A stretch of DNA of 64,000 nucleotides from Nitrospirota bacterium (lineage in GTDB: Bacteria > Nitrospirota > JACRHL01), in NCBI GenBank assembly GCA_016212085.1, contig JACRHL010000011.1:64161-128160 (forward strand), read 5' to 3'. Both the position numbers and the translations under genes were made by a program. The notes under the pieces were generated by a model. That model worked only from the letters and a program-made list of their open reading frames with translations. It was not told where the DNA came from and ran no database searches. Shown here one piece after another: positions 1 through 64,000 of the stretch. How positions within the stretch are numbered: the stretch's first letter is position 1; every line of letters starts with the position of its first letter.

Positions 1-338
1 GGCGCGCAGGGTGGTGTCGTCGTACCAGGTGTCCACCACCAGGGGGCGCCAGGGGAGCCGGGCCACCCAGCGGTGGGCGGCGGTGGGCGCCGGCATGGGG
101 GCGAACGCCTCCTCCAGGATGCCGGTGAGCACCCGGCGGTGGCGGTTGCTCTCGATGTACTGGGCGGCGGCGGGCAGGTGGCCGCGGGCCCGCTGGGGCA
201 CCGTGACCTTGGCCTCCAGCCGGGTGCACAGGGCGGCGGGGGTGGTGGGGATCGGCGCGTCCGCCGGGAACAGCCCCGGCCCCAGATAGGGGACGACCAG
301 CCCTTCCGCCAGTTGCTCCGCCAGGGAGTCGATGGTTG
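1..338 (-). CDS. Hypothetical protein, partial. About 112 N-terminal aa are in the window (MNNATIDSLAEQLAEGLVVPYLGPGLF...); the CDS continues past the window start. It is the last gene in the nif operon direction. Alternative start at 350.
   Basis: Reverse-complement of 1-350 reads as one open frame with GC-rich third positions. A GGAAGG motif lies 4 nt before the ATG. It is absent from the ORF track because no stop codon falls within the window. Confidence 0.5.
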
Positions 339-362
339 CGTTGTTCATGCTGCCTTCCATGC

Positions 363-1505
363 CTACAGGTAGATGCTGGCCCCGGCCCCCACGTTGACCG
401 AGGCGTCCTTGAGGGTGTCCACCACGAACGCCACGTCGTCGGCGGAGAGTCTGGCGTGGAACGGCAGGGCCAGGGCCCGGTCGCCGTTCTTCTCGGCGAT
501 GGGGCACGTGCCCCGGGCGCCGCCCTGCGCCGCGTGGAACGGCTCCAGGTGCGCGGGGTGGCAGAACGGGGCCGCCTCCACCGCCTGGCCCGCCAGGTCC
601 TCGATGATGGCGTCGCGGGCGCCCTTGCCGAAGCGGGTGCCCAGGTGCACCACGTACAGGAACCAGTGCACGGCGGTCACGTCCGGCGCGGTGTAGGGGT
701 CCTTGATGCCCTCGAAGGACTTCATCTTCTCGTGGTAGGTGCGGGCCACCTGGCGGCGCCGGCCCAGGATCTCCCCCAGCCGCCCCAGTTGCACCAGCGC
801 CAGGGCGCAGGCCAGGTCGTTGGGCACCGCCCCGACGGACGGCACCTCGGCCATGCGGCGGCCGCCCCGGCCGCTGCGCAGGTCGCGCAGGGCGCGGGCG
901 CGGGCGGCGTCGTCCAGCACCACCAGCGCCGCGCCGCCGGTGGCGAACGGGCCGGGGCCGCCAAGGTCGAAGATGGCCACGTCGCCAAAGGAGCCCACGG
1001 GCCGCCCCTTGTAGGTGGAGCCCACCGCCTCGGTGGAGTCCTCGATCAGCAGCAGGCCGTGCCGGTCCGCCAACGCGCGCAGGCCGTCCCAGTCGGCGGG
1101 GTGGCCGTTGGTGTTGGCGGCCACGATGGCGCGGGTGCGGGGGGTGATGCGCTGGGCCAGCTTGGCCGGGTCCAGGGTGCAGCGCCAGTAGTCGATCTCG
1201 CCGAACACGGCGGTCGCCCCCGCCAGGGGCACCGCGTCGGAGATGCGGTGCCAGGTGAAGGGCGAGACGATCACCTCGTCGCCGGCGCCGATGCCCCAGG
1301 CCATCAGGGTCAGCCACAGCCCCACGGTGCCGCCGCTCACCCCCACCGCGTGGACGCGGCCGGTGGCGGTGGCGAACGCCGCCTCGAACGGCAACAACAC
1401 GGCGCCGCCGCCGAACCGGGCCGACGTGGCCAGCCGGGCGAGGGTGTCGGTCTCCGCGTCGCCCAGGTCGGGCCAGGAAAGGGGGATCAGGGTGTCGCGG
1501 TTCAT
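363..1505 (-). CDS. DegT/DnrJ/EryC1/StrS-family PLP aminotransferase
   Basis: 380 aa starting MNRDTLIPLSWPDLG. It has the family pattern GDEVIVSPFTW and a GGAVLLPFE...SGT-like N-terminus. The start lies 2 nt after the nifT stop, with a GAGGAGGA Shine-Dalgarno inside the end of nifT. Confidence 0.8.
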   Translation of the reverse strand: MNRDTLIPLSWPDLGDAETDTLARLATSARFGGGAVLLPFEAAFATATGRVHAVGVSGGTVGLWLTLMAWGIGAGDEVIVSPFTWHRISDAVPLAGATAVFGEIDYWRCTLDPAKLAQRITPRTRAIVAANTNGHPADWDGLRALADRHGLLLIEDSTEAVGSTYKGRPVGSFGDVAIFDLGGPGPFATGGAALVVLDDAARARALRDLRSGRGGRRMAEVPSVGAVPNDLACALALVQLGRLGEILGRRRQVARTYHEKMKSFEGIKDPYTAPDVTAVHWFLYVVHLGTRFGKGARDAIIEDLAGQAVEAAPFCHPAHLEPFHAAQGGARGTCPIAEKNGDRALALPFHARLSADDVAFVVDTLKDASVNVGAGASIYL

Positions 1506-1507
1506 GC

Positions 1508-1723
1508 TCAGTCCTCCTCGCGGATGCGGCGGGCCTCCACGGTGATGGGCAGGTCGGGCGGGGTGTCCATCTCGGGAAGCTGGAGGCGCCAGCCGTTGGC
1601 CAGGGTGACGGTGCCGCCCCACATCCCCTCGCGCTCCATGTCCACCACCGGTTCCTCCAGGTCCTTCTTGGCCACGTAGGCGGTGAGGCGCCCGGCGGTG
1701 TCCTTCCGAATCATCACTTTCAC
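1508..1723 (-). CDS. nifT: NifT/FixU small nitrogen-fixation protein
   Basis: 71 aa, MKVMIRKDTAGRLTAYVAKKDLEEPVV...WGGTVTLANGWRLQLPEM..ITVEAR, which matches the NifT/FixU family layout. Uses a GTG start. Confidence 0.8.
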   Translation of the reverse strand: MKVMIRKDTAGRLTAYVAKKDLEEPVVDMEREGMWGGTVTLANGWRLQLPEMDTPPDLPITVEARRIREED

Positions 1724-1744
1724 GTCGTACCTCGTTTCATCCGG

Positions 1745-2893
1745 TCAAAGGGCGCATGCGGCGGCGGGGATGCCGACCGCCTCGGGCAGCCGGTCCAGCA
1801 CCGCCTCGATGTCCGCCAGGGTGGTGTAGCGGCTCAGGGAGAAGCGCAGGGATGCGCCGGCCCGCCTCGCGTCCAGCCCCATGGCGGTGAGCACGTGGGA
1901 CGGCTCGCCGCCCCCCGCGGAACAGGCGGACCCGGCGGACACGGCGACGCCCGCCCGGTCCAGGCGCATCAGCACCGCCTCGCCGTCCTGCCCGTCGAAG
2001 CACAGGTTGCTGGTGGTGGGCACGCGGGCGATGCGGTGGCCGTTCACCCGCACCCACGGCAGCGCCCGGGTGACGCCCGCCTCCAGGTGATCGCGCAGCG
2101 TGCGCACGCGGCCCGCCACGTCCGGCAGCGTGTCCGCCGCCAGGCGGCAGGCCTCGCCAAGGCCGACGATGGCGGGCACGTTCTCGGTGCCGCCGCGGCG
2201 GCGGCGTTCCTGGTGGCCGAACAGCAGGGGCGGCAGCGGGACGCCGCGCTTCACGTACAGCGCGCCGATGCCCTTGGGGCCGTGCAGCTTGTGGGCCGAG
2301 AGCGACAGGAAATCGGGCCGGATCTTCTGCACACCCACCGGCAGCCTGCCCGCCGCCTGCACGGCGTCCGTGTGGAACAGGGCCCCCGCGCGCTCGGCGA
2401 GGGAGGCGGCCAGGCCCACCGGCAGCACCACGCCGGTCTCGTTGTTGGCCCACATGACCGACACCAGGGCGGTGTCGCGGTCGATGGCCTCCGCCAGCCG
2501 ATCGAAGCGGAGGGTGCCGTCCGCCTCCACCGGCAGGCGCACCACCTCGTAGCCCTGGCGCTCCAGGTGGTCGAACAGCAGCATGCTGGCGGGGTGCTCC
2601 ACCCGGGTGGTGACGATGCGGCGCCGCCCGGCCCTGATGGCCAGGGCCCCCAGCACGGCCGTGTGGTTGGCCTCGGTGGCGCTGCCCGTGAACACGATCT
2701 CGGCGGGCGCGGCGCCCAGGAAATCGGCCACCTGCCCGCGGGCGATTCCCACCGCCCGCCTGGCCGGTTCGCCCAGCCGGTGCGGGCTGGACGGATTGCC
2801 ATAAACCTCCGTCAGGAACGGCAGCATGGCCTCCAGCACCTCGGGCGCCACGCGGGTGGTGGCGGCGTTGTCCAGGTAAACGGGGTTCATCAT
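1745..2893 (-). CDS. nifS: Cysteine desulfurase NifS
   Basis: 383 aa, MMNPVYLDNAATT...SAHKLHGPKGIGALYV...SAGSACS, the class I cysteine desulfurase signature. Its ATGA start overlaps the stop of the LRV gene. Confidence 0.9.
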   Translation of the reverse strand: MMNPVYLDNAATTRVAPEVLEAMLPFLTEVYGNPSSPHRLGEPARRAVGIARGQVADFLGAAPAEIVFTGSATEANHTAVLGALAIRAGRRRIVTTRVEHPASMLLFDHLERQGYEVVRLPVEADGTLRFDRLAEAIDRDTALVSVMWANNETGVVLPVGLAASLAERAGALFHTDAVQAAGRLPVGVQKIRPDFLSLSAHKLHGPKGIGALYVKRGVPLPPLLFGHQERRRRGGTENVPAIVGLGEACRLAADTLPDVAGRVRTLRDHLEAGVTRALPWVRVNGHRIARVPTTSNLCFDGQDGEAVLMRLDRAGVAVSAGSACSAGGGEPSHVLTAMGLDARRAGASLRFSLSRYTTLADIEAVLDRLPEAVGIPAAACAL

Positions 2894-3651
2894 GGGCCGG
2901 GCACCTCCGCATTGTCGTAAAGCCGCGCCAACGCCTTTTCCTGCACCATGTGGTCGGGGTCGTTCACCAGTTCGAACACGTGTTGCCGGGGCGCCCGGCG
3001 GGCCACCTCGTAGCGCACCCGCCAGTCCGCGTCGTCCCGGTAGGGGCCCAGGGCGTCGGCGGGAAGGCGCTGTACCGCCTCGGCGCGCACGTCGCCGTCC
3101 GCGTCCGCAGCGAGCAGCGGCAGCAGGTCCACGCCGATCCGCCCCGCCACCGCCCTGCGCACCTCCCGCTCCGGGTCGAGGATCATCGCCCTCAGGTGAT
3201 CGGGGCGGATGCGGCGGGCGACCACCAGGCGCACGTAGTAGTCCGGGTCGTGGGCCATGGCGTGCAGCCGTTCTGGCGCCAGGCGGTGGGCGACGCGGAT
3301 GCGCACCTCCCGGTCCGGGTCGTGCTGGAGGTATGCCAGGTGGCACTCCGGCAGCCGGTCGGCGGCGGCGCGGCGCACGGTACCGTCCAGGTCGTGCACC
3401 AGGGGCGGCAGGTGGAGGGGGTCCGCGAGGCGCGCGGCAATCGCCCGCACCTCGAAGAACGGGTGCCTCAGGTAGCCGGCCGCCAGGTCGCGGTTCTGGC
3501 GGAAGAAGCGGTCGATGCGCTTGGCATAGCCGTCGTGCACGCAGGCGTCGCCGGGCATACAGGTGCCCCCGCGCAGCCGGTCCTGGTGGGGGCAGTCGGC
3601 GCAGATCACCGGCTCGCCGGTCCAGGTCACGATGGGAAACCGCTCACTCAT
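2890..3651 (-). CDS. Leucine-rich-variant (LRV) Fe4S4 repeat protein
   Basis: 253 aa. The N-terminus carries a Cys cluster (CADCPH...CMPGDAC). It is followed by tandem DPDxxVR repeats (DPDREVR, DPDYYVR, DPEREVR, DADGDVR, DPDHMV) like the Azotobacter LRV protein. Confidence 0.75.
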   Translation of the reverse strand: MSERFPIVTWTGEPVICADCPHQDRLRGGTCMPGDACVHDGYAKRIDRFFRQNRDLAAGYLRHPFFEVRAIAARLADPLHLPPLVHDLDGTVRRAAADRLPECHLAYLQHDPDREVRIRVAHRLAPERLHAMAHDPDYYVRLVVARRIRPDHLRAMILDPEREVRRAVAGRIGVDLLPLLAADADGDVRAEAVQRLPADALGPYRDDADWRVRYEVARRAPRQHVFELVNDPDHMVQEKALARLYDNAEVPGP

Positions 3652-4028
3652 CCCTGTCCCCTGTTTCCACAGGTGGCGGCGGGCGGCGGCGTGAAGCCCT
3701 CCACCGCGAACGAGCTGCCGCAGCCGCAGGATCCCGCGGCGTTCGGATTGGTGAAGGTGAGTCCCGAGCTGGCCAGGGTGTCGACGAAGTCGATCACCAG
3801 GCCGTCGAGGTACGGCACGCTTTCCGGGGGCACGCACAGGGTCAGGCCGGCGGCCTGCACCACCGTGTCGCCCTGGACCGGCGTGCCCTCGACGGTGAAG
3901 TCGTAGCTCAGGCCCGCGCAGCCGCCCGGCGCCACCGCCAGCCGGAAGGCGGCGTTCGCGTCGCCGCCGCCAAAGCGGACCATGCGCCGCATGAATTTGG
4001 CGGCGCCCTCGGTGATCGTCAGTTTCAT
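3648..4028 (-). CDS. iscA: HesB/IscA-type Fe-S cluster assembly/carrier protein (nif-associated IscA)
   Basis: 126 aa, MKLTITEGAAKFMRRM..., with the C-terminal CGCGSSF motif. The ATGA overlaps the downstream LRV gene. Confidence 0.8.
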   Translation of the reverse strand: MKLTITEGAAKFMRRMVRFGGGDANAAFRLAVAPGGCAGLSYDFTVEGTPVQGDTVVQAAGLTLCVPPESVPYLDGLVIDFVDTLASSGLTFTNPNAAGSCGCGSSFAVEGFTPPPAATCGNRGQG

Positions 4029-4052
4029 GTGTTCCTCCTGGTCTGGTTTTTT

Positions 4053-5576
4053 CTATTCCGATGCCTTCGTGCCCACCAGGGCGCCGGAGCGGATCTCCGC
4101 GTCGCCGCGCGCCAGGTGCTGGATCTCGCCCGCCGCCACCCGGCTCGCGTAGTCGCGGAAGTAGGCGATCAGCCCCTTCTGGATGGACTCGTGGGCGAAC
4201 CGGTCCACCGGATCGATGCCCGCCCGGGTCAGCTCGCCCTTGGGGCATTCCCCGATGCGGGAGACGAACACGGCCGTACAGTCGCCGATGGCGCGGATCA
4301 CCGTTTCCAGGGTGTCCTCCTCGCCGTGGCCGCCCTGGCAGTACATGTCGACCCGGCGGTGGCCGACGAACTTGGCGCCGTCGCGGCTGACCTCGTAGAT
4401 CTGGAACTCGCGGGCGTGGCCGAAGTGCTCGTTGATGAGCCCCTCGCCCTTGGTGGCCACGGCGGCCAAAATGGATAGGGTGCCCGCCATCTCGGTGGTC
4501 ATCGCCTGGAGGGCGGCCAGCTCGTTTTCCTGCCCGGCGAACAGGGCGGCGCGCTGGGCCTCCACCATCTGTTGGTAGGCCTGGCGCTTCTCCAGGTCGT
4601 AGTTGACCTGCATCCGCTCGATCTTCTCCAGGGTGAACTCGTCGCTGCGGTCCTCCCCCAGCAGGCCCACGGCGTCGGCGCGGCACTGGCGGCAGTGGCG
4701 CATCATGTTCATCTCCCCCTCCTCGCACTGGTCCTGCAGGGCCTTCAGCTCCCTGGCGGTGGGGCCGCGCTGGCCGGTGAGGCCGTAGTGGGTGCCGTGC
4801 TCCGGGCTGGAGATGAGGGGCATGATGTTGTGCAAAAAGGCGCCGTTGCCCTTGACCACCCGGTTCACCTCCACTAGGTGCCGGTCGTTGACGCCGGGGA
4901 TCATGACCGAGTTGACCTTCACCAGGATGCCCCGCTCCACCAGCATCCCGAGGCCCTTCTGCTGCTGCGCGGAGAGGATGGCGGCGGCCTCCTCGCCGTG
5001 GCGGCGCTTGTTGTCCCAGAAGATCCAGGGGTAGATCTGGGCGCCCACCCTCGGGTCCACGTGGTTGATGGTGATGGTCACGTGGTCCACCCTGTAGGCG
5101 GCGATGGTGTCCACGAACTCCGGCAGGCGCAGGCCGTTGGTGGACAGGCACAGCTTGATGTCCGGCGCCTCGCGCTGGATCATCGCGAAGGTCCGGAAGG
5201 TCTTTTCCGGGTTGGCCAGGGCGTCGCCGGGGCCGGCGATGCCGAGCACGGTCATCTGCGGGATCTCGCTGGCCACCGCCAGCACCTTCCTGGATGCCTG
5301 CTCCGGGGTGAGCTTCTCGCTCACCACGCCGGGGCGGCTCTCGTTGGCGCAGTCGTACTTGCGGTTGCAGTAGTGGCACTGGATGTTGCAGGCGGGGGCC
5401 ACCGCCACGTGCATGCGGGCGTAGTGGTGGTGGGCCTCCTCGCTGTAGCACGGGTGATTTTTGACCTTCTCCCAGGTGGCGGGGTCCATGTCGGCGGGGC
5501 CCTTGGACGAGCCGCAGCTTCCCGATACCTCGCAGCCGCCGCCCTGGGGGGCGGTATTCAGCATGGGCAGTTCCAT
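4053..5576 (-). CDS. nifB: FeMo-cofactor biosynthesis radical-SAM protein NifB, with a C-terminal NifX-like domain
   Basis: 507 aa. Contains the radical SAM motif [14 protein letters not shown] and the NifB-typical [29 protein letters not shown]-terminal NifX/NafY-like domain is present. An AGGAGAA RBS precedes the start. Confidence 0.92.
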
Positions 5577-5585
5577 GTGGTTCTC

Positions 5586-5906
5586 CTATTGCTTGCCGGT
5601 GAGGGTGGCGATGCTGATCACGCCGGGCACGGGGTTCTGGAACACCTTGAACAGGCGCTCGTCGTGGGCGGTGCGCTCCAGGAAGGTGGCGTAGGCGCGC
5701 GCCAGGGCGTCGCGGTAGCGCCGGTAGCGCTCGTCGGTGGCAAGGCCCCCCGGCCCCGCGTCGATCTCGTTCTTGAGCAGGGCGAATTTTTTCAGGATGT
5801 GCAGGCGGTTCACCCGCACCACCTGGGGGTCGTAATCCAGCTCGAACAGGGCGAAGAAATCCTCCGCGTCGATGGCGTGGTCCAGTTTGTCCAGCGTGGC
5901 GTTCAT
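5586..5906 (-). CDS. nifW: NifW-like nitrogenase-stabilising protein (tentative)
   Basis: 106 aa with no Cys. The motif ...FFALFELDYDPQVVRVNRLHILKKF... resembles the NifW family core. It sits between nifN and nifB where nifX is usually found. Confidence 0.55.
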   Translation of the reverse strand: MNATLDKLDHAIDAEDFFALFELDYDPQVVRVNRLHILKKFALLKNEIDAGPGGLATDERYRRYRDALARAYATFLERTAHDERLFKVFQNPVPGVISIATLTGKQ

Positions 5907-5923
5907 CGGTTCGGTCCTTTCCG

Positions 5924-7252
5924 TTAGGAGTCATCCCCCGGCACACTTCCCGGAACCGGTTCCGGGCGGTGCGCGAGCAGGAGGTTGGCGGCGTCGAAGA
6001 TGAGGCGGGTGGCGCCCCGGTACCCCACGTTGAGCTGGTGGGCGGCGCCCAGCCGGTCGAAGTTGGGAATCCCCATCCGCATGAGCGGGATATCCAGCCG
6101 TTGCGCGGCCTGGCGGCCGTGGGAGTGGGTCACCAGCAGGTCGCACCCCCGTGCGGCGGCCTCCAGGTCCTCCAGGTCGCCGACGATCACCGTGTCCGCT
6201 GGGAGGGTTTCCAGGTTGGGCGCGGTGGCGGGGGCGACCGCGCAGGCCACGGTGGCGCCCATGCCCGTGAACAGGTCGGCCAGCGCCGCCAGCAGGTCGG
6301 CCTCGGCGCCGATGGCGATCCTGCGGCCGGCAAAATGGAAGTGGCCGTCCAGCATGGCGTCCTCCAGGCGGCTGCGCTGGCGGCGGACCTTGAGGGGCAC
6401 GTCCTCCATGCTGATCTCGTGCAGGAGCGCCACCAGGCGGTCCACCTCCTCCAGGCCCGAGAGGTGGTCGAACACCGTGTACGGCACGCCGTTGCGCTGG
6501 CACAGCACGTCCGCCGCGGGCTGCATGCTGCGCCCCACGGCGATGGTGTGCTCCGCGCTTCCCATGGCGCGGATGCGGGCCAGGGGGGTACCGCCCAGGG
6601 TGGTGGGCGAGAAGGTGTCCGGCACGTGGCCGTCCAGGGAGCCGGACAGGTCGGGCAGGATGGTGGGCACCAGGCCGAACGCCTCGATCAGCTCCCGGAT
6701 CTCCTCCACGTCTGCGGGGGTGAGGGAGGCGCCCGCCAGCACGTTCACGCGGCCCGACAGGAGGGCGGATTCCCCCTCCGCCAGCTCGCGCACCAGGGCG
6801 GTCACGGCCTTGCCGAAACCGTCCTGGAGCGAGCCGGAAAAATCGGGGGTGGCCACGGGCACGATGGCCACGTGGTTCATCTCCGGGTGCTTCCCGCGGA
6901 ACAGGCGGATCACCCCCTCGATGTCCTCGCCCTTGGTTTCCGTGAGGCCCGTGGTGGCCAGGCCGATGATCCGGGGGCGGGCCTTCTCGTAAATGGTCAG
7001 CAACGCCTGCTCGATGCTTTCCTCGCCGCCCAGGATGGTGGTCACCTCGTTCATGGCGGTGGTCTGCATGGGGATGCTCTCGCGGAAGTGGCGCACGAAC
7101 AGCACCAGCCCGAACGACGTGCAGCCCTGCGAGCCGTGCAGCACCGGCAGGCACTGGTCGAGCCCCAGGAACGCCAGGGCCGCGCCGATGGGCTGGCTCA
7201 TCTTGAGCGGGTTGACGGTGCAGGCCTTGCGGGGTTTGGTGATGAGGGTCAT
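5924..7252 (-). CDS. nifN: Nitrogenase MoFe cofactor biosynthesis protein NifN
   Basis: 442 aa with the N-terminus KACTVNPLKMSQPIGAALAFLGLDQCLPVLHGSQGC typical of NifN. It immediately follows nifE. Confidence 0.9.
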   Translation of the reverse strand: MTLITKPRKACTVNPLKMSQPIGAALAFLGLDQCLPVLHGSQGCTSFGLVLFVRHFRESIPMQTTAMNEVTTILGGEESIEQALLTIYEKARPRIIGLATTGLTETKGEDIEGVIRLFRGKHPEMNHVAIVPVATPDFSGSLQDGFGKAVTALVRELAEGESALLSGRVNVLAGASLTPADVEEIRELIEAFGLVPTILPDLSGSLDGHVPDTFSPTTLGGTPLARIRAMGSAEHTIAVGRSMQPAADVLCQRNGVPYTVFDHLSGLEEVDRLVALLHEISMEDVPLKVRRQRSRLEDAMLDGHFHFAGRRIAIGAEADLLAALADLFTGMGATVACAVAPATAPNLETLPADTVIVGDLEDLEAAARGCDLLVTHSHGRQAAQRLDIPLMRMGIPNFDRLGAAHQLNVGYRGATRLIFDAANLLLAHRPEPVPGSVPGDDS

Positions 7253-7261
7253 GGCGCCCCC

Positions 7262-8665
7262 CTATGCCGTCACGGTGGGCGCCGCGGCCGGTGCCACATG
7301 CCAGGGCGCGGGCTTCCTGAGGCGCGCCCAGACGGGGTTGTGGATGGCCTTGTCGATCCGGTCCACCAGGTTCACCATGCCGTCGTACCCCGCATAGGCG
7401 TGGTGGCGCTCCTGGTTGATGTCGAGGAACGGCACCTTGGCCTTCAGGGCCACGAACTGGGAGCGGCCGCCGGCCATGAGGATGTCGGCCTTGGCCTCGG
7501 CGAGCATGGCGTACATCTCGCGCGGGGTGATGGACTCGATCATGTGGGCGTCCTGCCCCATCAGCTCGACGATGCGGTGCTTGTCCTCCTGGGTGCTCTT
7601 CTTGACGCTGGTGCCCACCACCTCCATGCCCACCTCCTGGAGGGCGGACACCACGGACCAGCTCTTCACGCCGCCGGTGATGAGCAGCACGCGCTTGCCC
7701 GCCAGGCGCTCGCGGTAGGGCAGCAGGCGCTCCCAGGCGACGGCCTCCTGCTCGGCGATCAGGGCTTCCGTGCGGTCGAGCAATGCGGCGTGGGCACCCT
7801 GGCGGACCAGCAGCCCGGCGATCTGGCGCAGGGCGTCCGACATGTCGGAGATGCCGTAGAAGGAGCCCTCGAAGAACGGGATGCCGTAGCGCTCCTCCAT
7901 CTTGCGGGCGATGTTGATCATCGCCTTGGAGCACACCATCATGCTGGCCCTGGCCCGGTGCGACCAGGCCACCTCGCGGTAGCGCGCGTCGCCGGAGATG
8001 CAGGCGAGCAGGCGGATGCCCAGCCGGTCGAGGAGCGGCGTCACCTGCCACAGCTCGCCGGAGAGGTTGTACTCGCCGATGATGTTGATGTCGTGATCGG
8101 TGAGGTAGTCCGGCTCCTGGGTGCCGATCACGTGGTCCAGCAAGGCCTCCGCCGCCAGCTTGTTGCCCAGGTTCTTGCCCCCCACGAAGCCGGGGGCGTT
8201 GACCGGGATGACCGGCTTGCCGAACTGCTCCCTGGCGGCCTTGCACACCGCCTCCACGTCGTCGCCGGTGAGGGCGGGCACGCAGGTCTGGTAGACGAAC
8301 ACGGCGGGCGGGTCGTACTTGTCGAGGATCTCCCGGATCGCCCGGAACAGGCGTTTCTCGCCCCCCATGATGACGTCCTGCTCGTCCAGGTCGGTGGTGA
8401 AGCCGGTGCGGTAGAGCAGGGGGCCGGACGATGCGGCGCCGCGGTTGTCCCACGAGTTGCCCTCGCAGGCGATGGGGCCGTGCACCAGGTGGGCGGCGTC
8501 GACGATCGGCTGGAGGGCGATCTTGGCGCCGTCGAACGCGCAGCCGCCGGCCGCCGCGCCGGGCTGGGCGGACTTGGTGCAGCCCTTCTTGCGGTCCTTG
8601 TCCGACTTGTTCCGGTTGTGCTCGCAACCCGGTTCGTCGAGGACCTCGGCGACCTTCGTGATCAT
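7262..8665 (-). CDS. nifE: Nitrogenase MoFe cofactor biosynthesis protein NifE
   Basis: 467 aa from [20 protein letters not shown]...GCAFDGA...HGPIAC, a NifE/NifD-like fold. It lies upstream of nifN. Confidence 0.9.
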
Positions 8666-8812
8666 GTGTGCCTTGCCCCAAATAAAAAAGGAGGCCGAAC
8701 GCGCACATCGATGGGTGCGCATCCGGCCTCCAGTCGTCTGGTCAGCCTGTTGTTGCGTTCCGTGGAGACCGGTGCCCCCGGCGGGTCGCGCCGTCTCCTT
8801 GCCCGGAAGCTA

Positions 8813-8830
8813 CAGCATGGATCGTGCCAA
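8813..8830 (-). promoter_or_regulatory. sigma54 (-24/-12) promoter for the nifENWB...nifS operon
   Basis: Minus strand reads TTGGCACGATCCATGCTG. The GG-N10-GC spacing is correct. The -24 element TGGCACG is perfect and the -12 element is ATGCT (4/5). It lies about 150 nt upstream of the nifE start. Confidence 0.6.
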
Positions 8831-8880
8831 CTGTTGCGGACGCGGCGGAAGTCCCCGGATATCATCGGGTTTGGCGCAGG

Positions 8881-8897
8881 TTGGCAGGCGGTGCCAA
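8881..8897. promoter_or_regulatory. Perfect dyad TTGGCA-N5-TGCCAA between two divergent sigma54 promoters; candidate enhancer-binding-protein site
   Basis: ttggcaggcggtgccaa has perfect 6-N5-6 symmetry. It is about 60 bp upstream of the nifE -24 element and about 155 bp upstream of the opposite sigma54 promoter. It is preceded by the half-repeat TTGGCGCAGG. Confidence 0.35.
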
Positions 8898-9038
8898 GCG
8901 TGCCGTGCGCCGGATACGGAATCGCTCCGGTGGGTTTTGAAGGGGATGCGACAAGTTTGTTGCGATCCCCGCCACGGCGGCCGCCCCAACGGCCGCCCGG
9001 TCCCCCGGACGGCCCCGCGCCAGGCGGCGCGGCGGGGG

Positions 9039-9058
9039 CTGGCACGCCGATTGCTGCA
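9039..9058 (+). promoter_or_regulatory. sigma54 promoter for the Cache-like/4TM gene
   Basis: CTGGCACGCCGATTGCTGCA matches -24 TGGCACG, then 4 nt, then -12 TTGCT, with GG-N10-GC spacing. It lies about 90 nt upstream of the ATG at 9145. Confidence 0.65.
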
Positions 9059-9144
9059 CCGGATCATCGGAGACGGCCGGGCGCCTGGGGACCGCCCCGC
9101 ACGCCAGGACGGCCGGCGGACACACCCCGTATTCAGGTCGACCC

Positions 9145-10173
9145 ATGCATGATCTTCACGCCCAGCTGTTCGAATACCGGGTCAACGCACTGCGCGAGAT
9201 CCGGCCCGCCTTGCGGAGCCTGGCGCGGGAGCTCACCGAGGCCACCCCGCAACAGATGGACGGGGTTCTTTGCGACCACCTGCGGGATCTGCCGTCCTGC
9301 GAGCTGCTCTACGTGCTGGACCGGGAGGGGCGGCAGGTCTCGTCGAACGTGCGCCGCCGGGCCTTTGGCTTCGGTATCGCCCTGGACCGGGGCGAGAAGA
9401 ACGTCTCCAGGGCCCACTGCCACTATTACAGGGACGCGGTGACCGCCCTGGAGTGCGTGATCACCGAGCCGTACCGCAGCAAGGCCACCGGCCACCCGGT
9501 GGTGACCGTCACCTATCCGGTGTCGGACGCGGCGGGCAGGCTGGTCATGGTGATCGCGGCGGACATCCGCGCGCGGGACCTGCTCTACCTGGTCACCTGC
9601 GGCAGCCGCCCGGCGGCGTTCCTCAAGCTCGGCCGGGGCATGTACCTGACCATCGCCCTGTTTCTGGGCGTCATCAGCACCGCCCTGCTGGGGCACGCGC
9701 TGGTGGAGTTGTGGGGGCTGGTCACCCACCTGGGGCGCGAGTTCGATCCGGACCGGCTGTTCCAGGCCACCATCATGGCCACCCTGTCCCTGGCGGTGTT
9801 CGACCTGGGGCGGACGGTGTTCGAGGAAGAGGTGCTGTTCATCCGTGACCCGCACAAGCCGGCGGCCATCCGCAAGGCGCTGTCGCGGTTCATGGGCTCC
9901 ATCATCATCGCCCTGGCCATCGAGGCGCTCCTGCTGGTGTTCAAGAGCACCATCAAGGACCCGTCCCTGTTCCCCAACGCGGTGGCGCTGATCGCGGCGG
10001 TCGGCTTCCTGCTGCTCACCCTGGGGGCCTACGTCTACCTGGGCAGCAGGGCCGAGGCGGCGGCTCCGGCGCGGCCCGGCCGGGAACACGAGCCGCCCGC
10101 CGGCGGGCCGCGCGGGACGGGCGACTCCGCCGGGTCGGCCACCGCCTTTGCCGGCAAGCGCCTCGGCCCCTGA
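9145..10173 (+). CDS. Membrane protein with an N-terminal cytoplasmic Cache/PAS-like sensor domain and a C-terminal 4-TM module; no output domain
   Basis: 342 aa. The Cache-like signature is EPYRSKATGHPVVTVTYPVSDAAGRLVMVIAADIRARDL. Four hydrophobic helices follow, containing AVFDLGRTVFEEEVLFIRD...RKALSRF...IALAIEALLLVF, and then a Pro/Gly/Ala-rich tail. Confidence 0.7.
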   Translation: MHDLHAQLFEYRVNALREIRPALRSLARELTEATPQQMDGVLCDHLRDLPSCELLYVLDREGRQVSSNVRRRAFGFGIALDRGEKNVSRAHCHYYRDAVTALECVITEPYRSKATGHPVVTVTYPVSDAAGRLVMVIAADIRARDLLYLVTCGSRPAAFLKLGRGMYLTIALFLGVISTALLGHALVELWGLVTHLGREFDPDRLFQATIMATLSLAVFDLGRTVFEEEVLFIRDPHKPAAIRKALSRFMGSIIIALAIEALLLVFKSTIKDPSLFPNAVALIAAVGFLLLTLGAYVYLGSRAEAAAPARPGREHEPPAGGPRGTGDSAGSATAFAGKRLGP

Positions 10174-10186
10174 CCGGGGCCGTCGC

Positions 10187-11851
10187 TCACGCCGGATAGG
10201 CCGGTGTGGTGCGCAGCCGCGTGTCCGGCACCGGGCCGCCCACGGTAAAATGGTACACGCTTTGCCAGGCGGTGCCGGTGATGCCGAACAGTTCGTGGAC
10301 CGGATCGTCCAGGTAACAGCCGATGCCCGTTCCCGCCAGCCCCCACGCCTCGGCCTCCAGGTACAGCAATTGGCCGATGGCACCGGCCTCCCAGAACAGG
10401 CGGCGGTAGGCCCAGGCGCCGTCCCGCTGGAGGGTGGACGCGAACTCCGCCAGCATGCCCAGGCTGAAGGCGCCCTGGGCGGCGATGTCCTGGTGGCAGC
10501 TCAGCGCCCGCGCGGCGCCGGTGGCGTTGCCCGCCATCAGGAGGCTCAGGTCCAGCCCGTCGGGGCAGCCCGGGGGGCGCTCCCAGGCGAATTCCGGGTG
10601 GCTCAATCCGGCGCGGAGCGCGGCCCCTCGCGCCGGGTCGCGGCACAGCACGTAAAGTCCGGGGGCGATGCCCACGACCCGGTGCACGAACAGCAGCAGG
10701 TGGATCGCCGGGGGCCACGCCATCGCCGCCAGGGCGGGCCCGCCATGCACCAGCCGCCCGAGGGTGGCAAACAAGGCGGCCGCGGGCATGGGGGTGACGC
10801 CATCCATGTCCACCGCGCTGCGCCGCCGCCGGACCAGGCGGCGCAGGGAGGGGGCCTCGCGCCGGGGGGACGCGGGCGCCGCCCACGGCGGCTCCGGCGC
10901 GGGCGCCAACCCGTTCCGAACCGGGGTGGCGGGCTTGACGGTGGCCTCGGCCACCCGGTCCATGTCGTCCCAGGGGACGTGGACCGGGCTCAGGGCGTTG
11001 GCCGTGCCGCGCCAGGGGCCGGCGGCCACGGCGCCGATGCCGTCCGCCCGCAACGATCCGGACGCGGGCGGCCCGCCGTCCGGGAACAGGCAGACGATCA
11101 CGTCCGGGTGCTCCGGTTCCGTCTCCCCATGGGCCGGCCCCGGCGGCCAGGGGAGCCCCAGCAGGGCCGCCACTTGCTCGTCTCCCAGATCGTCCAGTAT
11201 CCGCGCGCTCCAGCCGAGCCCGGCGGCGGCCACGGCCACGGCGGCGATGGCGTGGCCCACGTCGTGCTGGCAGTAGCGGAAGGCGCGCATGCCGTACTTC
11301 CAGGCCTCGCGCCAGTGGATGGACGCAAGGCCGACCAGCACCGCGTTCGGCTCCAGGTCTCCCGCCAGGGCCGCCCAGGTGGCGGCGTCGAGGCGGCGGC
11401 GCACCTCCAGGGCGTGGGGCTCCGGGGCGTAGTGGGCCACCATGCCGCCCGCGCACAGCCCCGCCACCGGGCCGCACACCAGATACCCTTCCGTGGGGTG
11501 CAGGTTGCCGCTGGACGGGTTCACCCGCAGGGCCCAGCGGCTGGGGCCCGCCTCCTTCCAGGCGGAAAGGGCCAGGCTGTCGTAGAACAGCCGGCCGATG
11601 GCGCGGCCGTCCAGCGCCGCCGGGGCAACGGGCGGCCCGGCAAACACCCGGTCGTAGGCCGGATCGGTGCCCACCGCAAGGGGCGCGTCGACGGGACAGC
11701 GCATCAGGGGCAGCAGCTCGGCCCCCGCATAGCGGCGGAAGGGATCGGGCCGGGAGGCCCAGTCCAGCCCCCGGGGGCCCGGCGCATAGCCGTCGAACCG
11801 GTGCTTGCTGGCGGCGTGATAGGCCATCACGGTATCGAGCGGGTCGGCCAT
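10187..11851 (-). CDS. SagB/ThcOx-type dehydrogenase (tandem nitroreductase-fold protein)
   Basis: 554 aa. The N-terminus MADPLDTVMAYHAASKHRF...LDWASRPDPFRRY is a SagB-type start. A second nitroreductase-like half follows (..HPEFAWERPPG..CYLDDPVHELFGI). No YcaO gene or precursor-peptide ORF lies nearby. Confidence 0.7.
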   Translation of the reverse strand: MADPLDTVMAYHAASKHRFDGYAPGPRGLDWASRPDPFRRYAGAELLPLMRCPVDAPLAVGTDPAYDRVFAGPPVAPAALDGRAIGRLFYDSLALSAWKEAGPSRWALRVNPSSGNLHPTEGYLVCGPVAGLCAGGMVAHYAPEPHALEVRRRLDAATWAALAGDLEPNAVLVGLASIHWREAWKYGMRAFRYCQHDVGHAIAAVAVAAAGLGWSARILDDLGDEQVAALLGLPWPPGPAHGETEPEHPDVIVCLFPDGGPPASGSLRADGIGAVAAGPWRGTANALSPVHVPWDDMDRVAEATVKPATPVRNGLAPAPEPPWAAPASPRREAPSLRRLVRRRRSAVDMDGVTPMPAAALFATLGRLVHGGPALAAMAWPPAIHLLLFVHRVVGIAPGLYVLCRDPARGAALRAGLSHPEFAWERPPGCPDGLDLSLLMAGNATGAARALSCHQDIAAQGAFSLGMLAEFASTLQRDGAWAYRRLFWEAGAIGQLLYLEAEAWGLAGTGIGCYLDDPVHELFGITGTAWQSVYHFTVGGPVPDTRLRTTPAYPA

Positions 11852-11891
11852 GGGGGCAGTGTACGCCCGCGTCCCCGCCCCGGACACCGCT

Positions 11892-12035
11892 GGGCACCTC
11901 TAATAACCTGCTGCGCGCCGCGATTGCTGCGTTGGGCGGTGCTCGAACCCTCTCCTATCACCATGATATGTCTCGGGTTCTGCGCTCCGTCCGCCTTGCA
12001 CTCACGCCGCTCGCGACGCTTATTAGAGGTGCCCC
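11892..12035. repeat. 144-bp MITE/REP-like intergenic element with 15-bp perfect terminal inverted repeats; contains copy A of a 3-copy motif
   Basis: GGGCACCTCTAATAA at 11892-11906 pairs with TTATTAGAGGTGCCC at 12021-12035. The right end carries CCTTGCACTCACGCCGCTCGCGACGCTTATTAGAGG, which recurs at about 17736 and, reverse-complemented, at about 60507. Confidence 0.6.
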
Positions 12036-12059
12036 GTCTTGTGGTGCGCTGGCGGCGAT

Positions 12060-12932
12060 TCAGCACATGGCCGCGATCAGGGAGCGGAACGCGTCGCCGT
12101 TCCCCTTGATGGGGCGCTTGACCGGGGGGCCGTCCGCCAGCGCCGGTTCCCGGTCCGCGTAGCTGGGCCGCTCCACCTGGTAGAACAGGCCGGTTGGAAG
12201 GCGCTCGGACTCGCCCGCCGCCCGCATCGCGGCGGCCAGGTCGGCCGGATCGTGCCCGGCCTCCTCCAGCTTGTAGACCCGCTCGCGGAAATAGGGGTAG
12301 GTGTTCAGGTGGTTGTAGGTGACGCACGGGGAGAACACGTCCACCAGGGCGAACCCCCGGTGCCGCATGCCCCCGGCGATGAGCCCGGCCATCTGGGCGA
12401 CATCGCCGGAGAAGCCCCGCGCCACGTAGCCGCAGCCGGCGGCCAGGGCCATGGCCAGGGGGTTCAGGGGAAGCTCCGGGTTGCCCCGGGGGGTGCTCTT
12501 GGTGACGACCTCCAGCCCGGTGGTGGGGGAGGCCTGGCCGGTGGTCAGCCCATACACCTGGTTGTTCATCACCACGTAGGTGAGGTTCAGGTTGCGGCGC
12601 ATGGCGTGCAGCATATGCCCCAGGCCGATGCCGTAGCCGTCGCCGTCACCCCCGGTGATGACCACCGTCAGGTCCGTGTTGGCCAGGTGCGCGCCGGTGG
12701 CCAGGGGTACCGCCCGGCCGTGCAGGCCGTGGACGCCGTAGGCGTGGATGAAGCCCGGCAGGTTGGAGGAGCAGCCGATGCCCGAGACCACCAGCATGTC
12801 GTCGGGGCGGATGCCCAGGCTCCCGGCCGCCTGCTTGAGCGCCTTCAGGACGCCGAAGTCGCCGCACGCGGGGCACCAGTCCGGGTCCACCGGGCCGTCG
12901 TAGGTTTCGATGGGCAGTTCAAGCGTGGCCAT
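12060..12932 (-). CDS. korB: 2-oxoacid:ferredoxin oxidoreductase beta subunit (TPP-binding), KorB-like
   Basis: 290 aa with CPGCGDFGVL...GIGCSS...GGDGDGYGIG, the TPP/FeS motifs of KorB/PorB. It overlaps the korA stop. Confidence 0.85.
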   Translation of the reverse strand: MATLELPIETYDGPVDPDWCPACGDFGVLKALKQAAGSLGIRPDDMLVVSGIGCSSNLPGFIHAYGVHGLHGRAVPLATGAHLANTDLTVVITGGDGDGYGIGLGHMLHAMRRNLNLTYVVMNNQVYGLTTGQASPTTGLEVVTKSTPRGNPELPLNPLAMALAAGCGYVARGFSGDVAQMAGLIAGGMRHRGFALVDVFSPCVTYNHLNTYPYFRERVYKLEEAGHDPADLAAAMRAAGESERLPTGLFYQVERPSYADREPALADGPPVKRPIKGNGDAFRSLIAAMC

Positions 12933-14928
12933 GGGCCGCCTCCTGGGTGCGGGGGATGGGGTGATGCAGGGCCAGCACCGCCCCGGTATCGGCGCCGATC
13001 ACCAGCAGCCCCATGTCGTGCCCGTCGTCGCGGCCCTCCAGGCGCGCCTCCCAGGCGGGCTCGCCATACACATGCTCGCCCACCCGGCGCAGCGTCGCGG
13101 GCCAGGCCATGTCGCCCAGCCGGCTGCGGATGTAGTGGTACGCGCACTCACGGGCCTCGCCCTCCGAAAGGGCCAGGGGCTGGCTGCGGCCCGTCAGGAC
13201 GGCCTGCGCCCGCTCGGCGATGTAGCCGGGGGTGAACGGCTCGCCGTCGTAGCGGAGCACCAGGCCGTGCGCCCGGTGGCCGGTCTCGGCCCGCAGGTAG
13301 CGGGCAAACTGACCGGTCAGGTTGTTCTCCACCACCACGGTGCGGCGGGCGGTGTCGATGGCCTCCAGCATGGCACCGGTGGGGAACGGCAGCAGGTACT
13401 TCACCTGCATCTGGCCGGCCACCACGCCCCGCTCCGAGAGCAGGTCCACCGCCTCGCGGATGACGCCGCCGGTGGACCCCCAGCCGATGAGCAGGACCTC
13501 CGGCCGCGAGGCGCCGTAGCGCTCCGGCGGCGGGAGCTGGGCCGCCACGGCCTCCAGCTTGCGCATCCGCTTTTCGTGCATCTTGCGGCGCATGGGGGGG
13601 CTCGCGAACACGTCCGACAGCAGGATTCCCGCCTCGTCATGCTCGTCCGACGCGGCGATGTGCGCCGCCCGCGGGGTGCCGGGCAGGGCCCTGGGCGAGA
13701 CGCCCGATGGGGTCAGCCGGTAGCGCAGGTAGCCGTCCGCCTCGGCGACGTCGTCCACCCGTTCGCCCCGGTCGATGGGCATATCCCAGTCCAGGTCCGT
13801 GTGCTCCACCGTCTCGTAATGCTCCGCCAGCGCCAGGTCGGACATCACGATCACCGGCATCTGGAACCGCTCCGCCAGGTTGAATGCCTCCGCCACGGAG
13901 CCGAAGGCGTCCGCCGTGTCCACGGGGGCCAGGATCGCACGGGGATAGTCGCCCTGGGAGGCCCCGAACACCTGGTTCAGGTCGCCCTGCTCGGTCTTGG
14001 TGGGCACACCGGTGGAGGGGCCCGCGCGCTGCCCCTCCACGATCACCACCGGCGCCTCGATCATGCCGGCGAAACCCACCGCCTCGCTCATCAGGGCAAA
14101 GCCGCCGCCGGAGGTGGCGCACATGGCGCGCACCCCGGCATACCCCGCGCCGATGGCGGTGTGGATCACGGCGATCTCGTCCTCGCACTGCTTGACCACC
14201 ATGCCGAAATCCGGGCCGTGGGCCGCCAGGTAGTGGAGGATGTTGGAGACGGGGGTCATCGGGTAGGCCGCGTAGAACTTGCAGCCCGCCGCCAGGGCGC
14301 CCAGGGCCATGGCCTGGTTGCCGGTGAGGAAGGGGCGCGCCGTGCGCGAAAAGGCCCAGCCGGTGTTCAGCGCGGCGGTGTGTTGCCGGGCGTGGGCGTG
14401 ACCGGCGCGGGTGGCGTCGACGTTGTGCGCGATGACCTCCACGGGCTTGCCCGCGTAGATGTCGCCAGTCACCCCTTCCAGCACCGCCGGGTCAAGGCCC
14501 AGCAAGTGGGCGGCGGCCCCCACCAGCACACTGTTTTGCATGACCGGGGGCACCTTGCCCAGGGGCTTGAGCAACTCCTTGACCGGCATCCCCAGCAGGT
14601 TGACATCCTTGCCCGGCAGCCGCTCGGGGCAGGTGAGACGGTCGGCCGCGTACACGATCCAGCCCCCCGCTTCCACCTGGGGGGCGTGGCGTTCGAGGGT
14701 GTCCTGGTTGAGGGCGATGAGCAGGTTCAGGTGGTCGCCGTGGGAGCGCACCTTGTCCTCGCCCATGCGCAGGGTGAGCCAGATGTGCCCCCCCCGGATC
14801 ACCGACTGGTAGCTGTTGTAGGCGTAGGCGTGAAGCCCCAGACGGGTGCCCGTCCGCGCGAGGATGTCGCCGCAGCGGGCGAGCCCGTCTCCCGCCGCAC
14901 CGCCGATTCCGATGCTGAGTGCGCCCAT
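12919..14928 (-). CDS. korA: 2-oxoacid (2-oxoglutarate):ferredoxin oxidoreductase alpha subunit, KorA-like
   Basis: 669 aa from MGALSIGIGGAAGDG. The chosen start is the ATG 5 nt after a GGAGG RBS; the upstream GTG abuts the RBS. A gamma-like N-terminal domain is fused to the alpha domain (YPMTPVSNILHYLA). Confidence 0.85.
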   Translation of the reverse strand: MGALSIGIGGAAGDGLARCGDILARTGTRLGLHAYAYNSYQSVIRGGHIWLTLRMGEDKVRSHGDHLNLLIALNQDTLERHAPQVEAGGWIVYAADRLTCPERLPGKDVNLLGMPVKELLKPLGKVPPVMQNSVLVGAAAHLLGLDPAVLEGVTGDIYAGKPVEVIAHNVDATRAGHAHARQHTAALNTGWAFSRTARPFLTGNQAMALGALAAGCKFYAAYPMTPVSNILHYLAAHGPDFGMVVKQCEDEIAVIHTAIGAGYAGVRAMCATSGGGFALMSEAVGFAGMIEAPVVIVEGQRAGPSTGVPTKTEQGDLNQVFGASQGDYPRAILAPVDTADAFGSVAEAFNLAERFQMPVIVMSDLALAEHYETVEHTDLDWDMPIDRGERVDDVAEADGYLRYRLTPSGVSPRALPGTPRAAHIAASDEHDEAGILLSDVFASPPMRRKMHEKRMRKLEAVAAQLPPPERYGASRPEVLLIGWGSTGGVIREAVDLLSERGVVAGQMQVKYLLPFPTGAMLEAIDTARRTVVVENNLTGQFARYLRAETGHRAHGLVLRYDGEPFTPGYIAERAQAVLTGRSQPLALSEGEARECAYHYIRSRLGDMAWPATLRRVGEHVYGEPAWEARLEGRDDGHDMGLLVIGADTGAVLALHHPIPRTQEAAHGHA

Positions 14929-15153
14929 CGTCACCTCCGTGTCGAAAGCGTGGGCATGTATTACTGGGGCACACTTCGAACGTACACCCGTGGCGGCCGC
15001 TGCGCCAGCCGGTAATGCCCTGATTTAATTCGATGTGGCGGTTGCGCAGCGCCCTGTTTGGCGCCACTGTTAAGCAAGGCCCCAAGCGGATGAATCCCCT
15101 GGGCGAGTGGGGATGGGGTTGTTTTCCCACTCCCCAACGCGTGGAGAGACACC

Positions 15154-15465
15154 ATGGCATATGTGGTCACCGAGAACTGTCGGGGTTGCCGCTACACCGA
15201 CTGCGTAACGGTCTGCCCGGTGGAGTGCTTCTGGGGCGACGGGGAGATGCTGTACATCGACCCGGAAACCTGCATCGATTGCGGCGCCTGCATCCCCGAG
15301 TGCCCGGTGGAGGCCATCTTTGCGGACGACGAAGTGCCCGCCGGCCAGGAGGAATGGATCGGGATCAACGCCGAGCGCTGTGCCAGCGGGGAGCTGGTGA
15401 ACGTCACCGCGAAGGCGGCCGCCCTCGCCGGTGCCGACGCGCGCAAGGCCGCCCTCGGTTTCTAG
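15154..15465 (+). CDS. fdxA: 7Fe ([3Fe-4S][4Fe-4S]) ferredoxin, Azotobacter FdxA type
   Basis: 103 aa, [27 protein letters not shown]...[17 protein letters not shown], the FdxA cysteine pattern. Confidence 0.85.
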
Positions 15466-15492
15466 GCTGAGGGTCGCCCCCGCGCCCCGGCG

Positions 15493-15975
15493 TCATAACG
15501 ACGGGCGTTCGGCCTCGGGAATGGTCAACGCCAGTTCGAGCCGCTTGATCTCGTCCAGGTGGCCCTGCTCCAGGCGCGACAGATCCTCGAAAAAGGCCCG
15601 CATGGACGGATCGTCCGTTTCCGTGGCCAGGTCGCGGTAACTGTCGCGGGCCTCGGCCTCGCGCCGCCGGGCGAGCTTCAGGATCTCCTTGCTGTCGCCC
15701 TTGCGCACCGTCTTCTCGTCCTCCGGAGAGATCACGCCGGAGACCCGCTCTTCCAGTTTCTCCACGTAGGCGAACGCGTCGAAATCCAGGTTGAGCGGTG
15801 GTTCCGACACGCGGCGGGCCAGATCCCGCGCGTGGTCCACCTCCAGGTCGGCCAGTTCCATGAACAGGACGCGGGAGTCGTCCCGGTCGGTCAGTGTCGT
15901 GGCCAGGCGGTAAAAGGCGCGCGACTTGACCTCGCTCAACAGCGCCCGCTTGACGGTTTTGATGGATGTTGCCAT
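15493..15975 (-). CDS. Ferritin-like diiron-carboxylate protein (rubrerythrin/bacterioferritin-like four-helix bundle)
   Basis: 160 aa with two ExxH motifs (LEVDHARDL and LEQGHLDE), each preceded by a Glu-containing helix. About 65% identical to the C-terminal half of the ORF at 16486-17439. Confidence 0.65.
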   Translation of the reverse strand: MATSIKTVKRALLSEVKSRAFYRLATTLTDRDDSRVLFMELADLEVDHARDLARRVSEPPLNLDFDAFAYVEKLEERVSGVISPEDEKTVRKGDSKEILKLARRREAEARDSYRDLATETDDPSMRAFFEDLSRLEQGHLDEIKRLELALTIPEAERPSL

Positions 15976-16001
15976 GGTGCCCTCCTGTTGCCGGGGTGCC
16001 G

Positions 16002-16027
16002 CCCGGCGCGCACGAGGCCGCGCCGGG
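16002..16027. other. Perfect 9-bp stem-loop between the Rieske and ferritin-like genes (CCCGGCGCG-N8-CGCGCCGGG)
   Basis: Read directly from the sequence. There is no downstream T-run, so this may be an mRNA processing or attenuation structure rather than an intrinsic terminator. Confidence 0.4.
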
Positions 16028-16041
16028 AGCCGGCGGCCGGC

Positions 16042-16350
16042 TTACACCTCGATTTCAATTTCCTCCCCGGTGACGCGGACGTTGTAGCGCGTCACGTCCT
16101 CCCCCGCCGGCGGCATGGTGACCTCCCCGGAGGCGATGGTGAAATGGGCGCCGTGCCAGGGACACACCACCTCGTCCCCCTGGATGAGCCCCTCGGACAG
16201 CGGCCCCCCCATGTGGGTGCAGGCGTCGTCGATGGCGAAGAACGTGCCACCCAGGTTGAACAGCGCGATGCGCCTGGCCCCCACCCGCACGCATTTCGCG
16301 CCCTGGTCGGGTATTTCCATCTTCTTGGCGATGGCGATGAATTGCGACAT
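16042..16350 (-). CDS. Small Rieske [2Fe-2S] ferredoxin-like protein
   Basis: 103 aa from MSQFIAIAKKMEIP. The Rieske ligands are CTHMGGPLSEG and CPWHGAHF. A GGAGG RBS lies before the ATG. Confidence 0.8.
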   Translation of the reverse strand: MSQFIAIAKKMEIPDQGAKCVRVGARRIALFNLGGTFFAIDDACTHMGGPLSEGLIQGDEVVCPWHGAHFTIASGEVTMPPAGEDVTRYNVRVTGEEIEIEV

Positions 16351-16485
16351 GGCGATAGCCTCCTTGCGCCATGGCAGCCGCGCCCTCCCGTCGGGATGCC
16401 GTCCTGATTTGACTATATGCCCCCCACCGGCGCTGCGCCAGGAAGGGGGGGGCACATGGGCGGGCAACCGCCCCCGGCCGCGCCG

Positions 16486-17439
16486 TCACGCGGCCGGGGG
16501 CGCCGCGTCGGCCGTCCCGAGGTGTGCTTCCAGCCGCCGGAGCCCTTCGAGATGGGCCTGTTCGGTGCGGGAGAGCTCCTCGCAGAACGCCCGCATCAGC
16601 GGATCGTCCGCCTCCTGCGCCAGCTCCCGGTAATTGTCCCGCGCCTCCGCCTCGCGGCGCTTGGCCAGCTTCAACACGGCCCTGGGGTCCCCCTCGCGCA
16701 CGGTTTTTTCGTCCTGCGGCGCCAGGGTGCCGGAGATCTGTTTCTCCCACTTGCTCACGTAAGCGAACGGGTCGAAATCCAGGTTGAGCGGCGGCCTGGA
16801 GGCGCGCTCGGCGAGTTCGCGTGCGTGGCCCACCTCCAGCGCGGCCAGGTCCAGGAACAGGGCGCGGGAGTCGTCCCGGTTCGTCAGATCGGCGGCCAGG
16901 CGGTAGAAGGCCCGCGACTTGATTTCGCTCAGCAGTGCGCTCTTGATGGTTTTGGCGGGGGTGAGCGCGGAGGTCTCGGTGCTGTTCTCGGCGTGGGCGC
17001 TGAGCCGCTGGAAGGCGCCCAGGCACACCACGCCCAGGCTGGCGACGGCGAGCAGCAGCGTGGGGTAGATGATCTGCGCCATCTCCTGCGTGGCCGCGCT
17101 GAAGATGAACACCAGCGCCTCCAGGTAGGCGGCGATGGTCACGATCACCAGGAACTTGGTGAGGGTCTTGCGGGCCTCGGCGGAGGAGCGCAGTTCCCGG
17201 TTGCGCAAGACCTCCTCCTCGATCAGGTATTTGCTCACGTCGAACACCGCCACGGCGACGACGATGAGGCCGATGGCGTCCAGCATCCGGGGCACCGCCT
17301 CGGTGCTGGAGTGGAACGCCAGCCACACGTCCCAGCCGCCGGCGCCGATCATGGCAAGGCTGATCAGCAGCAGCGAGGTGCTCGCCGTGATGTACATGAT
17401 GTGGGTGACGAGGGTGTGTAGGCGGTTCTGGTTCCTCAT
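16486..17439 (-). CDS. Membrane-anchored ferritin-like diiron protein: an N-terminal 4-TM module fused to a ferritin-like domain
   Basis: 317 aa from MRNQNRLHTLVTHIMYITAST. The TM module (AVFDVSKYLIEEEVLRNRE...RKTLTKF...IAAYLEALVFIF) is homologous to the C-terminal module of the 9145-10173 protein. The C-terminal about 160 aa is a paralog of the ORF at 15493-15975. Confidence 0.65.
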   Translation of the reverse strand: MRNQNRLHTLVTHIMYITASTSLLLISLAMIGAGGWDVWLAFHSSTEAVPRMLDAIGLIVVAVAVFDVSKYLIEEEVLRNRELRSSAEARKTLTKFLVIVTIAAYLEALVFIFSAATQEMAQIIYPTLLLAVASLGVVCLGAFQRLSAHAENSTETSALTPAKTIKSALLSEIKSRAFYRLAADLTNRDDSRALFLDLAALEVGHARELAERASRPPLNLDFDPFAYVSKWEKQISGTLAPQDEKTVREGDPRAVLKLAKRREAEARDNYRELAQEADDPLMRAFCEELSRTEQAHLEGLRRLEAHLGTADAAPPAA

Positions 17440-17735
17440 CGCTCGATGTTTGTTGGGGGTGGGGGCATTCCGGCCGTCTCGCCAATCATGGCACCTGGCG
17501 GCCGCCTGCGAAAGGGCGGGGTAATACTCCCGTTGCAACCGCGGCGGGTGGCGCCCCGGTGTCGCGAAAACCCGGCCGATGTCATAATGAAAACATCGGG
17601 TTGGCTTCGCATCCGGAGAGGCAAAACGATTCCAGCCAACCCCCTGGAGGGTCGTCCGCCCCGGCCACCCCCGCTTCCAGCGGGCGGTTCGGAATGGACG
17701 GATTCCGCGCGGCGTAACGGTGCCGCTCCGCTCGG

Positions 17736-17781
17736 GGCGCCTTGCACTCGGGGGCGCTCGCGACGGTTAATAGAGGCGCCC
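17736..17781. repeat. Copy B of the intergenic repeat motif, about 25 bp upstream of the fumC start
   Basis: GGCGCCTTGCACTCGGGGGCGCTCGCGACGGTTAATAGAGGCGCCC, compared with copy A CCGCCTTGCACTCACGCCGCTCGCGACGCTTATTAGAGGTGCCCC. Confidence 0.55.
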
Positions 17782-17805
17782 AGGACAAGCGATGAGACGT
17801 GGACC

Positions 17806-19215
17806 ATGAAACCCGCCGGAACCCGCACGGAACACGACGCCATGGGGCCGGTCGAGGTGCCGGAGGCGGCATACTGGGGGGCATCCACCCAGCGCGCGCT
17901 GGCCAACTTTCCCATCAGCGGCAAAACGTTCCCGCGGCCGTTCATCGCGGCGCTGGGGCTGATCAAGGCCGCCGCCGCCCAGGCCAACCATGAGCTGGGC
18001 CTGCTGCCGCCGGAGCTGGCCTTGGCGATAGCCAAGGCCGCGTGGGAGGTGGCGGATGGCCGCTGGGACGACCAGTTTCCGGTGGACGTGTTCCAGACCG
18101 GCTCCGGTACCTCCACCCACATGAACGCCAACGAGGTGATCGCCAACCGGGCGGCGGAGTTGCTGGGCGGCCGCCGCGGCGACCGGGTTGTGCACCCCAA
18201 CGACCACGTGAATCTGGGGCAGTCGTCCAACGACGTGATCCCGACCACCGTGCACCTGGCGGCGCTGCTGACCCTGCGCGACCGCTTGCTGCCGGCGTTG
18301 ACGCGGCTGGAGACCGCCCTGAACCAGAAGGCCGATGCGTTCTGGCCGGTGGTGAAGACCGGCCGCACCCATTTACAGGACGCCATTCCGGTGCGCCTGG
18401 GCCAGGAGTTCGGCGGCTACGCGGCCCAGGTCGGGCAGGCCCGCGTCCGGCTGGACCAGGCCCGGCGCGAGCTGTCGGCGGTGGCCCTGGGGGGCACGGC
18501 GGTGGGGACCGGCTTCGGCGCGCACCGGCGCTTTGCGGAACGGGCCCTGTTTCACCTGTCGGAGGCGGCGGGGGTCGCCGTCCACGAAACCGGCAACCAC
18601 TTCGCGGCCCAGGCCTCCCTGGACGGGGTGGTGGCGGCCAGCGGCGCCGTGCGCGGCGCCGCCCTGGCGCTGGTCAAGGTGGCCGGCGACATCGCCCTGC
18701 TCGGTTCCGGGCCAAGGGCCGGATACGGCGAGATCACCCTGCCGGCGGTGCAGCCCGGCAGCTCCATGATGCCCGGCAAGGTCAATCCGGTGATCGCCGA
18801 GGCGCTCATCCAGGCGTGCGCCCAGGTGGTGGGCAACGATGCGGCGATCGCCTTCGCCGCCCAGCGCGGCGCGTTCGAGCTGAACACCATGTGGCCGGTG
18901 GCGGGCTGCAACCTGGTCGGTTCCATGGAGCTGCTGGCCGCCGCCGCCGGGGTGTTCTGCGAGCGCTGCGTGGTGGGGATCACCGCCACCGGGCGTGGCC
19001 CGGCGCTGGTGGCATCGGGCCTGGCCCTGGCCACGGCCCTGGTGCCGGCCATCGGCTACGACCGGGCCGCCGCCATCGCCCGGGAGGCGGCGGAGACGGG
19101 CCGCACCATCCCCGAGGTGGCGCGGGAACGCACGAACCTGTCCGACGCCGAACTGGCCCGGCTGCTGGACCCGGCATCCATGACCGGACCCGGCGACGGG
19201 ACGGAGGACACGTGA
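17806..19215 (+). CDS. fumC: Class II fumarate hydratase (fumarase C; fumarate lyase/aspartase family)
   Basis: 469 aa. N-terminus ...TEHDAMGPVEVPEAAYWGASTQRALANF. Carries the lyase signature GSSMMPGKVNP and the SSNDVIPT motif. Confidence 0.85.
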   Translation: MKPAGTRTEHDAMGPVEVPEAAYWGASTQRALANFPISGKTFPRPFIAALGLIKAAAAQANHELGLLPPELALAIAKAAWEVADGRWDDQFPVDVFQTGSGTSTHMNANEVIANRAAELLGGRRGDRVVHPNDHVNLGQSSNDVIPTTVHLAALLTLRDRLLPALTRLETALNQKADAFWPVVKTGRTHLQDAIPVRLGQEFGGYAAQVGQARVRLDQARRELSAVALGGTAVGTGFGAHRRFAERALFHLSEAAGVAVHETGNHFAAQASLDGVVAASGAVRGAALALVKVAGDIALLGSGPRAGYGEITLPAVQPGSSMMPGKVNPVIAEALIQACAQVVGNDAAIAFAAQRGAFELNTMWPVAGCNLVGSMELLAAAAGVFCERCVVGITATGRGPALVASGLALATALVPAIGYDRAAAIAREAAETGRTIPEVARERTNLSDAELARLLDPASMTGPGDGTEDT

Positions 19216-19284
19216 TGGCAAACCCGGGGCAGCGCCCGGTTCCCACCCGCGCCGCCGGCGGAGCGGGCGCGCCGGCGGCGGGGA

Positions 19285-20439
19285 TCAGCGCACGCACACC
19301 TCGTAGATCATGGCGGCGTACAGGCGTGCCGCCTGGGCGGTCTCCTTGAGGGAGACGTGCTCGTGGCGCGAGTGCGCCACCTCCAGGTGGCCGGGGCCGC
19401 AGATGACCGCGACCGATCCCTTCTGGTGGAACAGGCTGCCGTCGGAGTGGGAGCGGAAGGCGGCGGGGGCCCAGACCGACCCGCTGCCCTCGAAGGCGCG
19501 CCGCAGCGGCGCCAGCAGCGGATTGTCCGGGGCATTGGCGTAACCGGGCGCCCAGTAGAGGTTCTCGGTCTCCAGCTCGCAGCGCGGGTGGCTTTCCAGC
19601 GCCTTGGCGCGCGCCTCCTCGATGAGCCGGTCCACCGCCGTCCGGTCGACGCCCGGCAGGGTGTGGATGTCGATGGCCACCTCGCACTCCTCGGCCACCA
19701 TGAACAGCCCCGCGCCGCCCCGGATCTCGCGCGGGTTGATGGTCAGCCCTTCGGCGAAGTAGGTCTGGTCGCCCAGTTCCAGGATGTGCTGCATCCACAC
19801 CAGCATGGCGTGGATGGCGCTGGCGCCCAGCTCGGGCAGCGCCGCGTGGGCGCGGGCGCCGCGCGCGGTGAGGCGGCACTCGTAATAGCCGTAGTGGTCC
19901 ACGCAGGGGGCGAGGCCCGTGGGCTCGCCGATCACGGTAAGGGGGGTGGTGCGCCACTCCAGCAGCGTTTCCGAGCCGTCGCCGTAATCCTCCTCGCCCA
20001 CCACCAGGGCCACGATCAGGCCGCGCTTGAACTCCACCTTGGCCTGCACCAGCGCCACCACCGCCTCGACGATGGCGGCGCAGCCGGACTTCATGTCGGC
20101 GGTGCCGAGCCCGTGCAGCACGTCACCCTCGCGGTGGATGCGCTGCTCCTCCTCGCCGATGAGCGGCACCGTGTCCACGTGGCCCACCCACATCATGGCG
20201 GCGGGCTGCGGCCCCAGCTCGACGATCAGGTTGGCGCGGTGGGCCACCGTGGGGACGCCGCTCTCGGGGATCGGCTGGCGCATGTGGCGCACGCCGCACT
20301 CGCTCAGGCGCTCCGCGAACACCTCCATGGCCGGCTCCTCCGCGTAGGAGGGGCTGTACTGCTCCACGGCGTCGAGCAGGAGCGAGGTGAGCCGCGTGTC
20401 GTCGATGCGGTCGAGTATGGGGCCCAGCGGGTCGCTCAT
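19285..20439 (-). CDS. M20-family metallopeptidase (ArgE/DapE-like deacylase)
   Basis: 384 aa with HVDTVP and GTADMKSG motifs and ...EEDYGDGSE. It is co-transcribed with the upstream GNAT gene; the two overlap by 4 nt. Confidence 0.75.
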   Translation of the reverse strand: MSDPLGPILDRIDDTRLTSLLLDAVEQYSPSYAEEPAMEVFAERLSECGVRHMRQPIPESGVPTVAHRANLIVELGPQPAAMMWVGHVDTVPLIGEEEQRIHREGDVLHGLGTADMKSGCAAIVEAVVALVQAKVEFKRGLIVALVVGEEDYGDGSETLLEWRTTPLTVIGEPTGLAPCVDHYGYYECRLTARGARAHAALPELGASAIHAMLVWMQHILELGDQTYFAEGLTINPREIRGGAGLFMVAEECEVAIDIHTLPGVDRTAVDRLIEEARAKALESHPRCELETENLYWAPGYANAPDNPLLAPLRRAFEGSGSVWAPAAFRSHSDGSLFHQKGSVAVICGPGHLEVAHSRHEHVSLKETAQAARLYAAMIYEVCVR

Positions 20440-20963
20440 GGCGTCTTGTCCTCGGCGGGGGGCGTCTTGCCCGTGCGGCGGGAACCCCGCGGCTCCTGTT
20501 TCTGGCGGCGCAGGCGCCGGTAGCTGGGGTGGGTGGTCAGGTTCTTGCTCAGGTAGACGTGGCGGTCCTCGTTGGAGAACTCGTGCTGGCGGAAGAAGGT
20601 GAGCGCCGGTTTGTTGCCCGCGTCCGTGTCGACGATCATCATGCGCGCGCCGGCGCGGATGAAGGCGTCGGTGATGGCCTCCAGCAGTTGGGTGGCGATG
20701 CCGCTCCGCTTCATCTCCGGGTTCACGGCGAGCCAGGTCAGGTAGCCGTAGCTCCAGGCGCTGTTGCGCTTTTCGATGAGGGAGCCGAGGGCGAAGCCCA
20801 CCACCTTGTCCTCGTATATGGCGACGAAGCAGAACTCACCGTCGGAGTGGAACAGCCCCACCGGCTCGTATTCGTCCCAGGTCCGGTAGAGGCTGGGCCA
20901 CAGGTCGGCGGTGAAGACGGCCTCGCCCAGGGCGTAGACCGCGGGCAGGTCTTCCAGCTCCAT
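20436..20963 (-). CDS. GNAT-family N-acetyltransferase
   Basis: 175 aa with the acetyl-CoA binding motif WLAVNPEMKRSGIATQLL. Its stop overlaps the M20 peptidase start. Confidence 0.7.
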   Translation of the reverse strand: MELEDLPAVYALGEAVFTADLWPSLYRTWDEYEPVGLFHSDGEFCFVAIYEDKVVGFALGSLIEKRNSAWSYGYLTWLAVNPEMKRSGIATQLLEAITDAFIRAGARMMIVDTDAGNKPALTFFRQHEFSNEDRHVYLSKNLTTHPSYRRLRRQKQEPRGSRRTGKTPPAEDKTP

Positions 20964-21257
20964 CTCGCGGACGGCAACCACCTTCTGCAATGGGGATCGG
21001 ATCGGTTTCGAGATAGTACCTCCAGGGGTGATCGACGCCGCGAAATTATACCCGATTCCACGACGCAACCAGTACCCCGCCGTGCGGAACCCGGGACACG
21101 CGGGCCGCCGGCGGCGGAACGGCGCCGGAGCGGCATGCCGTCGGGTGGTGGCGGGCGCCGGGAATGGCGGGGGACCCCGGCGGTTCCTTGACTTTTTCCG
21201 CCGGTTATCCGATAAGAGGCGGTCAGGGGTCAGACAATCGCAGCAGGGAACCCTCCT

Positions 21258-22796
21258 ATGCCTTTCTTGCGCCCGTCCGCCGCCCTGTCCCTCATCGCAG
21301 CTTGCCTGCTGCTGTTCATTGGCGGCACCTCCCACGCCCACACATTGCACGTCACCGACGACGCGTCGTCGGATCGGTCGGCGCATTCAAGACTGTCCGG
21401 CGACGGTGGCGACATGGTGTTGCGCGCCGCCGCCGTGCCTGATCGCGACGGGGAGGACCGCGACCGCCGTGGCCGGGACCATGGGGACGATGACGACCAC
21501 GACACCGCTGGCGCCGCGTTGGCGCTGGCCCGCTTTGACCTGTCGACGCTGGCCGCCGGCGCCGATATCGAGAAGGCCACGCTGCGCCTGTGGGTAACCC
21601 GGGTTGCCCACCCCGGCACCGTGCACGTGCGGCTGATGCTGGACGGGTGGTCGGAACGCGACCGCTACCTGCGGGCGGAAATGGACCCGGTGCCGGTGCG
21701 GTCGTTCGCCGTTTACGCGGATGACGGCGGGCGCACCCTGACCGTCGATATCACCGACGCCGTGCGTCTCTGGCGCGCGGGCGTCCTTCCCAACCACGGC
21801 CTGGCGCTGACCACGGATGATGCCAGCCTGTGGCTGGCCAGCAAGGAAAACACCGCCACCTCCCACGCCGCCGAGGTGGAGGTGGCGCTGGCGCCAACGC
21901 GGGCACTGGCGGATTCCGGCGGCTCACCCGGCTCCACCGGGCCGCAAGGCCCCACCGGTCCGCAAGGCCCGGCGGGCGTGCCGGGTGACCCCGGCCCCGC
22001 CGGCCCGCAAGGCCCCACCGGTCCGCAAGGCCTGGCGGGCGCGCCGGGTGACCCCGGTCCCGCCGGCCCGCAAGGCCTCACCGGTCCGCAAGGCCTGGCG
22101 GGCGCGCCGGGTGACCCCGGCACCGCCGGTCCGCAAGGTCCCGCCGGTCCGCAAGGCTTGGCGGGCGTGCAGGGCGACCCCGGCCCCGCCGGCCCGCAAG
22201 GCCCCGCCGGTCCGCAAGGCCTCACCGGTCCGCAAGGCCCGGCGGGCGCGCCGGGGGCGACAGGCCCGGTTGGGCCACAGGGGCTCACGGGGCCGCAGGG
22301 CCCTCCCGGCCCCGGCGGGTTGTCCGGCGTGGTGATCGGCCCGCACCTGGTCAGCGTCACGACGCCGGACGCGGTCACCCTGGACGTTGCCGGGATGCCG
22401 GGCGTGGCGTTCGGGGCCGCCTACCTGGCGAGCCCGTACATCCTCACCACCACGTGGCGCGACCCGCTCACCCTGGCCATGGACGTGCCGGCGGACGGGG
22501 TGATTCTGATCCAGTACACCCTGACCTGCGAGCTGGTGTCGGCGGGCGCGCCGGCCGCGCTGGCGAGCGGGTTTGTCAGCAACCTGCCGGTGCAGCTCAT
22601 CCCATCGGCGGACCCGGGCACGTTCCATTGCACCACCGGACCGTCGCCGCAGACGGACGTCATGCGCCAGAAGCTGTTCCCGGTGCAGAAGGGGGTGAAC
22701 AACTTCTACCTGCGCGCCGCCATGCAGACACCCACCGGCCTGGGCATGTTGCGCAACATCACCATGTCGGGCATGTATTTCCCGGCCACCTACTGA
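21258..22796 (+). CDS. Secreted collagen-like protein: signal peptide, an N-terminal beta-rich domain that may be DNRLRE/CBM96-like, about 45 Gly-X-Y triplets, and a C-terminal globular domain
   Basis: 512 aa. [29 protein letters not shown] looks like a signal peptide. [16 protein letters not shown] resembles a DNRLRE-like pattern. A long uninterrupted [19 protein letters not shown]... run follows. The roughly 150-aa C-terminal domain ends ...YFPATY. Confidence 0.75.
21918..22330 (+). repeat. Tandem 63-bp (21-codon) repeats encoding the collagen-like region (about 4.5 near-identical units, with 9-bp sub-periodicity)
   Basis: The unit ggccccaccggtccgcaaggcc(c/t)ggcgggcg(t/c)gccgggtgaccccgg(c/t)cccgccggcccgcaa recurs with only a few substitutions. 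Confidence 0.8.
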
Positions 22797-22816
22797 CCGG
22801 GCCGGGCTACCCCGCA

Positions 22817-22850
22817 AGGGGCCGGGTGGCAACGCCCGGCCCTTTTTTTG
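22817..22850 (+). terminator. Rho-independent terminator after the collagen-like gene
   Basis: GGGGCCGGG-tggcaacg-CCCGGCCC followed by TTTTTTT. Confidence 0.75.
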
Positions 22851-22957
22851 GTGCCCCCGGACGGCGACCCTGGGCGGCCGCGCCCGACCTGATCGCGCCG
22901 GAGCGGGGCGGCCGACCGTTTGGGTCCACGCCCCCAAAGCCGTTACAATCGGCCCCC

Positions 22958-24109
22958 ATGCTCACCGTCCTCCACCGTGTCCCCGTTTGGCTGCCGCAGA
23001 CCGAGACCTGGAACCACACCCAGATCTCGAACCTGCCGCCGGAGCGCGTTTCCTGCCACGTGGTGTGTGACACCACCGCCAACCTCGACCAGTTCCCCAT
23101 CGCCAACCTGCACTGCCTGACGGACGACTCCGCCGCCGCCCGCCTGCTGCGCCGGGTCGCCCGCAAGACGCCGCTCTACCCCTGGCTGCGCAACCGCTAT
23201 GGCGCGGCGGTGGCGCGGGCGGCGGGGGCGCGGGTGCTGCATTCCCACTTCGGCTTCTACGGCTGGCAGGACCTGCCCCTGGCCCGGGCGGCGGGCCTGG
23301 GGCACGTGGTCACCTTCTACGGGGTGGACGTGAACAAGTTCCCGCGCCAGTACCCCGTGTGGCGCCGGCGCTACCGGGAGCTGTTCGCCCGCGTGGACCG
23401 GGTGCTGTGCGAGGGGCGCCACATGGCGGACGCCCTGGTGGCCCTGGGCTGCCCGGCAGGCAAGGCGCGCGTGCAGCACCTGGGGGTGCGGCTGGACCGG
23501 GTTCCCTATGCGCCGCTGGCGTGGCGGCCCGGCGAGCCGCTCAAGGTGCTGATCGCCGCCTCGTTCACGGAAAAGAAGGGCATCCCCCACGCCATCCGCG
23601 CCCTGGGCCGCATCCGCAACGACGTGCCGCTGGCGGTCACCCTCATCGGCGACGCCGCCGACAACCCGGACAGCCGCGCCGAAAAGCGGATCATCCTGCG
23701 CGCCATCGCCGAGGCGGGGATCGCGCCGCGCCTGCTCGGCTTCCAGCCGCACCGGGTGATGCTGGAGGAGGGGCGCCGCCACCACGTCTTCCTGTCCCCC
23801 AGCATCGAGGCGAAAAGCGGCGACACGGAGGGGGGCGCGCCCGTGTCCCTCATCGAGATGGCCGCCACCGGCATGATGATCGTGAGCACCCGCCACTGCG
23901 ACATACCGGACGTGGTGCGGGACGGGGAGACCGGCCTCCTGGCGGACGAGGGCGACGTGGACGGGCTGACGGCCCACCTGCGCGCCCTGATCGCCCACCC
24001 GGAGCGGTGGGAGGCCATGCGCCGCGCCGGCCGCGCCCACATGGAGGCGGACTACGACGCCGCCGTGCAGGGGGAGCGCCTTGCCGCCATCTATGCGGAG
24101 CTGGCGTAG
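22958..24109 (+). CDS. Glycosyltransferase family 4 (GT-B, RfaG-like)
   Basis: 383 aa from MLTVLHRVPVW with the C-terminal GT4 motif ...EGGAPVSLIEMAATGMMIVSTRHCDIPDVV..GETG. Confidence 0.75.
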   Translation: MLTVLHRVPVWLPQTETWNHTQISNLPPERVSCHVVCDTTANLDQFPIANLHCLTDDSAAARLLRRVARKTPLYPWLRNRYGAAVARAAGARVLHSHFGFYGWQDLPLARAAGLGHVVTFYGVDVNKFPRQYPVWRRRYRELFARVDRVLCEGRHMADALVALGCPAGKARVQHLGVRLDRVPYAPLAWRPGEPLKVLIAASFTEKKGIPHAIRALGRIRNDVPLAVTLIGDAADNPDSRAEKRIILRAIAEAGIAPRLLGFQPHRVMLEEGRRHHVFLSPSIEAKSGDTEGGAPVSLIEMAATGMMIVSTRHCDIPDVVRDGETGLLADEGDVDGLTAHLRALIAHPERWEAMRRAGRAHMEADYDAAVQGERLAAIYAELA

Positions 24110-24959
24110 GGTGCGGCTCGTGTCCGTCGTCATCCCCGTGTTCAACAACCGGGCGACCCTGGGGCCGGTGCTGGCCGCCCTGAACGCCCAGGACTATCCG
24201 CGCCTCGAGGTGATCGTGGCGGACAACAACTCCACCGACGGCTCGCCGGACGTGGCCATCGCCCACGGCGCCACGGTGGTGTTCGAGCGCGAGACCCAGG
24301 GCAGCTACGCCGCCCGCAACAAGGGCATCGCCGCCGCCAAGGGGGATATCCTGGCGTTCCTGGATGGCGACTGCCGGCCGCGCCCGGACTGGCTGTCCAA
24401 CGCCGTGGCCGCCATGCGGCGCGCCGGGGCCGACCTGGCGGGCGGACGCATCGACATCGAGGCCGGGGCGGGGGGCTCCGGGCTGCTGGCCGCCTACGAG
24501 CGGCTGAGCTACGTGCGCCAGGAGGAGACCATCCGCGACCACGGCACCTCCGCCGGCGGCAACCTGCTCATCGCCAGGCGGGTGATCGACGCCATCGGGC
24601 CGTTCCGGGCGGAACTGCGCTCCGGGGGCGACGGCGAGATCTGCGTGCGCGCGCGCCGCGCCGGTTTCGCCATCGTCTACGCGGGGGACGCGGTGGTGAG
24701 CCACACCGCGGTGAACAGCGTGCGCACCCTGCTCAAGCGCTACCACCGCCTGGGCAAGGGCGAGGCGGAGCTGGCCGCCTTCGGCGTGGCGCCCATCCGC
24801 GCCGGCGGCAGCTCGTATCTGAGCCGCAAGCGCGCCTACCTGCGGCGGGTGTGGGCGGAGCGGGCCCTGTCGCCGCCTGGCCGCCTGGCCATCGTCGCCC
24901 TCAACCTGGCCGCCAGCGTGGCCCAGTGGCTGGGGCGGCGCGCCGGACGCCATGCCTGA
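24093..24959 (+). CDS. Glycosyltransferase family 2. Start uncertain: ATG 24093, GTG 24111 or TTG 24081.
   Basis: [10 protein letters not shown]...ADNNSTDGS...FLDGDC are GT2 DXD-region motifs. Confidence 0.7.
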
Positions 24960-25767
24960 ACTGCCCGAGGTGGAGACCACCCGGCGCGGCCTTTGCCCGC
25001 TGCTGGTGGGGCGCCTGGTGACCGGCGTGACCGTGCGCGAGCCGCGCCTGCGCTGGCCGGTGCCGGACGACCTGGGCACGGTGCTGACCGGCCAGGCGCT
25101 ACGGGGCATCGGGCGGCGCGCCAAGTACCTGCTGTTCCAGATGGACGCGGGCACCCTCATCGCCCACCTGGGCATGTCGGGCAGCCTGTGCGTGGTGGAC
25201 GCGGGCACCCCGCCGGGGCCCCATGACCACGTGGACATCGCCATCGAGGGCGGCACCCTGCTGCGCCTCAGGGACCCGCGCCGCTTCGGCTCCCTGCACT
25301 GGACGGCGGACGACCCGGCCGGACACCCACTGCTCAGGGAGCTGGGGCCGGAGCCCCTGGGTGATGCCTTCGACGGCCGCTACCTGTTCCGCCGTTCGCG
25401 GGGGCGGCGGGTGGCGGTGAAGGCGTTCCTGATGGATAGCCACATCGTGGTGGGGGTGGGCAACATCTACGCCGCCGAGGCCCTGTTCGCCGCGGGCATC
25501 CACCCGGCCCGCGCCGCCGGGCGGGTGGGCCGGGAGCGCTACGAGCGGCTGGCGCAGGCGGTGCGGAGCGTGCTCGCCGCCGCCATCCAGGCGGGGGGCA
25601 CCACCCTGCGCGACTTCAAGGGGGGCGACGGCCGCCCCGGCTACTTTCAGCAGACCCTGTCCGTGTATGGCCGCGCCGGGAAGCCGTGCCCGCGTTGCGG
25701 CACGGCCATCGAACTCACCCGCCAGGGGCAGCGCGCCACCTGCCACTGCCCCGCCTGCCAGCGCTAA
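24952..25767 (+). CDS. mutM: Formamidopyrimidine-DNA glycosylase (Fpg/MutM)
   Basis: 271 aa, [14 protein letters not shown]..., with a C-terminal zinc finger [25 protein letters not shown]. Confidence 0.9.
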
Positions 25768-27578
25768 CGCCCCGTGGCGAGGCGGGCGTAGGCAGCTTCC
25801 AGGAACGGGGTCACGGCGCCGTTCTCGCGGGCCCGGTCCATCAGGGCGTGCGCCTGTGGTGAGCGGCCCAGGGCAACGTAAAGGCTCATCAGGTTGACGT
25901 AGGTCTGGGGGGCGCGCGGGTCGTACTCCAGGGCGGTTTCCATCTCTGCCGTGGCGCCCGCCAGGTTGCCGCCCCTGGCCATCAGGATCGCCAGGTTGAC
26001 CCGCGCGTCCACGAACGACGGCACCAGCTCCAGCGCCCGCCGGTAGGCGCGCATGGCGGTACCGGGGTTGCCCTCCCGCTCCAGCAGGATGCCCATGTTG
26101 AAGTGGCTGTGGGCGTAGGGCTCGTACAGTTGCAGGGCGCGGATGAGGGTGGCCTTCGCCTCCGCGTGGCGCCCCATCTGGGTGAGGGCGCCGCCCAGGT
26201 CCGCATACACCGCCGCCTCCCCGTCGTAGATGGCCAGGGCGGCCCGGTATTCGGCCACGGCGGCCGGATAGTTTCCGCTCGCGTGCAGGGCGGTGCCCAG
26301 ATTGGCGTGGGCGCGGAAGTTGCCCGGCGCCTTGGCCACCGCGTCGGACCACAGGGCGAGGCCGCTGCCCCACACCGGGCCCCGTGCCACGGTGCCCGCC
26401 CCCAGCAGCGCCACCAGCGGCAGCGTCAGCCAGGCCCAGCGGCGGCGCCAGCCGAACCGGCGCGCCGCCGCCTGCGCCAGCGCCGCCAGCGCCAACAGCA
26501 CGCCGGCCACGGCCGCGTAGCCCCGGCTTTCCTGCAACGGGGTGTTCATGGGCAGGATGGTGGTGGGCAGCAGCACCAGCACGAACAGGCCCAGCCCCAT
26601 GCCGAACAGGGGCACCCGGTGCCGCAGCACCCACGCCAGCACGGCAAGTGCCACCAGGCACAGGGCCGCCCCGATGGACGCCGCCGAAGCGCCGGACGGC
26701 CCGCCAAAGTCGTGCACGATGGACAGCCCCGTGGGCAGCACCGACAGGCGCAGGTATTCCACCAGCACCCGCGCCTGCAACCACAGGTTCTCGCCAATCC
26801 CGCGCGGCCCGGCGCCGCCGGCCAGCACCTTCTGGAAGTAGCGGTGGAAGCCCATGGCGAACAGGAACATCAATCCCGCCGCCATCAGCCCCAGGTCCAG
26901 CCCGAAGCCCCGCACCCCCCAGCGCCGCGGCCGGGGGGGCGGGTAGAGCAGGTCGTACAGCAGGCACATGAGCGGCACGGTGACCGCCACCTCCTTGCTC
27001 AGCACCGCCGCCACCGTGAGCAGGGCGCACAGGGCCAGCCACAGCGGCCAGGCGCCTTCGGCGCGGCGCGAGCGGGCGAAGGCGTACACGGCGGCCAGGC
27101 TCAGCACGCCGCTCTGCAACGACGAGCGGGCGGTGATGTAGTTTACCGCCTCCGATTGCAGCGGATGGGCCAGGAACACCAGGGCGGCCCCCGCCGCCCA
27201 CGGCCACGCCAGCCCCAGCAGGTTCCCCAGGGCGGCCACCAGCAGCGCCCCCGCCCCGTGCAGCAGCAGGTTGTGGACGTGGAAGCCCGCCGTGCCCTCG
27301 CCGGTGACCGCGAAATCGAGGGCATAGCTGGTGAGCAGCAGCGGCCGGTAATGGACCGCCTGCGGCTCGGACGGGGCGAAGTAGGCCTTGCCCTCCGGGT
27401 AGGCGAAGAATCGGGGGATGTTGGCCGGATCGCGCAGGGTGTGGTTCTCGGCGATGCCGTGCCGGTCGTCGAAGTGGAACGGGTTGTTCAGGGCGCCGCC
27501 GTACAGGGCCAGCGCCAGCCCCAGCAGGAGGGCGGTCAGCGCCAGCCAGCGGCGCGCCGGGGTGGAGATGGCCGTCAT
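25764..27578 (-). CDS. Integral-membrane TPR-repeat protein (N-terminal multi-TM domain, possibly a GT-C/PMT-like glycosyltransferase, plus C-terminal TPR repeats)
   Basis: 604 aa from [28 protein letters not shown] with about 10 predicted TM segments. TPR repeats follow ([24 protein letters not shown]...). Its stop overlaps the mutM stop convergently. Confidence 0.65.
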
Positions 27579-28465
27579 GGCGTGGCCGCCCCGCGCGGGT
27601 CGCGCTCCAGGCCCCGGGCGGCGGCCCAGCACCAGATGACCTTGGCCAGATACACGGCGGGAAAGGTATGCAGATCCTTGAGCAGCTCCGGGTGCCGCCA
27701 CCCGATGCGCGCCGTGACCGCCAGGGCCACCAGCGGCGCCAGCAGCCGCAGCCGCCACGGCCCGCGCAAGATCCACGGCGTGCCCAGCGCCACCGCGTGG
27801 CGGTGGCGCACCTGGATGGAATAGGGCGCCCAGGCCGCCGCGTGGCGCAGGAACCCCTGGAGGGAGGTGCGCACGTGGCGGTGGGCGGCGCGGGCGGCGG
27901 GCTCGAAGTGCATGGAGTGGCCCCGGGCCTCGAGGCGCATCATCAGGTCGAAGTCCTCGCCGCACACCAGGTCTTCCTGGAGGCCGTTCACCGCCTCCAG
28001 GGCGGCCTTGTCCAGGCACAGGTTGGCGCAGCTCAGGTGGAAGCCCCTGGGAGGGCCGGCGGGGGTGGAGGGCAGGAAGCCGTGGGCGGCGGCGATGTTG
28101 TCCGCCACGGACCAGTAGCCGTCCCGGTCGAAGGTGAGGGCGCCGCCCACCACGTCCGGTCCCTTGGCGCGGGCGGCGAGCATGGCGCGCATCCAGCCGG
28201 GCTCCGGCACGCAGTCCGCATCCAGGAACAGGCAAACCGCCCCGTTGGCCTGGCGGATGGCCTCGTTGCGGGCCTCCGCCGGGTTGTAGTCGCGCGGGGT
28301 CTCCACAAAGCGCACCCGCGGATCGGTGGGGATCAGGCCGAAGCGGTCGCGCCCCACCACCACCACCTCGAACGGCTCGTCCACCCCCTGCTGGGCGAGC
28401 ACGGCGTTCACGGTGTCGCCGATGCGCGGCGAGTGCAGGTTGGGGATCAGGACCGAAAGGCGCAC
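27575..28465 (-). CDS. Glycosyltransferase family 2. Start uncertain: GTG 28465, TTG 28468 or GTG 28579.
   Basis: LSVLIPNLHSP...FLDADC... are GT2 motifs. The 5' extension to 28579 has AT-rich third positions (CTA TTT TTA), which is atypical for this genome, so the shorter start is preferred. Confidence 0.65.
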   Translation of the reverse strand: MRLSVLIPNLHSPRIGDTVNAVLAQQGVDEPFEVVVVGRDRFGLIPTDPRVRFVETPRDYNPAEARNEAIRQANGAVCLFLDADCVPEPGWMRAMLAARAKGPDVVGGALTFDRDGYWSVADNIAAAHGFLPSTPAGPPRGFHLSCANLCLDKAALEAVNGLQEDLVCGEDFDLMMRLEARGHSMHFEPAARAAHRHVRTSLQGFLRHAAAWAPYSIQVRHRHAVALGTPWILRGPWRLRLLAPLVALAVTARIGWRHPELLKDLHTFPAVYLAKVIWCWAAARGLERDPRGAATP

Positions 28466-28612
28466 CAAGGGAGTTCCAGGCCAGACACGAAAGGGACGGC
28501 CGGCGTCGGCCGGCAGGCCCCGTAAAAATAGCACAGCGGACGGCGCGGCCGACAATTCATCGGCGGAGCCGGCAAACACCGTGTGCTATGATTTCCCGCT
28601 TTGATTTTGATC

Positions 28613-30916
28613 ATGCACACCCGTACCCGCCTCCTCACCCACCTGCTTGCCGTTTTCGCCATGCTTTGCATATCGGCGGGGACGGCCCGCGCCGACACCG
28701 CCGCGCTGATCGGCCGCCCGGTGGTGGCCATCGACGTGGCGGGCCACACGACCATCGAGGAAACCACCCTGCGCGGCGCCATGAGCGCCCGCGTCGGCGA
28801 TCCCCTGTCCGACCGCGCCGTGGCGGACGATGTGCGCAAGATCTTCGCCCTGGGCTTCTTCCGCGACGTGGTGGTGGAGGCCGAGCCCGATGGCGACGGG
28901 GTGCGGCTGACCTACCGGGTGGAGGAGCTGCCCAACCTGTCGGCGGTGACCTTCGAGGGCAACGACAAGGTGCTGGAGGAAACCCTGAAAGGGGCGGCCG
29001 CGGGCCTTACCGAGGGTGTGTTCCTGGCGCCGGACAAGCTGATCAAGGCCCGCGAGGGGCTGCTCGATGAGTATGCGGACGCCGGCTTCCGCCGCGCCCA
29101 GGTGGTGCCGGTGCAGGTGGTGACCCGCAGCGAGGGGGGCGACCGGGTGGACCTGTCGTTCGTGATCGAGGAGGGCGACAAGACCAAGATCGGCATCATC
29201 CGCGTCGAGGGCAACGAGGCGTTCTCGGACCGCATCCTCAAGAAGCGCCTGAAGACCCGGGAGCGCTTCTGGCTCACCAGCTGGATCACCGACTCGGGCA
29301 TCTACAAGCCCGCCCAGGTGCAGGACGACCTGCTGCGCCTGGAGGACTATTACCAGGACCACGGCTATCCGGAGGTGGTGGTGTCGGAGCCGGTCAGCGA
29401 TCTCTCCGCCGACCTGCGCTGGCAGACCCTCACCTACCCGGTGCAGGAGGGGCGCCTCTACCACATGGGCGAGGTCCGTTACGAACACGCCGGCAAGGTG
29501 CCGGAGGCGGAACTGACCGCCGACCTGACGGTGCGCGCGGGGAACCTCTACGACCGCTCCGCCATCCGCGCCGACCGGGCCCGCATCACCGACGTGCTGG
29601 GCGAGCACGGCTACGCCTTCGCCCAGGTGACCCCCGATCCGGTGCCGCGCCCGGAGGACGGCCTGATGGATATCGCCTTCCGGGTCGACGAGGGGGAACA
29701 GGTGCGCATCCGCCGCATCAACATCAGCGGCAACACCAAGACCCGCGACAAGGTGATCCGCCGCGAGGTGCGCCAGCAGGAGGGCGAGATCATCAACACG
29801 GCGCTGCTGCGCCGCAGCTTCCAGCGCATCAACAACCTCAATTTCTTCGAGAGCATCGACATCGTGCCGGTGGAGGTGGGTTCCGGCGAGCTGGACCTGG
29901 ACGTGAAGGTCAAGGAGAAGTCCACCGGCCAGTTCTCCGTGGGCGGCGGCTACAGCTCCGTGGACGGCCTGGTGGGCCTGGCCGAGGTCACCCAGGGCAA
30001 TCTGGGCGGCCGCGGCCAGACCCTGAGCGGCCGCTTCGAGCGCAGCGGCCGGCGCACGGTCTACAACCTGCGCTTCCAGGAGCCATACCTGTTCGACACC
30101 ACCTATTCCGCCGGGTTCGACCTGTTCAACACCGCGCGCGACTTCGAGTCGTACGAGGAAACCCGCACCGGCGGCAGCGTCACCCTGGGCAAGTCCGTGG
30201 GCGAGTACGTGAGCGGCGCGCTCACCTACAGCCTGGAGGCGGTGGACATCAAGGTGCTCGACGCCACGGCCCCCAGCATCATCACCAGCCAGGCGGGCAG
30301 TTCCACCACCGGCGCCCTGGGTTTTTCGCTCACCCGCGACGCGCGCGACAACTTCATGGACCCGACCCGCGGCACCCGCAACGTGCTGGCGGTGGAGGTG
30401 GCCGACAACGCGCTGGGCGGCACCAACCAGTTCTGGAAGGGGTCCATCGAGTCGAGCGCCTATCTCCCGCTGTTCAAGGGGTCGGCCCTCTCGTTCCGCA
30501 ACCTGGTGGGCATGGGCAGGGGGTTCGGCGGCAAGGCGCTGCCCCCCGGCGAGCGCTATTTTGTTGGCGGCATGCGCACCGTGCGCGGCTTCGGCTTTGG
30601 CGAGGCGGGCCCGCTGGCCACCAACGGCGACCCCGTGGGCGGCCCCAAGGAGTGGGTGATGAGCGCCGAGCTGGCGTTCCCGCTGGTGGCCGCCGCCAAC
30701 CTGAAGGGCGCCCTGTTCGTGGACTGGGGCGCGGGCTTCGACGACGGCCAGTCGTTCAGCACCCGCGACCTGAACCTGACCTGGGGCTACGAGATCCGCT
30801 GGATATCGCCCCTGGGCCCGCTGCGCTTCGGCTTTGGCTGGGTGCTGGACGATCAGCGCCCGGCGGCCTTCCAGAACGGTGGCGAGCAGTTGTTCACCAT
30901 CGGTACGTTCTTCTGA
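28613..30916 (+). CDS. bamA: Outer-membrane protein assembly factor BamA (Omp85)
   Basis: 767 aa with a signal peptide, five POTRA-like repeats and a C-terminal beta-barrel ending ...GEQLFTIGTFF. Confidence 0.9.
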   Translation: MHTRTRLLTHLLAVFAMLCISAGTARADTAALIGRPVVAIDVAGHTTIEETTLRGAMSARVGDPLSDRAVADDVRKIFALGFFRDVVVEAEPDGDGVRLTYRVEELPNLSAVTFEGNDKVLEETLKGAAAGLTEGVFLAPDKLIKAREGLLDEYADAGFRRAQVVPVQVVTRSEGGDRVDLSFVIEEGDKTKIGIIRVEGNEAFSDRILKKRLKTRERFWLTSWITDSGIYKPAQVQDDLLRLEDYYQDHGYPEVVVSEPVSDLSADLRWQTLTYPVQEGRLYHMGEVRYEHAGKVPEAELTADLTVRAGNLYDRSAIRADRARITDVLGEHGYAFAQVTPDPVPRPEDGLMDIAFRVDEGEQVRIRRINISGNTKTRDKVIRREVRQQEGEIINTALLRRSFQRINNLNFFESIDIVPVEVGSGELDLDVKVKEKSTGQFSVGGGYSSVDGLVGLAEVTQGNLGGRGQTLSGRFERSGRRTVYNLRFQEPYLFDTTYSAGFDLFNTARDFESYEETRTGGSVTLGKSVGEYVSGALTYSLEAVDIKVLDATAPSIITSQAGSSTTGALGFSLTRDARDNFMDPTRGTRNVLAVEVADNALGGTNQFWKGSIESSAYLPLFKGSALSFRNLVGMGRGFGGKALPPGERYFVGGMRTVRGFGFGEAGPLATNGDPVGGPKEWVMSAELAFPLVAAANLKGALFVDWGAGFDDGQSFSTRDLNLTWGYEIRWISPLGPLRFGFGWVLDDQRPAAFQNGGEQLFTIGTFF

Positions 30917-31039
30917 TTCCCGGGGCCGGCCGTTTGAAGCGGCCCGCCCGCGGGGGGTATTCTTTTACGGATTCGGTTCCGGCCGCCCGGAACCCAGGGA
31001 CGGGGTGTGGTCCCCCGCCCGGCACCACGAAGGGGATTG

Positions 31040-31585
31040 ATGAAAGCCATGAGAACAGCCACCGTGGGCCGCGTGCTCCTGATCCTGTTGGCCGTGTGCT
31101 GCCTGGCGGCGCCGGCGACCGCCCGCGCCGAGGGCCAGAAGATGGGGTGGATCGACGCCCAGAAGATCCTCGACGAGAGCAAGGCCGGCAAGGCCATCAA
31201 GTCGCGCGTGGAGGCCTACCGCGACAGCCGCCAGGCGGTGATCGACCTGGAGGAGCAGGAACTCAAGGACCTCGAGACCAAGCTGGGGCAGCAGATGGCG
31301 CTGCTTACCGAGGACGCGCGCCGCGCCAAGCAGGTGGAGTTCAAGGACCGGCTGGAGCAGTACCAGAAAAAGGTCATGGAACTCACCCAGGAGTTGCAGG
31401 ACAAGAAGGTCGAGCTGCTCACCGAGTTCAACGACCTGCTCTCCACCGCGCTCGACAAGGTGGCCAAGCGCGGCGGCTACGACTTCATCTTCGACCAGGG
31501 CGGCGAAAGCGCCCTGGTGTACGGCGCCAAGACCTACGACCTCACCGACCAGGTGATGGCGGAGATCGATGCCGCCCAGCCCTAA
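31040..31585 (+). CDS. skp: Periplasmic chaperone Skp (OmpH)
   Basis: 181 aa with a signal peptide, then [11 protein letters not shown] and a coiled-coil [15 protein letters not shown]. An AAGGGG RBS precedes the start. Confidence 0.85.
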
Positions 31586-32597
31586 CGGCGCCACCCTGGC
31601 CGAGCTGGCCGGGCTCATCGGCGCGCGCCTGGTGGGGGACGGGGGGCGCGCCGTGCGCGGCGTCGGCCCCATCGGCGATGCGGGGCCGGACCAGATCACC
31701 TTTCTGGCCAACCCGCGCTACCGGCCGGCCCTGGGCGCCTGCAAGGCGGCGGCGGTGATCATCGCCGAGGAGGTGGCCGGACTGCCCATGGCCCAACTGG
31801 TGATGGGCGACCCCTACTACGGCTATGCGCGGGTGCTCCAGCACCTGTACCGCGCGCCGCGCCGCGCCGCCGGCATCTCCACCGACGCGCGGGTGGCGGG
31901 CACGGTGGGGGAGGACCCGGACATCGGGCCGTTCGCCACCGTCGGCGCGGGCAGCTCCCTGGGGGACCGGGTGACCCTGCACGCCGGCGTGCGCGTCGGG
32001 AATCACTGCGCCATCGGCGACGACGTGGTGCTGCACCCCAACGTGGTGGTGTACGACGGCTGCGTGATCGGCAACCGGGTGATCGTCCACGCGGGCACCG
32101 TGATCGGCAGCGACGGCTTCGGGTTCGCCACCCACGGCGGCGTGCACCACAAGATCCCCCACGTGGGGCGGGTGGTGATCGGCGACGACGTGGAACTGGG
32201 CGCCGGCGTCACCGTGGACCGCGGCGCCCTGGGTGACACGGTCATCGGCCCCGGCACCAAGGTGGACAACCTGGTGCAGATCGCCCACAACGTGCGCCTG
32301 GGGAAGGGCTGCCTGCTGGTCGGCCAGAGCGGCGTCTCCGGCAGCAGCGAGCTGGGGGACTATGTGGTGCTGGGCGGCAAGGCGGGGGTGGCCGGGCACC
32401 TCGCCGTTGGCGACCAGGCCATGATCGGCGGCATGGCCGGCGTGACCAAGAACCTGGAGGGCGGGCAGATGTACTCGGGCTTTCCCGCCCGGCCGCACCG
32501 CGAGTTCATGAAGGCCCAGGCGGCCACCCTGCGCGTGCCGGAGCTGCGCGAGCGGGTGCGGCGCCTGGAGGATCGCCTGGGGGACGGCAAGGAATAA
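31569..32597 (+). CDS. lpxD: UDP-3-O-(3-hydroxyacyl)glucosamine N-acyltransferase LpxD
   Basis: 342 aa with left-handed beta-helix hexapeptide repeats and a C-terminus ..[14 protein letters not shown]. Confidence 0.9.
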
Positions 32598-32642
32598 CCC
32601 TTTTCGCCCGGCACCCCGGGCCCGTGGAGGACGCGACAAACG

Positions 32643-33092
32643 ATGGTGATGGACTGCGCGCAGATCATGGAGGTGCTCCCGCACCGTTACCCGTTCCTCC
32701 TGGTGGACCGGGTGGACGAGATGGAGCTGGGGCAGCGCATCGTGGCCACCAAGAACGTGACCATCAACGAGCCGTTCTTTCCCGGCCACTTCCCCGGCCA
32801 TCCGATCATGCCCGGCGTGCTGATCATCGAGGCCATGGCCCAGGTGGGCGGCATCCTCGCCTACAAGACCGCCGAATCGCGCCAGAGCGGCAAGTTCGGC
32901 AGGAAGCTCACCTACTTCATGGGCATCGACAAGGCCAAGTTCCGCCGCCCGGTGAACCCCGGCGACACCCTGCGCCTCGAGCTCACCCTGCTCCAGGAAC
33001 GCGCCCCCTACTGGAAGCTCCAGGGCCGGGCGTTCGTGGACGGCAAGCTGGTGTGCGAGGCGGAACTGAAGGCCATGCTGGCGGACGCGTGA
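32643..33092 (+). CDS. fabZ: 3-hydroxyacyl-ACP dehydratase FabZ
   Basis: [13 protein letters not shown]...[26 protein letters not shown]. Confidence 0.92.
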
Positions 33093-33094
33093 GC

Positions 33095-33871
33095 ATGACC
33101 ACCATCCACCCCAGCGCCGTGGTTGACCCCAGGGCCGAACTTGGCGTGGGCGTCAGCGTCGGCCCGTTCTCGGTGATCGAGGCGGGCGTGCGGGTGGGCG
33201 ACCGCTGCCAGATCGGCCCCCACGTGGTGCTGTCGGGCCACACCACCCTGGGCAGCGGCAACCGCGTGTTTCCGCACAACGCCATCGGCGGCATCCCGCA
33301 GGACCTGAAGTATGCCGGCGAGGACACCCGCCTGGAGATCGGCGACGACAACACCTTCCGCGAGTTCATGACCGTCAACACGGGCACCGTGGGCGGTGGC
33401 GGCGTCACCCGCATCGGCAACGGCAACCTGTTCATGGCCTATGTGCACATCGCCCACGACTGCATCATCGGCGACGGCGCCATCCTGGCCAACGCGGTCA
33501 CCCTGGCCGGCCACGTGACGGTGGAGGACCGGGCGGTGATCGGCGGCCTGACCGCCGTGCACCAGTTCTCGCGCATCGGCCAGCTTGCCATGATCGGCGG
33601 CTGCTCGGCGGTGGACCAGGACGTGCCGCCGTTCTGCCTGGCCATCGGCAACCGGGTGACCCTGCGCGGCCTCAACCTCACCGGCCTGAAGCGCGCCGGC
33701 CTGTCGCGGGAGGCGGTCCGCGACCTGCGCGACGCGTATGCGCTGCTGTTCTCGGAGCAGACGCCCCTGGCGGACACCATCCCCCAGGTGCGCTCCAGGT
33801 GGCCGGACGATCCGCGCGTGGCCACCCTGACCGGGTTCCTGGAATCCAGCGAGCGGGGGGTGTGCCGCTGA
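33095..33871 (+). CDS. lpxA: Acyl-ACP:UDP-GlcNAc O-acyltransferase LpxA
   Basis: 258 aa from MTTIHPSAVVDPRAELG with hexapeptide repeats and a C-terminal helical domain. Confidence 0.9.
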   Translation: MTTIHPSAVVDPRAELGVGVSVGPFSVIEAGVRVGDRCQIGPHVVLSGHTTLGSGNRVFPHNAIGGIPQDLKYAGEDTRLEIGDDNTFREFMTVNTGTVGGGGVTRIGNGNLFMAYVHIAHDCIIGDGAILANAVTLAGHVTVEDRAVIGGLTAVHQFSRIGQLAMIGGCSAVDQDVPPFCLAIGNRVTLRGLNLTGLKRAGLSREAVRDLRDAYALLFSEQTPLADTIPQVRSRWPDDPRVATLTGFLESSERGVCR

Positions 33872-35037
33872 CGGGCGGGGCGGCACCCAACGTCTTCCTG
33901 TCCGCCTGCGAGGCGTCCGCCGACCTGCACGGCGCGCACCTGATGCGGGCCATTGCCCAGGAACGTCCGGCGGCGCGCTTCGCGGGCATCGGCGGCGAGC
34001 GCATGGGCGCGGCCGGGCAGGAACAGCTGTTCCACGCCCGCGACCTGAGCGTGATGGGCCTCACCGAGGTGCTGGGCCGGCTCGGGGCCGTGCGCCGGGC
34101 CTTCGCCGCCGCGCGCCGGGCCTTCGCGGAAGGCGGCGTCGACGTGGCGGTGCTCATCGACGCGCCGGATTTCAACCTGCGCCTGGCCGCCCACGCGCGC
34201 CGCGCGGGCATTCCGGTGGTGTATTTCATCGGCCCCAAGTTCTGGGCGTGGCGGAAGGGGCGCCTGAGGACCATCGCCGCCCGAGTGGACCACATGATGA
34301 CCATCCTGCCCTTCGAGAAACCGCTCTACGACGCCGCCGGGGTGCCCGCCACCTACGTGGGCAACCCGCTGGTGGACGAGATGGCCGAGGTCGCCGCCGC
34401 CGCCCCGACCCCCGGCGGCTGGCGCCCGTCGGACCTGGGGCTGGATGACGCCCGGCCGCTGGTGGCCCTGCTGCCCGGCAGCCGCCCCGGCGAGATCGCC
34501 GCCATCCTGCCCGGCCTGCTGGACGCGGCCGGACGGGTGGCGGAACGGGTGCCGGATGCCCAGTTCGCCCTGCCCGTGGCCCCCTCCCTGGACGGGGCCG
34601 CCATCCGCGCGCGGGTGGCGGCGTGCGGCGTGCCGGTGACCTGCCTGGACGGCCGGGCGGTGGAGCTGCTGTGCGCCGCCAGGGTGGCCGCCATGGCCTC
34701 CGGCACCGTCACCCTGCAGGCCGCCCTGGCGGGCACGCCGGGGGTGATCGTGTACCGGGTTTCCCCGCTCACCTGGGCGGTGGGGCGGCGCCTGGTGACG
34801 CTGAGCCACGTGGGGCTGGTGAACCTGGTGGCCGGCGAGGGGGTCGTGCCCGAGCTGTTGCAGGACGCCTTCACGCCGGAGGCGGTCGCCGAGCAGTTGG
34901 TGGCGTTGCTTGCGGATGGCGGCGCCCGCGACCGGCAGTGCAAGGGCCTGGCCAGGGTGCGCGGCCTCATGGGGGGCGCCGGCGCCCCCCGGCGCGCGGC
35001 CAGGGTGGTGCTGGACCATGTGCGGGGGGCGGCCTGA
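33862..35037 (+). CDS. lpxB: Lipid-A-disaccharide synthase LpxB (GTG start)
   Basis: About 391 aa; ...FLSACEASADLHGAHL... matches the GEASGD-like motif. It overlaps the lpxA stop. Confidence 0.85.
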   Translation: MPLTGGAAPNVFLSACEASADLHGAHLMRAIAQERPAARFAGIGGERMGAAGQEQLFHARDLSVMGLTEVLGRLGAVRRAFAAARRAFAEGGVDVAVLIDAPDFNLRLAAHARRAGIPVVYFIGPKFWAWRKGRLRTIAARVDHMMTILPFEKPLYDAAGVPATYVGNPLVDEMAEVAAAAPTPGGWRPSDLGLDDARPLVALLPGSRPGEIAAILPGLLDAAGRVAERVPDAQFALPVAPSLDGAAIRARVAACGVPVTCLDGRAVELLCAARVAAMASGTVTLQAALAGTPGVIVYRVSPLTWAVGRRLVTLSHVGLVNLVAGEGVVPELLQDAFTPEAVAEQLVALLADGGARDRQCKGLARVRGLMGGAGAPRRAARVVLDHVRGAA

Positions 35038-36794
35038 TGCCCGGCGCCACGCCCACCGACTTCCGCCGCCTGCTGGGCTACCTGCGGCCCTACCTGGGCT
35101 TGAGTACCGCCATCATCGGCCTGGGGTTGGTGGTGTCCGGCGCCACCGGCGCCAGCGCTTATATCATCCGCCCGGTCATGGACAAGGTGTTCGTGGACCG
35201 GGAGGCGGGCATGCTGGCCTGGCTGCCGTGGGCGGTGCTGGCCATCTTTTTCGTGAAGTGCACCGCCGCGTACGGCCAGTCGGTGCTCACCGAAATGCTC
35301 GGCAGCCGCGTGCTGATGGATATCCGCAACGACTTCTTTGGCGCCCTGCTGTCGCTGCCCGTGGGGCGCTTCACCACCACCGCCAGCGGCGAGTACGTGA
35401 GCCGCCTCACCAACGATGTGGCGCTGCTGCAACGGGTGGTGGGCACCCTGGTCAAGGACCTGGTGCGCAACGGCGCCACGGTGATCGTGCTGATCGGGGT
35501 GATCCTCTACCAGGACGCCTTCCTGGCCATCTTCGCCCTGGGCGTGATGCCCATCGCCTACTATCCGCTGATCGCCCTCAGCAAGCGCCTGCGCAAGCGC
35601 AGCCGCGAGGGGCAGGAGGCGGTGTCCATCCTCACCCAGGTGCTCACCGGCACCCTGGGCGGCATCCGCGAGGTGAAGGGCTTCGTGGCCGAGGAGCGCG
35701 AGGCCCGGCGCTTCGCCGGGGCCAACCGGGTGTACCGCTCGACGGTGGTGCGGGTGGCGCGGGTGGCCTCCATCCCCCCGCCGATGATGGAATTCATCGG
35801 CGCCCTGGGCATCGTGGGCATCATCATGGCCGGGGGCACGCGGGTGATCGACGGGGCCATCACCGCCGGCGCCTTCTGGTCGTTCGTGGCCGCCTGCCTG
35901 ATGCTTTACAGCCCCATGCGCTCCCTGGCCCTCACCAACGCCAACCTGCAACAGGCGCTGGCCGCCGCCCGGCGCGTGTTCGAGGTGCTCGACATGCCGC
36001 GCGAGGGGCAGGACGGCGGTGCCCGCGTCCTGGACGGCGTGCGCGAGTCGGTGGTGTTTGATGGCGTGTCCTTCGCCTATGCGGGTGAGGACGGGGGCGC
36101 CGTGCGCGGCGTGTCGCTGACCGCCGGCGTGGGTGACGTGGTGGCCCTGGTGGGCCCCTCCGGCGCCGGCAAGAGCACGCTGGTGAACCTGATCCCGCGC
36201 TTCCTGGAACCGGCGGAGGGGGTGATCCGCATCGACGGGGTGGACAGCCGGGAGTTCTCGCTGCCGTCCCTGCGCGCCCGGATCGGCATCGTGGGCCAGG
36301 ACCCGGTGCTGTTCGACGCCACCATCGGCGAGAACATCGCCTACGGCGCCGGCGGCGCCGAGGTGAGCGCCGAGGCCATCGCCGACGCGGCCGCCAAGGC
36401 CCACGCCCACGACTTCATCAGCGCCCTGCCGAACGGCTACGACACGCGGGTGGGCGAGCGCGGCGTGATGCTGTCCGGCGGGCAGCGCCAGCGCATCGCC
36501 ATCGCCCGCGCCATCCTCAAGGACGCGCCCATCCTGATCCTGGACGAGGCCACATCGGCCCTCGACTCGGAGAGCGAGCGCCACGTGCAGGAGGCCCTGA
36601 ACGGGCTGATGGCGCGGCGCACCACGTTCGTCATCGCCCATCGCCTGTCCACCGTGCGCCACGCCACGCAGATCCTGGTGCTGGACGGCGGCCGGGTGGC
36701 GGAGCGCGGCACCCACGACGAGCTGCTGGCCCTGGACGGCCTCTACCGCAAGCTGCACGACATCCAGCTGAAACCCGCCGCGCACGGGGGGTAG
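35037..36794 (+). CDS. msbA: Lipid A export ABC transporter MsbA (fused permease-ATPase)
   Basis: 585 aa with 6 TM segments plus Walker A GPSGAGKST, the ABC signature LSGGQRQR and Walker B ILILDEATSALD. Embedded in the lpx operon; its ATGA overlaps lpxB. Confidence 0.85.
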   Translation: MPGATPTDFRRLLGYLRPYLGLSTAIIGLGLVVSGATGASAYIIRPVMDKVFVDREAGMLAWLPWAVLAIFFVKCTAAYGQSVLTEMLGSRVLMDIRNDFFGALLSLPVGRFTTTASGEYVSRLTNDVALLQRVVGTLVKDLVRNGATVIVLIGVILYQDAFLAIFALGVMPIAYYPLIALSKRLRKRSREGQEAVSILTQVLTGTLGGIREVKGFVAEEREARRFAGANRVYRSTVVRVARVASIPPPMMEFIGALGIVGIIMAGGTRVIDGAITAGAFWSFVAACLMLYSPMRSLALTNANLQQALAAARRVFEVLDMPREGQDGGARVLDGVRESVVFDGVSFAYAGEDGGAVRGVSLTAGVGDVVALVGPSGAGKSTLVNLIPRFLEPAEGVIRIDGVDSREFSLPSLRARIGIVGQDPVLFDATIGENIAYGAGGAEVSAEAIADAAAKAHAHDFISALPNGYDTRVGERGVMLSGGQRQRIAIARAILKDAPILILDEATSALDSESERHVQEALNGLMARRTTFVIAHRLSTVRHATQILVLDGGRVAERGTHDELLALDGLYRKLHDIQLKPAAHGG

Positions 36795-36795
36795 C

Positions 36796-38079
36796 TTGTA
36801 CCTCCCCCTTTACAATCTGGCCCTGCTCCTGGGGCTGCCGTTCGGCGCGGCGGCGCTGGCGTGGCGCGTGGCGCGCCACGCCGAGTACCGCCACGCCCTG
36901 GGGGAGCGCTTCGGCCAGGTGGCCCCGTCACCGCCGGACCGCACGGTGATCTGGCTGCACGCGGTGAGCGTGGGCGAGGTGATCTCGGCCGTCCCCCTGG
37001 TGCGCGCCCTGCGCGAGGCCTACCCGGAGGCGCACCTGGTGGTGAGCTGCGGCACCTCCACCGGCCGCGCCACCGCCCTGGAACGCCTGGAGGGCATCGC
37101 GGACCGGGTCATCTACCTGGCCTACGACCTGCCGCCCCTGGTGTGGCCCGCCGTGCGCGCCGTCCGTCCGGACTTGGTGCTGCTGGTGGAAACGGAGATA
37201 TGGCCCAACCTGCTGTTGGCCCTGGGCCGCCGGCGGGTGCCCGCGCTGCTGGTCAACGGCCGCATCTCGCGGCGCTCCTTCCCCCGCTACATGCGGGTGC
37301 GGCCGCTCATGCGCGATGCCCTTGCGCCGCTCACGCGCCTGCTCATGCAGACCCCGCGCGACGCCAGTCGGCTGGTGCGCATCGGCGCCCCGCGCCACAA
37401 GGTGCGGGTACTGGGCAACATCAAGTACGACCAGCCCCTCCCCCGGGTGACCCTGGGGCAACTGGAGGCCCATGCCGCCGCCCTGGGTTTTGCCACCGGC
37501 ACGCCGGTGCTGCTTGCCGGCAGCACCCACGCGGGGGAGGAGGAGGCGCTGGCGCGGGTGTGGCGGCGCCTGCGCGAGCGGGAGCCGAAGCTGGTGCTGG
37601 TGCTGGCCGTGCGCCACCCCAACCGGGCCCCGGACGTGGTGGCGCGGCTGGCGGCCATGGGCATCGACGCCGGCCGCAGGAGCCTGGGCGATTGCGCCGG
37701 CAAGCCGGTGGTGCTGCTCGACACGGTGGGCGAGCTGGCCCAGCACTACGCCCTGGCCACGGTGGCCTTCGTCGGCGGCAGCCTGGTGCCGGTGGGGGGC
37801 CACAACCCGCTGGAACCGGCCGCCATGGGGGTGCCGGTGGTGTACGGCCCGCACGTTACCAACTTCCTGGGGCCGTGCGGCTCGCTGGAGGCCTCCCACG
37901 CGGCCGTGCGGGTGGCGGACGAGGACGAGCTGGCCGAGGTGGCCGGCCGCCTGCTGGCGGACCCGGACCGCCGCCGCGAGATGGGCATGGCCGGGCAGGC
38001 GGTGTTCCGCCTCAACCAGGGCGCGGTGGCGCGGACCCTGCGCGAGATCCGCGAGGTGCTGGACGGTGGCCGCCCTTGA
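36796..38079 (+). CDS. waaA: 3-deoxy-D-manno-octulosonic acid (Kdo) transferase WaaA/KdtA (TTG start)
   Basis: 427 aa, ...WLHAVSVGEV...ETEIWPNLL..., in the Kdo transferase family. Confidence 0.85.
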   Translation: MYLPLYNLALLLGLPFGAAALAWRVARHAEYRHALGERFGQVAPSPPDRTVIWLHAVSVGEVISAVPLVRALREAYPEAHLVVSCGTSTGRATALERLEGIADRVIYLAYDLPPLVWPAVRAVRPDLVLLVETEIWPNLLLALGRRRVPALLVNGRISRRSFPRYMRVRPLMRDALAPLTRLLMQTPRDASRLVRIGAPRHKVRVLGNIKYDQPLPRVTLGQLEAHAAALGFATGTPVLLAGSTHAGEEEALARVWRRLREREPKLVLVLAVRHPNRAPDVVARLAAMGIDAGRRSLGDCAGKPVVLLDTVGELAQHYALATVAFVGGSLVPVGGHNPLEPAAMGVPVVYGPHVTNFLGPCGSLEASHAAVRVADEDELAEVAGRLLADPDRRREMGMAGQAVFRLNQGAVARTLREIREVLDGGRP

Positions 38080-38095
38080 GCGCCTGGCGCGGCGC

Positions 38096-39163
38096 GTGTG
38101 GGCCACGCCGGGCGGCGCGGCCGACGTGCTGCTGTGGCCCCTGGGGGGCTTGAGCTGGCTGTACGCCCGCGCCGCCGCCGCCCGCGCCGCCGCCTACGCC
38201 ACGGGCAACAAGCCGCGCCAGGCGCTGCCGGTGCCGGTGATCTCGGTGGGCAACCTGGCCGTGGGCGGCACCGGCAAGACCCCGCTCACCATGCTGCTGG
38301 CCCGGGAGCTGACGGCGCGGGGGCGGCGCGTGGGCATCCTCACCCGGGGCTACGGCGGCAGCAACGAGGGGGAGGATCCCATCATGGTGTCCCTGGGCGC
38401 GGGGGCGTTGGTGGGGCCGGACGTTTCCGGCGACGAGCCGGCGCTGATGGCCGCCTCCCTGCCGGGGGTTCCCGTCGCCGCCGGTGCCCGCCGCGCCGAG
38501 GCGGGCCGCCTGCTGCTTCAATGTGCCCCGGTGGACGTGCTGCTCATGGACGACGGCTTCCAGCACCACGCCCTGGTGCGCGATGCGGACGTGGTGCTGG
38601 TGGACGGCGCATCTCCCTTTGGCAACGGCCATTGCCTGCCGCGCGGCTCCCTGCGCGAGCCCCCGGCGGCCCTGGGGCGGGCGGACCTGATCGTGGCCCG
38701 CGACCCGCCCCCCGGCGCCGATCCGCAAACGGCCCTGGCGGCGTTTTCCGCCGCCCCGGTGGCCACCGCCCGCACCCGCGTGGCGGGGGTGTTCGACGCA
38801 TCCGACAAACGCATCGAGGTGGGCGGGCGAAAGGTCCTGGCCGTGTGCGGCATCGCCGCGCCCGGGCGTTTCGCGGCCACCCTGGCGGAAACCGGCGCGC
38901 GGCCGGCGGGCTTCATGGCCTTCGCCGACCACGCCCCCTACGACCGGGCGCGGGCGGACGCCATCGCCGCCGAGGCGGAACGGCTGGGGGCGGAGGCGGT
39001 GGTCACCACCGGGAAGGACGCGGTGAAGCTGGCGCCCCTGTGGCGGGGTGCCACTCCCCTGTGGACCGTGCGCATCGAGCTGGCGGTGGATGCCCCGGAC
39101 GGGGGCGACTGGGTGGCGGCCCTGCTCGACCTGGCCGCGCGCCGCTTTGCGGGGCGGCCCTAG
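38096..39163 (+). CDS. lpxK: Tetraacyldisaccharide 4'-kinase LpxK (GTG start)
   Basis: 355 aa with the P-loop VISVGNLAVGGTGKTP. It closes the lpx operon. Confidence 0.85.
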   Translation: MWATPGGAADVLLWPLGGLSWLYARAAAARAAAYATGNKPRQALPVPVISVGNLAVGGTGKTPLTMLLARELTARGRRVGILTRGYGGSNEGEDPIMVSLGAGALVGPDVSGDEPALMAASLPGVPVAAGARRAEAGRLLLQCAPVDVLLMDDGFQHHALVRDADVVLVDGASPFGNGHCLPRGSLREPPAALGRADLIVARDPPPGADPQTALAAFSAAPVATARTRVAGVFDASDKRIEVGGRKVLAVCGIAAPGRFAATLAETGARPAGFMAFADHAPYDRARADAIAAEAERLGAEAVVTTGKDAVKLAPLWRGATPLWTVRIELAVDAPDGGDWVAALLDLAARRFAGRP

Positions 39164-40230
39164 CGGTTGCGCAGGGCGAAGTTCACGCGCCCCCAGGCCT
39201 TTTCCAGCCCCATCCTCAGGGCGGTGAGCGGGTTGCGCCGGCGCAGGGCGTGGCGGGCCAGGATTCGCGCCGGGCGGCCCGTGGGGGCGGGGGCCACGCC
39301 GCGTTCGGCGATGATGGCGGCCACGGTGGCGAAGGTGTTGTATTGCTCCAGCACCCGGCGCCGTGCCTCCACGATGTGGGGCAGGCGCCTTGCGTATTCC
39401 CCGTCGCGCACGGCGCGTTGGATGGTCTCTAGGGCGCCCTGCGTGTCGTGCACGTCGATGGGGATGATGCTCTCCTCCGGGAAGTAATCCGCCCAGTTCG
39501 GGCAGCCGTGATAGAAGGGCAGGGCGAACCCCAGGAACGTGTCCGCCAGCTTCTCGGTGAAGTGGTGGGGCGCGAACTGGTTCTCGATGGCGATGTGGTA
39601 GCGGAACGGGTCGATGGCCTCCGCCTTGTCGCCGACGGGGCGCACGCCGCGCCCGAACACGGTCAGCTCCGGCATCAGGCCTTTAAGTTCCTGGGTGAAG
39701 GCGTAGCGCCGCTGGTGCAGGGTGTGGCGCTGCTGCTTGGTGGAGCAGATGGTGGACACGTCGCCAGTCTTGGCGGGCGGGGTGGCGGCGGCCAGGGTGT
39801 CGTAGCCGATCAGGCGGTCCGGCCCCACCCCGTAGAACCACTGCATGGCCGGCTGCGAATAGATGCGCCGGGGGTGCCCGAGGGCCCACGGCTCCTGGCT
39901 GGTGAGCACCTGGCCGAACTGGCGGGTGTAGGCGCTGCCGTAGGCCTTGATGGACGACGGCTCGGTGGTGATGAGCAGGGTGTTGGCGCGGGCGCAGGCG
40001 AGGGTCTCGCAGCGGTCGGAGAAGCGCTCGCCGGCCACCGGCGGCAGGTCGTCGTAGACCACCAGCCAGTCGTAGTCCCTGGCGTCCGGGTCGAACAGGA
40101 ACGCGCAGTCGCCCCACACCGGCTCCCCGTGGGGGAGCTGGCGCAGCCAGTAGCGGGAGGGCACCTTGCCCATCAGCATCTTGACGCGCGCGCGGCGGCC
40201 GGTGAATGTGCGGGCGGGGCTGGGGCTCAT
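39160..40230 (-). CDS. Glycosyltransferase family 10-like (fucosyltransferase-type). Start uncertain: 40230 or 40179.
   Basis: HIAIENQFAPHHFTEKLADTFL matches the GT10 ENS...YxTEK motif. An upstream KTGDVSTICSTKQQR box is also present. Confidence 0.6.
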   Translation of the reverse strand: MSPSPARTFTGRRARVKMLMGKVPSRYWLRQLPHGEPVWGDCAFLFDPDARDYDWLVVYDDLPPVAGERFSDRCETLACARANTLLITTEPSSIKAYGSAYTRQFGQVLTSQEPWALGHPRRIYSQPAMQWFYGVGPDRLIGYDTLAAATPPAKTGDVSTICSTKQQRHTLHQRRYAFTQELKGLMPELTVFGRGVRPVGDKAEAIDPFRYHIAIENQFAPHHFTEKLADTFLGFALPFYHGCPNWADYFPEESIIPIDVHDTQGALETIQRAVRDGEYARRLPHIVEARRRVLEQYNTFATVAAIIAERGVAPAPTGRPARILARHALRRRNPLTALRMGLEKAWGRVNFALRNR

Positions 40231-40499
40231 GGGCGTGGCGGCGACGGGTTGATGGGGAAGCGGTTGCCGGCGGCGCTGCAAAACCGGCTCACCCTCGGGT
40301 CGCGCACATGTTACCCTAACGGCGCCGGGAAACCCACGATACCCCCGTGTCCGGGGCCGCCGGGTCGCCGTGCTAGGCACCGGCGCCCGAAATGTGCGAA
40401 CCTCTCCGCCAGGTGCGCCATCAAGCTTGCCGCGCGCCACGCGTGAGCGGAAAAGTGGGGATTGAAACGACAGGGCGCGGCCGCCGGCCGCCCGCTGGG

Positions 40500-41576
40500 A
40501 TGCCAGGAACCGTGACCGAAACGAACGACACCAAGGACGCCATCGCAGCCTGGCTGCAAGACTCCCACCTGCTCAACCGCACCGGGATCGGCGCCGCCGT
40601 CGCCGCCCTGGGGCTGGCCACCGCCCACCCGCCGTCGGCCGCGGCGTTCGGCATCGCCGCCCTCCTGGCCCTGGCCGGGGCGGTGATCCGTTTCTGGGCG
40701 GCGGGCATCATCTCGAAGAACCGCGAGCTGGCCACCACCGGCCCCTATGCCTACGTGCGCAACCCGCTGTACACCGGCAGCATGCTCATCGCCATCGCGT
40801 TCCTGTTCCTGAACGGCAACCCGGTGTTCATCATCCCGGCGGTGGTCGGCGCGGTGGTGCTGTACATGCGCACCATCGAGAGCGAGGAGGCCGACCTGCG
40901 CGACCTGTTCGGCGCCGCCTTCGAGCGCTACCGAGAGCAGGTGCCCGCCATCATCCCCTGGCGCGGCCGGGTGGACACCGGCGGCGGCGGCGAGACGAGC
41001 TACTCCCTGGAGCAGAGCCTGTTCAACAAGGAGTTCAACGGCGTGGCGGGCACGCTGGGCATGTTGGCCCTGTTCTACTGCTATGCCCACTGGATTCCCG
41101 AGGTCACCTTCCGCGTGGGCACCACCCTGATCGTGATCGCCCTGATGGCCTTGCGCGGCTCCCGCCGCGTCGCCAAGGAGCGCGCCCTGCGCGGCAACAC
41201 CTACGCGCCGGAGACCGCCGCCCCCGCCGGGGTGGCCGCGGGCACCGCCGCCCTGGCGCCGGAGGCACCGGCGGATGCGGCTGCGTCCGCGCGGCCCGGC
41301 GGCGATGGGTTCGATGCGGCGGGCGCCGCCGCTCCCCCGGCCGGTGAGCCGTCCGCCGACGAGCCGTTTGCCATCGACGCGTTGCAGGAACCGGTCCTTC
41401 CCGCCAATCCGGCTCCGGCGGAAACCGTGGCCGACGAGGCGGAAGACGAGATCGACCCCCGCGCCCTGCTCGACGCCATCGACGCCGACGAGGTGGCCGA
41501 CGCCCTGGGCGCCCTGGAGCTGCCGAAGGACGAACCCGGCGCGCCGCCCCGCCGGGGCGGTTCCGCCGGCGCCTGA
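40500..41576 (+). CDS. Isoprenylcysteine carboxyl / phospholipid methyltransferase-family membrane protein with a long acidic Ala/Pro-rich C-terminal tail
   Basis: TM helices plus the ICMT/PEMT motif RNPLYTGSML..., ending EEADLRDLFGAAFERYREQVPAIIPW. The C-terminal roughly 150 aa is low complexity (APETAAPAG...DEAEDEIDPRALLDAIDADEVADAL). Confidence 0.65.
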   Translation: MPGTVTETNDTKDAIAAWLQDSHLLNRTGIGAAVAALGLATAHPPSAAAFGIAALLALAGAVIRFWAAGIISKNRELATTGPYAYVRNPLYTGSMLIAIAFLFLNGNPVFIIPAVVGAVVLYMRTIESEEADLRDLFGAAFERYREQVPAIIPWRGRVDTGGGGETSYSLEQSLFNKEFNGVAGTLGMLALFYCYAHWIPEVTFRVGTTLIVIALMALRGSRRVAKERALRGNTYAPETAAPAGVAAGTAALAPEAPADAAASARPGGDGFDAAGAAAPPAGEPSADEPFAIDALQEPVLPANPAPAETVADEAEDEIDPRALLDAIDADEVADALGALELPKDEPGAPPRRGGSAGA

Positions 41577-41587
41577 CCGGGCGTTCC

Positions 41588-42625
41588 GTGGCGCAAGACG
41601 TGCCCTGGGCCCTGGTTCTCTCCGACGGCAAGCCGGGCCACGAAAACCAATCCATCGGCGTGCTGCCCAAGGGGCTGGCCCACCGGGTGTTCCCCGTGAC
41701 GTTCCACGGGCGCGGCGCGCGCCTGCGCGCCAGCCTGGCGGCGCGGCTGCGCTGGCGGGCCCTGGCGGGGCGCTTTCCGTGGCACGGGCTGATCGGGGAC
41801 GGCGCGGGGCTGATGGCGCTGGCGGCGGAACGGCCGTCGGTGGTGGTGTCCGCCGGCAGCGGCCCGGCGCCGATCAACCTGCTGCTGGCGCGCCACCTGC
41901 GCGTTCCCGCGGTCACCTGCATGACCCCGTCCGTGGGCCTGGGCGGGTTCGACCTGGCCCTGGTGCCGCGCCACGACCATCCCCCCGATCGCCCCAACGT
42001 GGTGGTCACCCTGGGCGCCCCCAACCGGGTGGACCCGGACACGCTGCGGGCGGAAGGGGAGGCCTTCCGCGCCCGCCACGGTCTGCCGCAAGGCAGGTAT
42101 GCCGTCCTGCTCATGGGGGGCGACTCGGCCCGCTTTCGCATCGGCGTGGCCCAGGGCCTGGCGGCGCTGGAGGGGTGCCTGGCGCTGGCGGCCCGGCACG
42201 GCATGGAACTGCTGGTGACCACCTCGCGCCGCACCGCGCCGGACACGGAGGCGGCCATGGCCGCCCTGGCGCACCGGTGTGCCTATTTCTGCGCGGGGCG
42301 CGATGACCCGGAGCGGGTGGTGCCGGGCATGCTGGCCCTGGCGGAGCTGGCGGTGGTGACGGAGGACAGCGTGTCCATGGTGTCCGAGGCGGCGTCGGCC
42401 CCGGCGCGGGTGCTGGCCCTGGGGGTGGAGCGGAAGGGCGGCGTGCCGCGCCGCCACGAGGCGGTGCTGGCGGCCCTGGCGGACGGCGGCTACGTGCGCC
42501 GCGCCACCACCACGGACCTGATCGCCGCGGGCTCGGCCCTGCTGGCCGCCGCCCCCCCGCCGCGGCTGGACGACACCGCCCGCTGCCGGGCCGCCGTGGC
42601 GCGCCTGATCGGGGTGGCCCCATGA
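41588..42625 (+). CDS. ELM1/DUF1022-family putative glycosyltransferase
   Basis: VLSDGKPGHENQSIGV is the ELM1-family N-terminal signature. Confidence 0.65.
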   Translation: MAQDVPWALVLSDGKPGHENQSIGVLPKGLAHRVFPVTFHGRGARLRASLAARLRWRALAGRFPWHGLIGDGAGLMALAAERPSVVVSAGSGPAPINLLLARHLRVPAVTCMTPSVGLGGFDLALVPRHDHPPDRPNVVVTLGAPNRVDPDTLRAEGEAFRARHGLPQGRYAVLLMGGDSARFRIGVAQGLAALEGCLALAARHGMELLVTTSRRTAPDTEAAMAALAHRCAYFCAGRDDPERVVPGMLALAELAVVTEDSVSMVSEAASAPARVLALGVERKGGVPRRHEAVLAALADGGYVRRATTTDLIAAGSALLAAAPPPRLDDTARCRAAVARLIGVAP

Positions 42626-43752
42626 GCCGCCCGCTGACCATCCTGCAGATGCTGCCGGAGCTTGACGTGGGCGGCGTGGAGCAGGGCACGGTGGATTCCG
42701 CCATCGCCTACGCGCGCCTGGGCCACGCCTCCATCGTGATGTCGGGCGGCGGGCGCCGGGTGCCGGAACTGATCGCCGCCGGGGTCATCCACCACGAGCT
42801 GCCGGTACACAAAAAGCGCCTGGGCAACGTGCTTCGCCTCATCCCCAAGGTGGCGCGCATCATCAAGGCCTCCGGGGTGGACGTGGTGCACGCCCGCTCG
42901 CGCCTGCCCGCCTGGATCGGCTATTACGCGGCCAGGAAGGCCGGGGTGCCGTTCGTCACCACCGTGCACGGCTACTACAGCCCGCACTTCTACTCGCGCA
43001 TCATGGCGCGGGGCGAGCGGGTGATCGCCGTCAGCCACCCGGTGGCGGAGTATGCCAACGCCTCCCTGGACGCGGATCCGGCCACCTTGCGGGTGATCTA
43101 CCGGGGTATCGACCCCGCCCCCTACGAACTGACGTGGGGCGCGGAACGGAAGGCCGCCCTGCGCGCGGAGCTGGGCATCCCCGAGGCCGCGCGGGTGGTG
43201 GCCATCGTCGGCCGCATCACGCGCCTGAAGGGGCACGGGGTGTTCCTGGAGGCCATGGCGCGGGTGTGCGCCGCCCTGCCGGACGTGACGCCGCTGGTGA
43301 TCGGCGCCGTGCCCCCCAAAAAGGCCGCCTATGGCGACGAGCTGAAGCGCCAGACGGAGCGGCTGGGGCTGGCCGGCCGGGTGGTGTTCGCCGGTTCCCG
43401 GTCCGACGTGCCCGACGTGCTCAAGGTGTGCGACCTGCTGGTGAGCGCCTCCACCCAGCCCGAATCCTTCGGCCGCACCCTGGTGGAGGCCATGGCCACG
43501 GGCATCCCGGTGGTGGCCACCGCCCACGGCGGCGCGCTGGATATCGTCAAGGGCGAGACCTGCGGCCGCCTGGTGCAGCCGGGCAACCCGGAGGAACTGG
43601 CCGGCGCGGTGGCGGAAATCCTCTCCCTGCCGGACGGCGGCCACGCCCTGGGAGCCGCCGGTCGGGCGCGGGTGCGCGCGCTGTTCACGGTGGAGCACAT
43701 GGTTTCGGATACAATCGCCGTCTACCGGGAATTGGTGCGCGGGGAGGGCTGA
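42622..43752 (+). CDS. Glycosyltransferase family 4
   Basis: 376 aa. The N-terminus LTILQMLPELDVGGVEQG is a GT4 start. The C-terminus has ...EGFGRTLVEAMATGIPVVATAHGG. Confidence 0.8.
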   Translation: MSRPLTILQMLPELDVGGVEQGTVDSAIAYARLGHASIVMSGGGRRVPELIAAGVIHHELPVHKKRLGNVLRLIPKVARIIKASGVDVVHARSRLPAWIGYYAARKAGVPFVTTVHGYYSPHFYSRIMARGERVIAVSHPVAEYANASLDADPATLRVIYRGIDPAPYELTWGAERKAALRAELGIPEAARVVAIVGRITRLKGHGVFLEAMARVCAALPDVTPLVIGAVPPKKAAYGDELKRQTERLGLAGRVVFAGSRSDVPDVLKVCDLLVSASTQPESFGRTLVEAMATGIPVVATAHGGALDIVKGETCGRLVQPGNPEELAGAVAEILSLPDGGHALGAAGRARVRALFTVEHMVSDTIAVYRELVRGEG

Positions 43753-43753
43753 C

Positions 43754-44866
43754 GTGGCCGCCGGCAGCATCCTCATGTGGGGCCGGTTCGACCCGGACTA
43801 CTCCCGCAACCGGGTGGTGCGCCAGGCCCTGGCCGCCCTGGGCTGGCGGGTGACCGACTTCCGCCCCCGCTGGCCGCCGGCCGGCGACCTGGAGGCCGTC
43901 CTGCGCCGCGTGCCGCGCCCGGACTTGGTGTGGGTGCCGTGCTTCCGCCACCGGGATCTGGCCGCCGCCGCCCGCTGGTGCCGCCGCAAGCAGGTGCCGC
44001 TGGTCTTCGACCCGCTCATCAGCCAGTGGGACAAGCAGGTGTTCGAGCGCGGCAAGCTGGCGGAGCACGGGGCCGCCGCGCGGCGCCTCAAGGCGCGCGA
44101 GGGCCGCCTGTACCGCCGTGCCAGCCTGGTGGTGGCCGACACCAGCGAGCACCTGCATCTGTTCGCGGAGGCGTTCCAGGTGCCGGAGGAGCGCCTCCGC
44201 GTGGTGTACGTGGGGGCCGAGGCGGGCGGCTTCCAGGTCCATCCGCAGGGGGAGTGGGCGCCGGGGCGTCCCATCCACGTGCTGTTCTACGGCAGCTTCA
44301 TCGGCCTGCAGGGCCCCGGGTGGATCGTGGAGGCGGCGCGCCGTTACCAGGGGCCGCCGGTCACCTGGCATCTGCTGGGCGCGGGGCCGCTGCTGGCGGA
44401 ATGCCGCGCCCGAGCGGCGGGGCTGGACAATGTCCGCTTCGAGCCGTGGCTGCCCTACCGGGATCTGCCGGCCCGTATCGCCCGCGCGGACGTGCTGCTG
44501 GGGGTGTTCGGCACCACCGCCAAGGCGGGCCGGGTGATCCCCAACAAGGTGTTCCAGGCCCTCGCCTGCGGCAAGCCGGTGGTCACCCGCAAATCCGCCG
44601 CCTACCCGGAGGCGCTCGCCGACGGCGCCGAGCACGGCGTCCGCTGGGTGGCGCCGGGCGACCCGGACGCCCTGGCGGCGGCGGTGGCACGCCTGGCGGC
44701 GGCGCCGGAGCGGCTGCCGGAGATCGGCCGTGCAGCCCGCGCCACGTTCGACCGGTATTTTTCGGAAAGCGTCATCCAGGGCCAGGTGGCCGAGGCGTTG
44801 CGCGCCGCCCGGGGCGGGCCAGGGGGGCATGGGGGCGCGGTTGCAGCCCCATCCCCGGTCCCTTAG
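43754..44866 (+). CDS. Glycosyltransferase family 4 / GT-B (GTG start after a GGAGGG RBS)
   Basis: 370 aa with the C-terminal Glycos_transf_1-like ...KVFQALACGKPVVT.... Confidence 0.65.
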   Translation: MAAGSILMWGRFDPDYSRNRVVRQALAALGWRVTDFRPRWPPAGDLEAVLRRVPRPDLVWVPCFRHRDLAAAARWCRRKQVPLVFDPLISQWDKQVFERGKLAEHGAAARRLKAREGRLYRRASLVVADTSEHLHLFAEAFQVPEERLRVVYVGAEAGGFQVHPQGEWAPGRPIHVLFYGSFIGLQGPGWIVEAARRYQGPPVTWHLLGAGPLLAECRARAAGLDNVRFEPWLPYRDLPARIARADVLLGVFGTTAKAGRVIPNKVFQALACGKPVVTRKSAAYPEALADGAEHGVRWVAPGDPDALAAAVARLAAAPERLPEIGRAARATFDRYFSESVIQGQVAEALRAARGGPGGHGGAVAAPSPVP

Positions 44867-44925
44867 AATGGCCTGCCAGCGCCGCTGAGCCGGTCCCCGG
44901 TCCCTTCCTCGGAGCTTTTTTTCCC

Positions 44926-45966
44926 GTGCGCATCCTTTACGCCGCCGTGTTCAACGAAGACCGCCGCGCACGGTCGTTCTACGCCATCGACCACAAGCTG
45001 AAGCGCGCCTTCACCCAGCTGGGCCACTGGGTGGAGCCCTTCAGCTACCGCGACGTGGCGCGCCGCTCCAACTGGCTGGGTGTCAAGAAGCTCGGCATCT
45101 CCAAGATGAACCAGGCCCTGGTGGAGACCGCCCGCTATTTCCGCCCCGACGTGGTGGTGATCGGCAAGGGCGAGCTGTTGCGCTCCGGCACCCTGGCCCG
45201 CATCCGCGAGATGGTGCCCCACGTGCGCGTGGCCCTCACCACCTACGATCCGGTGTATTACGTCGAGCCGACCTTCCGGCGCCTGGCGCCCCATGCGGAC
45301 GCGGTGTTCGCCACCATGGCCGGCCGCCCGCTGGCCCGGCTGGGGGAGGCCACCGGGCTGCCCGCCTATTTCTATCCCAACCCGGTGGACCCGGCGGTGG
45401 AAAAGCGCCGTCCCATGCCGCCGGGCAGCGCGCCCATCTCGGTGCTGTGGACCGGCTCCACCAAGCCGGAGCCGGAGCGCGAGGCCTTCGCGCGCTGGGT
45501 GCGGGACTACCCGGGCGGCGCCGTGTATGGCGGCCTGGGGCACGACAAGGTGTTCGGCATGGACTACTTCGACGTGCTGGCCCGCGCCCGCGTGGTGATG
45601 GGCTACAACCGCCACCACGACGTGCCGTGGTACAGCTCGGACCGGATCGCCAACGTCATGGGCAGCGGCGCTTTTTTCCTGTCGCGCCATTTCCTGGGGA
45701 TGGAGGATTTTTTCGAGCGCGGCGTCCACCTGGACTGGTTCGACGGCATGGACGAGTGCCAAGAGCTGGCCGCCCGCTACCTGGCTGACGACGCCCTGCG
45801 CGAGAAGGTCGCCGCCGCCGGGCGGGAGCGGGTGCTGGAGCTGTTCCCCCACACGCGGGTGGCGGAGCACATCCTGGCCTGCACCCTGGAGGGGGACGAC
45901 CGCCGCTACCCGGTCACGCCGGAGCGCGCCGGCCAGGGGCCGGAAAACCTGCGGGCGCGGCTGTGA
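44926..45966 (+). CDS. CgeB-like / DUF3880-type glycosyltransferase (paralog 1, GTG start)
   Basis: 346 aa, ...VLWTGSTKPEPEREAFARWV...YFDVLARARVVMGYNRH.., similar to the next gene. Confidence 0.55.
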   Translation: MRILYAAVFNEDRRARSFYAIDHKLKRAFTQLGHWVEPFSYRDVARRSNWLGVKKLGISKMNQALVETARYFRPDVVVIGKGELLRSGTLARIREMVPHVRVALTTYDPVYYVEPTFRRLAPHADAVFATMAGRPLARLGEATGLPAYFYPNPVDPAVEKRRPMPPGSAPISVLWTGSTKPEPEREAFARWVRDYPGGAVYGGLGHDKVFGMDYFDVLARARVVMGYNRHHDVPWYSSDRIANVMGSGAFFLSRHFLGMEDFFERGVHLDWFDGMDECQELAARYLADDALREKVAAAGRERVLELFPHTRVAEHILACTLEGDDRRYPVTPERAGQGPENLRARL

Positions 45967-45982
45967 GCACCGGCGGGCGCCG

Positions 45983-47116
45983 ATGAGCATCAAGGGCCTG
46001 CGCCGCCGCATCCGCCTGGGCTGGGAGGACGCCAGCTACCGGCGCCGCGCGCGGCGCCGGGGGTTGATGTACGACCCGGCGCGCATCGCCAGCCGGGTGC
46101 GCCACCCGGAGGCGGCCGAACGCCTGGCGCGGGCCATGGCCGACGGCACCCTGCGCACCTTCGCCGCCGTGCGCCACCACAACTGGGAGGGGTACAACCT
46201 GATCCCCGCCCTGGCCGAACTGGGCGAGGTGATCCACTTCGACTGGGGCGCCGAGGGCTTTCCGCCGGATCGAAGCTGGGCGCCGCAGCACAAGCGCGCC
46301 ATGAACCGCCTTCTGCTGGAGCGCTTCCAGCAGGCGCGGGCGGCGGGCCCGGTGCACCTCTGCTTCATGTACGTCACCGGGCGCCAGGTGTTCCCGGAAA
46401 CGGTCCGGGCGATCGGGGAGGCCGGCACGGTGACCGTCAACATCTCCCTCGACGACCGCGCCAAGTTCCGGGGCCGGTGGAAGGGCGGCACGTGGCTGGG
46501 CGTCGCCCCCATCGCCCCCGCCTTCGACCTGTGCTGGACCAGCACCCGGGACGCCTGCGAAAAGTACCTGGTGGAGGGGGCCAACCCCATCTTCCTGCCC
46601 GAGGGGGCCAATCCCCACGTCTACCGGCCGGTGGACGTGCCGTTCGAGTACGACGTGAGCTTCGTGGGGCAGTGCTACGGCATCCGCCCCGAACTGGTGG
46701 ATGCCCTGGCGGCGCGGGGCATCCGGGTGGCGTGCTTCGGCAAGGGCTGGCCGAACGGGCCGCTGCCCATCGACGAGATGGTGGCAACCTATTCCAAAAG
46801 CCGCATCAACCTGGGCTTCGGCGGGGTGGGCGACGGTGACGATCTGTTGTGCCTGAAGGGGCGCGACTTCGAGGTGCCCATGGCCGGCGGCCTCTACCTC
46901 ACCCGGTACAACCCGGAGCTGGCCGAGGTCTACGCCATCGGCCGCGAGATCGTCTGCTATCGGGATCTGGACGAGCTGGCGGAGCGGATCGGGCACCTCC
47001 TCGACCATCCCGACCAGGCGTCCGTCATCCGCAATGCAGGGTATCGCCGCGCAAGGGCCGACCACGCCTGGAGCGGGCGCATGGGAACCATGCTGCGCAG
47101 CCTGGCCGGCCCCTGA
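45983..47116 (+). CDS. CgeB-like / DUF3880-type glycosyltransferase (paralog 2)
   Basis: 377 aa, ...VSFVGQCYG.RPELVDAL...YSKSRINLGFGG...GGLYLTRYNPELAEVY... Confidence 0.55.
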   Translation: MSIKGLRRRIRLGWEDASYRRRARRRGLMYDPARIASRVRHPEAAERLARAMADGTLRTFAAVRHHNWEGYNLIPALAELGEVIHFDWGAEGFPPDRSWAPQHKRAMNRLLLERFQQARAAGPVHLCFMYVTGRQVFPETVRAIGEAGTVTVNISLDDRAKFRGRWKGGTWLGVAPIAPAFDLCWTSTRDACEKYLVEGANPIFLPEGANPHVYRPVDVPFEYDVSFVGQCYGIRPELVDALAARGIRVACFGKGWPNGPLPIDEMVATYSKSRINLGFGGVGDGDDLLCLKGRDFEVPMAGGLYLTRYNPELAEVYAIGREIVCYRDLDELAERIGHLLDHPDQASVIRNAGYRRARADHAWSGRMGTMLRSLAGP

Positions 47117-47213
47117 CCGAAATTGGCCGCGCGGGCTGCCGGCATGCGGCGCGGTGAGGTATCATGCCATGCCCGGCGAATCGCATTGGTGGCGAGCCGA
47201 TCGAGGAGAGTTC

Positions 47214-47828
47214 ATGCCGCGTTACGACCCCGTTTCCCTTTGGCTGGCCCGTTTCCGCCAGCGGCGCAAGTATGACCGGTGGCTGCGCGATGGCAAGCCG
47301 TACCCGACGGCCCACCTTGCCAAGCAAGGGGTGATTCGCGATTTTGCCCGGCGCCATGGGTCCAGGGTGTTCATCGAGACCGGAACCCACATGGGCACCA
47401 TGGTCGAGGCCGTGAAGCGCGATTTCGACGCGGTGTATTCGATCGAGTTGGCCGACCCCCTGTACGCCGACGCGGTGCGCCGCTTCCGGAAAGACCCCCA
47501 CGTCCACATCCTGCACGGCGACAGCGGCAAGGTGCTGCCCGAACTCATCCGGGGGTTGACCCGGCCGGCCCTGTTCTGGCTGGACGGACACTATTCCGGC
47601 GGGGTCACCGCGTGCGGTGACAAGGAAACCCCCATCTCCGAGGAGCTGAACGCGGTGCTGGCCCACCCGGTTCCCGGGCACGTCATTCTCATCGACGATG
47701 CCCGGTGCTTCACGGGCGCGGCCGACTATCCGGAACTGGAGGCCCTGCGCCGCTCGGTGCTGGAGGCCCGCCCGGACCACCGGTTCGAGGTTGCGGACGA
47801 CATCATTCGCATCCACAAGCCCGTGTGA
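47214..47828 (+). CDS. Class I SAM-dependent methyltransferase (TylF/MycF-like O-methyltransferase fold)
   Basis: 204 aa with a [11 protein letters not shown]. Carries ...FIETGTHMGTMV... and ..LFWLDGHYSGG...ILIDDAR. Confidence 0.65.
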   Translation: MPRYDPVSLWLARFRQRRKYDRWLRDGKPYPTAHLAKQGVIRDFARRHGSRVFIETGTHMGTMVEAVKRDFDAVYSIELADPLYADAVRRFRKDPHVHILHGDSGKVLPELIRGLTRPALFWLDGHYSGGVTACGDKETPISEELNAVLAHPVPGHVILIDDARCFTGAADYPELEALRRSVLEARPDHRFEVADDIIRIHKPV

Positions 47829-47862
47829 GGGGCTGGTGCGATTGCGCTTCGTGGGAGGTGTC

Positions 47863-49023
47863 ATGAGCGGTCTTGCCGGGCGCCAGGCGCGGGTTGTGTG
47901 CCGGGTGATGATGCTTGGGGCCTTCCTGGCGACGTCCGGCTGTGGCGGAAAGAGCGGTGGCAACGCCGCCACCCCGCCGCCGGAGAACCACGTTTCCGTG
48001 GAGGTGATCACCGCCCGGCCGGCCCCCTTCACCGAGCATTACCAGATACCCGCCGTGGCGGAGCCGGTGCAGGCCTTCCACCTGGGGGTGGAGGTGGGGG
48101 GCACCCTGGCGGAGCTGGCGGTGGACGTGGGCGACCGGGTGAAGGCGGGGGACGTGCTGGCGCGCCTGGACGGCGAGCCCCTGGCCCTGGCGCGGGACTC
48201 GGCCCGGGCGGCCCTGGAGCGCGCCCAGGTGCGGGTGGCGCTGGCGCGGAAGGCTTACGCCCGGCAGCGCTCCCTGCGCGCGGAGGGCTCGGTGGCCGAG
48301 TCGGCTCTGGAGGATGCGGAGCTGGCCGTGCGCCTGGCGCTGGCGGACCGGCGCCTGGCCGGGATCGCCCTGGCGGAGGCGGAGCGCAACCTGCGCCTGG
48401 CCACCGTGGCCGCCCCGGCGGACGCGGAGGTGACGGCGCGCTTCGCCGAGCTGGGGGCGGTGCTGGCCCCCGGCGCGCCGCTGTTCAACCTGGCCCGCAC
48501 GGACCGGATCCGCCTGGTGGCGGGCCTGTCCGAGGCGGAGGTGGTGCACGTGGCCGAGGGAGCGGGGGCCAAGGTGCGTTTCGACGCCCTGCCGGAGCAG
48601 GTATTTGGTGGCAGTGTGGTGCGCGTGGGCTCCGTGGATGGGGCGGGCGGCGCCACCTTCCCGGTGGAGATCCGGGTGGACAATCCCGACGGCCGCATCC
48701 GCCCCGGCATGGTGGCCCGGATCTCCCTGCCGGGGCGCAAGGTGGCGAACGCCGTCCCGGTGCCGGCGGTGGCCCTGCGCCGCGACGGCGACACGGTGGT
48801 GGTGTTCACCGCCGTCGAGGGCGCGGCCCGGCCGCTGCCGGTGCGGGTGGCGGCGCTGGTGGACGAGACCGCCTGGATCGACCGGGGGCTGGCCGCCGGC
48901 ACCCCGGTGGTGGTGGTCGGCCAGAGCACCCTGAAGGGGGGCGACAAGGTGGCCGTGACCCGGATCGACGGCCGGGAGGCGGGCGCCGACCGCCAGGCCC
49001 CGGCGGTGTACGGCCTGCCGTAG
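47863..49023 (+). CDS. Efflux RND transporter periplasmic adaptor (membrane fusion protein) lipoprotein
   Basis: 386 aa with a lipobox LATSGC and HlyD-like coiled-coil and beta-barrel regions. A GGGAGG RBS precedes the start. Confidence 0.8.
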   Translation: MSGLAGRQARVVCRVMMLGAFLATSGCGGKSGGNAATPPPENHVSVEVITARPAPFTEHYQIPAVAEPVQAFHLGVEVGGTLAELAVDVGDRVKAGDVLARLDGEPLALARDSARAALERAQVRVALARKAYARQRSLRAEGSVAESALEDAELAVRLALADRRLAGIALAEAERNLRLATVAAPADAEVTARFAELGAVLAPGAPLFNLARTDRIRLVAGLSEAEVVHVAEGAGAKVRFDALPEQVFGGSVVRVGSVDGAGGATFPVEIRVDNPDGRIRPGMVARISLPGRKVANAVPVPAVALRRDGDTVVVFTAVEGAARPLPVRVAALVDETAWIDRGLAAGTPVVVVGQSTLKGGDKVAVTRIDGREAGADRQAPAVYGLP

Positions 49024-49120
49024 TGTCCCGTTCCGCAGATCACGTTGCGCGCGCGGCCCTGGCGGCCCCTGGCGGCGCTCCCTGCCACGGCCCCTGCCCG
49101 GCTCCCGGCGCCCCAAGGCC

Positions 49121-52100
49121 ATGAAGTCCGTCCTGTTCTCGGTCAGGAACCCGGTCTTCGTCAACCTGCTGATGCTGTTGACGGTTGTCGCCGGCGCCTA
49201 TTTCTACACCACCATGACCCGGGAGGTGTTCCCGGAGATCCCCCTCGACATCGTCGCCGTCTCCACCACCTACACGGGGATCTCGCCGGACCAGATCGAG
49301 AAGGAGATCACCATCCCCATCGAGGACGCGGTGCACGCCATCACCGGCGTCGACGAGGTGAACTCCCGCTCCCTGGAGGGGGTCTCCATGATCGAGCTGG
49401 CCCTGGAGCAGGACGCCGACATGGCCAAGGTGGCCCAGGACGTGCGCGGCGAGATCGAGCGCCTGGTGGACCTGCCGGCGGACGCGGACGACCCGCAGGT
49501 GGTCGAGATCGAGAGCCAGTTCCCGGTGATCAACGTCACCGTGCACGGCAACGTGCCGGAGGAGAGCCTGCGCGTCGTCGCCAAGGCGCTCAAGGACGCC
49601 ATCGAGGCCATCCGCGGCGTGGCGGCGGTGACCATGACCGGCTACCGCGACCAGGAGGTGTCGGTCACCCTCGACCCCCGCCGCCTGGTGGCGCTGGGCG
49701 TGGGGGCGGCCGAGGTGGCGGACGCGGTGGCGGCCCGCAACGTGGACCTGCCCGCCGGCGTCATCCGTGGCGACAAGAGCGAGTTCCTGGTGCGCACCGC
49801 CGGCGAGTACGAAGACCCCACGCGCCTGGCCGACGTGGTGGTGCGAGCCCGCCCCGACGGCCGCCACGTGCACCTGCGCGACGTGGGCGAGGTGACCGTG
49901 GCCTACAAGGAGGAGGAGGCGTTCGGCAAGATCGACGGCGAGCGCGCCATCTCCCTGGAGGTGTCCAAGAAGCGCAAGGGCGACACCATCGCCATCGTCT
50001 CCGAGATCAACGGGCTGGTGGAGGAGGCACGGCGGGGGGCGCCGGAGGGGCTGACCCTCACCACCACGCGCGACGGCTCCGTGTGGATCGAGTCGCGCCT
50101 GGAGACGCTCTACGCCAATGGCGCCGTCGGCTTCGTGCTGGTGTGCCTCACCCTGTTCGCGCTGCTCGACTGGCGCATGGCGTTCTGGGCGGCGGTGGGC
50201 ATCCCCACCTCGTTCCTGATGGCGTTCGTGTTCATGCACATGGCGGGCATGAGCATCAACATGCTGTCCCTGTTCGCGCTGATCGTGGTGCTGGGGTTGA
50301 TCGTGGATGACGCCATCATCATCACCGAGAACGTGTACCGCTACCTGCTCAAGGGCTACACGCCGCGCATGGCGGCGGTGGTCGGCGCCGCCGAGGTGAT
50401 GATGCCGGTGCTGGCCGCCACCACCACCACCATGGCCGCCTTCCTGCCCATGATGCTGATGACCGGCATCATGGGCAAGTTCATGAAGGTGATTCCCATC
50501 GTGGTGGTGTTCTGCCTGATCGCCACCATGATCGAGTCGCTGGTCATGCTGCCCAGCCACCTGGCGGAGTTCGGAAAGGGCCTCACGGCCGGCGTGCGCC
50601 GCGAGGGGCACCTGTTTCTCAAGCTGCGCCGGCGCTACGTGCACCTCATTTTCACCGTCCTGCGCCACCGTTACCTGACCGTGGCGCTGCTGGTGCTGGC
50701 GGCGGTGTTGAGCGTGGTGGTGATGCGCTATCACATGCAATTCGTGATGTTCAACACCAAGGACCTGCCGGGCTTCGCGGTGCTGGTGGAGACCCCGGAG
50801 GGCACCAGCCTCAAGGAGACCGAGCGGGTGCTGGCCCAGGTGGAGCGGGTGGGGGCCGGGCTGCCGGACACGGACCTGAACGCCATGGTGTCGCTGGTGG
50901 GCAGCCACTTCGACATCTCCACCGGCCGCAGCACCAACGGCAGCAACCTGGGGATGATCTACTTCGAGCTGGCGCACTTCGACGACCCCTTGCGCCGCAA
51001 CGGCTACGAGGTGCTGAACGACTTCCGCGCGCGCCTCACCGGCATCACCGGCTACGAGTCGCTGCGCGTCATCGAGACCCAGGGCGGTCCGCCCGTGGGC
51101 CGCGCGGTGGAGGTGAAGGTGCGTGGCGACGACGTGGCCGTGCTGCGCCGCATCGCCGGCGAGGTGGAGGCCTATCTGGGCACCGTTGCCGGCGTGTACG
51201 ACATCGCCAACGACGACGTGCTGGGCAAGCAGGAGCTGGCCGTGCGCGTGGACGAGGACCGTGCCGCCCTGTACGGCCTGAACGCCGGCGCCATCGCGCG
51301 GGTGGTGCGCATCGCCTTCGAGGGGGTGGAGGTGTCGGAGGTGCGCCGCGGCAACGATACCCTGGACGTGATCGTGCGCTACCAGGAACGCTACGCGGAG
51401 CGCCCGCAGGAGGTGCGCCAGTTGCGCGTGCTGTCGCCCAGCGCCGGCTGGGTGCCGTTGACCAGCGTGGCCGAGGTGCGCCTGGAGCAGGGCCCGGCCG
51501 CCGTGGTGCGCAAGGACCGCAAGCGCACCATCCTGGTGTCGTCGGCGGTGGACAAGGCGACCGTCACCTCCACCCAGGCCAACGCGCTGGTCAAGGCGCG
51601 CTTCGCCGACGTGCCGGCGCGCTACCCCGGCTACGAGCTGGTGTACGGCGGCGAGAACGAACAGCAGCTCGAATCGCTGGCCTCCCTGGCCCGCGCCAGC
51701 GCCCTGGCCGTGCTGCTCATCTACCTGATCCTGGGCACCCTGTTCCGCTCGTTCATCCAGCCCGTGGTCATCATGTCCACGGTGCCGTTCGCGTTCATCG
51801 GCGTGGTGGTGGGGCACCTAGTGATGATGCAGCCGCTGGGGCTGCTGTCGCTCATCGGCCTGGCCGGCCTGGTGGGGGTGGTGGTGAACGACTCGCTGGT
51901 GCTGGTGGCCTTCGTCAACGACTCCCGGCGCCGCGGCGCGTCGCGCTGGCTGAGCGTGGCCCGGGCGGCCAGGCACCGCCTGCGGCCCATCCTGCTCACC
52001 TCCATCACCACCATCCTGGGGCTGCTGCCCTTGTCGTTCCAGACCCGGGGCCAGGCGGCGTACCTGGCGCCCATGGCCATCTCCATCGTATGGGGCCTGC

Positions 52101-52252
52101 TGTTCGCCACCGTGCTCACCCTGGTGATGGTGCCGTGCGTCATGGGCATGCTGGACGACATCGGCAAAAAACTGGGCCTGAAAATCGGTCCGGCCGCCGA
52201 GGGCGAGACCCTGGAGCAGGAGTTGGCCCGTGCCGGGTATGACGCCCGTTAA
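49121..52252 (+). CDS. Efflux RND transporter permease (AcrB/CzcA superfamily)
   Basis: 1043 aa with the 12-TM RND architecture and two large periplasmic loops. Confidence 0.9.
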   Translation: MKSVLFSVRNPVFVNLLMLLTVVAGAYFYTTMTREVFPEIPLDIVAVSTTYTGISPDQIEKEITIPIEDAVHAITGVDEVNSRSLEGVSMIELALEQDADMAKVAQDVRGEIERLVDLPADADDPQVVEIESQFPVINVTVHGNVPEESLRVVAKALKDAIEAIRGVAAVTMTGYRDQEVSVTLDPRRLVALGVGAAEVADAVAARNVDLPAGVIRGDKSEFLVRTAGEYEDPTRLADVVVRARPDGRHVHLRDVGEVTVAYKEEEAFGKIDGERAISLEVSKKRKGDTIAIVSEINGLVEEARRGAPEGLTLTTTRDGSVWIESRLETLYANGAVGFVLVCLTLFALLDWRMAFWAAVGIPTSFLMAFVFMHMAGMSINMLSLFALIVVLGLIVDDAIIITENVYRYLLKGYTPRMAAVVGAAEVMMPVLAATTTTMAAFLPMMLMTGIMGKFMKVIPIVVVFCLIATMIESLVMLPSHLAEFGKGLTAGVRREGHLFLKLRRRYVHLIFTVLRHRYLTVALLVLAAVLSVVVMRYHMQFVMFNTKDLPGFAVLVETPEGTSLKETERVLAQVERVGAGLPDTDLNAMVSLVGSHFDISTGRSTNGSNLGMIYFELAHFDDPLRRNGYEVLNDFRARLTGITGYESLRVIETQGGPPVGRAVEVKVRGDDVAVLRRIAGEVEAYLGTVAGVYDIANDDVLGKQELAVRVDEDRAALYGLNAGAIARVVRIAFEGVEVSEVRRGNDTLDVIVRYQERYAERPQEVRQLRVLSPSAGWVPLTSVAEVRLEQGPAAVVRKDRKRTILVSSAVDKATVTSTQANALVKARFADVPARYPGYELVYGGENEQQLESLASLARASALAVLLIYLILGTLFRSFIQPVVIMSTVPFAFIGVVVGHLVMMQPLGLLSLIGLAGLVGVVVNDSLVLVAFVNDSRRRGASRWLSVARAARHRLRPILLTSITTILGLLPLSFQTRGQAAYLAPMAISIVWGLLFATVLTLVMVPCVMGMLDDIGKKLGLKIGPAAEGETLEQELARAGYDAR

Positions 52253-52258
52253 AAGCGG

Positions 52259-52287
52259 TTGACCAGGGGTTTCCACCCATTTAAAAT
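52259..52287 (+). promoter_or_regulatory. sigma70-type promoter for ccsA-ccsB(-icd)
   Basis: TTGACC-N17-TAAAAT lies about 120 nt upstream of the ccsA GTG. An AAGGAGAG RBS sits at the start. Confidence 0.5.
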
Positions 52288-52406
52288 TGTGGGTCCAAGG
52301 AATTTCGGTGCACCACTGCGCGTGCCGTCGGAGACGTGCGAACCGGCGCGCTGGGCGGACGGGCGGGGTGCGGACAACACCGCTGCATCTGGGTAAGGAG
52401 AGAAGT

Positions 52407-53714
52407 GTGAATCTCTACGAGCACGAGGCCGTCGCCACAATCTACAGGAAGTATGGGATCTCCCATCCCCGGTTCGTGGTGGCCACCGAGCCCAACGAGG
52501 AAGTGGCCGCCTTCGTGCGCGAGAATGGCGGTGCCGTGGTCAAGGCCATGGTGCTGGTGGGCAAGCGCGGCAAGGCCGGCGCCGTGAAGCTGGTCAAGAC
52601 CGAGGCCGAGGCCGCCAAGGCCGTCACCGACATCATGAACATGCTGGTGTGGGGCGAGAAGCCGGTGGCGGTGATGGTCTGCGAGAAGGCCGACATCCAG
52701 GCCGAGATGTACTGCGCCGTGACCTACTCCACCGAGACCCGCAGCCCGGTGATCACCCTCTCCATGGACGGCGGCATGGACGTGGAGGCGATCGACCCCT
52801 CCCGCATCATCAATTTCCCGGTGGACGCCAGGCCCGAGGTGGAGCCCTACCAGATCCGCGACATGCTGGTGGCGATCGGCTTCACCCGGAAGTATGGCGA
52901 GATCCTGCGCCAGGCCTCGCTCACCATCGCGAGCGTGTACAAGGCCTTCTGGGGTTCCGAGGCGCGCCTGCTCGAGATCAACCCCCTGGCGGTGGTGAAG
53001 GTCGCCAGGAAGGACAGGAAGACCGGTGAGATGGTCGAGACCCTCGAGCTGCGCGCCCTGGACGCGGTGGTCACCCTGGACGACGACGCCACCGTGGCCC
53101 CGCAGAAGATCTACGGCGAGCGCTCCGCCTACACCCGCGAGTCGACCCGGCGCGAGGTGGACGCCCTGCTCATCGACCGCGACGACCACCGCGGCAAGGC
53201 CGGCTCCTACGTGGAGCCCGAGGACATGAGCGGCGACATCGCCATGATGACCTTTGGCGGCGGCGGCTCCGCCGTGACCATCGAAACCTGCTACGACGCC
53301 GGCCTGCGCCCCGCCAACTTCACCGACATCGGCGGCAACCCGCCGGCGGAGAAGATGTACAAGATCTCCCGCATCATCCTCTCCAAGCCGGGCATCAAGG
53401 GGGTGCTGGTGTGTGGCGGCACCGCCTCCAACACCCGCATCGACGTGACCCTGGGCGAGGGCCTGGTGAACGCCATCGACGACCTGGCCAGGGAGGGCAA
53501 GCTCGACCGCGACCTGATCTGGGTGGTGCGCCGCGGCGGCCCCGAGGTGGAGAAGGGCCTGCGCCTGCTGGCCGAGTGCTTCCAGCGCAACGGCATCAAG
53601 GGCCGCATCTTCGATTCGGAGCTGCCCATCACCCAGGCGCCGCTGATCCTGCGCGACCTGCTGGTGGAGCACCGCGGCTATGTGTGTGGCGACACGGCCC
53701 AGGCCAGCGTCTGA
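52407..53714 (+). CDS. ccsA: Citryl-CoA synthetase large subunit (SucC/AclB-like ATP-grasp subunit), GTG start
   Basis: 435 aa, VNLYEHEAVATIYRKYGISHP...VVKAMVLVGKRGKAGAVKLV, with the succinyl-CoA synthetase beta fold. The adjacent SucD-like gene and a separate citryl-CoA lyase gene support the call. Confidence 0.65.
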   Translation: MNLYEHEAVATIYRKYGISHPRFVVATEPNEEVAAFVRENGGAVVKAMVLVGKRGKAGAVKLVKTEAEAAKAVTDIMNMLVWGEKPVAVMVCEKADIQAEMYCAVTYSTETRSPVITLSMDGGMDVEAIDPSRIINFPVDARPEVEPYQIRDMLVAIGFTRKYGEILRQASLTIASVYKAFWGSEARLLEINPLAVVKVARKDRKTGEMVETLELRALDAVVTLDDDATVAPQKIYGERSAYTRESTRREVDALLIDRDDHRGKAGSYVEPEDMSGDIAMMTFGGGGSAVTIETCYDAGLRPANFTDIGGNPPAEKMYKISRIILSKPGIKGVLVCGGTASNTRIDVTLGEGLVNAIDDLAREGKLDRDLIWVVRRGGPEVEKGLRLLAECFQRNGIKGRIFDSELPITQAPLILRDLLVEHRGYVCGDTAQASV

Positions 53715-53766
53715 CCCGGCAACGATTTCAACGACTGCTAGATATAGCGGACCGGAAGGAGAGCAA

Positions 53767-54732
53767 ATGGGACCTTCACTGCTGAATGAGAACACCCGCA
53801 TCATCGTGATCGGCGCCACCGGCCGCGAGGCCTCCCAGGTGGTGCGCGAGTCCGAGGACCTGTTCCCGGGCAGGATCGCGGCGGGCGTGACGCCGGGCAA
53901 GGGCGGCACCACCATCGAGCCCAACGTGCCTATCTTCAACACCATCAAGGAGGCCAAGGCCCAGGACCCCCGCATCAACCTGGCCCTGATCTACGTGCCC
54001 CCGTCATCGGTCAAGGACGCGGTGCTGGAGGCCATCGGCAACGGCCTGAAGACCGTGTTCGTCATCACCGAGCACACCCCCATCCGCGACGCGGCGGAGA
54101 TCTACCTGGCCGCCAAGAACGCCGGGGTGCGCGTGGTGGGCGGCACCAGCCTGGGCTGTTTCGTGCCGAACGTGGGCCGCATCGGCGCCATCGGCGGCAA
54201 GGACCCGTCGGGCGCCCTGGCCGCCGGCGGCGTGGTGGTGATCTCCAAGAGCGGCGGCCTCACCGTCACCACCGCCGAGATGCTCAAGCGCCGCGGCCAC
54301 GGGGTCTACTTCGCCGTGGGCATCGGCGGCGACATGATCGCCGGCACCACCTATGCGGACCTGATGGACGAGTTGCAGGCCGACCCCCACGTCACCGCCC
54401 TGTGCATGCTGGGCGAGGTGGGCGGCGCCTACGAGGAGCAGGCCGCCGAGGCGGTGGCCGCGGGCCGGTTCACCAAGCCGCTGGCGGCGTTCATCGGCGG
54501 CGAGTTCCAGGAGAACCAGGAGGGCGTGTCGTTCGGCCACGCCGGCGCCGTGGTGGAGCGTGGCAAGGGCAAGGCATCGGACAAGAAGACGGCCCTGGCC
54601 GCGGCCGGCCGCAACGTGCGGGTGGCCCGGTACTACCACAACCTGGTGGACTGCATCGAGGAGCTGGGGGTGAAGCCCAACCTGCCGGACGCGACCGGCC
54701 GGGTGGTGCAGCCCAAGTACGCGACGATCTAG
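53767..54732 (+). CDS. ccsB: Citryl-CoA synthetase small subunit (SucD-like CoA-binding/His-phosphorylation subunit)
   Basis: 321 aa, ...RIIVIGATGREA...GVTPGKGGTT...SKSGGLT...GHAGAVV. Confidence 0.65.
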   Translation: MGPSLLNENTRIIVIGATGREASQVVRESEDLFPGRIAAGVTPGKGGTTIEPNVPIFNTIKEAKAQDPRINLALIYVPPSSVKDAVLEAIGNGLKTVFVITEHTPIRDAAEIYLAAKNAGVRVVGGTSLGCFVPNVGRIGAIGGKDPSGALAAGGVVVISKSGGLTVTTAEMLKRRGHGVYFAVGIGGDMIAGTTYADLMDELQADPHVTALCMLGEVGGAYEEQAAEAVAAGRFTKPLAAFIGGEFQENQEGVSFGHAGAVVERGKGKASDKKTALAAAGRNVRVARYYHNLVDCIEELGVKPNLPDATGRVVQPKYATI

Positions 54733-54796
54733 GCGGATTCGACGGACAGGGGGCGGGGCCGGCATGGCGCCGGGCCCCGTCCGGAGCACGCGTTGA

Positions 54797-57103
<2,307 letters not shown>

Positions 57104-57109
57104 CAGGAT

Positions 57110-57141
57110 GTTGAAAAAGTCCATACGTGGCCTTTTTCAAC
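57110..57141 (+). other. AT-rich perfect 10-bp hairpin immediately after the icd stop
   Basis: GTTGAAAAAG-N12-CTTTTTCAAC. Confidence 0.4.
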
Positions 57142-57326
57142 CCGGAACCGGAACAACGTGGTTTTCCGGTTTCTGCGGATTCCAGGCGTTTACGCGCCGG
57201 ATGCAGGCGTGCCGAAACGCTCCGTTTTTCAGCAGCCTGCCAGGGCTGAACCGTGCGGCCCGGCTGGGTGCATTGATGACGTTCAGGGAGGGGGCCTCTC
57301 GGAACCCCGTGGGTTGATTCACCGGC

Positions 57327-57359
57327 AAAAAGGGGTGGCCAGCGGGCCGCCCCTTTTTG
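57327..57359 (+). terminator. Rho-independent terminator between icd and ccl
   Basis: GGGGTGGCC-agcg-GGCCGCCCC followed by TTTTT. Confidence 0.7.
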
Positions 57360-57383
57360 CGGGCGGGTGGCCGGGCCACCCGC
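57360..57383 (+). other. Second perfect hairpin abutting the ccl RBS
   Basis: GCGGGTGGC-CGG-GCCACCCGC lies about 10 nt before the RBS GGAGGAG. Confidence 0.4.
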
Positions 57384-57399
57384 ATCACTGGAGGAGAAC

Positions 57400-58200
57400 A
57401 TGTCCGACGTGCTTTGGAAGACGTCTGTCGCGGGCCAGATCGACGGCAAGACGGTGATCCGGGGATACCCGCTTTACGATCTGATCGGGAACATCACCTT
57501 CCCGGAGGCCATCTACCTGGCGCTCAAGGGCGAACTGCCATCGCAGCCGGAGGCCAGGATGATGAACGCCATGCTGACCGCGTGCATCGACCACGGCATC
57601 GCCCCGCCCTCGGTGGTGGCGGCGCGCACCGTGTTCTCCGGCGGCAACTCGCTCAACTCCGCCGTGGCGGCGGGCGCCCTCACCCTGGGTGACTTCCACG
57701 GCGGCGCCATCGAGCAGTGCATGAAGCTGTTCGAGGATCTGGTGGGAGACAGCACCAGCGACGTGACGCGCCTGGCCAAGGACCAAGTGGCCGCCATGCG
57801 CGCCGCCAAGCTCCGCTTTCCCGGCTTCGGCCACAAGCTGTACAAGCGCGACCCGCGCACCGTGCGCATGCTGGAGCTGGCCAAGGAATACGGCTTCGGC
57901 GGGCGCTACATCGACTTTGCCGTGGCCGTGCAGAACGCGCTGGAGGAGTCCATGGGCCGCGACATGCCGCTCAACGTGGACGGCGCCATCGCCGCCATCC
58001 TGTGCGACATGGGCTTCGACTGGAAGGTGGGCAAGGGCTTCTTCATCATCGCCCGCATCCCCGGCGTGGTGGCCCACATCGTCGAGGAGTGGTCGCGCGA
58101 GAAGCCGTTCCGCCGCCTTCCGGAAGGCTCGTACGAGTACGACGGCCCCGCCCTGCGCGCGGTCCCCGGCACCGTCGTGTCCGACGTTGCGTCGTCCTAA
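57400..58200 (+). CDS. ccl: Citryl-CoA lyase (small citrate-synthase-fold protein)
   Basis: 266 aa from MSDVLWKTSVAGQIDGKTVIRGYPLYDLIG with a citrate synthase-like C-terminal domain (...HGGA...GFGHKLYK.DPR). A GGAGGAG RBS precedes the start. Confidence 0.7.
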   Translation: MSDVLWKTSVAGQIDGKTVIRGYPLYDLIGNITFPEAIYLALKGELPSQPEARMMNAMLTACIDHGIAPPSVVAARTVFSGGNSLNSAVAAGALTLGDFHGGAIEQCMKLFEDLVGDSTSDVTRLAKDQVAAMRAAKLRFPGFGHKLYKRDPRTVRMLELAKEYGFGGRYIDFAVAVQNALEESMGRDMPLNVDGAIAAILCDMGFDWKVGKGFFIIARIPGVVAHIVEEWSREKPFRRLPEGSYEYDGPALRAVPGTVVSDVASS

Positions 58201-58228
58201 CAGTTAACACCCGGATCGGGAAACGACC

Positions 58229-60505
58229 ATGCTCATCGATATCAACGACGTGAAGCAGCTCTACGCGCGGCTCGACGCCGTGCACGCGGCGGCGCGCAAG
58301 CGCCTGGGCCGCCCCCTCACCATGGCCGAGAAGGTGCTGTTCTCGCACATGGACAACTTCGAGACCGGCCCCATCCAGCGCGGCAAGGACGACGTGTGGC
58401 TGCGCCCGGACCGGGTGGCCATGCAGGACGCCACGGCGCAGATGGCCATCCTCCAGTTCATGACCGCAGGGATGCCCAGGACCGCCGTGCCCAGCACCGT
58501 GCACTGCGACCACCTGATCACCGCCTACAAGGGCTCGGCCCAGGACCTGCTGGTGGCGGAGGACACCAACAAGGAGGTGTACGACTTCCTGCACGCCGCC
58601 TCCCAACGCTACGGCATGGGCTTCTGGAAGCCGGGCAGCGGCATCATCCACCAGGTGGTGCTGGAGAACTACGCCGTGCCGGGCATGATGATGATCGGCA
58701 CCGACTCGCACACCCCCAACGCCGGCGGCATGGGCATGATCGCCATCGGCGTGGGGGGCGCCGACGCGGTGGACGTGATGACCGGCCAGCCGTTCCTGAC
58801 CCGCATGCCCAAGCTGGTGGGCATCAAGCTCACCGGCAAGCTGTCGGGCTGGACCTCCCCCAAGGACGTGATCCTCAAGGTGGCCCAGATCATGACCGTG
58901 AAGGGCGGCACCGGCAAGATCGTCGAATACTTCGGCCCCGGCGCGGCGTCCATCTCCGCCTCGGGCAAGGGCACCATCACCAACATGGGCGCCGAGATCG
59001 GCGCCACCACCTCCATGTTCGGCTACGACGCCGCCATGGGCCGCTATCTGCGCGCCACCGAGCGCGCCGCCGTGGCGGACCTGGCGGACCGGTACGCCCG
59101 TTACCTCACCTCCGACCCGGAGGTGGAGGCCAACCCCGGCGCCTTCTACGACGAGCTTCACGAGATCAACCTGTCGGAGCTGGAGCCCCACGTGGTGGGC
59201 CCGCACACCCCGGACCTGGCCCGCCCCATCTCCGCCCTGGCGGCGGAAACGGACCGGGAGGGCTACCCGGAGCGGCTCACCGCCGCCCTGATCGGCTCCT
59301 GCACCAACTCCTCCTACGAGGACATGACCCGCGCGGCCAGCATCGCCAAGCAGGCGGCGGCCCACGGCATCAAGGCCAAGAGCAGCTTCATGATCAGCCC
59401 CGGTTCGGAGCGGGTGCACGAGACCATCATCCGCGACGGCATCATGGAGACCTTCAACAGCGTGGGCGGCATCGTGCTGTCCAACTCCTGCGGCCCGTGC
59501 ATCGGCCAGTGGAAGCGGGACGACGTCAAGAAGGGCGACGCCAACAGCATCATCACGTCGTTCAACCGCAACTTCAAGGCGCGCAACGACTCGAACCCCG
59601 AGACCCGCGGCTTCATCGCCAGCCCGGAGATCGTGGTGGCCATGGGCCTGGCCGGCTCCCTCAAGTTCAACCCGCTCACCGACACCCTCAAGGGGGCCGA
59701 CGGCGCCGAGTTCAAGCTCCGCCCGCCGGTGGGCGAGGAGCTGCCGTCCGGCGGCTTCATCAGCAAGGACGCGGGCTACGTGGCGCCGGTGGACGACGCC
59801 CCGGCGGTGCAGGTGTCGCCCAGCAGCGACCGCCTGGCGCTGCTGGAGCCGTTCCCCAAGCTGGACCCGGTGGCCGATTACAAGGACATGCCGGTGCTGG
59901 TGAAGGCCCTGGGCAAGTGCACCACCGACCACGTGTCCCCCGCCGGCCCGTGGCTGAAGTACCGGGGCCACCTGGACAACATCAGCAACAACATGTACAT
60001 CGGCGCCGTGAACGCCTTCACGCAGGAGGCGGGCAAGGGCGGCAACGTGCTCACCGGCCAGACCGGCCAGGACTACAACCAGGTGGCCCGCGACTACAAG
60101 GCCAGGGGCATCGGCTGGGTGGTCATCGCCGACGAGAACTACGGCGAGGGTTCGTCCCGCGAGCACGCCGCCATGGAGCCGCGCCACCTGAACGGCCGCG
60201 CCGTCATCGCCCGCAGCTTCGCCCGCATCGCCGAGGCGAACCTGAAGAAGCAGGGCATCCTGCCCCTGTGGTTCGCCAACGCGGCGGACTACGACAAGGT
60301 GCGCGAGGACGACCGCATCACCCTGGAAGGGCTGGCGGGCATCGCCCCCGACCAGCCGCTGACCATGGTGATCCGCCATGCGGACGGCCACACCGACCGG
60401 GTGGGCGTGACCCACACCCTGAACGACGAGCAGATCACCTGGTTCCGCGCGGGCTCCGCGCTGAACGCGATCCGCGAGGCGCAGGACAGGGCCGCCCGCG
60501 CCTGA
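58229..60505 (+). CDS. acn: Aconitate hydratase (about 760-aa mitochondrial-type aconitase)
   Basis: 758 aa containing ...VHCDHLI..., [22 protein letters not shown] and [11 protein letters not shown], the Fe-S ligand motifs of aconitase. Confidence 0.88.
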
Positions 60506-60506
60506 C

Positions 60507-60548
60507 GGATACCTCTAACCGTCGCGAGCGGCGTGAGTGCAAGGCCCC
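60507..60548. repeat. Copy C (reverse orientation) of the intergenic repeat motif, just downstream of acn
   Basis: The reverse-complement reads GGGGCCTTGCACTCACGCCGCTCGCGACGGTTAGAGGTATCC. Confidence 0.55.
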
Positions 60549-60583
60549 CTTCCCGCGGTCAAGGCGGGGAGGGGGTCTTTTGC
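60545..60583 (+). terminator. Probable rho-independent terminator after acn
   Basis: CCCCCTTCCCGC-ggtcaagg-GCGGGGAGGGGG followed by TCTTTTG. Confidence 0.55.
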
Positions 60584-60734
60584 GTTGGTTCGCCGGCGGA
60601 ATGCCCTTATGACGGCCGTCATAAGCGGCGGCGCCCGTGATTTTGGTAGAATGGCCGCACATCGCCCCATTCGCCACGGCCCGCGTTCCCCCAGGCCCCG
60701 ACCGGGGTGGGGCCGTTACATAGGTAGGCAGCCC

Positions 60735-61451
60735 ATGCTCAACACCAAAGAGATGATCCTGCTCGTCGCCGGCACCGCCGGTGGCGTGCTGAGCGGCATT
60801 CCGGTTCCCCAGTCCATCATCCAGGGTGCCAGCCTGGGCTTCCTGATCGCCCTGGGTATCATCCTTGGCCAGCGCGAGATCGACCGGCGCGGCCTCCACG
60901 GGCGCGGCGCCAAGGTGCGCGCCAAGTGGCTGACCCTCACCGGCGCCGCCTGGGGCGCGGTGATCGGGGCGCTCACCGCCGCAGGGCCGCTGGCCTTCGA
61001 GTACGGCGTGTACAGCCAGGCCTTCGGCTTCCACTACCCCCGCACCAACACCTTCGGGCAGACCATCCACGGCGTGCTGCCCGGCACCATCACGGGGATC
61101 TGCGTGGCGGTGGCCATGGGCCTCGCCTTCACCATGGTGAAGGAGGAGGAGAAGATGTGGTTCATGATCCCGTTCGCCATCCCCCTCGGCTGGTGGACCG
61201 GGGCCGAGTCGCTGGCGGTGGGCCAGTCGCTGGGGCACCTGAACTGGGACTACATGGGCCCCGCCCAGGTGCAGGGCATGCGCTTCGGCATCCCCTGGAT
61301 GGAGTGCATGATCATCTTCCGCTGGGCCTACCTGGCCGCCACCGGCGACCTGAGGCGCATGCGCGCCGCCATCAAGGCCGCGGACGACGCCAAGTGGGCG
61401 GCCGCCGAGTCCGCCCCGGCCGCCCAGGCCGGATCGTCCCGGTCTTCGTGA
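60735..61451 (+). CDS. Hypothetical integral membrane protein
   Basis: 238 aa from MLNTKEMILLVAGTAGGVL with about 5 hydrophobic segments and GC-rich third positions. Confidence 0.55.
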   Translation: MLNTKEMILLVAGTAGGVLSGIPVPQSIIQGASLGFLIALGIILGQREIDRRGLHGRGAKVRAKWLTLTGAAWGAVIGALTAAGPLAFEYGVYSQAFGFHYPRTNTFGQTIHGVLPGTITGICVAVAMGLAFTMVKEEEKMWFMIPFAIPLGWWTGAESLAVGQSLGHLNWDYMGPAQVQGMRFGIPWMECMIIFRWAYLAATGDLRRMRAAIKAADDAKWAAAESAPAAQAGSSRSS

Positions 61452-61465
61452 CGGGGGGGGTGCCC

Positions 61466-62170
61466 ATGTACCGCCGTCTCGCGGCGCCGCTGCGCGCGCT
61501 GCTGGTGGGGGCCCTGTGCGCCTCCCTGTCCGTCGCCATCCTGGGCGCCGGAGGCTGCCGCGAGGAGACGCCGGCCATGAAGAAGGCCAACCTGGGGCGC
61601 GCCCTCACGGAACGCGGCGCGCTGGACAAGGCCATCGCCACCCTGAACGAGGCCGTCCGCCTGGACCCGGAGCTGGTCATGTCCTACGAGCTGCTGGGCC
61701 AGGCCTACGAGGCCGCCGGCCGCCATGCCGATGCCATCGGCGCCTACCGCGAGACCGTGCGGCGCGATCCGGTGCGCGACACGGCCTATGTGTCGCTGGG
61801 CTGCCTGCTGCTGTCCACCGGCGGCGGCACCGACGAGGCGGAGGCGGCGCTCGCCCGCGCCCTCGAGATCAACCAGACCAACGCCGGCGCCCACGCCTGC
61901 CTGGGGGCCGCCTATCTGGACCGGCGCGATTTCGCCCGCGCCATCGCCTCCAGCGAGACCGCCGTGTCGTTCAACCCGCAAAGCGTGCAGGCGCATCTCA
62001 ACCTGGGCATCGCGTATACTGAAACCGGCCAGTACGACAGGGCCCGCGCCGAGGTGGAAAAGGTCATCCGGTTCGCCGCCGGCAACGAGGCGGTGATCGG
62101 CCAGGCCAGGATGTTGCTGGAAACCCTCGACCACCCGGTGGTGGAAGGGGGGCCGGGCGGCCGCACTTAG
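61466..62170 (+). CDS. TPR-repeat lipoprotein
   Basis: 234 aa with a signal/lipobox LGAGGC and 4-5 TPR repeats (LGQAYEAAGRHADAIGAYRETV...). Confidence 0.65.
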   Translation: MYRRLAAPLRALLVGALCASLSVAILGAGGCREETPAMKKANLGRALTERGALDKAIATLNEAVRLDPELVMSYELLGQAYEAAGRHADAIGAYRETVRRDPVRDTAYVSLGCLLLSTGGGTDEAEAALARALEINQTNAGAHACLGAAYLDRRDFARAIASSETAVSFNPQSVQAHLNLGIAYTETGQYDRARAEVEKVIRFAAGNEAVIGQARMLLETLDHPVVEGGPGGRT

Positions 62171-62212
62171 GGCCCCTTCCCTTTGCGCCCGGCCGGTCCG
62201 GGTGTGGATCCC

Positions 62213-63715
62213 ATGAAGACCGAAATCGACGAGCTGCGGCGGTATTTGCAGACCATCACCGCCCTGGAGCAGGCGGCCTTCGTCCTCATGTGGGACCAGG
62301 CCACCTACATGCCGGCGGCGGGGGGGCACGCGCGCGGCGCGCAACTGGCAGCCATCAAGCAGGAGGCCCACCAGCGCGCCACGTCTCCGGCCCTGGGGCG
62401 GTTGCTCGACACGCTGGACGCCGCCCCCGGGCTGGACGCGGAGAACGCCGCCATGGTGCGCGTGGCCCGGCGCGACTACGAGATCCGCCGCCAAGTGCCC
62501 GCCGCCCTGGTGCGGCGCATCGCCCGCGCCCACGTGGCCAGCCACATGGCATGGGAGGCGGCGCGCGCCGCCAACGACTTCGCCGTGGCCACCAAGGCGC
62601 TGGAGAAGAACCTGGAACTGAGCCGGGCCTACGCCGCCTGCTTCCCCGGCGCCGCCCACGTGGCCGATCCGCTCATCGACATCTCCGATCCGGGCCAGAC
62701 GGTGGCCCAGGTGGGCCCCATGTTCGAGGGGCTGCGCAAGGAGCTGGTGCCCCTGGTGCGCGCCGTGCAGGCGGCGGACGCGCCGCGCGCGGTGCCGCGC
62801 GGCCGTTACCCGCAGGCGGACCAGATCGCCTTCAGCCGCCAGGTGGCCACGGCCATCGGTTACGACTTCGGGCGCGGCCGGCTGGATCTTTCGACCCACC
62901 CGTTCACCGTGGCCGTGTCCGCCGACGACGTGCGCATCACCACCCGCGTGCGCGAGGACGACTTTTCCGAATGCCTGTTCTCCACCGTGCACGAGGCCGG
63001 CCACGGCATCTATGAGCAGGGCATCGACCGGGCCTTTGCCGGCACGCCGGTGGCGGAGGGGGCGTCGGCGGGGCTGCACGAGTCCCAGTCGCGCCTGTGG
63101 GAGAACCTGGTGGCGCGCAGCCGCCCGTTCTGGGAGCATTTCTACCCGCGCTTGCAGGCCACGTTCCCGGAGCCCCTGGCGGGCCTGGAGCTGGACGGCT
63201 TCTTGCGGGCCATCAACCGGGTACGGCCGTCCCTCATCCGCACCGACGCGGACGAGGTGACCTACAACCTGCACGTGATGATGCGCTTCGACCTGGAGCT
63301 GGAGCTGTTGTCCGGCGCCCTGGCCGTGCGCGACCTGCCGGAAGCCTGGGTCGCTCGCATGGAGGCGGACCTGGGGGTGACACCACCGGACCACAACCTG
63401 GGGGCCTTGCAGGACCTGCACTGGTTCGACGGCCATGTGGGTGGCGCCTTCCAGGGCTACACCCTGGGCAACGTCTACAGCGCCCAACTGTTCGAGGCCG
63501 CCTGCCGCGCCCACCCGGACATCGTGCCCCACATGGCCCAGGGCCGGTTCGACACCCTGCGCGGCTGGCTGACGGCCAACGTCCACCGTTTCGGCCGGGC
63601 CAAGACCGCCGCCCAGGTCATCGCCGATGCCACCGGCGGCGCGCCGGACAGCGCCCCCTACGTGGCCTATCTGAAGCGCAAGTACGGCGCCATGTACGGC
63701 CTGCCGGTGGCGTGA
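62213..63715 (+). CDS. M32-family carboxypeptidase (Taq-type metallocarboxypeptidase)
   Basis: 500 aa with the HEAGH zinc motif (STVHEAGHGIYEQ) and the HESQSRLWEN motif. Confidence 0.8.
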   Translation: MKTEIDELRRYLQTITALEQAAFVLMWDQATYMPAAGGHARGAQLAAIKQEAHQRATSPALGRLLDTLDAAPGLDAENAAMVRVARRDYEIRRQVPAALVRRIARAHVASHMAWEAARAANDFAVATKALEKNLELSRAYAACFPGAAHVADPLIDISDPGQTVAQVGPMFEGLRKELVPLVRAVQAADAPRAVPRGRYPQADQIAFSRQVATAIGYDFGRGRLDLSTHPFTVAVSADDVRITTRVREDDFSECLFSTVHEAGHGIYEQGIDRAFAGTPVAEGASAGLHESQSRLWENLVARSRPFWEHFYPRLQATFPEPLAGLELDGFLRAINRVRPSLIRTDADEVTYNLHVMMRFDLELELLSGALAVRDLPEAWVARMEADLGVTPPDHNLGALQDLHWFDGHVGGAFQGYTLGNVYSAQLFEAACRAHPDIVPHMAQGRFDTLRGWLTANVHRFGRAKTAAQVIADATGGAPDSAPYVAYLKRKYGAMYGLPVA

Positions 63716-63799
63716 TGCCACGGCGCTTGCCGCGTCCGCCCGGCAGCGGGCACAATCGAAACGTAATTACCAACCCGTGACCATGGGGAGTCCCGAATA

Positions 63800-64000
63800 T
63801 TGGACCGCAAGGCCAAGATCATCTGTACCATCGGCCCCGCCACCCACACCGAGGAGGCCATCGCCCAACTGATCGACGCGGGCATGGACGTGGCGCGCCT
63901 GAACTTTTCCCACGGCAGCCACCAGAGCCACCTGGAGGCCATGCGCCTAGTGCGCGCCGTGTCCGAGCGCAAGGGCAAAACGGTGGCCGTCCTTCAGGAC
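63800..64000 (+). CDS. pyk: Pyruvate kinase, 5' partial (N-terminal 67 aa; probable TTG start)
   Basis: LDRKAKIICTIGPATHTEEAIAQLIDAGMDVARLNFSHGSHQSH... is the canonical PK N-terminus. It runs off the window end. Confidence 0.6.
   Translation, partial: MDRKAKIICTIGPATHTEEAIAQLIDAGMDVARLNFSHGSHQSHLEAMRLVRAVSERKGKTVAVLQD

Follow-up and report, generated by a model that had tools for sequence, protein, structure and literature searches.

A collagen-like candidate fibre protein combining a DNRLRE/CBM96-type domain with a predicted TNF/C1q-like head in a genome labelled Nitrospirota

A genuine 512-aa gene was found in a 64-kb stretch of DNA (64,000 nucleotides, hereafter the window) from a metagenome-assembled genome labelled Nitrospirota, and it encodes, in order, a signal peptide, a DNRLRE/CBM96-type beta-sandwich, a Gly-X-Y stalk and a C-terminal domain, and is followed by a terminator (Table 1). 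Sequence and fold together identify its domains; the anatomy of its repeats was resolved, and a family-wide modularity was observed, in which the N-terminal domain and the collagen region are kept while the C-terminal heads are exchanged. We consider it probable that the product is exported by Sec and assembles into a homotrimeric fibre with a DNRLRE base and a TNF-like distal tip, whose stalk length is changed by the gain and loss of repeats.

RESULTS

A secreted collagen-like protein is encoded in a diderm genome

The open reading frame (21258..22796, plus strand) begins with ATG, includes its stop codon and has a GC3 of 0.86, typical of coding sequence in a 70-74% GC genome, and three full-length homologues (P0007, P0008 and P0009) display the same architecture. 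Neither the exact 512-aa product nor a variant starting at M53 has a record in a collection of 15 billion proteins; our guess is that the single unassigned slot in the NCBI accession numbering of the neighbours, MBI5136998, belongs to this gene. Downstream, the strong rho-independent terminator proposed in the initial annotation was recovered as a hairpin at 22816-22845 with 9 G-C among its 13 stem pairs, followed by T7, and the 60-nt fold at this site has an energy of -37.8 kcal/mol (z = -2.25).

The segment of aa 6-24 is the sole strongly hydrophobic one in the 512-aa protein, no second being found, and the mature N-terminus (H/L)TLHV is kept directly after the hydrophobic leader in nine family members, so that, judging from sequence, cleavage probably takes place after TSHA and before the conserved HTLHVTDD. 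This cleavable-type signal peptide, together with the Gly-X-Y run, bears out the earlier description of a secreted collagen-like protein. A lipoprotein is unlikely, since the Cys at aa 16 is not conserved and a conserved lipobox is lacking, and anchoring through LPXTG or PEP-CTERM was rejected as both motifs are absent. We infer a surface or S-layer location; the 64-kb window shows no outer-membrane export route, anchor motif or secretion-system gene, and the protein could remain periplasmic or be released.

The same window carries the outer-membrane and LPS genes bamA, skp, lpxD, fabZ, lpxB, msbA and waaA, and the host is therefore diderm, in line with the Gram-negative genome supposed beforehand; no spore genes were seen and Rfam returned no RNA element in the window. 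Genes neighbouring the collagen-like gene encode a fumarase-type lyase, an M20 peptidase, a GNAT protein, glycosyltransferases, MutM and BamA, and this neighbourhood is conserved at none of the family loci, so the genomic context lends no functional support. Querying 61 family loci by tblastn with five window neighbours (GNAT, M20, GT4, GT2 and MutM) gave 0 matches, and the idea that the adjacent glycosyltransferases, which are conserved only in a 96%-identical strain and sit beside the LPS/outer-membrane gene cluster, are dedicated collagen glycosylases was accordingly dropped.

Table 1. Features of the collagen-like protein gene and its terminator, in window coordinates
Feature	Position	Strand	Evidence
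Collagen-like protein gene, complete, 512 aa	21258..22796	+	ORF listing, homologue architecture, GC3 0.86
Sec-type signal peptide (probable), aa 1-27	21258..21338	+	Hydrophobicity and conserved mature N-terminus
DNRLRE/CBM96-type beta-sandwich, aa 28-213	21339..21896	+	NCBIfam NF033679, profile against PDB, AlphaFold/Foldseek
Asp/His/Arg-rich low-confidence loop inserted in the DNRLRE domain, aa 58-86	21429..21515	+	Family alignment, pLDDT 52-58
63-bp in-frame tandem array (21 aa, 7 triplets, ~6 nm per unit), four full units and a partial fifth	21927..22222	+	Tandem Repeats Finder
Collagen-like region, 45 uninterrupted Gly-X-Y triplets, aa 225-359	21930..22334	+	Triplet scan, Pfam PF01391
C-terminal head: low-confidence neck aa 354-381, predicted eight-strand beta-sandwich aa 382-512	22317..22793	+	AlphaFold, Foldseek, HMMER
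Intrinsic terminator: 13-bp stem, GCAA loop, T7 run	22816..22852	+	20 nt after the stop codon; hairpin scan and fold

The stalk is partly built of 63-bp in-frame repeats

The count of 45 triplets agrees with the approximate number first given, and the region matches Pfam Collagen (PF01391) at 71.6 bits against a cutoff of 27.2 (E 4.5e-20); a six-frame scan starting at GSP yields 46 triplets and finds this as the sole such run in the window. Pro occupies the X position in 25 of the 45 triplets, the Y positions are mostly Gln, Ala, Pro or Thr, GPQ occurs 14 times, and Lys and Arg are entirely missing. The region may form a stable triple helix, and at the collagen rise of 0.286 nm per residue the predicted stalk length is ~39 nm.

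Tandem Repeats Finder reported a period of 63, 4.7 copies, 90% matches and no indels (score 480). The four full units share 84-97% pairwise identity in register, while the fifth, partial or diverged, reaches 73-81%; the longest exact direct repeat, with copies at 22016 and 22079, has 42 bp. Thus, of the about 4.5 near-perfect 63-bp copies originally described, the unit length and copy number hold, but 'near-perfect' suits only units 2 and 3, with 2 differences in 63 positions (97%), while the remaining full units are 84-92% alike. Likewise, encoding of the Gly-X-Y domain by such repeats applies to about 70% (two thirds) of the collagen-coding DNA and not to the remainder.

The N-terminal domain is of DNRLRE/CBM96 type

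The NCBIfam model NF033679 (DNRLRE_dom) was matched over aa 84-203 at 49.8 bits, above its cutoff of 34, whereas Pfam CBM96 (PF24517) scored 18.3 bits, below its gathering threshold of 26. Searching the PDB with the family profile retrieved 8wab (E 2.6e-8) and 7vbo, the founding CBM96 structure (E 1.3e-6), and the AlphaFold model of the domain (pLDDT 82) led Foldseek to the same two entries (8wab, E 4.5e-7, TM 0.70-0.72 by target length; 7vbo, E 3.6e-5), as well as to pro-BMP9/TGF-beta prodomains. Sequence and predicted fold thereby support a DNRLRE/CBM96-type assignment, which had been put forward as a possibility for this N-terminal domain.

The 7vbo protein binds alginate (PMC9971899), and 8wab binds chondroitin sulfate according to its PDB title; in CBM96, a basic Lys/Arg groove binds the acidic polysaccharide (PMC9971899). 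The window domain is net acidic, with 34 Asp plus Glu versus 22 Lys plus Arg, and its Asp/His/Arg-rich insert is shared only by the two closest full-length homologues, P0007 and P0008, where it is longer, and is absent in six others. In the profile alignment, the family columns flanking the insert, which is itself not a position of the family profile, are aligned with a Lys-rich segment in the N-terminal part of the 7vbo CBM96 chain, and the Lys of this segment may be the ligand residues named in PMC9971899. Because the domain is net acidic and the acidic insert adjoins the segment aligned with the Lys-rich one, polysaccharide binding in the known manner is not assured.

The C-terminal head is predicted to be a TNF/C1q-like jelly roll

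The C-terminal globular domain, estimated at roughly 150 aa in the initial annotation, comprises ~153-159 aa (aa 354-512) and contains two invariant Cys, C424 and C458, possibly a disulfide pair. An exhaustive HMMER scan of 1.84 billion representative proteins found only four homologues of the head, so the lack of matches in word-indexed protein searches, with the head alone and then with the head alignment, reflects the index. Pfam gave no match on the heads of all five family members at E up to 10, including C1q (PF00386) and TNF (PF00229); nor was there any PHROG match, PDB sequence match, NCBIfam match over the head region in a scan of the whole protein, or match when genome contigs were scanned with the head.

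The AlphaFold model of the head was built from 5 sequences and is of moderate confidence (pLDDT 75, pTM 0.71). With this model, Foldseek gave 46 matches in the PDB at E <= 0.001; apart from capsids, the best are TNF/C1q-like trimers, with TM of about 0.55-0.61 relative to the query length and at most 0.73 relative to the target length. They include ExsFA/BxpB (the best, E 3e-5), 4-1BBL, Pgp3, C1QL2/3, the PLTL lectin, the Bdellovibrio Bd2734 tip (8okw, E 8.6e-4) and the N-terminal lectin of BC2L-C, whose TM by target length reaches 0.73. The models thus support a predicted TNF/C1q-like jelly-roll fold, answering the question of a C1q/TNF-like domain that had been raised with the gene, and as every close structural match is a homotrimer, the head, by analogy, probably trimerises as well. 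Its xSGhhhP ending presumably recalls the last strand of C1q domains.

Eight predicted strands, and a conserved C-terminus that ends in an aromatic residue with alternating hydrophobic positions, a pattern we take to recall the beta-signal of outer-membrane proteins, would also suit an eight-stranded outer-membrane beta-barrel anchoring an autotransporter-like adhesin with a collagen stalk. This is very improbable, however, because no outer-membrane barrel is among the Foldseek matches listed, the closest being soluble TNF/C1q-like jelly rolls; the pair of invariant Cys points to a disulfide, as is typical of jelly rolls that are secreted; a triple helix could not pass through a barrel of eight strands; and clearly soluble heads (C1q, tail collar) occupy the same position in other family members.

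The best viral matches of the head model (BFVD) are giant-virus collagen-plus-C1q proteins and phage fibre tips, which raises the question of a phage-derived tail-fibre or receptor-binding protein in a prophage remnant. Phage fibres commonly carry collagen-like motifs and TNF-like tips, phage receptor-binding proteins and tail-fibre tips are among the matches of the head model, and a Phage Tail Collar domain lies at the end of one family member; but the protein carries a signal peptide, housekeeping genes surround its gene, neither domain matches any of the PHROGs, and no relative of either was present in 2.9 million viral contigs. Prophage origin was rejected on the latter two counts, and we hold it to have hardly any chance of being correct.

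Between two strains, the head accumulated 15 nonsynonymous and 5 synonymous differences (dN/dS 1.06) versus a dN/dS of 0.09-0.40 for four neighbouring genes (Fisher p = 0.024, on only 20 substitutions); across these 20 substitutions it evolves faster than the four neighbours.

The DNRLRE-collagen module is joined to exchangeable heads

A four-sequence alignment of the N-terminal domain was used to seek related loci, and 59 were found in genomes of Acidobacteriota, Burkholderiales, Verrucomicrobia-labelled genomes and others. The DNRLRE-collagen junction is present in 45 of the 59, with the Gly-X-Y run starting 15-22 residues after a conserved SKE motif. By comparison, the C-terminal heads fall into at least 20 sequence groups that have no detectable profile similarity to that of the window protein, among them a C1q domain (P0004), a phage tail-collar domain and DUF1554. 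When the window head was compared profile to profile with 11 other head groups, no probability exceeded 1%, and a common origin of the heads is unsupported at the sequence level. No paper describing this DNRLRE-collagen group with swapped heads was found in the literature.

Stalk length differs between species

Collagen length ranges from 9 to 69 triplets across the family, namely 18-69 within the window's own head group and 17-47 and 9-32 in two others, and so varies between species among the homologues. The repeat unit differs between close homologues too, being 63 bp in the window gene and 36 bp in L002 and L003, and most family members have more degenerate repeats (66-83% matches). No second assembled copy of the 63-bp array occurs in any collection searched: the contig of the second strain begins just after the collagen region, and the JGI metagenome contigs held no relatives, whether queried with the head alignment or with the N- and C-terminal domains joined without the collagen region. 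Short-read Logan contigs from three runs (three samples of one study, assembled independently) all break at the 42-bp exact repeat, at 22045 and 22091, i.e. 30 bases into its first copy and 30 bases before the end of its second.

The array may be unstable at present, and the variation of stalk length between strains proposed in the initial annotation may exist. There is a substantial possibility, which we place somewhat below an even chance, that the array is an old and now stable duplication with stalk length fixed within the species and no present-day VNTR: the units differ at 2-10 of 63 positions, both synonymously and nonsynonymously, implying time for the copies to diverge; the longest exact repeat is merely 42 bp; breakpoints at both of its flanks are identical in the three samples; and the repeats of most family members are more degenerate still. 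On the other hand, the 97% identity of units 2 and 3 is enough for RecA-mediated unequal exchange, and the homologues have widely different triplet numbers, each with its own amplified unit. The BclA array is polymorphic between strains. So is an Lcl array of similar design (PMC6460258).

DISCUSSION

A model for a tip-swapping fibre

In the model that we favour, the protein would be exported by Sec and then assemble into a homotrimeric fibre, in which the C-terminal TNF/C1q-like jelly rolls trimerise and nucleate the zipping of the Pro/Gln-rich region of 45 triplets into a rigid triple helix ~39 nm long, placing three DNRLRE/CBM96-type beta-sandwiches at the N-terminal end. As the DNRLRE-collagen module is constant and the heads are swapped across the family, the DNRLRE end would be the base, holding the fibre on the producer's envelope or matrix polysaccharide, and the head the distal tip, a lectin or adhesin that determines specificity. 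Over evolutionary time, in-frame gain or loss of DNA repeats would alter stalk length in steps of one 63-bp unit, that is 7 triplets or ~6 nm. Trimerisation and the triple helix, fibre polarity, ligand class, export across the outer membrane and repeat instability at the present day are the inferred parts of this model.

Alternatively, and with a distinctly smaller but appreciable probability, the trimer is released and acts in solution or embedded in the matrix as a bivalent cross-linker, a 'bacterial collectin' with three CBM96-type domains at one end and a TNF-like lectin head at the other, both used to link polysaccharides or cells within a biofilm; there would then be no cell-anchored fibre with a single base and a single tip. 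Glycan binding is a property of the fold classes of both terminal domains, the protein has no LPXTG, PEP-CTERM, second hydrophobic segment or conserved lipobox, and Legionella Lcl, which promotes biofilm, occurs in culture supernatants too (PMC11162425, PMC3460888). The strict constancy of the N-terminal module, with heads swapped freely, nevertheless resembles anchored fibres that dock one end on a fixed partner (PMC10769870); a cross-linking role would still be compatible with this arrangement.

Extending the anchored-fibre model to the family, we tentatively suggest that the window gene belongs to a widespread, modular, tip-swapping group of collagen-stalk fibres in environmental diderms, including this MAG labelled Nitrospirota, in which a fixed DNRLRE-collagen base and spacer may be combined with dozens of unrelated heads, many of them sequence orphans, for ligand specificity, and stalk length may be tuned by repeat turnover. 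To our knowledge, work on bacterial collagen-like proteins has dealt almost exclusively with pathogens (Scl, BclA, Lcl and Bucl) and with biomaterial scaffolds. Taken alone, the gene adds modestly to a known class and is a fairly ordinary variant of bacterial collagen-like fibres; together with the 59 related loci, it suggests a design that recurs in uncultured diderms of soil and groundwater and consists of a domain of glycan-binding type, a collagen rod and a head that can be exchanged. If this is confirmed, the group would offer protein engineering a new set of heads that self-trimerise and of collagen sequences free of hydroxyproline, as well as a new sequence family of TNF/C1q-like fold, and candidate adhesins or lectins shaping aggregation, biofilm structure or cell-cell recognition in environmental communities.

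Comparison with known systems

Collagen-like proteins were already known from Gram-negative bacteria, namely Legionella Lcl and Burkholderia Bucl (PMC11162425, PMC4565658). Lcl is a type II-secreted, surface-retained trimeric collagen lollipop (PMC11162425), and, like the window protein, Lcl (lpg2644) is Sec-dependent, has a Gram-negative host and derives its collagen-like stalk from in-frame tandem repeats. Their number varies between strains, the trimeric C-terminal head binds glycans, and an N-terminal element holds Lcl on the surface (PMC11162425, PMC6460258). Unlike the window protein, Lcl has a 30-residue amphipathic N-terminal helix, a DUF1566 head and a charged 15-aa (45-bp) repeat unit; the NCBIfam Lcl model, with a cutoff of 500, reaches 81 bits on the window protein and covers just its collagen region, and the head carries neither DUF1566 nor any other Pfam domain.

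The initial annotation had likened the architecture to BclA and Scl, and this stands for a stalk followed by a predicted trimer-type head, but as a functional analogy only: LPXTG is absent, and the Scl models score far below their cutoffs (SclA, 70 bits against 400; SclB, 86 against 325), again over the collagen region only. BclA has a TNF/C1q-fold head after a collagen-like stalk of a length set by repeat number. In the BclA/C1q type, the C-terminal trimer nucleates and stabilises the helix, and repeat number sets stalk length (PMC8968730). The window head model matches C1QL2/3 and giant-virus collagen-C1q proteins; its best PDB match, however, is ExsFA/BxpB, the BclA anchor, and not BclA, and the window protein differs further in its diderm host, in giving no Pfam C1q/TNF match, in having no exosporium-targeting N-terminus and in its Pro/Gln-rich triplets versus GPT in BclA. 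Burkholderia Bucl and streptococcal Scl1/Scl2 are, similarly to the window protein, surface collagen-like proteins with repeat-encoded Gly-X-Y (PMC4565658, PMC7682875, PMC8968730), but Scl is LPXTG-anchored with a variable N-terminal head and Bucl8 is an outer-membrane efflux component, and the window protein has neither architecture.

At its other end, the window protein shares with CBM96 the TGF-beta-prodomain-like beta-sandwich fold and passes the DNRLRE threshold (NF033679). Known CBM96 modules are appended to polysaccharide lyases and have a basic groove (PMC9971899), whereas the window domain is fused to collagen, is net acidic, bears an Asp/His-rich insert and falls below the Pfam CBM96 cutoff.

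For the arrangement as a whole, the Bdellovibrio MAT fibres (Bd2734, Bd2439) provide a precedent for a constant base with a swapped TNF-like tip: they are Gram-negative surface fibres with an invariant N-terminal domain and exchanged C-terminal tips, including TNF-like lectin domains resembling 2WQ4 and 4QPY, PDB entries that the window head also matches (PMC10769870). The MAT N-terminal domain is unrelated to that of the window protein, and no sequence similarity was found. MAT stalks are not known to be collagenous and consist of coiled coil and beta-helix. PMC10769870 mentions beta-helical domains. By analogy, the tip-swapping group would correspond, in bacteria, to collectins and C1q, or to the Bdellovibrio MAT fibres and phage tail fibres.

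Gene layout and genomic context

The collagen-like gene was found in the ORF listing as one reading frame with a GC3 of 0.86, in a genome of 70–74% GC, and its product gave a Pfam Collagen match of 71.6 bits (E 4.5e-20). A G+C-rich hairpin with a 13-bp stem followed by T7 starts 20 nt past the stop codon. Within the window, neither a second collagen-like run nor a second copy of the N- or C-terminal domain was found. The divergent intergenic region upstream (~290 bp) yielded no sigma-70-like promoter in a consensus scan; a weak terminator-like hairpin was observed there as well. Two antisense or off-frame minus-strand ORFs, with translations of low complexity (Pro/Gly/Cys- or Arg/Ala-rich), are artefacts of the GC-rich repetitive DNA and were rejected as genes.

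The neighbour proteins are identical to NCBI MBI5136996 to MBI5137007, from a MAG labelled Nitrospirae/Nitrospirota bacterium, and this numbering has one free slot, MBI5136998, at the position of the collagen gene; the exact 512-aa product is not in the 15-billion-protein collection, where all neighbours are present. The gene is flanked by a divergent GNAT-M20 pair and by GT4-GT2-mutM, with an envelope-biogenesis neighbourhood directly downstream. Since the window holds bamA, skp, lpxD, fabZ, lpxB, msbA and waaA, the host is diderm. Elsewhere in the window, nitrogenase-related genes were observed, and the host may be a diazotroph; a reverse-TCA-type gene set would presumably agree with the MAG's Nitrospirota label.

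Features of the collagen-like gene, its product and its surroundings
Feature	Window position (strand)	Residues	Remarks
nif-like genes	4053–8722 (-)		nifB-like radical-SAM/FeMo-cofactor protein; two nitrogenase component-1-type proteins (nifN-, nifE-like)
Reverse-TCA-type set	12060–14934 (-); 52287–60505 (+)		2-oxoacid:ferredoxin oxidoreductase; ATP-citrate-lyase/citryl-CoA-synthetase-like subunits; monomeric isocitrate dehydrogenase; aconitase; short citrate-synthase-C-domain protein (citryl-CoA-lyase-like)
Upstream hairpin	21168–21190 (+)		weak, terminator-like, with T-run
Collagen-like gene	21258–22796 (+)		one ORF, 512 aa
Hydrophobic leader		1–27	sole hydrophobic segment in protein
Beta-sandwich domain		28–213	DNRLRE/CBM96-type
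Insert in DNRLRE domain	21429–21515	58–86	Asp/His/Arg-rich, low confidence
Short linker		214–224	
Gly-X-Y region (stalk)		225–359	135 residues, 45 uninterrupted triplets, Pro/Gln-rich
C-terminal domain (head)		354–512	
Rejected ORF	21713–22378 (-)		221 aa
Rejected ORF	21924–22937 (-)		337 aa
Tandem array	21927–22222		period 63 bp, 4.7 copies, 90% matches, no indels (Tandem Repeats Finder)
Longest exact direct repeat	22016 and 22079		42 bp
Envelope neighbourhood	22958–47116		GT4, GT2, mutM, TPR protein, second GT2 (called on L001), bamA, skp, lpxD, fabZ, lpxB, msbA, waaA, more glycosyltransferases, ELM1-like protein
RND efflux pump	47698–52252		after envelope cluster

The N-terminal domain belongs to the DNRLRE superfamily

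The N-terminal domain scored 49.8 bits against NCBIfam DNRLRE_dom (cutoff 34), while Pfam CBM96 stayed below threshold (18.3 versus 26). By sequence, a nine-sequence family profile matched PDB 8wab (E 2.6e-8), deposited as a 'DNRLRE domain-containing protein' and a chondroitin-sulfate-binding CBM, and 7vbo (E 1.3e-6), the founding CBM96 and an alginate binder (PMC9971899). The AlphaFold model (pLDDT 82, pTM 0.74) matched 8wab and 7vbo as well, together with pro-BMP9 and TGF-beta prodomains, the same picture as the earlier reported relationship of the CBM96 fold to the TGF-beta-prodomain type (PMC9971899). These sequence and model matches to 8wab and 7vbo establish membership in the DNRLRE superfamily. 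Functional equivalence to CBM96 is not established, because the domain is net acidic and carries its Asp/His/Arg-rich insert beside the family segment lying opposite the Lys-rich N-terminal stretch of 7vbo in the alignment. The insert occurs only in the window protein and its two closest homologues, being longer in those two, and may serve to bind metals or cations.

The head is predicted to adopt a TNF/C1q-like fold

No match to the head was obtained in Pfam at E up to 10 with five members scanned, nor in PHROG or by sequence in the PDB, and an NCBIfam scan of the whole protein gave nothing over this region. Only four real homologues emerged when 1.84 billion representative proteins were searched exhaustively with HMMER, namely P0006 (a 135-aa fragment, 56% identical), P0007 (518 aa, 44%), P0008 (612 aa, 38%) and P0009 (382 aa, 30%); the last three, missed by a word-indexed search although present in its collection, are full-length and all share the entire architecture. 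The head has two invariant Cys and a conserved C-terminus, ...SG(M/I/T)(Y/F)(F/Y/I)Pxx-Y.

The AlphaFold model of the head, built from a five-sequence alignment (pLDDT 75, pTM 0.71), has eight strands after 28 disordered residues, and Foldseek gave 46 PDB matches at E <= 0.001. The best were ExsFA/BxpB, 4-1BB ligand, the TNF-like N-terminal lectin of Burkholderia BC2L-C (TM 0.67–0.73 by target length), Chlamydia Pgp3, C1QL2/3, the Photorhabdus TNF-like lectin PLTL and the Bdellovibrio fibre tip Bd2734. Together with the lack of sequence matches beyond the four homologues, these structure matches indicate that the head is a sequence-orphan family with a predicted TNF/C1q-like jelly-roll fold. 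Both the folds matched and the plainly soluble heads of paralogous architectures make it hardly credible that the eight strands form an outer-membrane barrel anchor. Phage receptor-binding heads and viral capsid jelly rolls were also among the PDB matches, and phage tail-fibre proteins, along with giant-virus entries named 'collagen-like protein with C1q domain', are among the best matches in predicted viral structures; a prophage fibre is nevertheless very improbable, as the protein has a signal peptide, the gene lies in a housekeeping context and no viral or PHROG relatives were found.

To our knowledge, the TNF/C1q-like fold is a homotrimer in every characterised relative. Such domains nucleate the triple helix in C1q-type collagens and BclA, and the same logic has been discussed for Legionella Lcl (PMC11162425). 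The central idea of the initial annotation, a collagen stalk with a C1q/TNF-like trimeric head, is hence supported at the level of the predicted fold, from which trimerisation itself would follow by analogy.

A modular family with swapped heads

The N-terminal domain had five relatives in a word-indexed search, and three of these have collagen runs with differing C-terminal ends; P0004 ends in a Pfam C1q domain. Scanning one genome per GTDB species with a four-sequence DNRLRE alignment yielded 59 loci in Acidobacteriota, Burkholderiales (Roseateles, Paucibacter, Aquabacterium and Ideonella), Verrucomicrobia-labelled MAGs, Methylomirabilota and others. In 48 loci, the ORF with DNRLRE also has nine or more Gly-X-Y triplets in a row, and in 45 of these the run begins 15–22 residues past a conserved SKE motif (slightly farther in the window protein, ~25 residues). 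BLAST sorted the sequences that follow the collagen into no fewer than 20 groups. Profile–profile comparison with 11 other head groups detected no similarity to the window head, and among ten head types Pfam recognised only Phage Tail Collar (locus L060) and DUF1554 (L019). Triplet numbers vary widely within head groups (9–32, 17–47, and 18–69 in the window's own group); locus L055 has 178 triplets in seven runs, with 390-bp repeats. Gene neighbourhood is not conserved across the family loci, and the GT4-GT2 pair adjoining the collagen gene is kept only in a near-identical strain.

The gene is thus part of a larger modular family of which no published description was found, a search for literature linking DNRLRE domains with collagen-like regions having returned no paper. 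It would represent a type of bacterial collagen-like fibre in which a DNRLRE/CBM96-type domain is paired with a TNF-like head that is a sequence orphan; the single locus is of moderate interest, the family-level pattern of greater interest.

The 63-bp repeat array and stalk length

Units 1–4 of the array, in register, are 84–97% identical pairwise (units 2 and 3 differ at two positions), the partial fifth is 73–81% identical, and ~110 bp of collagen-coding DNA falls outside. The period, copy number and frame given by the initial annotation hold, while its 'near-perfect' was generous. Changes between units are synonymous as well as nonsynonymous. As the repeats of most family members are more degenerate (66–83% matches), the window array is among the youngest in the family. 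Other close homologues have amplified different DNA units, 36 bp × 5.1 at locus L002 and 36 bp × 2.9–3.2 at L003.

One unit encodes 21 aa, or seven triplets, which at the textbook value of 0.286 nm per residue gives ~6 nm of helix. Repeat gain or loss would alter the reach in ~6-nm steps, as shown between species and proposed within the species. An array that is stable and non-polymorphic, which competes only with the suggested VNTR behaviour, is a serious possibility falling somewhat short of even. Independent Logan short-read assemblies from three runs match the window DNA at 100% identity, stop at 22045 and resume at 22091. The first point falls 30 bases inside the first copy of the 42-bp repeat and the second 30 bases short of where its second copy ends, as expected of a k=31 graph (k assumed); the assemblies confirm the flanks and the repeat and are uninformative on copy number.

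Divergence of the head in a second strain

In run ERR12080971, a contig of a second strain (L066) shows 96.4% identity to window 22339–26137 and keeps the head-GT4-GT2-mutM order. The contig opens exactly where the collagen region ends (L066:1–458 aligned to window 22339–22796), which may be a repeat-related or coverage-related assembly break and is likewise uninformative on copy number. In the head, the two strains differ by 15 nonsynonymous and five synonymous changes (dN/dS ~1.06), versus dN/dS of 0.09–0.40 in four neighbouring genes (Fisher p = 0.024), a contrast that, with small numbers, is compatible with an exposed, fast-evolving tip.

A model of the fibre and its known counterparts

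Judging from its signal peptide, the chain would be exported through Sec; the C-terminal jelly rolls, if folded as modelled, would trimerise and set the register of the three chains; by composition and precedent, the Gly-X-Y region would then zip into a ~39-nm rod, gathering three DNRLRE domains at its opposite end. The initial observation is confirmed, and its interpretation appears largely right, though only partly demonstrated.

For outer-membrane passage, Legionella Lcl, a type II-secreted collagen-like trimer that can re-attach to the Gram-negative cell surface (PMC11162425), offers a possible precedent. A released bivalent cross-linker in place of an anchored fibre appears rather unlikely. 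We favour an anchored fibre whose base would be DNRLRE, sitting on polysaccharide of the envelope or matrix, and whose distal binding tip would be the TNF-like head, based on the constant DNRLRE-collagen cassette with swapped heads, the same logic as in the Bdellovibrio MAT fibres. In the MAT fibres, an invariant N-terminal domain is proposed to be cell-side and the variable tips include TNF-like lectins, which match the same PDB entries as the window head (PMC10769870).

Follow-up and report, generated by a model that had tools for sequence, protein, structure and literature searches.

A run of five genes in a Nitrospirota-lineage genome raises the question of how citrate is handled there: in two steps by a citryl-CoA synthetase (CCS, CcsAB) and a separate citryl-CoA lyase (CCL), by a fused ATP-citrate lyase (ACL), or not at all, its SucC- and SucD-like genes encoding an ordinary succinyl-CoA synthetase (SCS). 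The genes, ccsA, ccsB, monomeric icd, ccl and acn, lie in one orientation in the window (the whole 64-kb stretch of DNA that was analysed; ~70% GC), with exactly the coordinates and sizes given by an original prediction made from the DNA letters (Table 1). That prediction had named a Hydrogenobacter-type CcsAB plus separate CCL, and the comparison with SucCD, AclAB and CCS/CCL references that had been set beforehand as its refutation test favoured CCS/CCL. The sequence evidence strongly supports ccsA-ccsB-icd-ccl-acn as a predicted two-step, ATP-driven citrate-splitting system (CCS plus CCL) accompanied by isocitrate dehydrogenase (IDH) and aconitase.

Table 1. Genes and putative non-coding elements discussed in the text, numbered from the first nucleotide of the window.
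Feature	Position	Strand	Remarks
nifS-like, nifB, nifN, nifE and a small NifW-matching gene	1745–8722		NifW match just under cutoff
korB + korA, two-subunit 2-oxoacid:ferredoxin oxidoreductase (OFOR)	12060–14934	-	TIGR03710, 603 bits (cutoff 483); TIGR02177, 332 bits (cutoff 262)
fdxA, 7Fe ferredoxin	~15154–15465	+	divergent from korAB
"fumC"	~17806–19215		class II fumarase/aspartase family, assignment ambiguous
promoter-like site	52259–52287	+	TTGACC, 17-nt spacer, TAAAAT; ~120 nt 5' of ccsA
ccsA	52407–53714	+	GTG start, AAGGAG ribosome-binding site, 435 aa
ccsB	53767–54732	+	321 aa
icd	54857–57103	+	748 aa
GC-rich hairpin	57322–57363	+	icd-ccl spacer, A-run and T-run on either side
ccl	57400–58200	+	266 aa
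acn	58229–60505	+	758 aa
pyk	63800–64000		first 67 codons only; complete gene on contig L083

CcsA scored 507.5 bits against the H. thermophilus CCS large subunit (6hxq_B), as opposed to 111 bits against the best SucC and 102 bits against Chlorobium AclB, and it failed the SucC NCBIfam model (177 versus a cutoff of 370). Its Pfam domains are ATP-grasp_2 and PF16114 Citrate_bind, the ACL-type citrate-binding domain, and it carries two motifs, GGTASNT (residues 337–343) and RRGGP (375–379), that are common to AclB and missing in SucC. The CCS large-subunit family clustered at 50% to two representatives (1067 and 494 bits), after which the next match was a divergent SucC-like protein at 239 bits. 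A neighbour-joining tree placed CcsA within the CCS clade in 200/200 bootstraps; the clade holding the window CcsA was likewise recovered in 200/200 and was sister to Leptospirillum-type CcsA in 194/200, with SucC, Leptospirillum SucC paralogs and AclB all outside the CCS clade. CcsA is thus strongly supported as a predicted CCS large (β) subunit with ATP-grasp and citrate-binding domains.

The partner proteins gave the same picture. CcsB matched the CCS small subunit (6hxq_A) with 388 bits, whereas the best SucD reached 195 bits and AclA 118 bits. The protein also fell short of the SucD NCBIfam model (223 versus a cutoff of 336). It contains a GHAGA loop at residues 257–261 and is without a fused lyase module, and there is strong support for its assignment as the probable CCS small (α) subunit, with a CoA-binding domain and phosphohistidine loop. 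CCL scored 259.8 bits against H. thermophilus CCL (6hxp), whereas citrate synthases gave at most 78 bits and ACL lyase modules 62 bits. It also exceeded the cutoff of the citryl-CoA lyase model NF004869 (314.7 bits versus 212). Its DHG (64–66), GFGH (142–145), DPR (151–153) and NVDG (192–195) motifs correspond to the catalytic His/His/Asp positions of citrate synthase. These features strongly support a predicted stand-alone CCL folded like the C-terminal domain of citrate synthase. Across the three proteins, the solved H. thermophilus enzymes outscore SCS, ACL and citrate synthase two- to five-fold.

The pair is annotated at NCBI as "succinate--CoA ligase subunit beta" and "succinyl-CoA synthetase subunit alpha", the window holds no other sucCD, and a 2026 survey found ccl-like matches alone to be prone to false positives, all of which would fit a reading in which these genes encode the host's SCS, the small protein resembling citrate synthase being an acyl-CoA lyase with no connection to them. 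That reading is very improbable given the failed SucC and SucD models, the scores to the solved CCS as opposed to SCS, the Citrate_bind domain and RRGGP motif that CcsA has in common with ACL, and the 200/200 CCS clade. It is further countered by the Leptospirillum-type loci, which hold ccsAB plus a separate sucCD that is only 28%/37% identical to the window CcsA/CcsB, and by the presence in the same cluster of a CCL matching the characterised enzyme. Ordinary SucCD was accordingly rejected, in keeping with the claim that the system is neither SucCD nor a fused ACL.

Comparison with characterised systems places the window proteins more closely. As in H. thermophilus (CcsAB, PDB 6HXQ; CCL, PDB 6HXP), there are three separate polypeptides of equal sizes and domain make-up, ~56–60% identical over their full length, with the phosphohistidine loop and the citrate-binding and citrate-synthase-type catalytic motifs kept. 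The window CcsA differs in a 10-residue insertion at ~203–212. In Aquificaceae loci, by contrast, ccsA stands alone or with ccsB only, away from ccl, icd and acn; the host here, moreover, has ~70% GC and belongs to a Nitrospirota lineage, whereas H. thermophilus is a thermophile of the Aquificota. With AclAB (Chlorobium limicola, PDB 6HXJ) the system would have ATP- and CoA-dependent citrate cleavage in common, as well as the ancestry of all three modules; there, however, the lyase is fused to the SucD-like AclA (617 aa). SucCD, too, is built from ATP-grasp, CoA-binding and CoA-ligase folds and works through a phosphohistidine; in the window, the large subunit differs in a C-terminal half that corresponds to the citrate-binding domain of ACL.

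The two remaining genes were assigned in the same way. The icd product exceeded TIGR00178, the monomeric IDH model (1252 bits versus a cutoff of 950), and matched a solved isocitrate dehydrogenase (1itw) with 1110 bits, identifying a monomeric NADP-IDH from its sequence. The acn product scored 1085 bits against TIGR01340 (cutoff 825) and 984 bits against mitochondrial aconitase (5acn), as expected of a predicted mitochondrial-type aconitase.

These assignments suggest a pathway. The monomeric NADP-IDH would convert 2-oxoglutarate to isocitrate by reductive carboxylation and aconitase would convert isocitrate to citrate. CcsAB, with citrate bound by the ACL-like domain of its large subunit, would then form citryl-CoA from citrate, ATP and CoA via a phosphohistidine at small-subunit His258 in the GHAGA loop, and the stand-alone CCL would split citryl-CoA into acetyl-CoA and oxaloacetate. 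The 2-oxoglutarate may come from succinyl-CoA and CO2 through a KorAB-type oxidoreductase and the 7Fe ferredoxin encoded 37 kb upstream. We put the probability at roughly 80% that the cluster encodes these four consecutive steps, the citrate arm of the reductive TCA (rTCA) cycle in its two-enzyme ("rTCA2") form, of which surveys take ccsAB plus ccl as a marker. The rTCA reading is a reasonable one given CCS/CCL, a KorAB-type OFOR and ferredoxin in one 64-kb window; enzyme activities, reductive direction and autotrophy are what we infer from the observed gene identities, family memberships, synteny and phylogeny.

Other genes of the window bear on this proposal. The predicted two-subunit OFOR proved to be present, with both models above cutoff, and KorA had its best solved match to 6n2n (311 bits); korAB is a candidate 2-oxoglutarate synthase. 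The predicted 7Fe ferredoxin was also borne out: although it scored below the NF045490 FdxA cutoff (113.5 versus 135 bits), it has the Cys pattern CxxCxxxxCxxxCP ... CxxCxxCxxxCP, which is that of Azotobacter FdI. The gene predicted as fumC encodes a protein of the right family, and whether it is a fumarase or an aspartase is ambiguous, with the NCBIfam aspartase subfamily above and fumC_II below cutoff and the best solved structures being fumarases (438 bits) versus aspartase (390 bits). The predicted pyk is present as a partial gene. No pyruvate:ferredoxin oxidoreductase, fumarate reductase, SucCD or malate dehydrogenase was found in the 64-kb window plus ~7 kb downstream.

The CCS and CCL reactions lie near equilibrium (-5.9 and -2.1 kJ/mol; PMC13147460 table), and the direction of flux therefore cannot be fixed from sequence. 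CCL might instead condense acetyl-CoA with oxaloacetate and CCS release citrate and make ATP, so that the two replace citrate synthase, of which the window shows none, and feed aconitase and monomeric IDH towards 2-oxoglutarate in an oxidative or amphibolic pathway that does not require autotrophy. Monomeric NADP-IDH and mitochondrial-type aconitase are indeed typical of the oxidative TCA cycles of aerobes, and ACL has been reported to run in the citrate-forming direction in Desulfobacter. We nevertheless consider such use unlikely: CCS/CCL serves autotrophic citrate cleavage wherever it has been studied (Hydrogenobacter, Aquifex and Leptospirillum), and the OFOR and low-potential-type ferredoxin are nearby. 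The aconitase, 82–86% identical to its homologs inside the clade and 71% to those of other Nitrospirota, has its nearest outside relatives, at 65–66%, in Nitrospina/Nitrospinota, which are rTCA autotrophs.

The metagenome-assembled genome (MAG) that the window comes from is named "Nitrospirae/Nitrospirota bacterium" at NCBI, and the MAGs closest to it are classed there under Nitrospirota or Leptospirillia. Five related MAGs, one of them filed as Leptospirillia, hold the same cluster and flanks: MFP-RND-ccsA-ccsB-icd-ccl-acn is kept in three and, as far as shorter contigs extend, in the other two, with orf-M32 downstream as well in two. The expected Gram-negative character was confirmed by BamA, Skp, LpxD, FabZ, MsbA, KdtA and LpxK in the window. 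The expected nif content held for cofactor-biosynthesis genes (Table 1), with no nifHDK in the 64-kb window. These data describe an uncultured diderm bacterium of the Nitrospirota lineage, high in GC and with nif cofactor-biosynthesis genes.

GC content at 52–60 kb (0.677) is slightly below that of its neighbours (0.70–0.74) and the AT skew flips sign there, as might follow if an unrelated diazotroph, high in GC and proteobacterium-like, had recently acquired the cluster horizontally, a combination that would be truly unusual. However, codon usage in the cluster is native, since GC3 of the five genes (0.89–0.98) is as high as elsewhere in the window or higher. The flanking MFP, RND pump, orf238 and M32 peptidase genes are syntenic in the related MAGs, three of which have BamA on the cluster-bearing contig; the nearest relatives of BamA are in the same MAGs, then in Manganitrophaceae/Nitrospiria, and not in Proteobacteria. 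Recent transfer is hardly credible in light of these data; the cluster was inherited within the Nitrospirota lineage.

The closest known counterpart is Leptospirillum rTCA "cluster 1", ccsA-ccsB-acnA-ccl-orf-frdAB-sucCD (Levican et al. 2008, PMC2607301), described in L. ferriphilum as an rTCA locus. Both loci have the order ccsA-ccsB ... ccl with an aconitase gene within the cluster, and CcsA, CcsB and CCL are 59–70% identical. In contrast to cluster 1, the window has icd between ccsB and ccl, a gene that each of the five related MAG loci has in the same place and that Leptospirillum-type loci lack. Its aconitase gene follows ccl, the Leptospirillum clusters encoding another, shorter type (34–35% identity), and neither frdAB nor sucCD lies in ~10 kb downstream. 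The two-subunit KorAB likewise differs from forA, forB, forG and forE of L. ferriphilum cluster 2 (PMC2607301). The pairing of CCS/CCL with a high-GC, nif-containing Gram-negative host had been called unusual, a claim that is not supported: an rTCA cycle that uses CCS/CCL is established for Leptospirillum, where nif genes are also known from groups I and III (PMC2607301), and the 2026 survey counts Nitrospirota_A among the three main phyla that carry ccsAB+ccl. The find is solid but fairly ordinary because the host is a Leptospirillum relative and the system is already known there; what differs is the cluster make-up, with its inserted monomeric IDH and mitochondrial-type aconitase, and the higher GC, nothing else. 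The high GC noted in the original prediction (~70%) does set the host apart from Leptospirillum-type loci (49–57%).

Two non-coding elements accompany the genes. The sole sigma-70-like match in 52000–61000 is a putative ccsA promoter, whose TTGACC -35 box occurs at the same place in five of six related loci, the remainder of the leader being unconserved. The icd-ccl spacer contains a hairpin (folding energy -35.9 kcal/mol, z = -4.8 versus shuffles) that may act as a terminator or attenuator. A strong GC-rich hairpin, with a sequence that differs from locus to locus, occurs between icd and ccl in all six clade loci, and a T-run follows it in four, the window among them.

The five genes of the ccsA-ccsB-icd-ccl-acn cluster lie co-oriented on the plus strand exactly where the original prediction had placed them. 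From ccsA through acn they are separated by spacers of 52, 124, 296 and 28 nt, and ccsA, ccsB and ccl, the genes for the large and small subunits of citryl-CoA synthetase (CCS) and for citryl-CoA lyase (CCL), are all found on one strand inside 5.8 kb. The GC content is ~70% along the whole length of the window, in which real genes are recognisable by GC3 values of 0.85-0.98. The icd product scored 1110 bits against 1itw, a solved isocitrate dehydrogenase. The acn product, which scored 984 bits against mitochondrial aconitase 5acn and passed the TIGR01340 equivalog model, is assigned to the mitochondrial type of aconitase; its closest relatives outside the clade described below are from other Nitrospirota (71% identity) and Nitrospina/Nitrospinota (65-66% identity).

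The ccl product, a stand-alone protein in the ~30-kDa size class, is the counterpart of the citrate synthase C-terminal domain, with a PF00285 match that covers profile positions 162-355 only. When compared with all PDB sequences, it matched the solved Hydrogenobacter thermophilus CCL best (6hxp, 259.8 bits), followed by citrate synthase (78 bits) and the lyase modules of ATP-citrate lyase (ACL; 62 bits), and it scored above the cutoff of NCBIfam NF004869 (314.7 versus 212 bits). The motifs DHG (residues 64-66), GFGH (142-145), DPR and NVDG (192-195) are conserved and aligned with those of H. thermophilus CCL; from what is established for citrate synthase, we match them to the His, His and Asp residues that act in catalysis in that enzyme.

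In CcsA, the N-terminal half is a SucC-like ATP-grasp region (PF08442 at residues 2-195) and the C-terminal half a citrate-binding region of the ACL type (PF16114 Citrate_bind at 274-410). In alignments and a motif search, the GGTASNT and RRGGP motifs of CcsA aligned with AclB and were missing from SucC. CcsB contains the CoA-binding domain PF02629, PF00549 and a phosphohistidine loop, GHAGA, at residues 257-261 (His258), and has no citrate synthase domain. Among all PDB sequences, the two subunits best matched those of the solved H. thermophilus CCS, CcsA with 507.5 bits to 6hxq_B, followed by SucC (111 bits) and Chlorobium AclB (102 bits), and CcsB with 388 bits to 6hxq_A, followed by SucD (195 bits) and AclA (118 bits). 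Both fell under the family cutoffs for succinyl-CoA synthetase (SCS), which are 370 bits for SucC (NF001913; CcsA, 177 bits) and 336 bits for SucD (NF004230; CcsB, 223 bits). These cutoffs, the PDB score gaps, the domain content and the tree rule out an ordinary SucCD. A fused or type-I ACL (AclAB) is ruled out by phylogeny and by subunit size, CcsB having 321 residues versus 617 in AclA; in ACL the SucD-like subunit and the lyase module form a single polypeptide, whereas in the window CcsB has no such fusion and CCL is encoded by a separate gene 2.7 kb downstream of ccsB. Thus CcsAB and the 266-residue protein are predicted, about as certainly as sequence analysis allows in either case, to be citryl-CoA synthetase (EC 6.2.1.18) and citryl-CoA lyase (EC 4.1.3.34), respectively. 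Among the corresponding NCBI proteins (MBI5137023-MBI5137027), CCL is correctly labelled as citryl-CoA lyase and CcsA and CcsB (MBI5137023 and MBI5137024) are labelled as succinate-CoA ligase subunits, an annotation that is corrected here and that hides a diagnostic marker of the reductive TCA (rTCA) cycle in this MAG.

An exhaustive HMMER search for the CCS large subunit among 1.84 billion 50%-identity representatives revealed only two CCS-like representatives (1067 and 494 bits), followed by a gap and further matches from 239 bits downward; ten of the latter that were checked are divergent SucC-like proteins, themselves below the SucC cutoffs. We also constructed a neighbour-joining tree (Kimura-corrected distances, 200 bootstraps). 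Its CcsA sequences were that of the window and 15 more from loci that we fetched; these were joined by the CCS of H. thermophilus, the AclB of Chlorobium, five SucC sequences (two with solved structures and three Leptospirillum paralogs) and ten representatives. All CCS large subunits grouped together in 200/200 replicates, as did the window with five related MAGs (200/200), and the window clade joined the Leptospirillum type in 194/200. Because of this tree support and the distinctness of the family, CCS plus CCL is favoured over a grouping with true SCS and other lyases; the PDB scores and family models bear out the same assignment, which was that of the original prediction.

Table. Features of the window and of the citrate-cleavage cluster (window positions).
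Feature	Position	Strand	Remarks
nifS-like, iscA-like, nifB, NifW-like, nifN, nifE	1745-8722	-	nifB with NifX-like C-terminus; NifW-like gene small, match just below cutoff
SagB-type dehydrogenase	10187-11887	-	566 aa; two SagB-type peptide-dehydrogenase (nitroreductase-like) stretches; directly downstream of korB
korBA	12060-14934	-	two-subunit 2-oxoacid:ferredoxin oxidoreductase, KorAB type
7Fe ferredoxin gene (fdxA)	15154-15465	+	divergent from korBA
Ferritin-like, Rieske-type [2Fe-2S] ferredoxin and rubrerythrin-like ORFs	15493-17538	-	three small ORFs between fdxA and the fumarase-like gene
Class II fumarase/aspartase-family gene	17806-19215		'fumC' of the original prediction
Glycosyltransferases, fpg, BamA, Skp, LpxD, FabZ, MsbA, KdtA, LpxK, MFP-RND pump			after the fumarase-like gene
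DNRLRE domain, then collagen-like Gly-X-Y repeats	21258-22796		resembles Scl/Lcl adhesins
'Mitochondrial fission ELM1' match	41588-42625		PF06258, 192 bits; among glycosyltransferases in the LPS/polysaccharide region
ccsA	52407-53714	+	435 aa; GTG start six bases 3' of AAGGAGAG
ccsB	53767-54732	+	321 aa
icd	54857-57103	+	748 aa; monomeric isocitrate dehydrogenase (IDH)
ccl	57400-58200	+	266 aa; ATG start preceded by GGAGGAG
acn	58229-60505	+	758 aa
orf238, TPR protein, M32 carboxypeptidase, start of pyk			downstream of acn; first 67 codons of pyk

MAGs filed under Nitrospirota or under Leptospirillia, the latter being Nitrospirota_A in GTDB (PMC11033732), contain the closest CcsA homologs (77-87% identity); the next (53-60% identity) are of the Leptospirillum type or from Aquificaceae. 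The order RND-ccsA-ccsB-icd-ccl-acn is found in five related loci from GTDB species representatives (L003, L004, L005, L006 and L039), two of which are on shorter contigs that cut it off; the upstream MFP gene is present in three of the five, and two have orf238 and the M32 peptidase downstream of the cluster. The BamA encoded in the window shares 54-70% identity with the BamA proteins of this clade, of which three are encoded on a contig that also carries the ccs cluster, and ~40-45% with those of Manganitrophaceae, Nitrospiria and other Nitrospirae. The CcsA homologs, the shared gene order and the BamA relatives therefore mark the cluster as native to a clade of the Nitrospirota lineage. Recent horizontal acquisition is ruled out by GC3, by the synteny of the flanks and by the BamA relatives. 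The locus has a GC content of 60-63% in the relatives and 68-70% in the window. One CcsA of the clade (P0001, 602 aa, on an ENA contig of 29,136 bp) contains two stretches matching the query, with 82% identity, which is explained either by duplication of part of the protein or by an artefact of assembly or gene calling.

With these data, the rTCA variant that uses CCS/CCL (rTCA2) reaches past Leptospirillum into a sister clade with six or more uncultured genomes of the Nitrospirota lineage. At least one of these genomes, that of the window, has nif cofactor genes alongside CCS/CCL. The known distribution of CCS/CCL, which comprises Aquificota, the lineage of Leptospirillum and a small number of other groups, is unchanged. 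Its occurrence in a high-GC, nif-containing Gram-negative organism had been considered unusual in the original prediction. Of that interpretation the CCS/CCL identity stands, and the unusual pairing is not supported: nif genes are known from Leptospirillum groups I and III (PMC2607301), ccsA, ccsB and ccl serve as the rTCA2 marker in recent surveys, and one of them (2026) gives Nitrospirota_A, Aquificota and SZUA-79 as the main carriers, so that the combination is expected once the host is identified. A compact ccsA-ccsB-ccl order, a fourth arrangement, was observed in two loci (L080 and L082), and a shorter contig (L081) shows ccsA-ccsB only; all three come from MAGs with a GC content of ~40% that are deposited under the name 'Deltaproteobacteria bacterium' or 'bacterium', and they may be the SZUA-79 carriers named in the 2026 survey.

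In L. ferriphilum, 'cluster 1' has the order ccsA-ccsB-acnA-ccl-orf-frdAB-sucCD (Levican et al., PMC2607301). The Leptospirillum-type loci that we fetched contain ccsA-ccsB-acn-ccl with separate sucCD paralogs ~3 kb beyond, corresponding to the start and end of cluster 1, and these paralogs share only 28% identity (SucC) with the window CcsA and 37% (SucD) with the window CcsB. The Leptospirillum cluster has no icd, whereas in the window a monomeric IDH gene is inserted between ccsB and ccl. The aconitases also differ, that of the Leptospirillum cluster being shorter and 34-35% identical to the mitochondrial-type enzyme of the window. The window clade has thus re-tooled the make-up of its cluster, with an IDH of the monomeric and an aconitase of the mitochondrial type. 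A further difference is in the 2-oxoacid:ferredoxin oxidoreductase (OFOR), which is of the two-subunit KorAB type in the window, while cluster 2 of L. ferriphilum contains the subunit genes forA, forB, forG and forE (PMC2607301).

The original prediction had placed korAB and a 7Fe ferredoxin in the window, and both are present; korBA encodes a candidate 2-oxoglutarate synthase, with 6n2n as the best solved match of KorA (311 bits). The best-supported reading of the cluster is that it encodes the segment of an rTCA cycle that leads from 2-oxoglutarate to acetyl-CoA and oxaloacetate, in which 2-oxoglutarate would be converted to isocitrate, citrate and citryl-CoA, and the latter cleaved to acetyl-CoA and oxaloacetate. 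The relatives and the nearby OFOR and ferredoxin point to the reductive direction and to autotrophy. Because the CCS and CCL reactions are both near equilibrium (PMC13147460), the two enzymes may alternatively serve in amphibolic or oxidative use. Genes for pyruvate:ferredoxin oxidoreductase, fumarate reductase, SucCD, malate dehydrogenase and 2-oxoglutarate dehydrogenase were not found in the 64-kb window or the 7 kb downstream. We consider it possible, with a probability of roughly 0.4, that the window and its five relatives represent an undescribed high-GC, non-acid-mine-drainage branch beside Leptospirillum, a nitrogen-fixing rTCA2 autotroph with the citrate arm rebuilt around a monomeric NADP-IDH, a mitochondrial-type aconitase (a type also found in Nitrospina) and a two-subunit OGOR. 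This combination could reflect adaptation to habitats that are neutral and more oxic, for example groundwater and estuarine sediment.

The sole sigma-70-like site between 52000 and 61000, TTGACC-17-TAAAAT, is located at 52259-52287, just 3' of the RND pump stop codon. A TTGACC -35 box ~120 nt upstream of ccsA is shared by five of the six loci (the window, L003, L004, L005 and L039); outside this box, the ccsA 5' leader is not conserved among the six. The 296-nt icd-ccl spacer contains a GC-rich hairpin at 57322-57363 (-35.9 kcal/mol, z = -4.8) with an A-run on one side and a T-run on the other. Strong GC-rich hairpins occur in this spacer in all six loci, followed by a T-run in four, and their sequences differ, which suggests an internal terminator or attenuator. 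In light of these hairpins, the cluster may be transcribed in two parts, ccsAB-icd and ccl-acn, or be subject to attenuation at the junction of the two. Across the whole window, neither an Rfam search at gathering thresholds nor a scan for tRNAs gave a match.

As the original prediction stated, the window contains nif genes, namely those for cofactor biosynthesis; nifHDK were not found in the 64 kb. A gene on the opposite strand, 5' of nifE, has a weak Cache-domain match. The ferritin-like, Rieske-type and rubrerythrin-like ORFs may shield the adjoining oxygen-sensitive OFOR and ferredoxin from oxidative stress. For the gene reported as fumC, membership of the class II fumarase/aspartase family holds and the assignment as a fumarase is ambiguous: its product scored above the NCBIfam cutoff for the aspartate ammonia-lyase subfamily (529.7 versus 510 bits) and under that of fumC_II (510 versus 664 bits), whereas among solved structures it favoured fumarases (438 bits) over aspartases (390 bits). 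The 120-codon N-terminal extension of its longest ORF is probably not translated. The pyk that had been reported does start in the window, which holds its N-terminal 67 codons and lacks the remainder, and for this reason a PROSITE scan of the window in all six frames did not find the pyruvate kinase signature. The ORF at 62183-63715, considered as a candidate for pyk, is ruled out and encodes the M32 carboxypeptidase. Finally, an ELM1-like (PF06258) gene is also present on contig L001.
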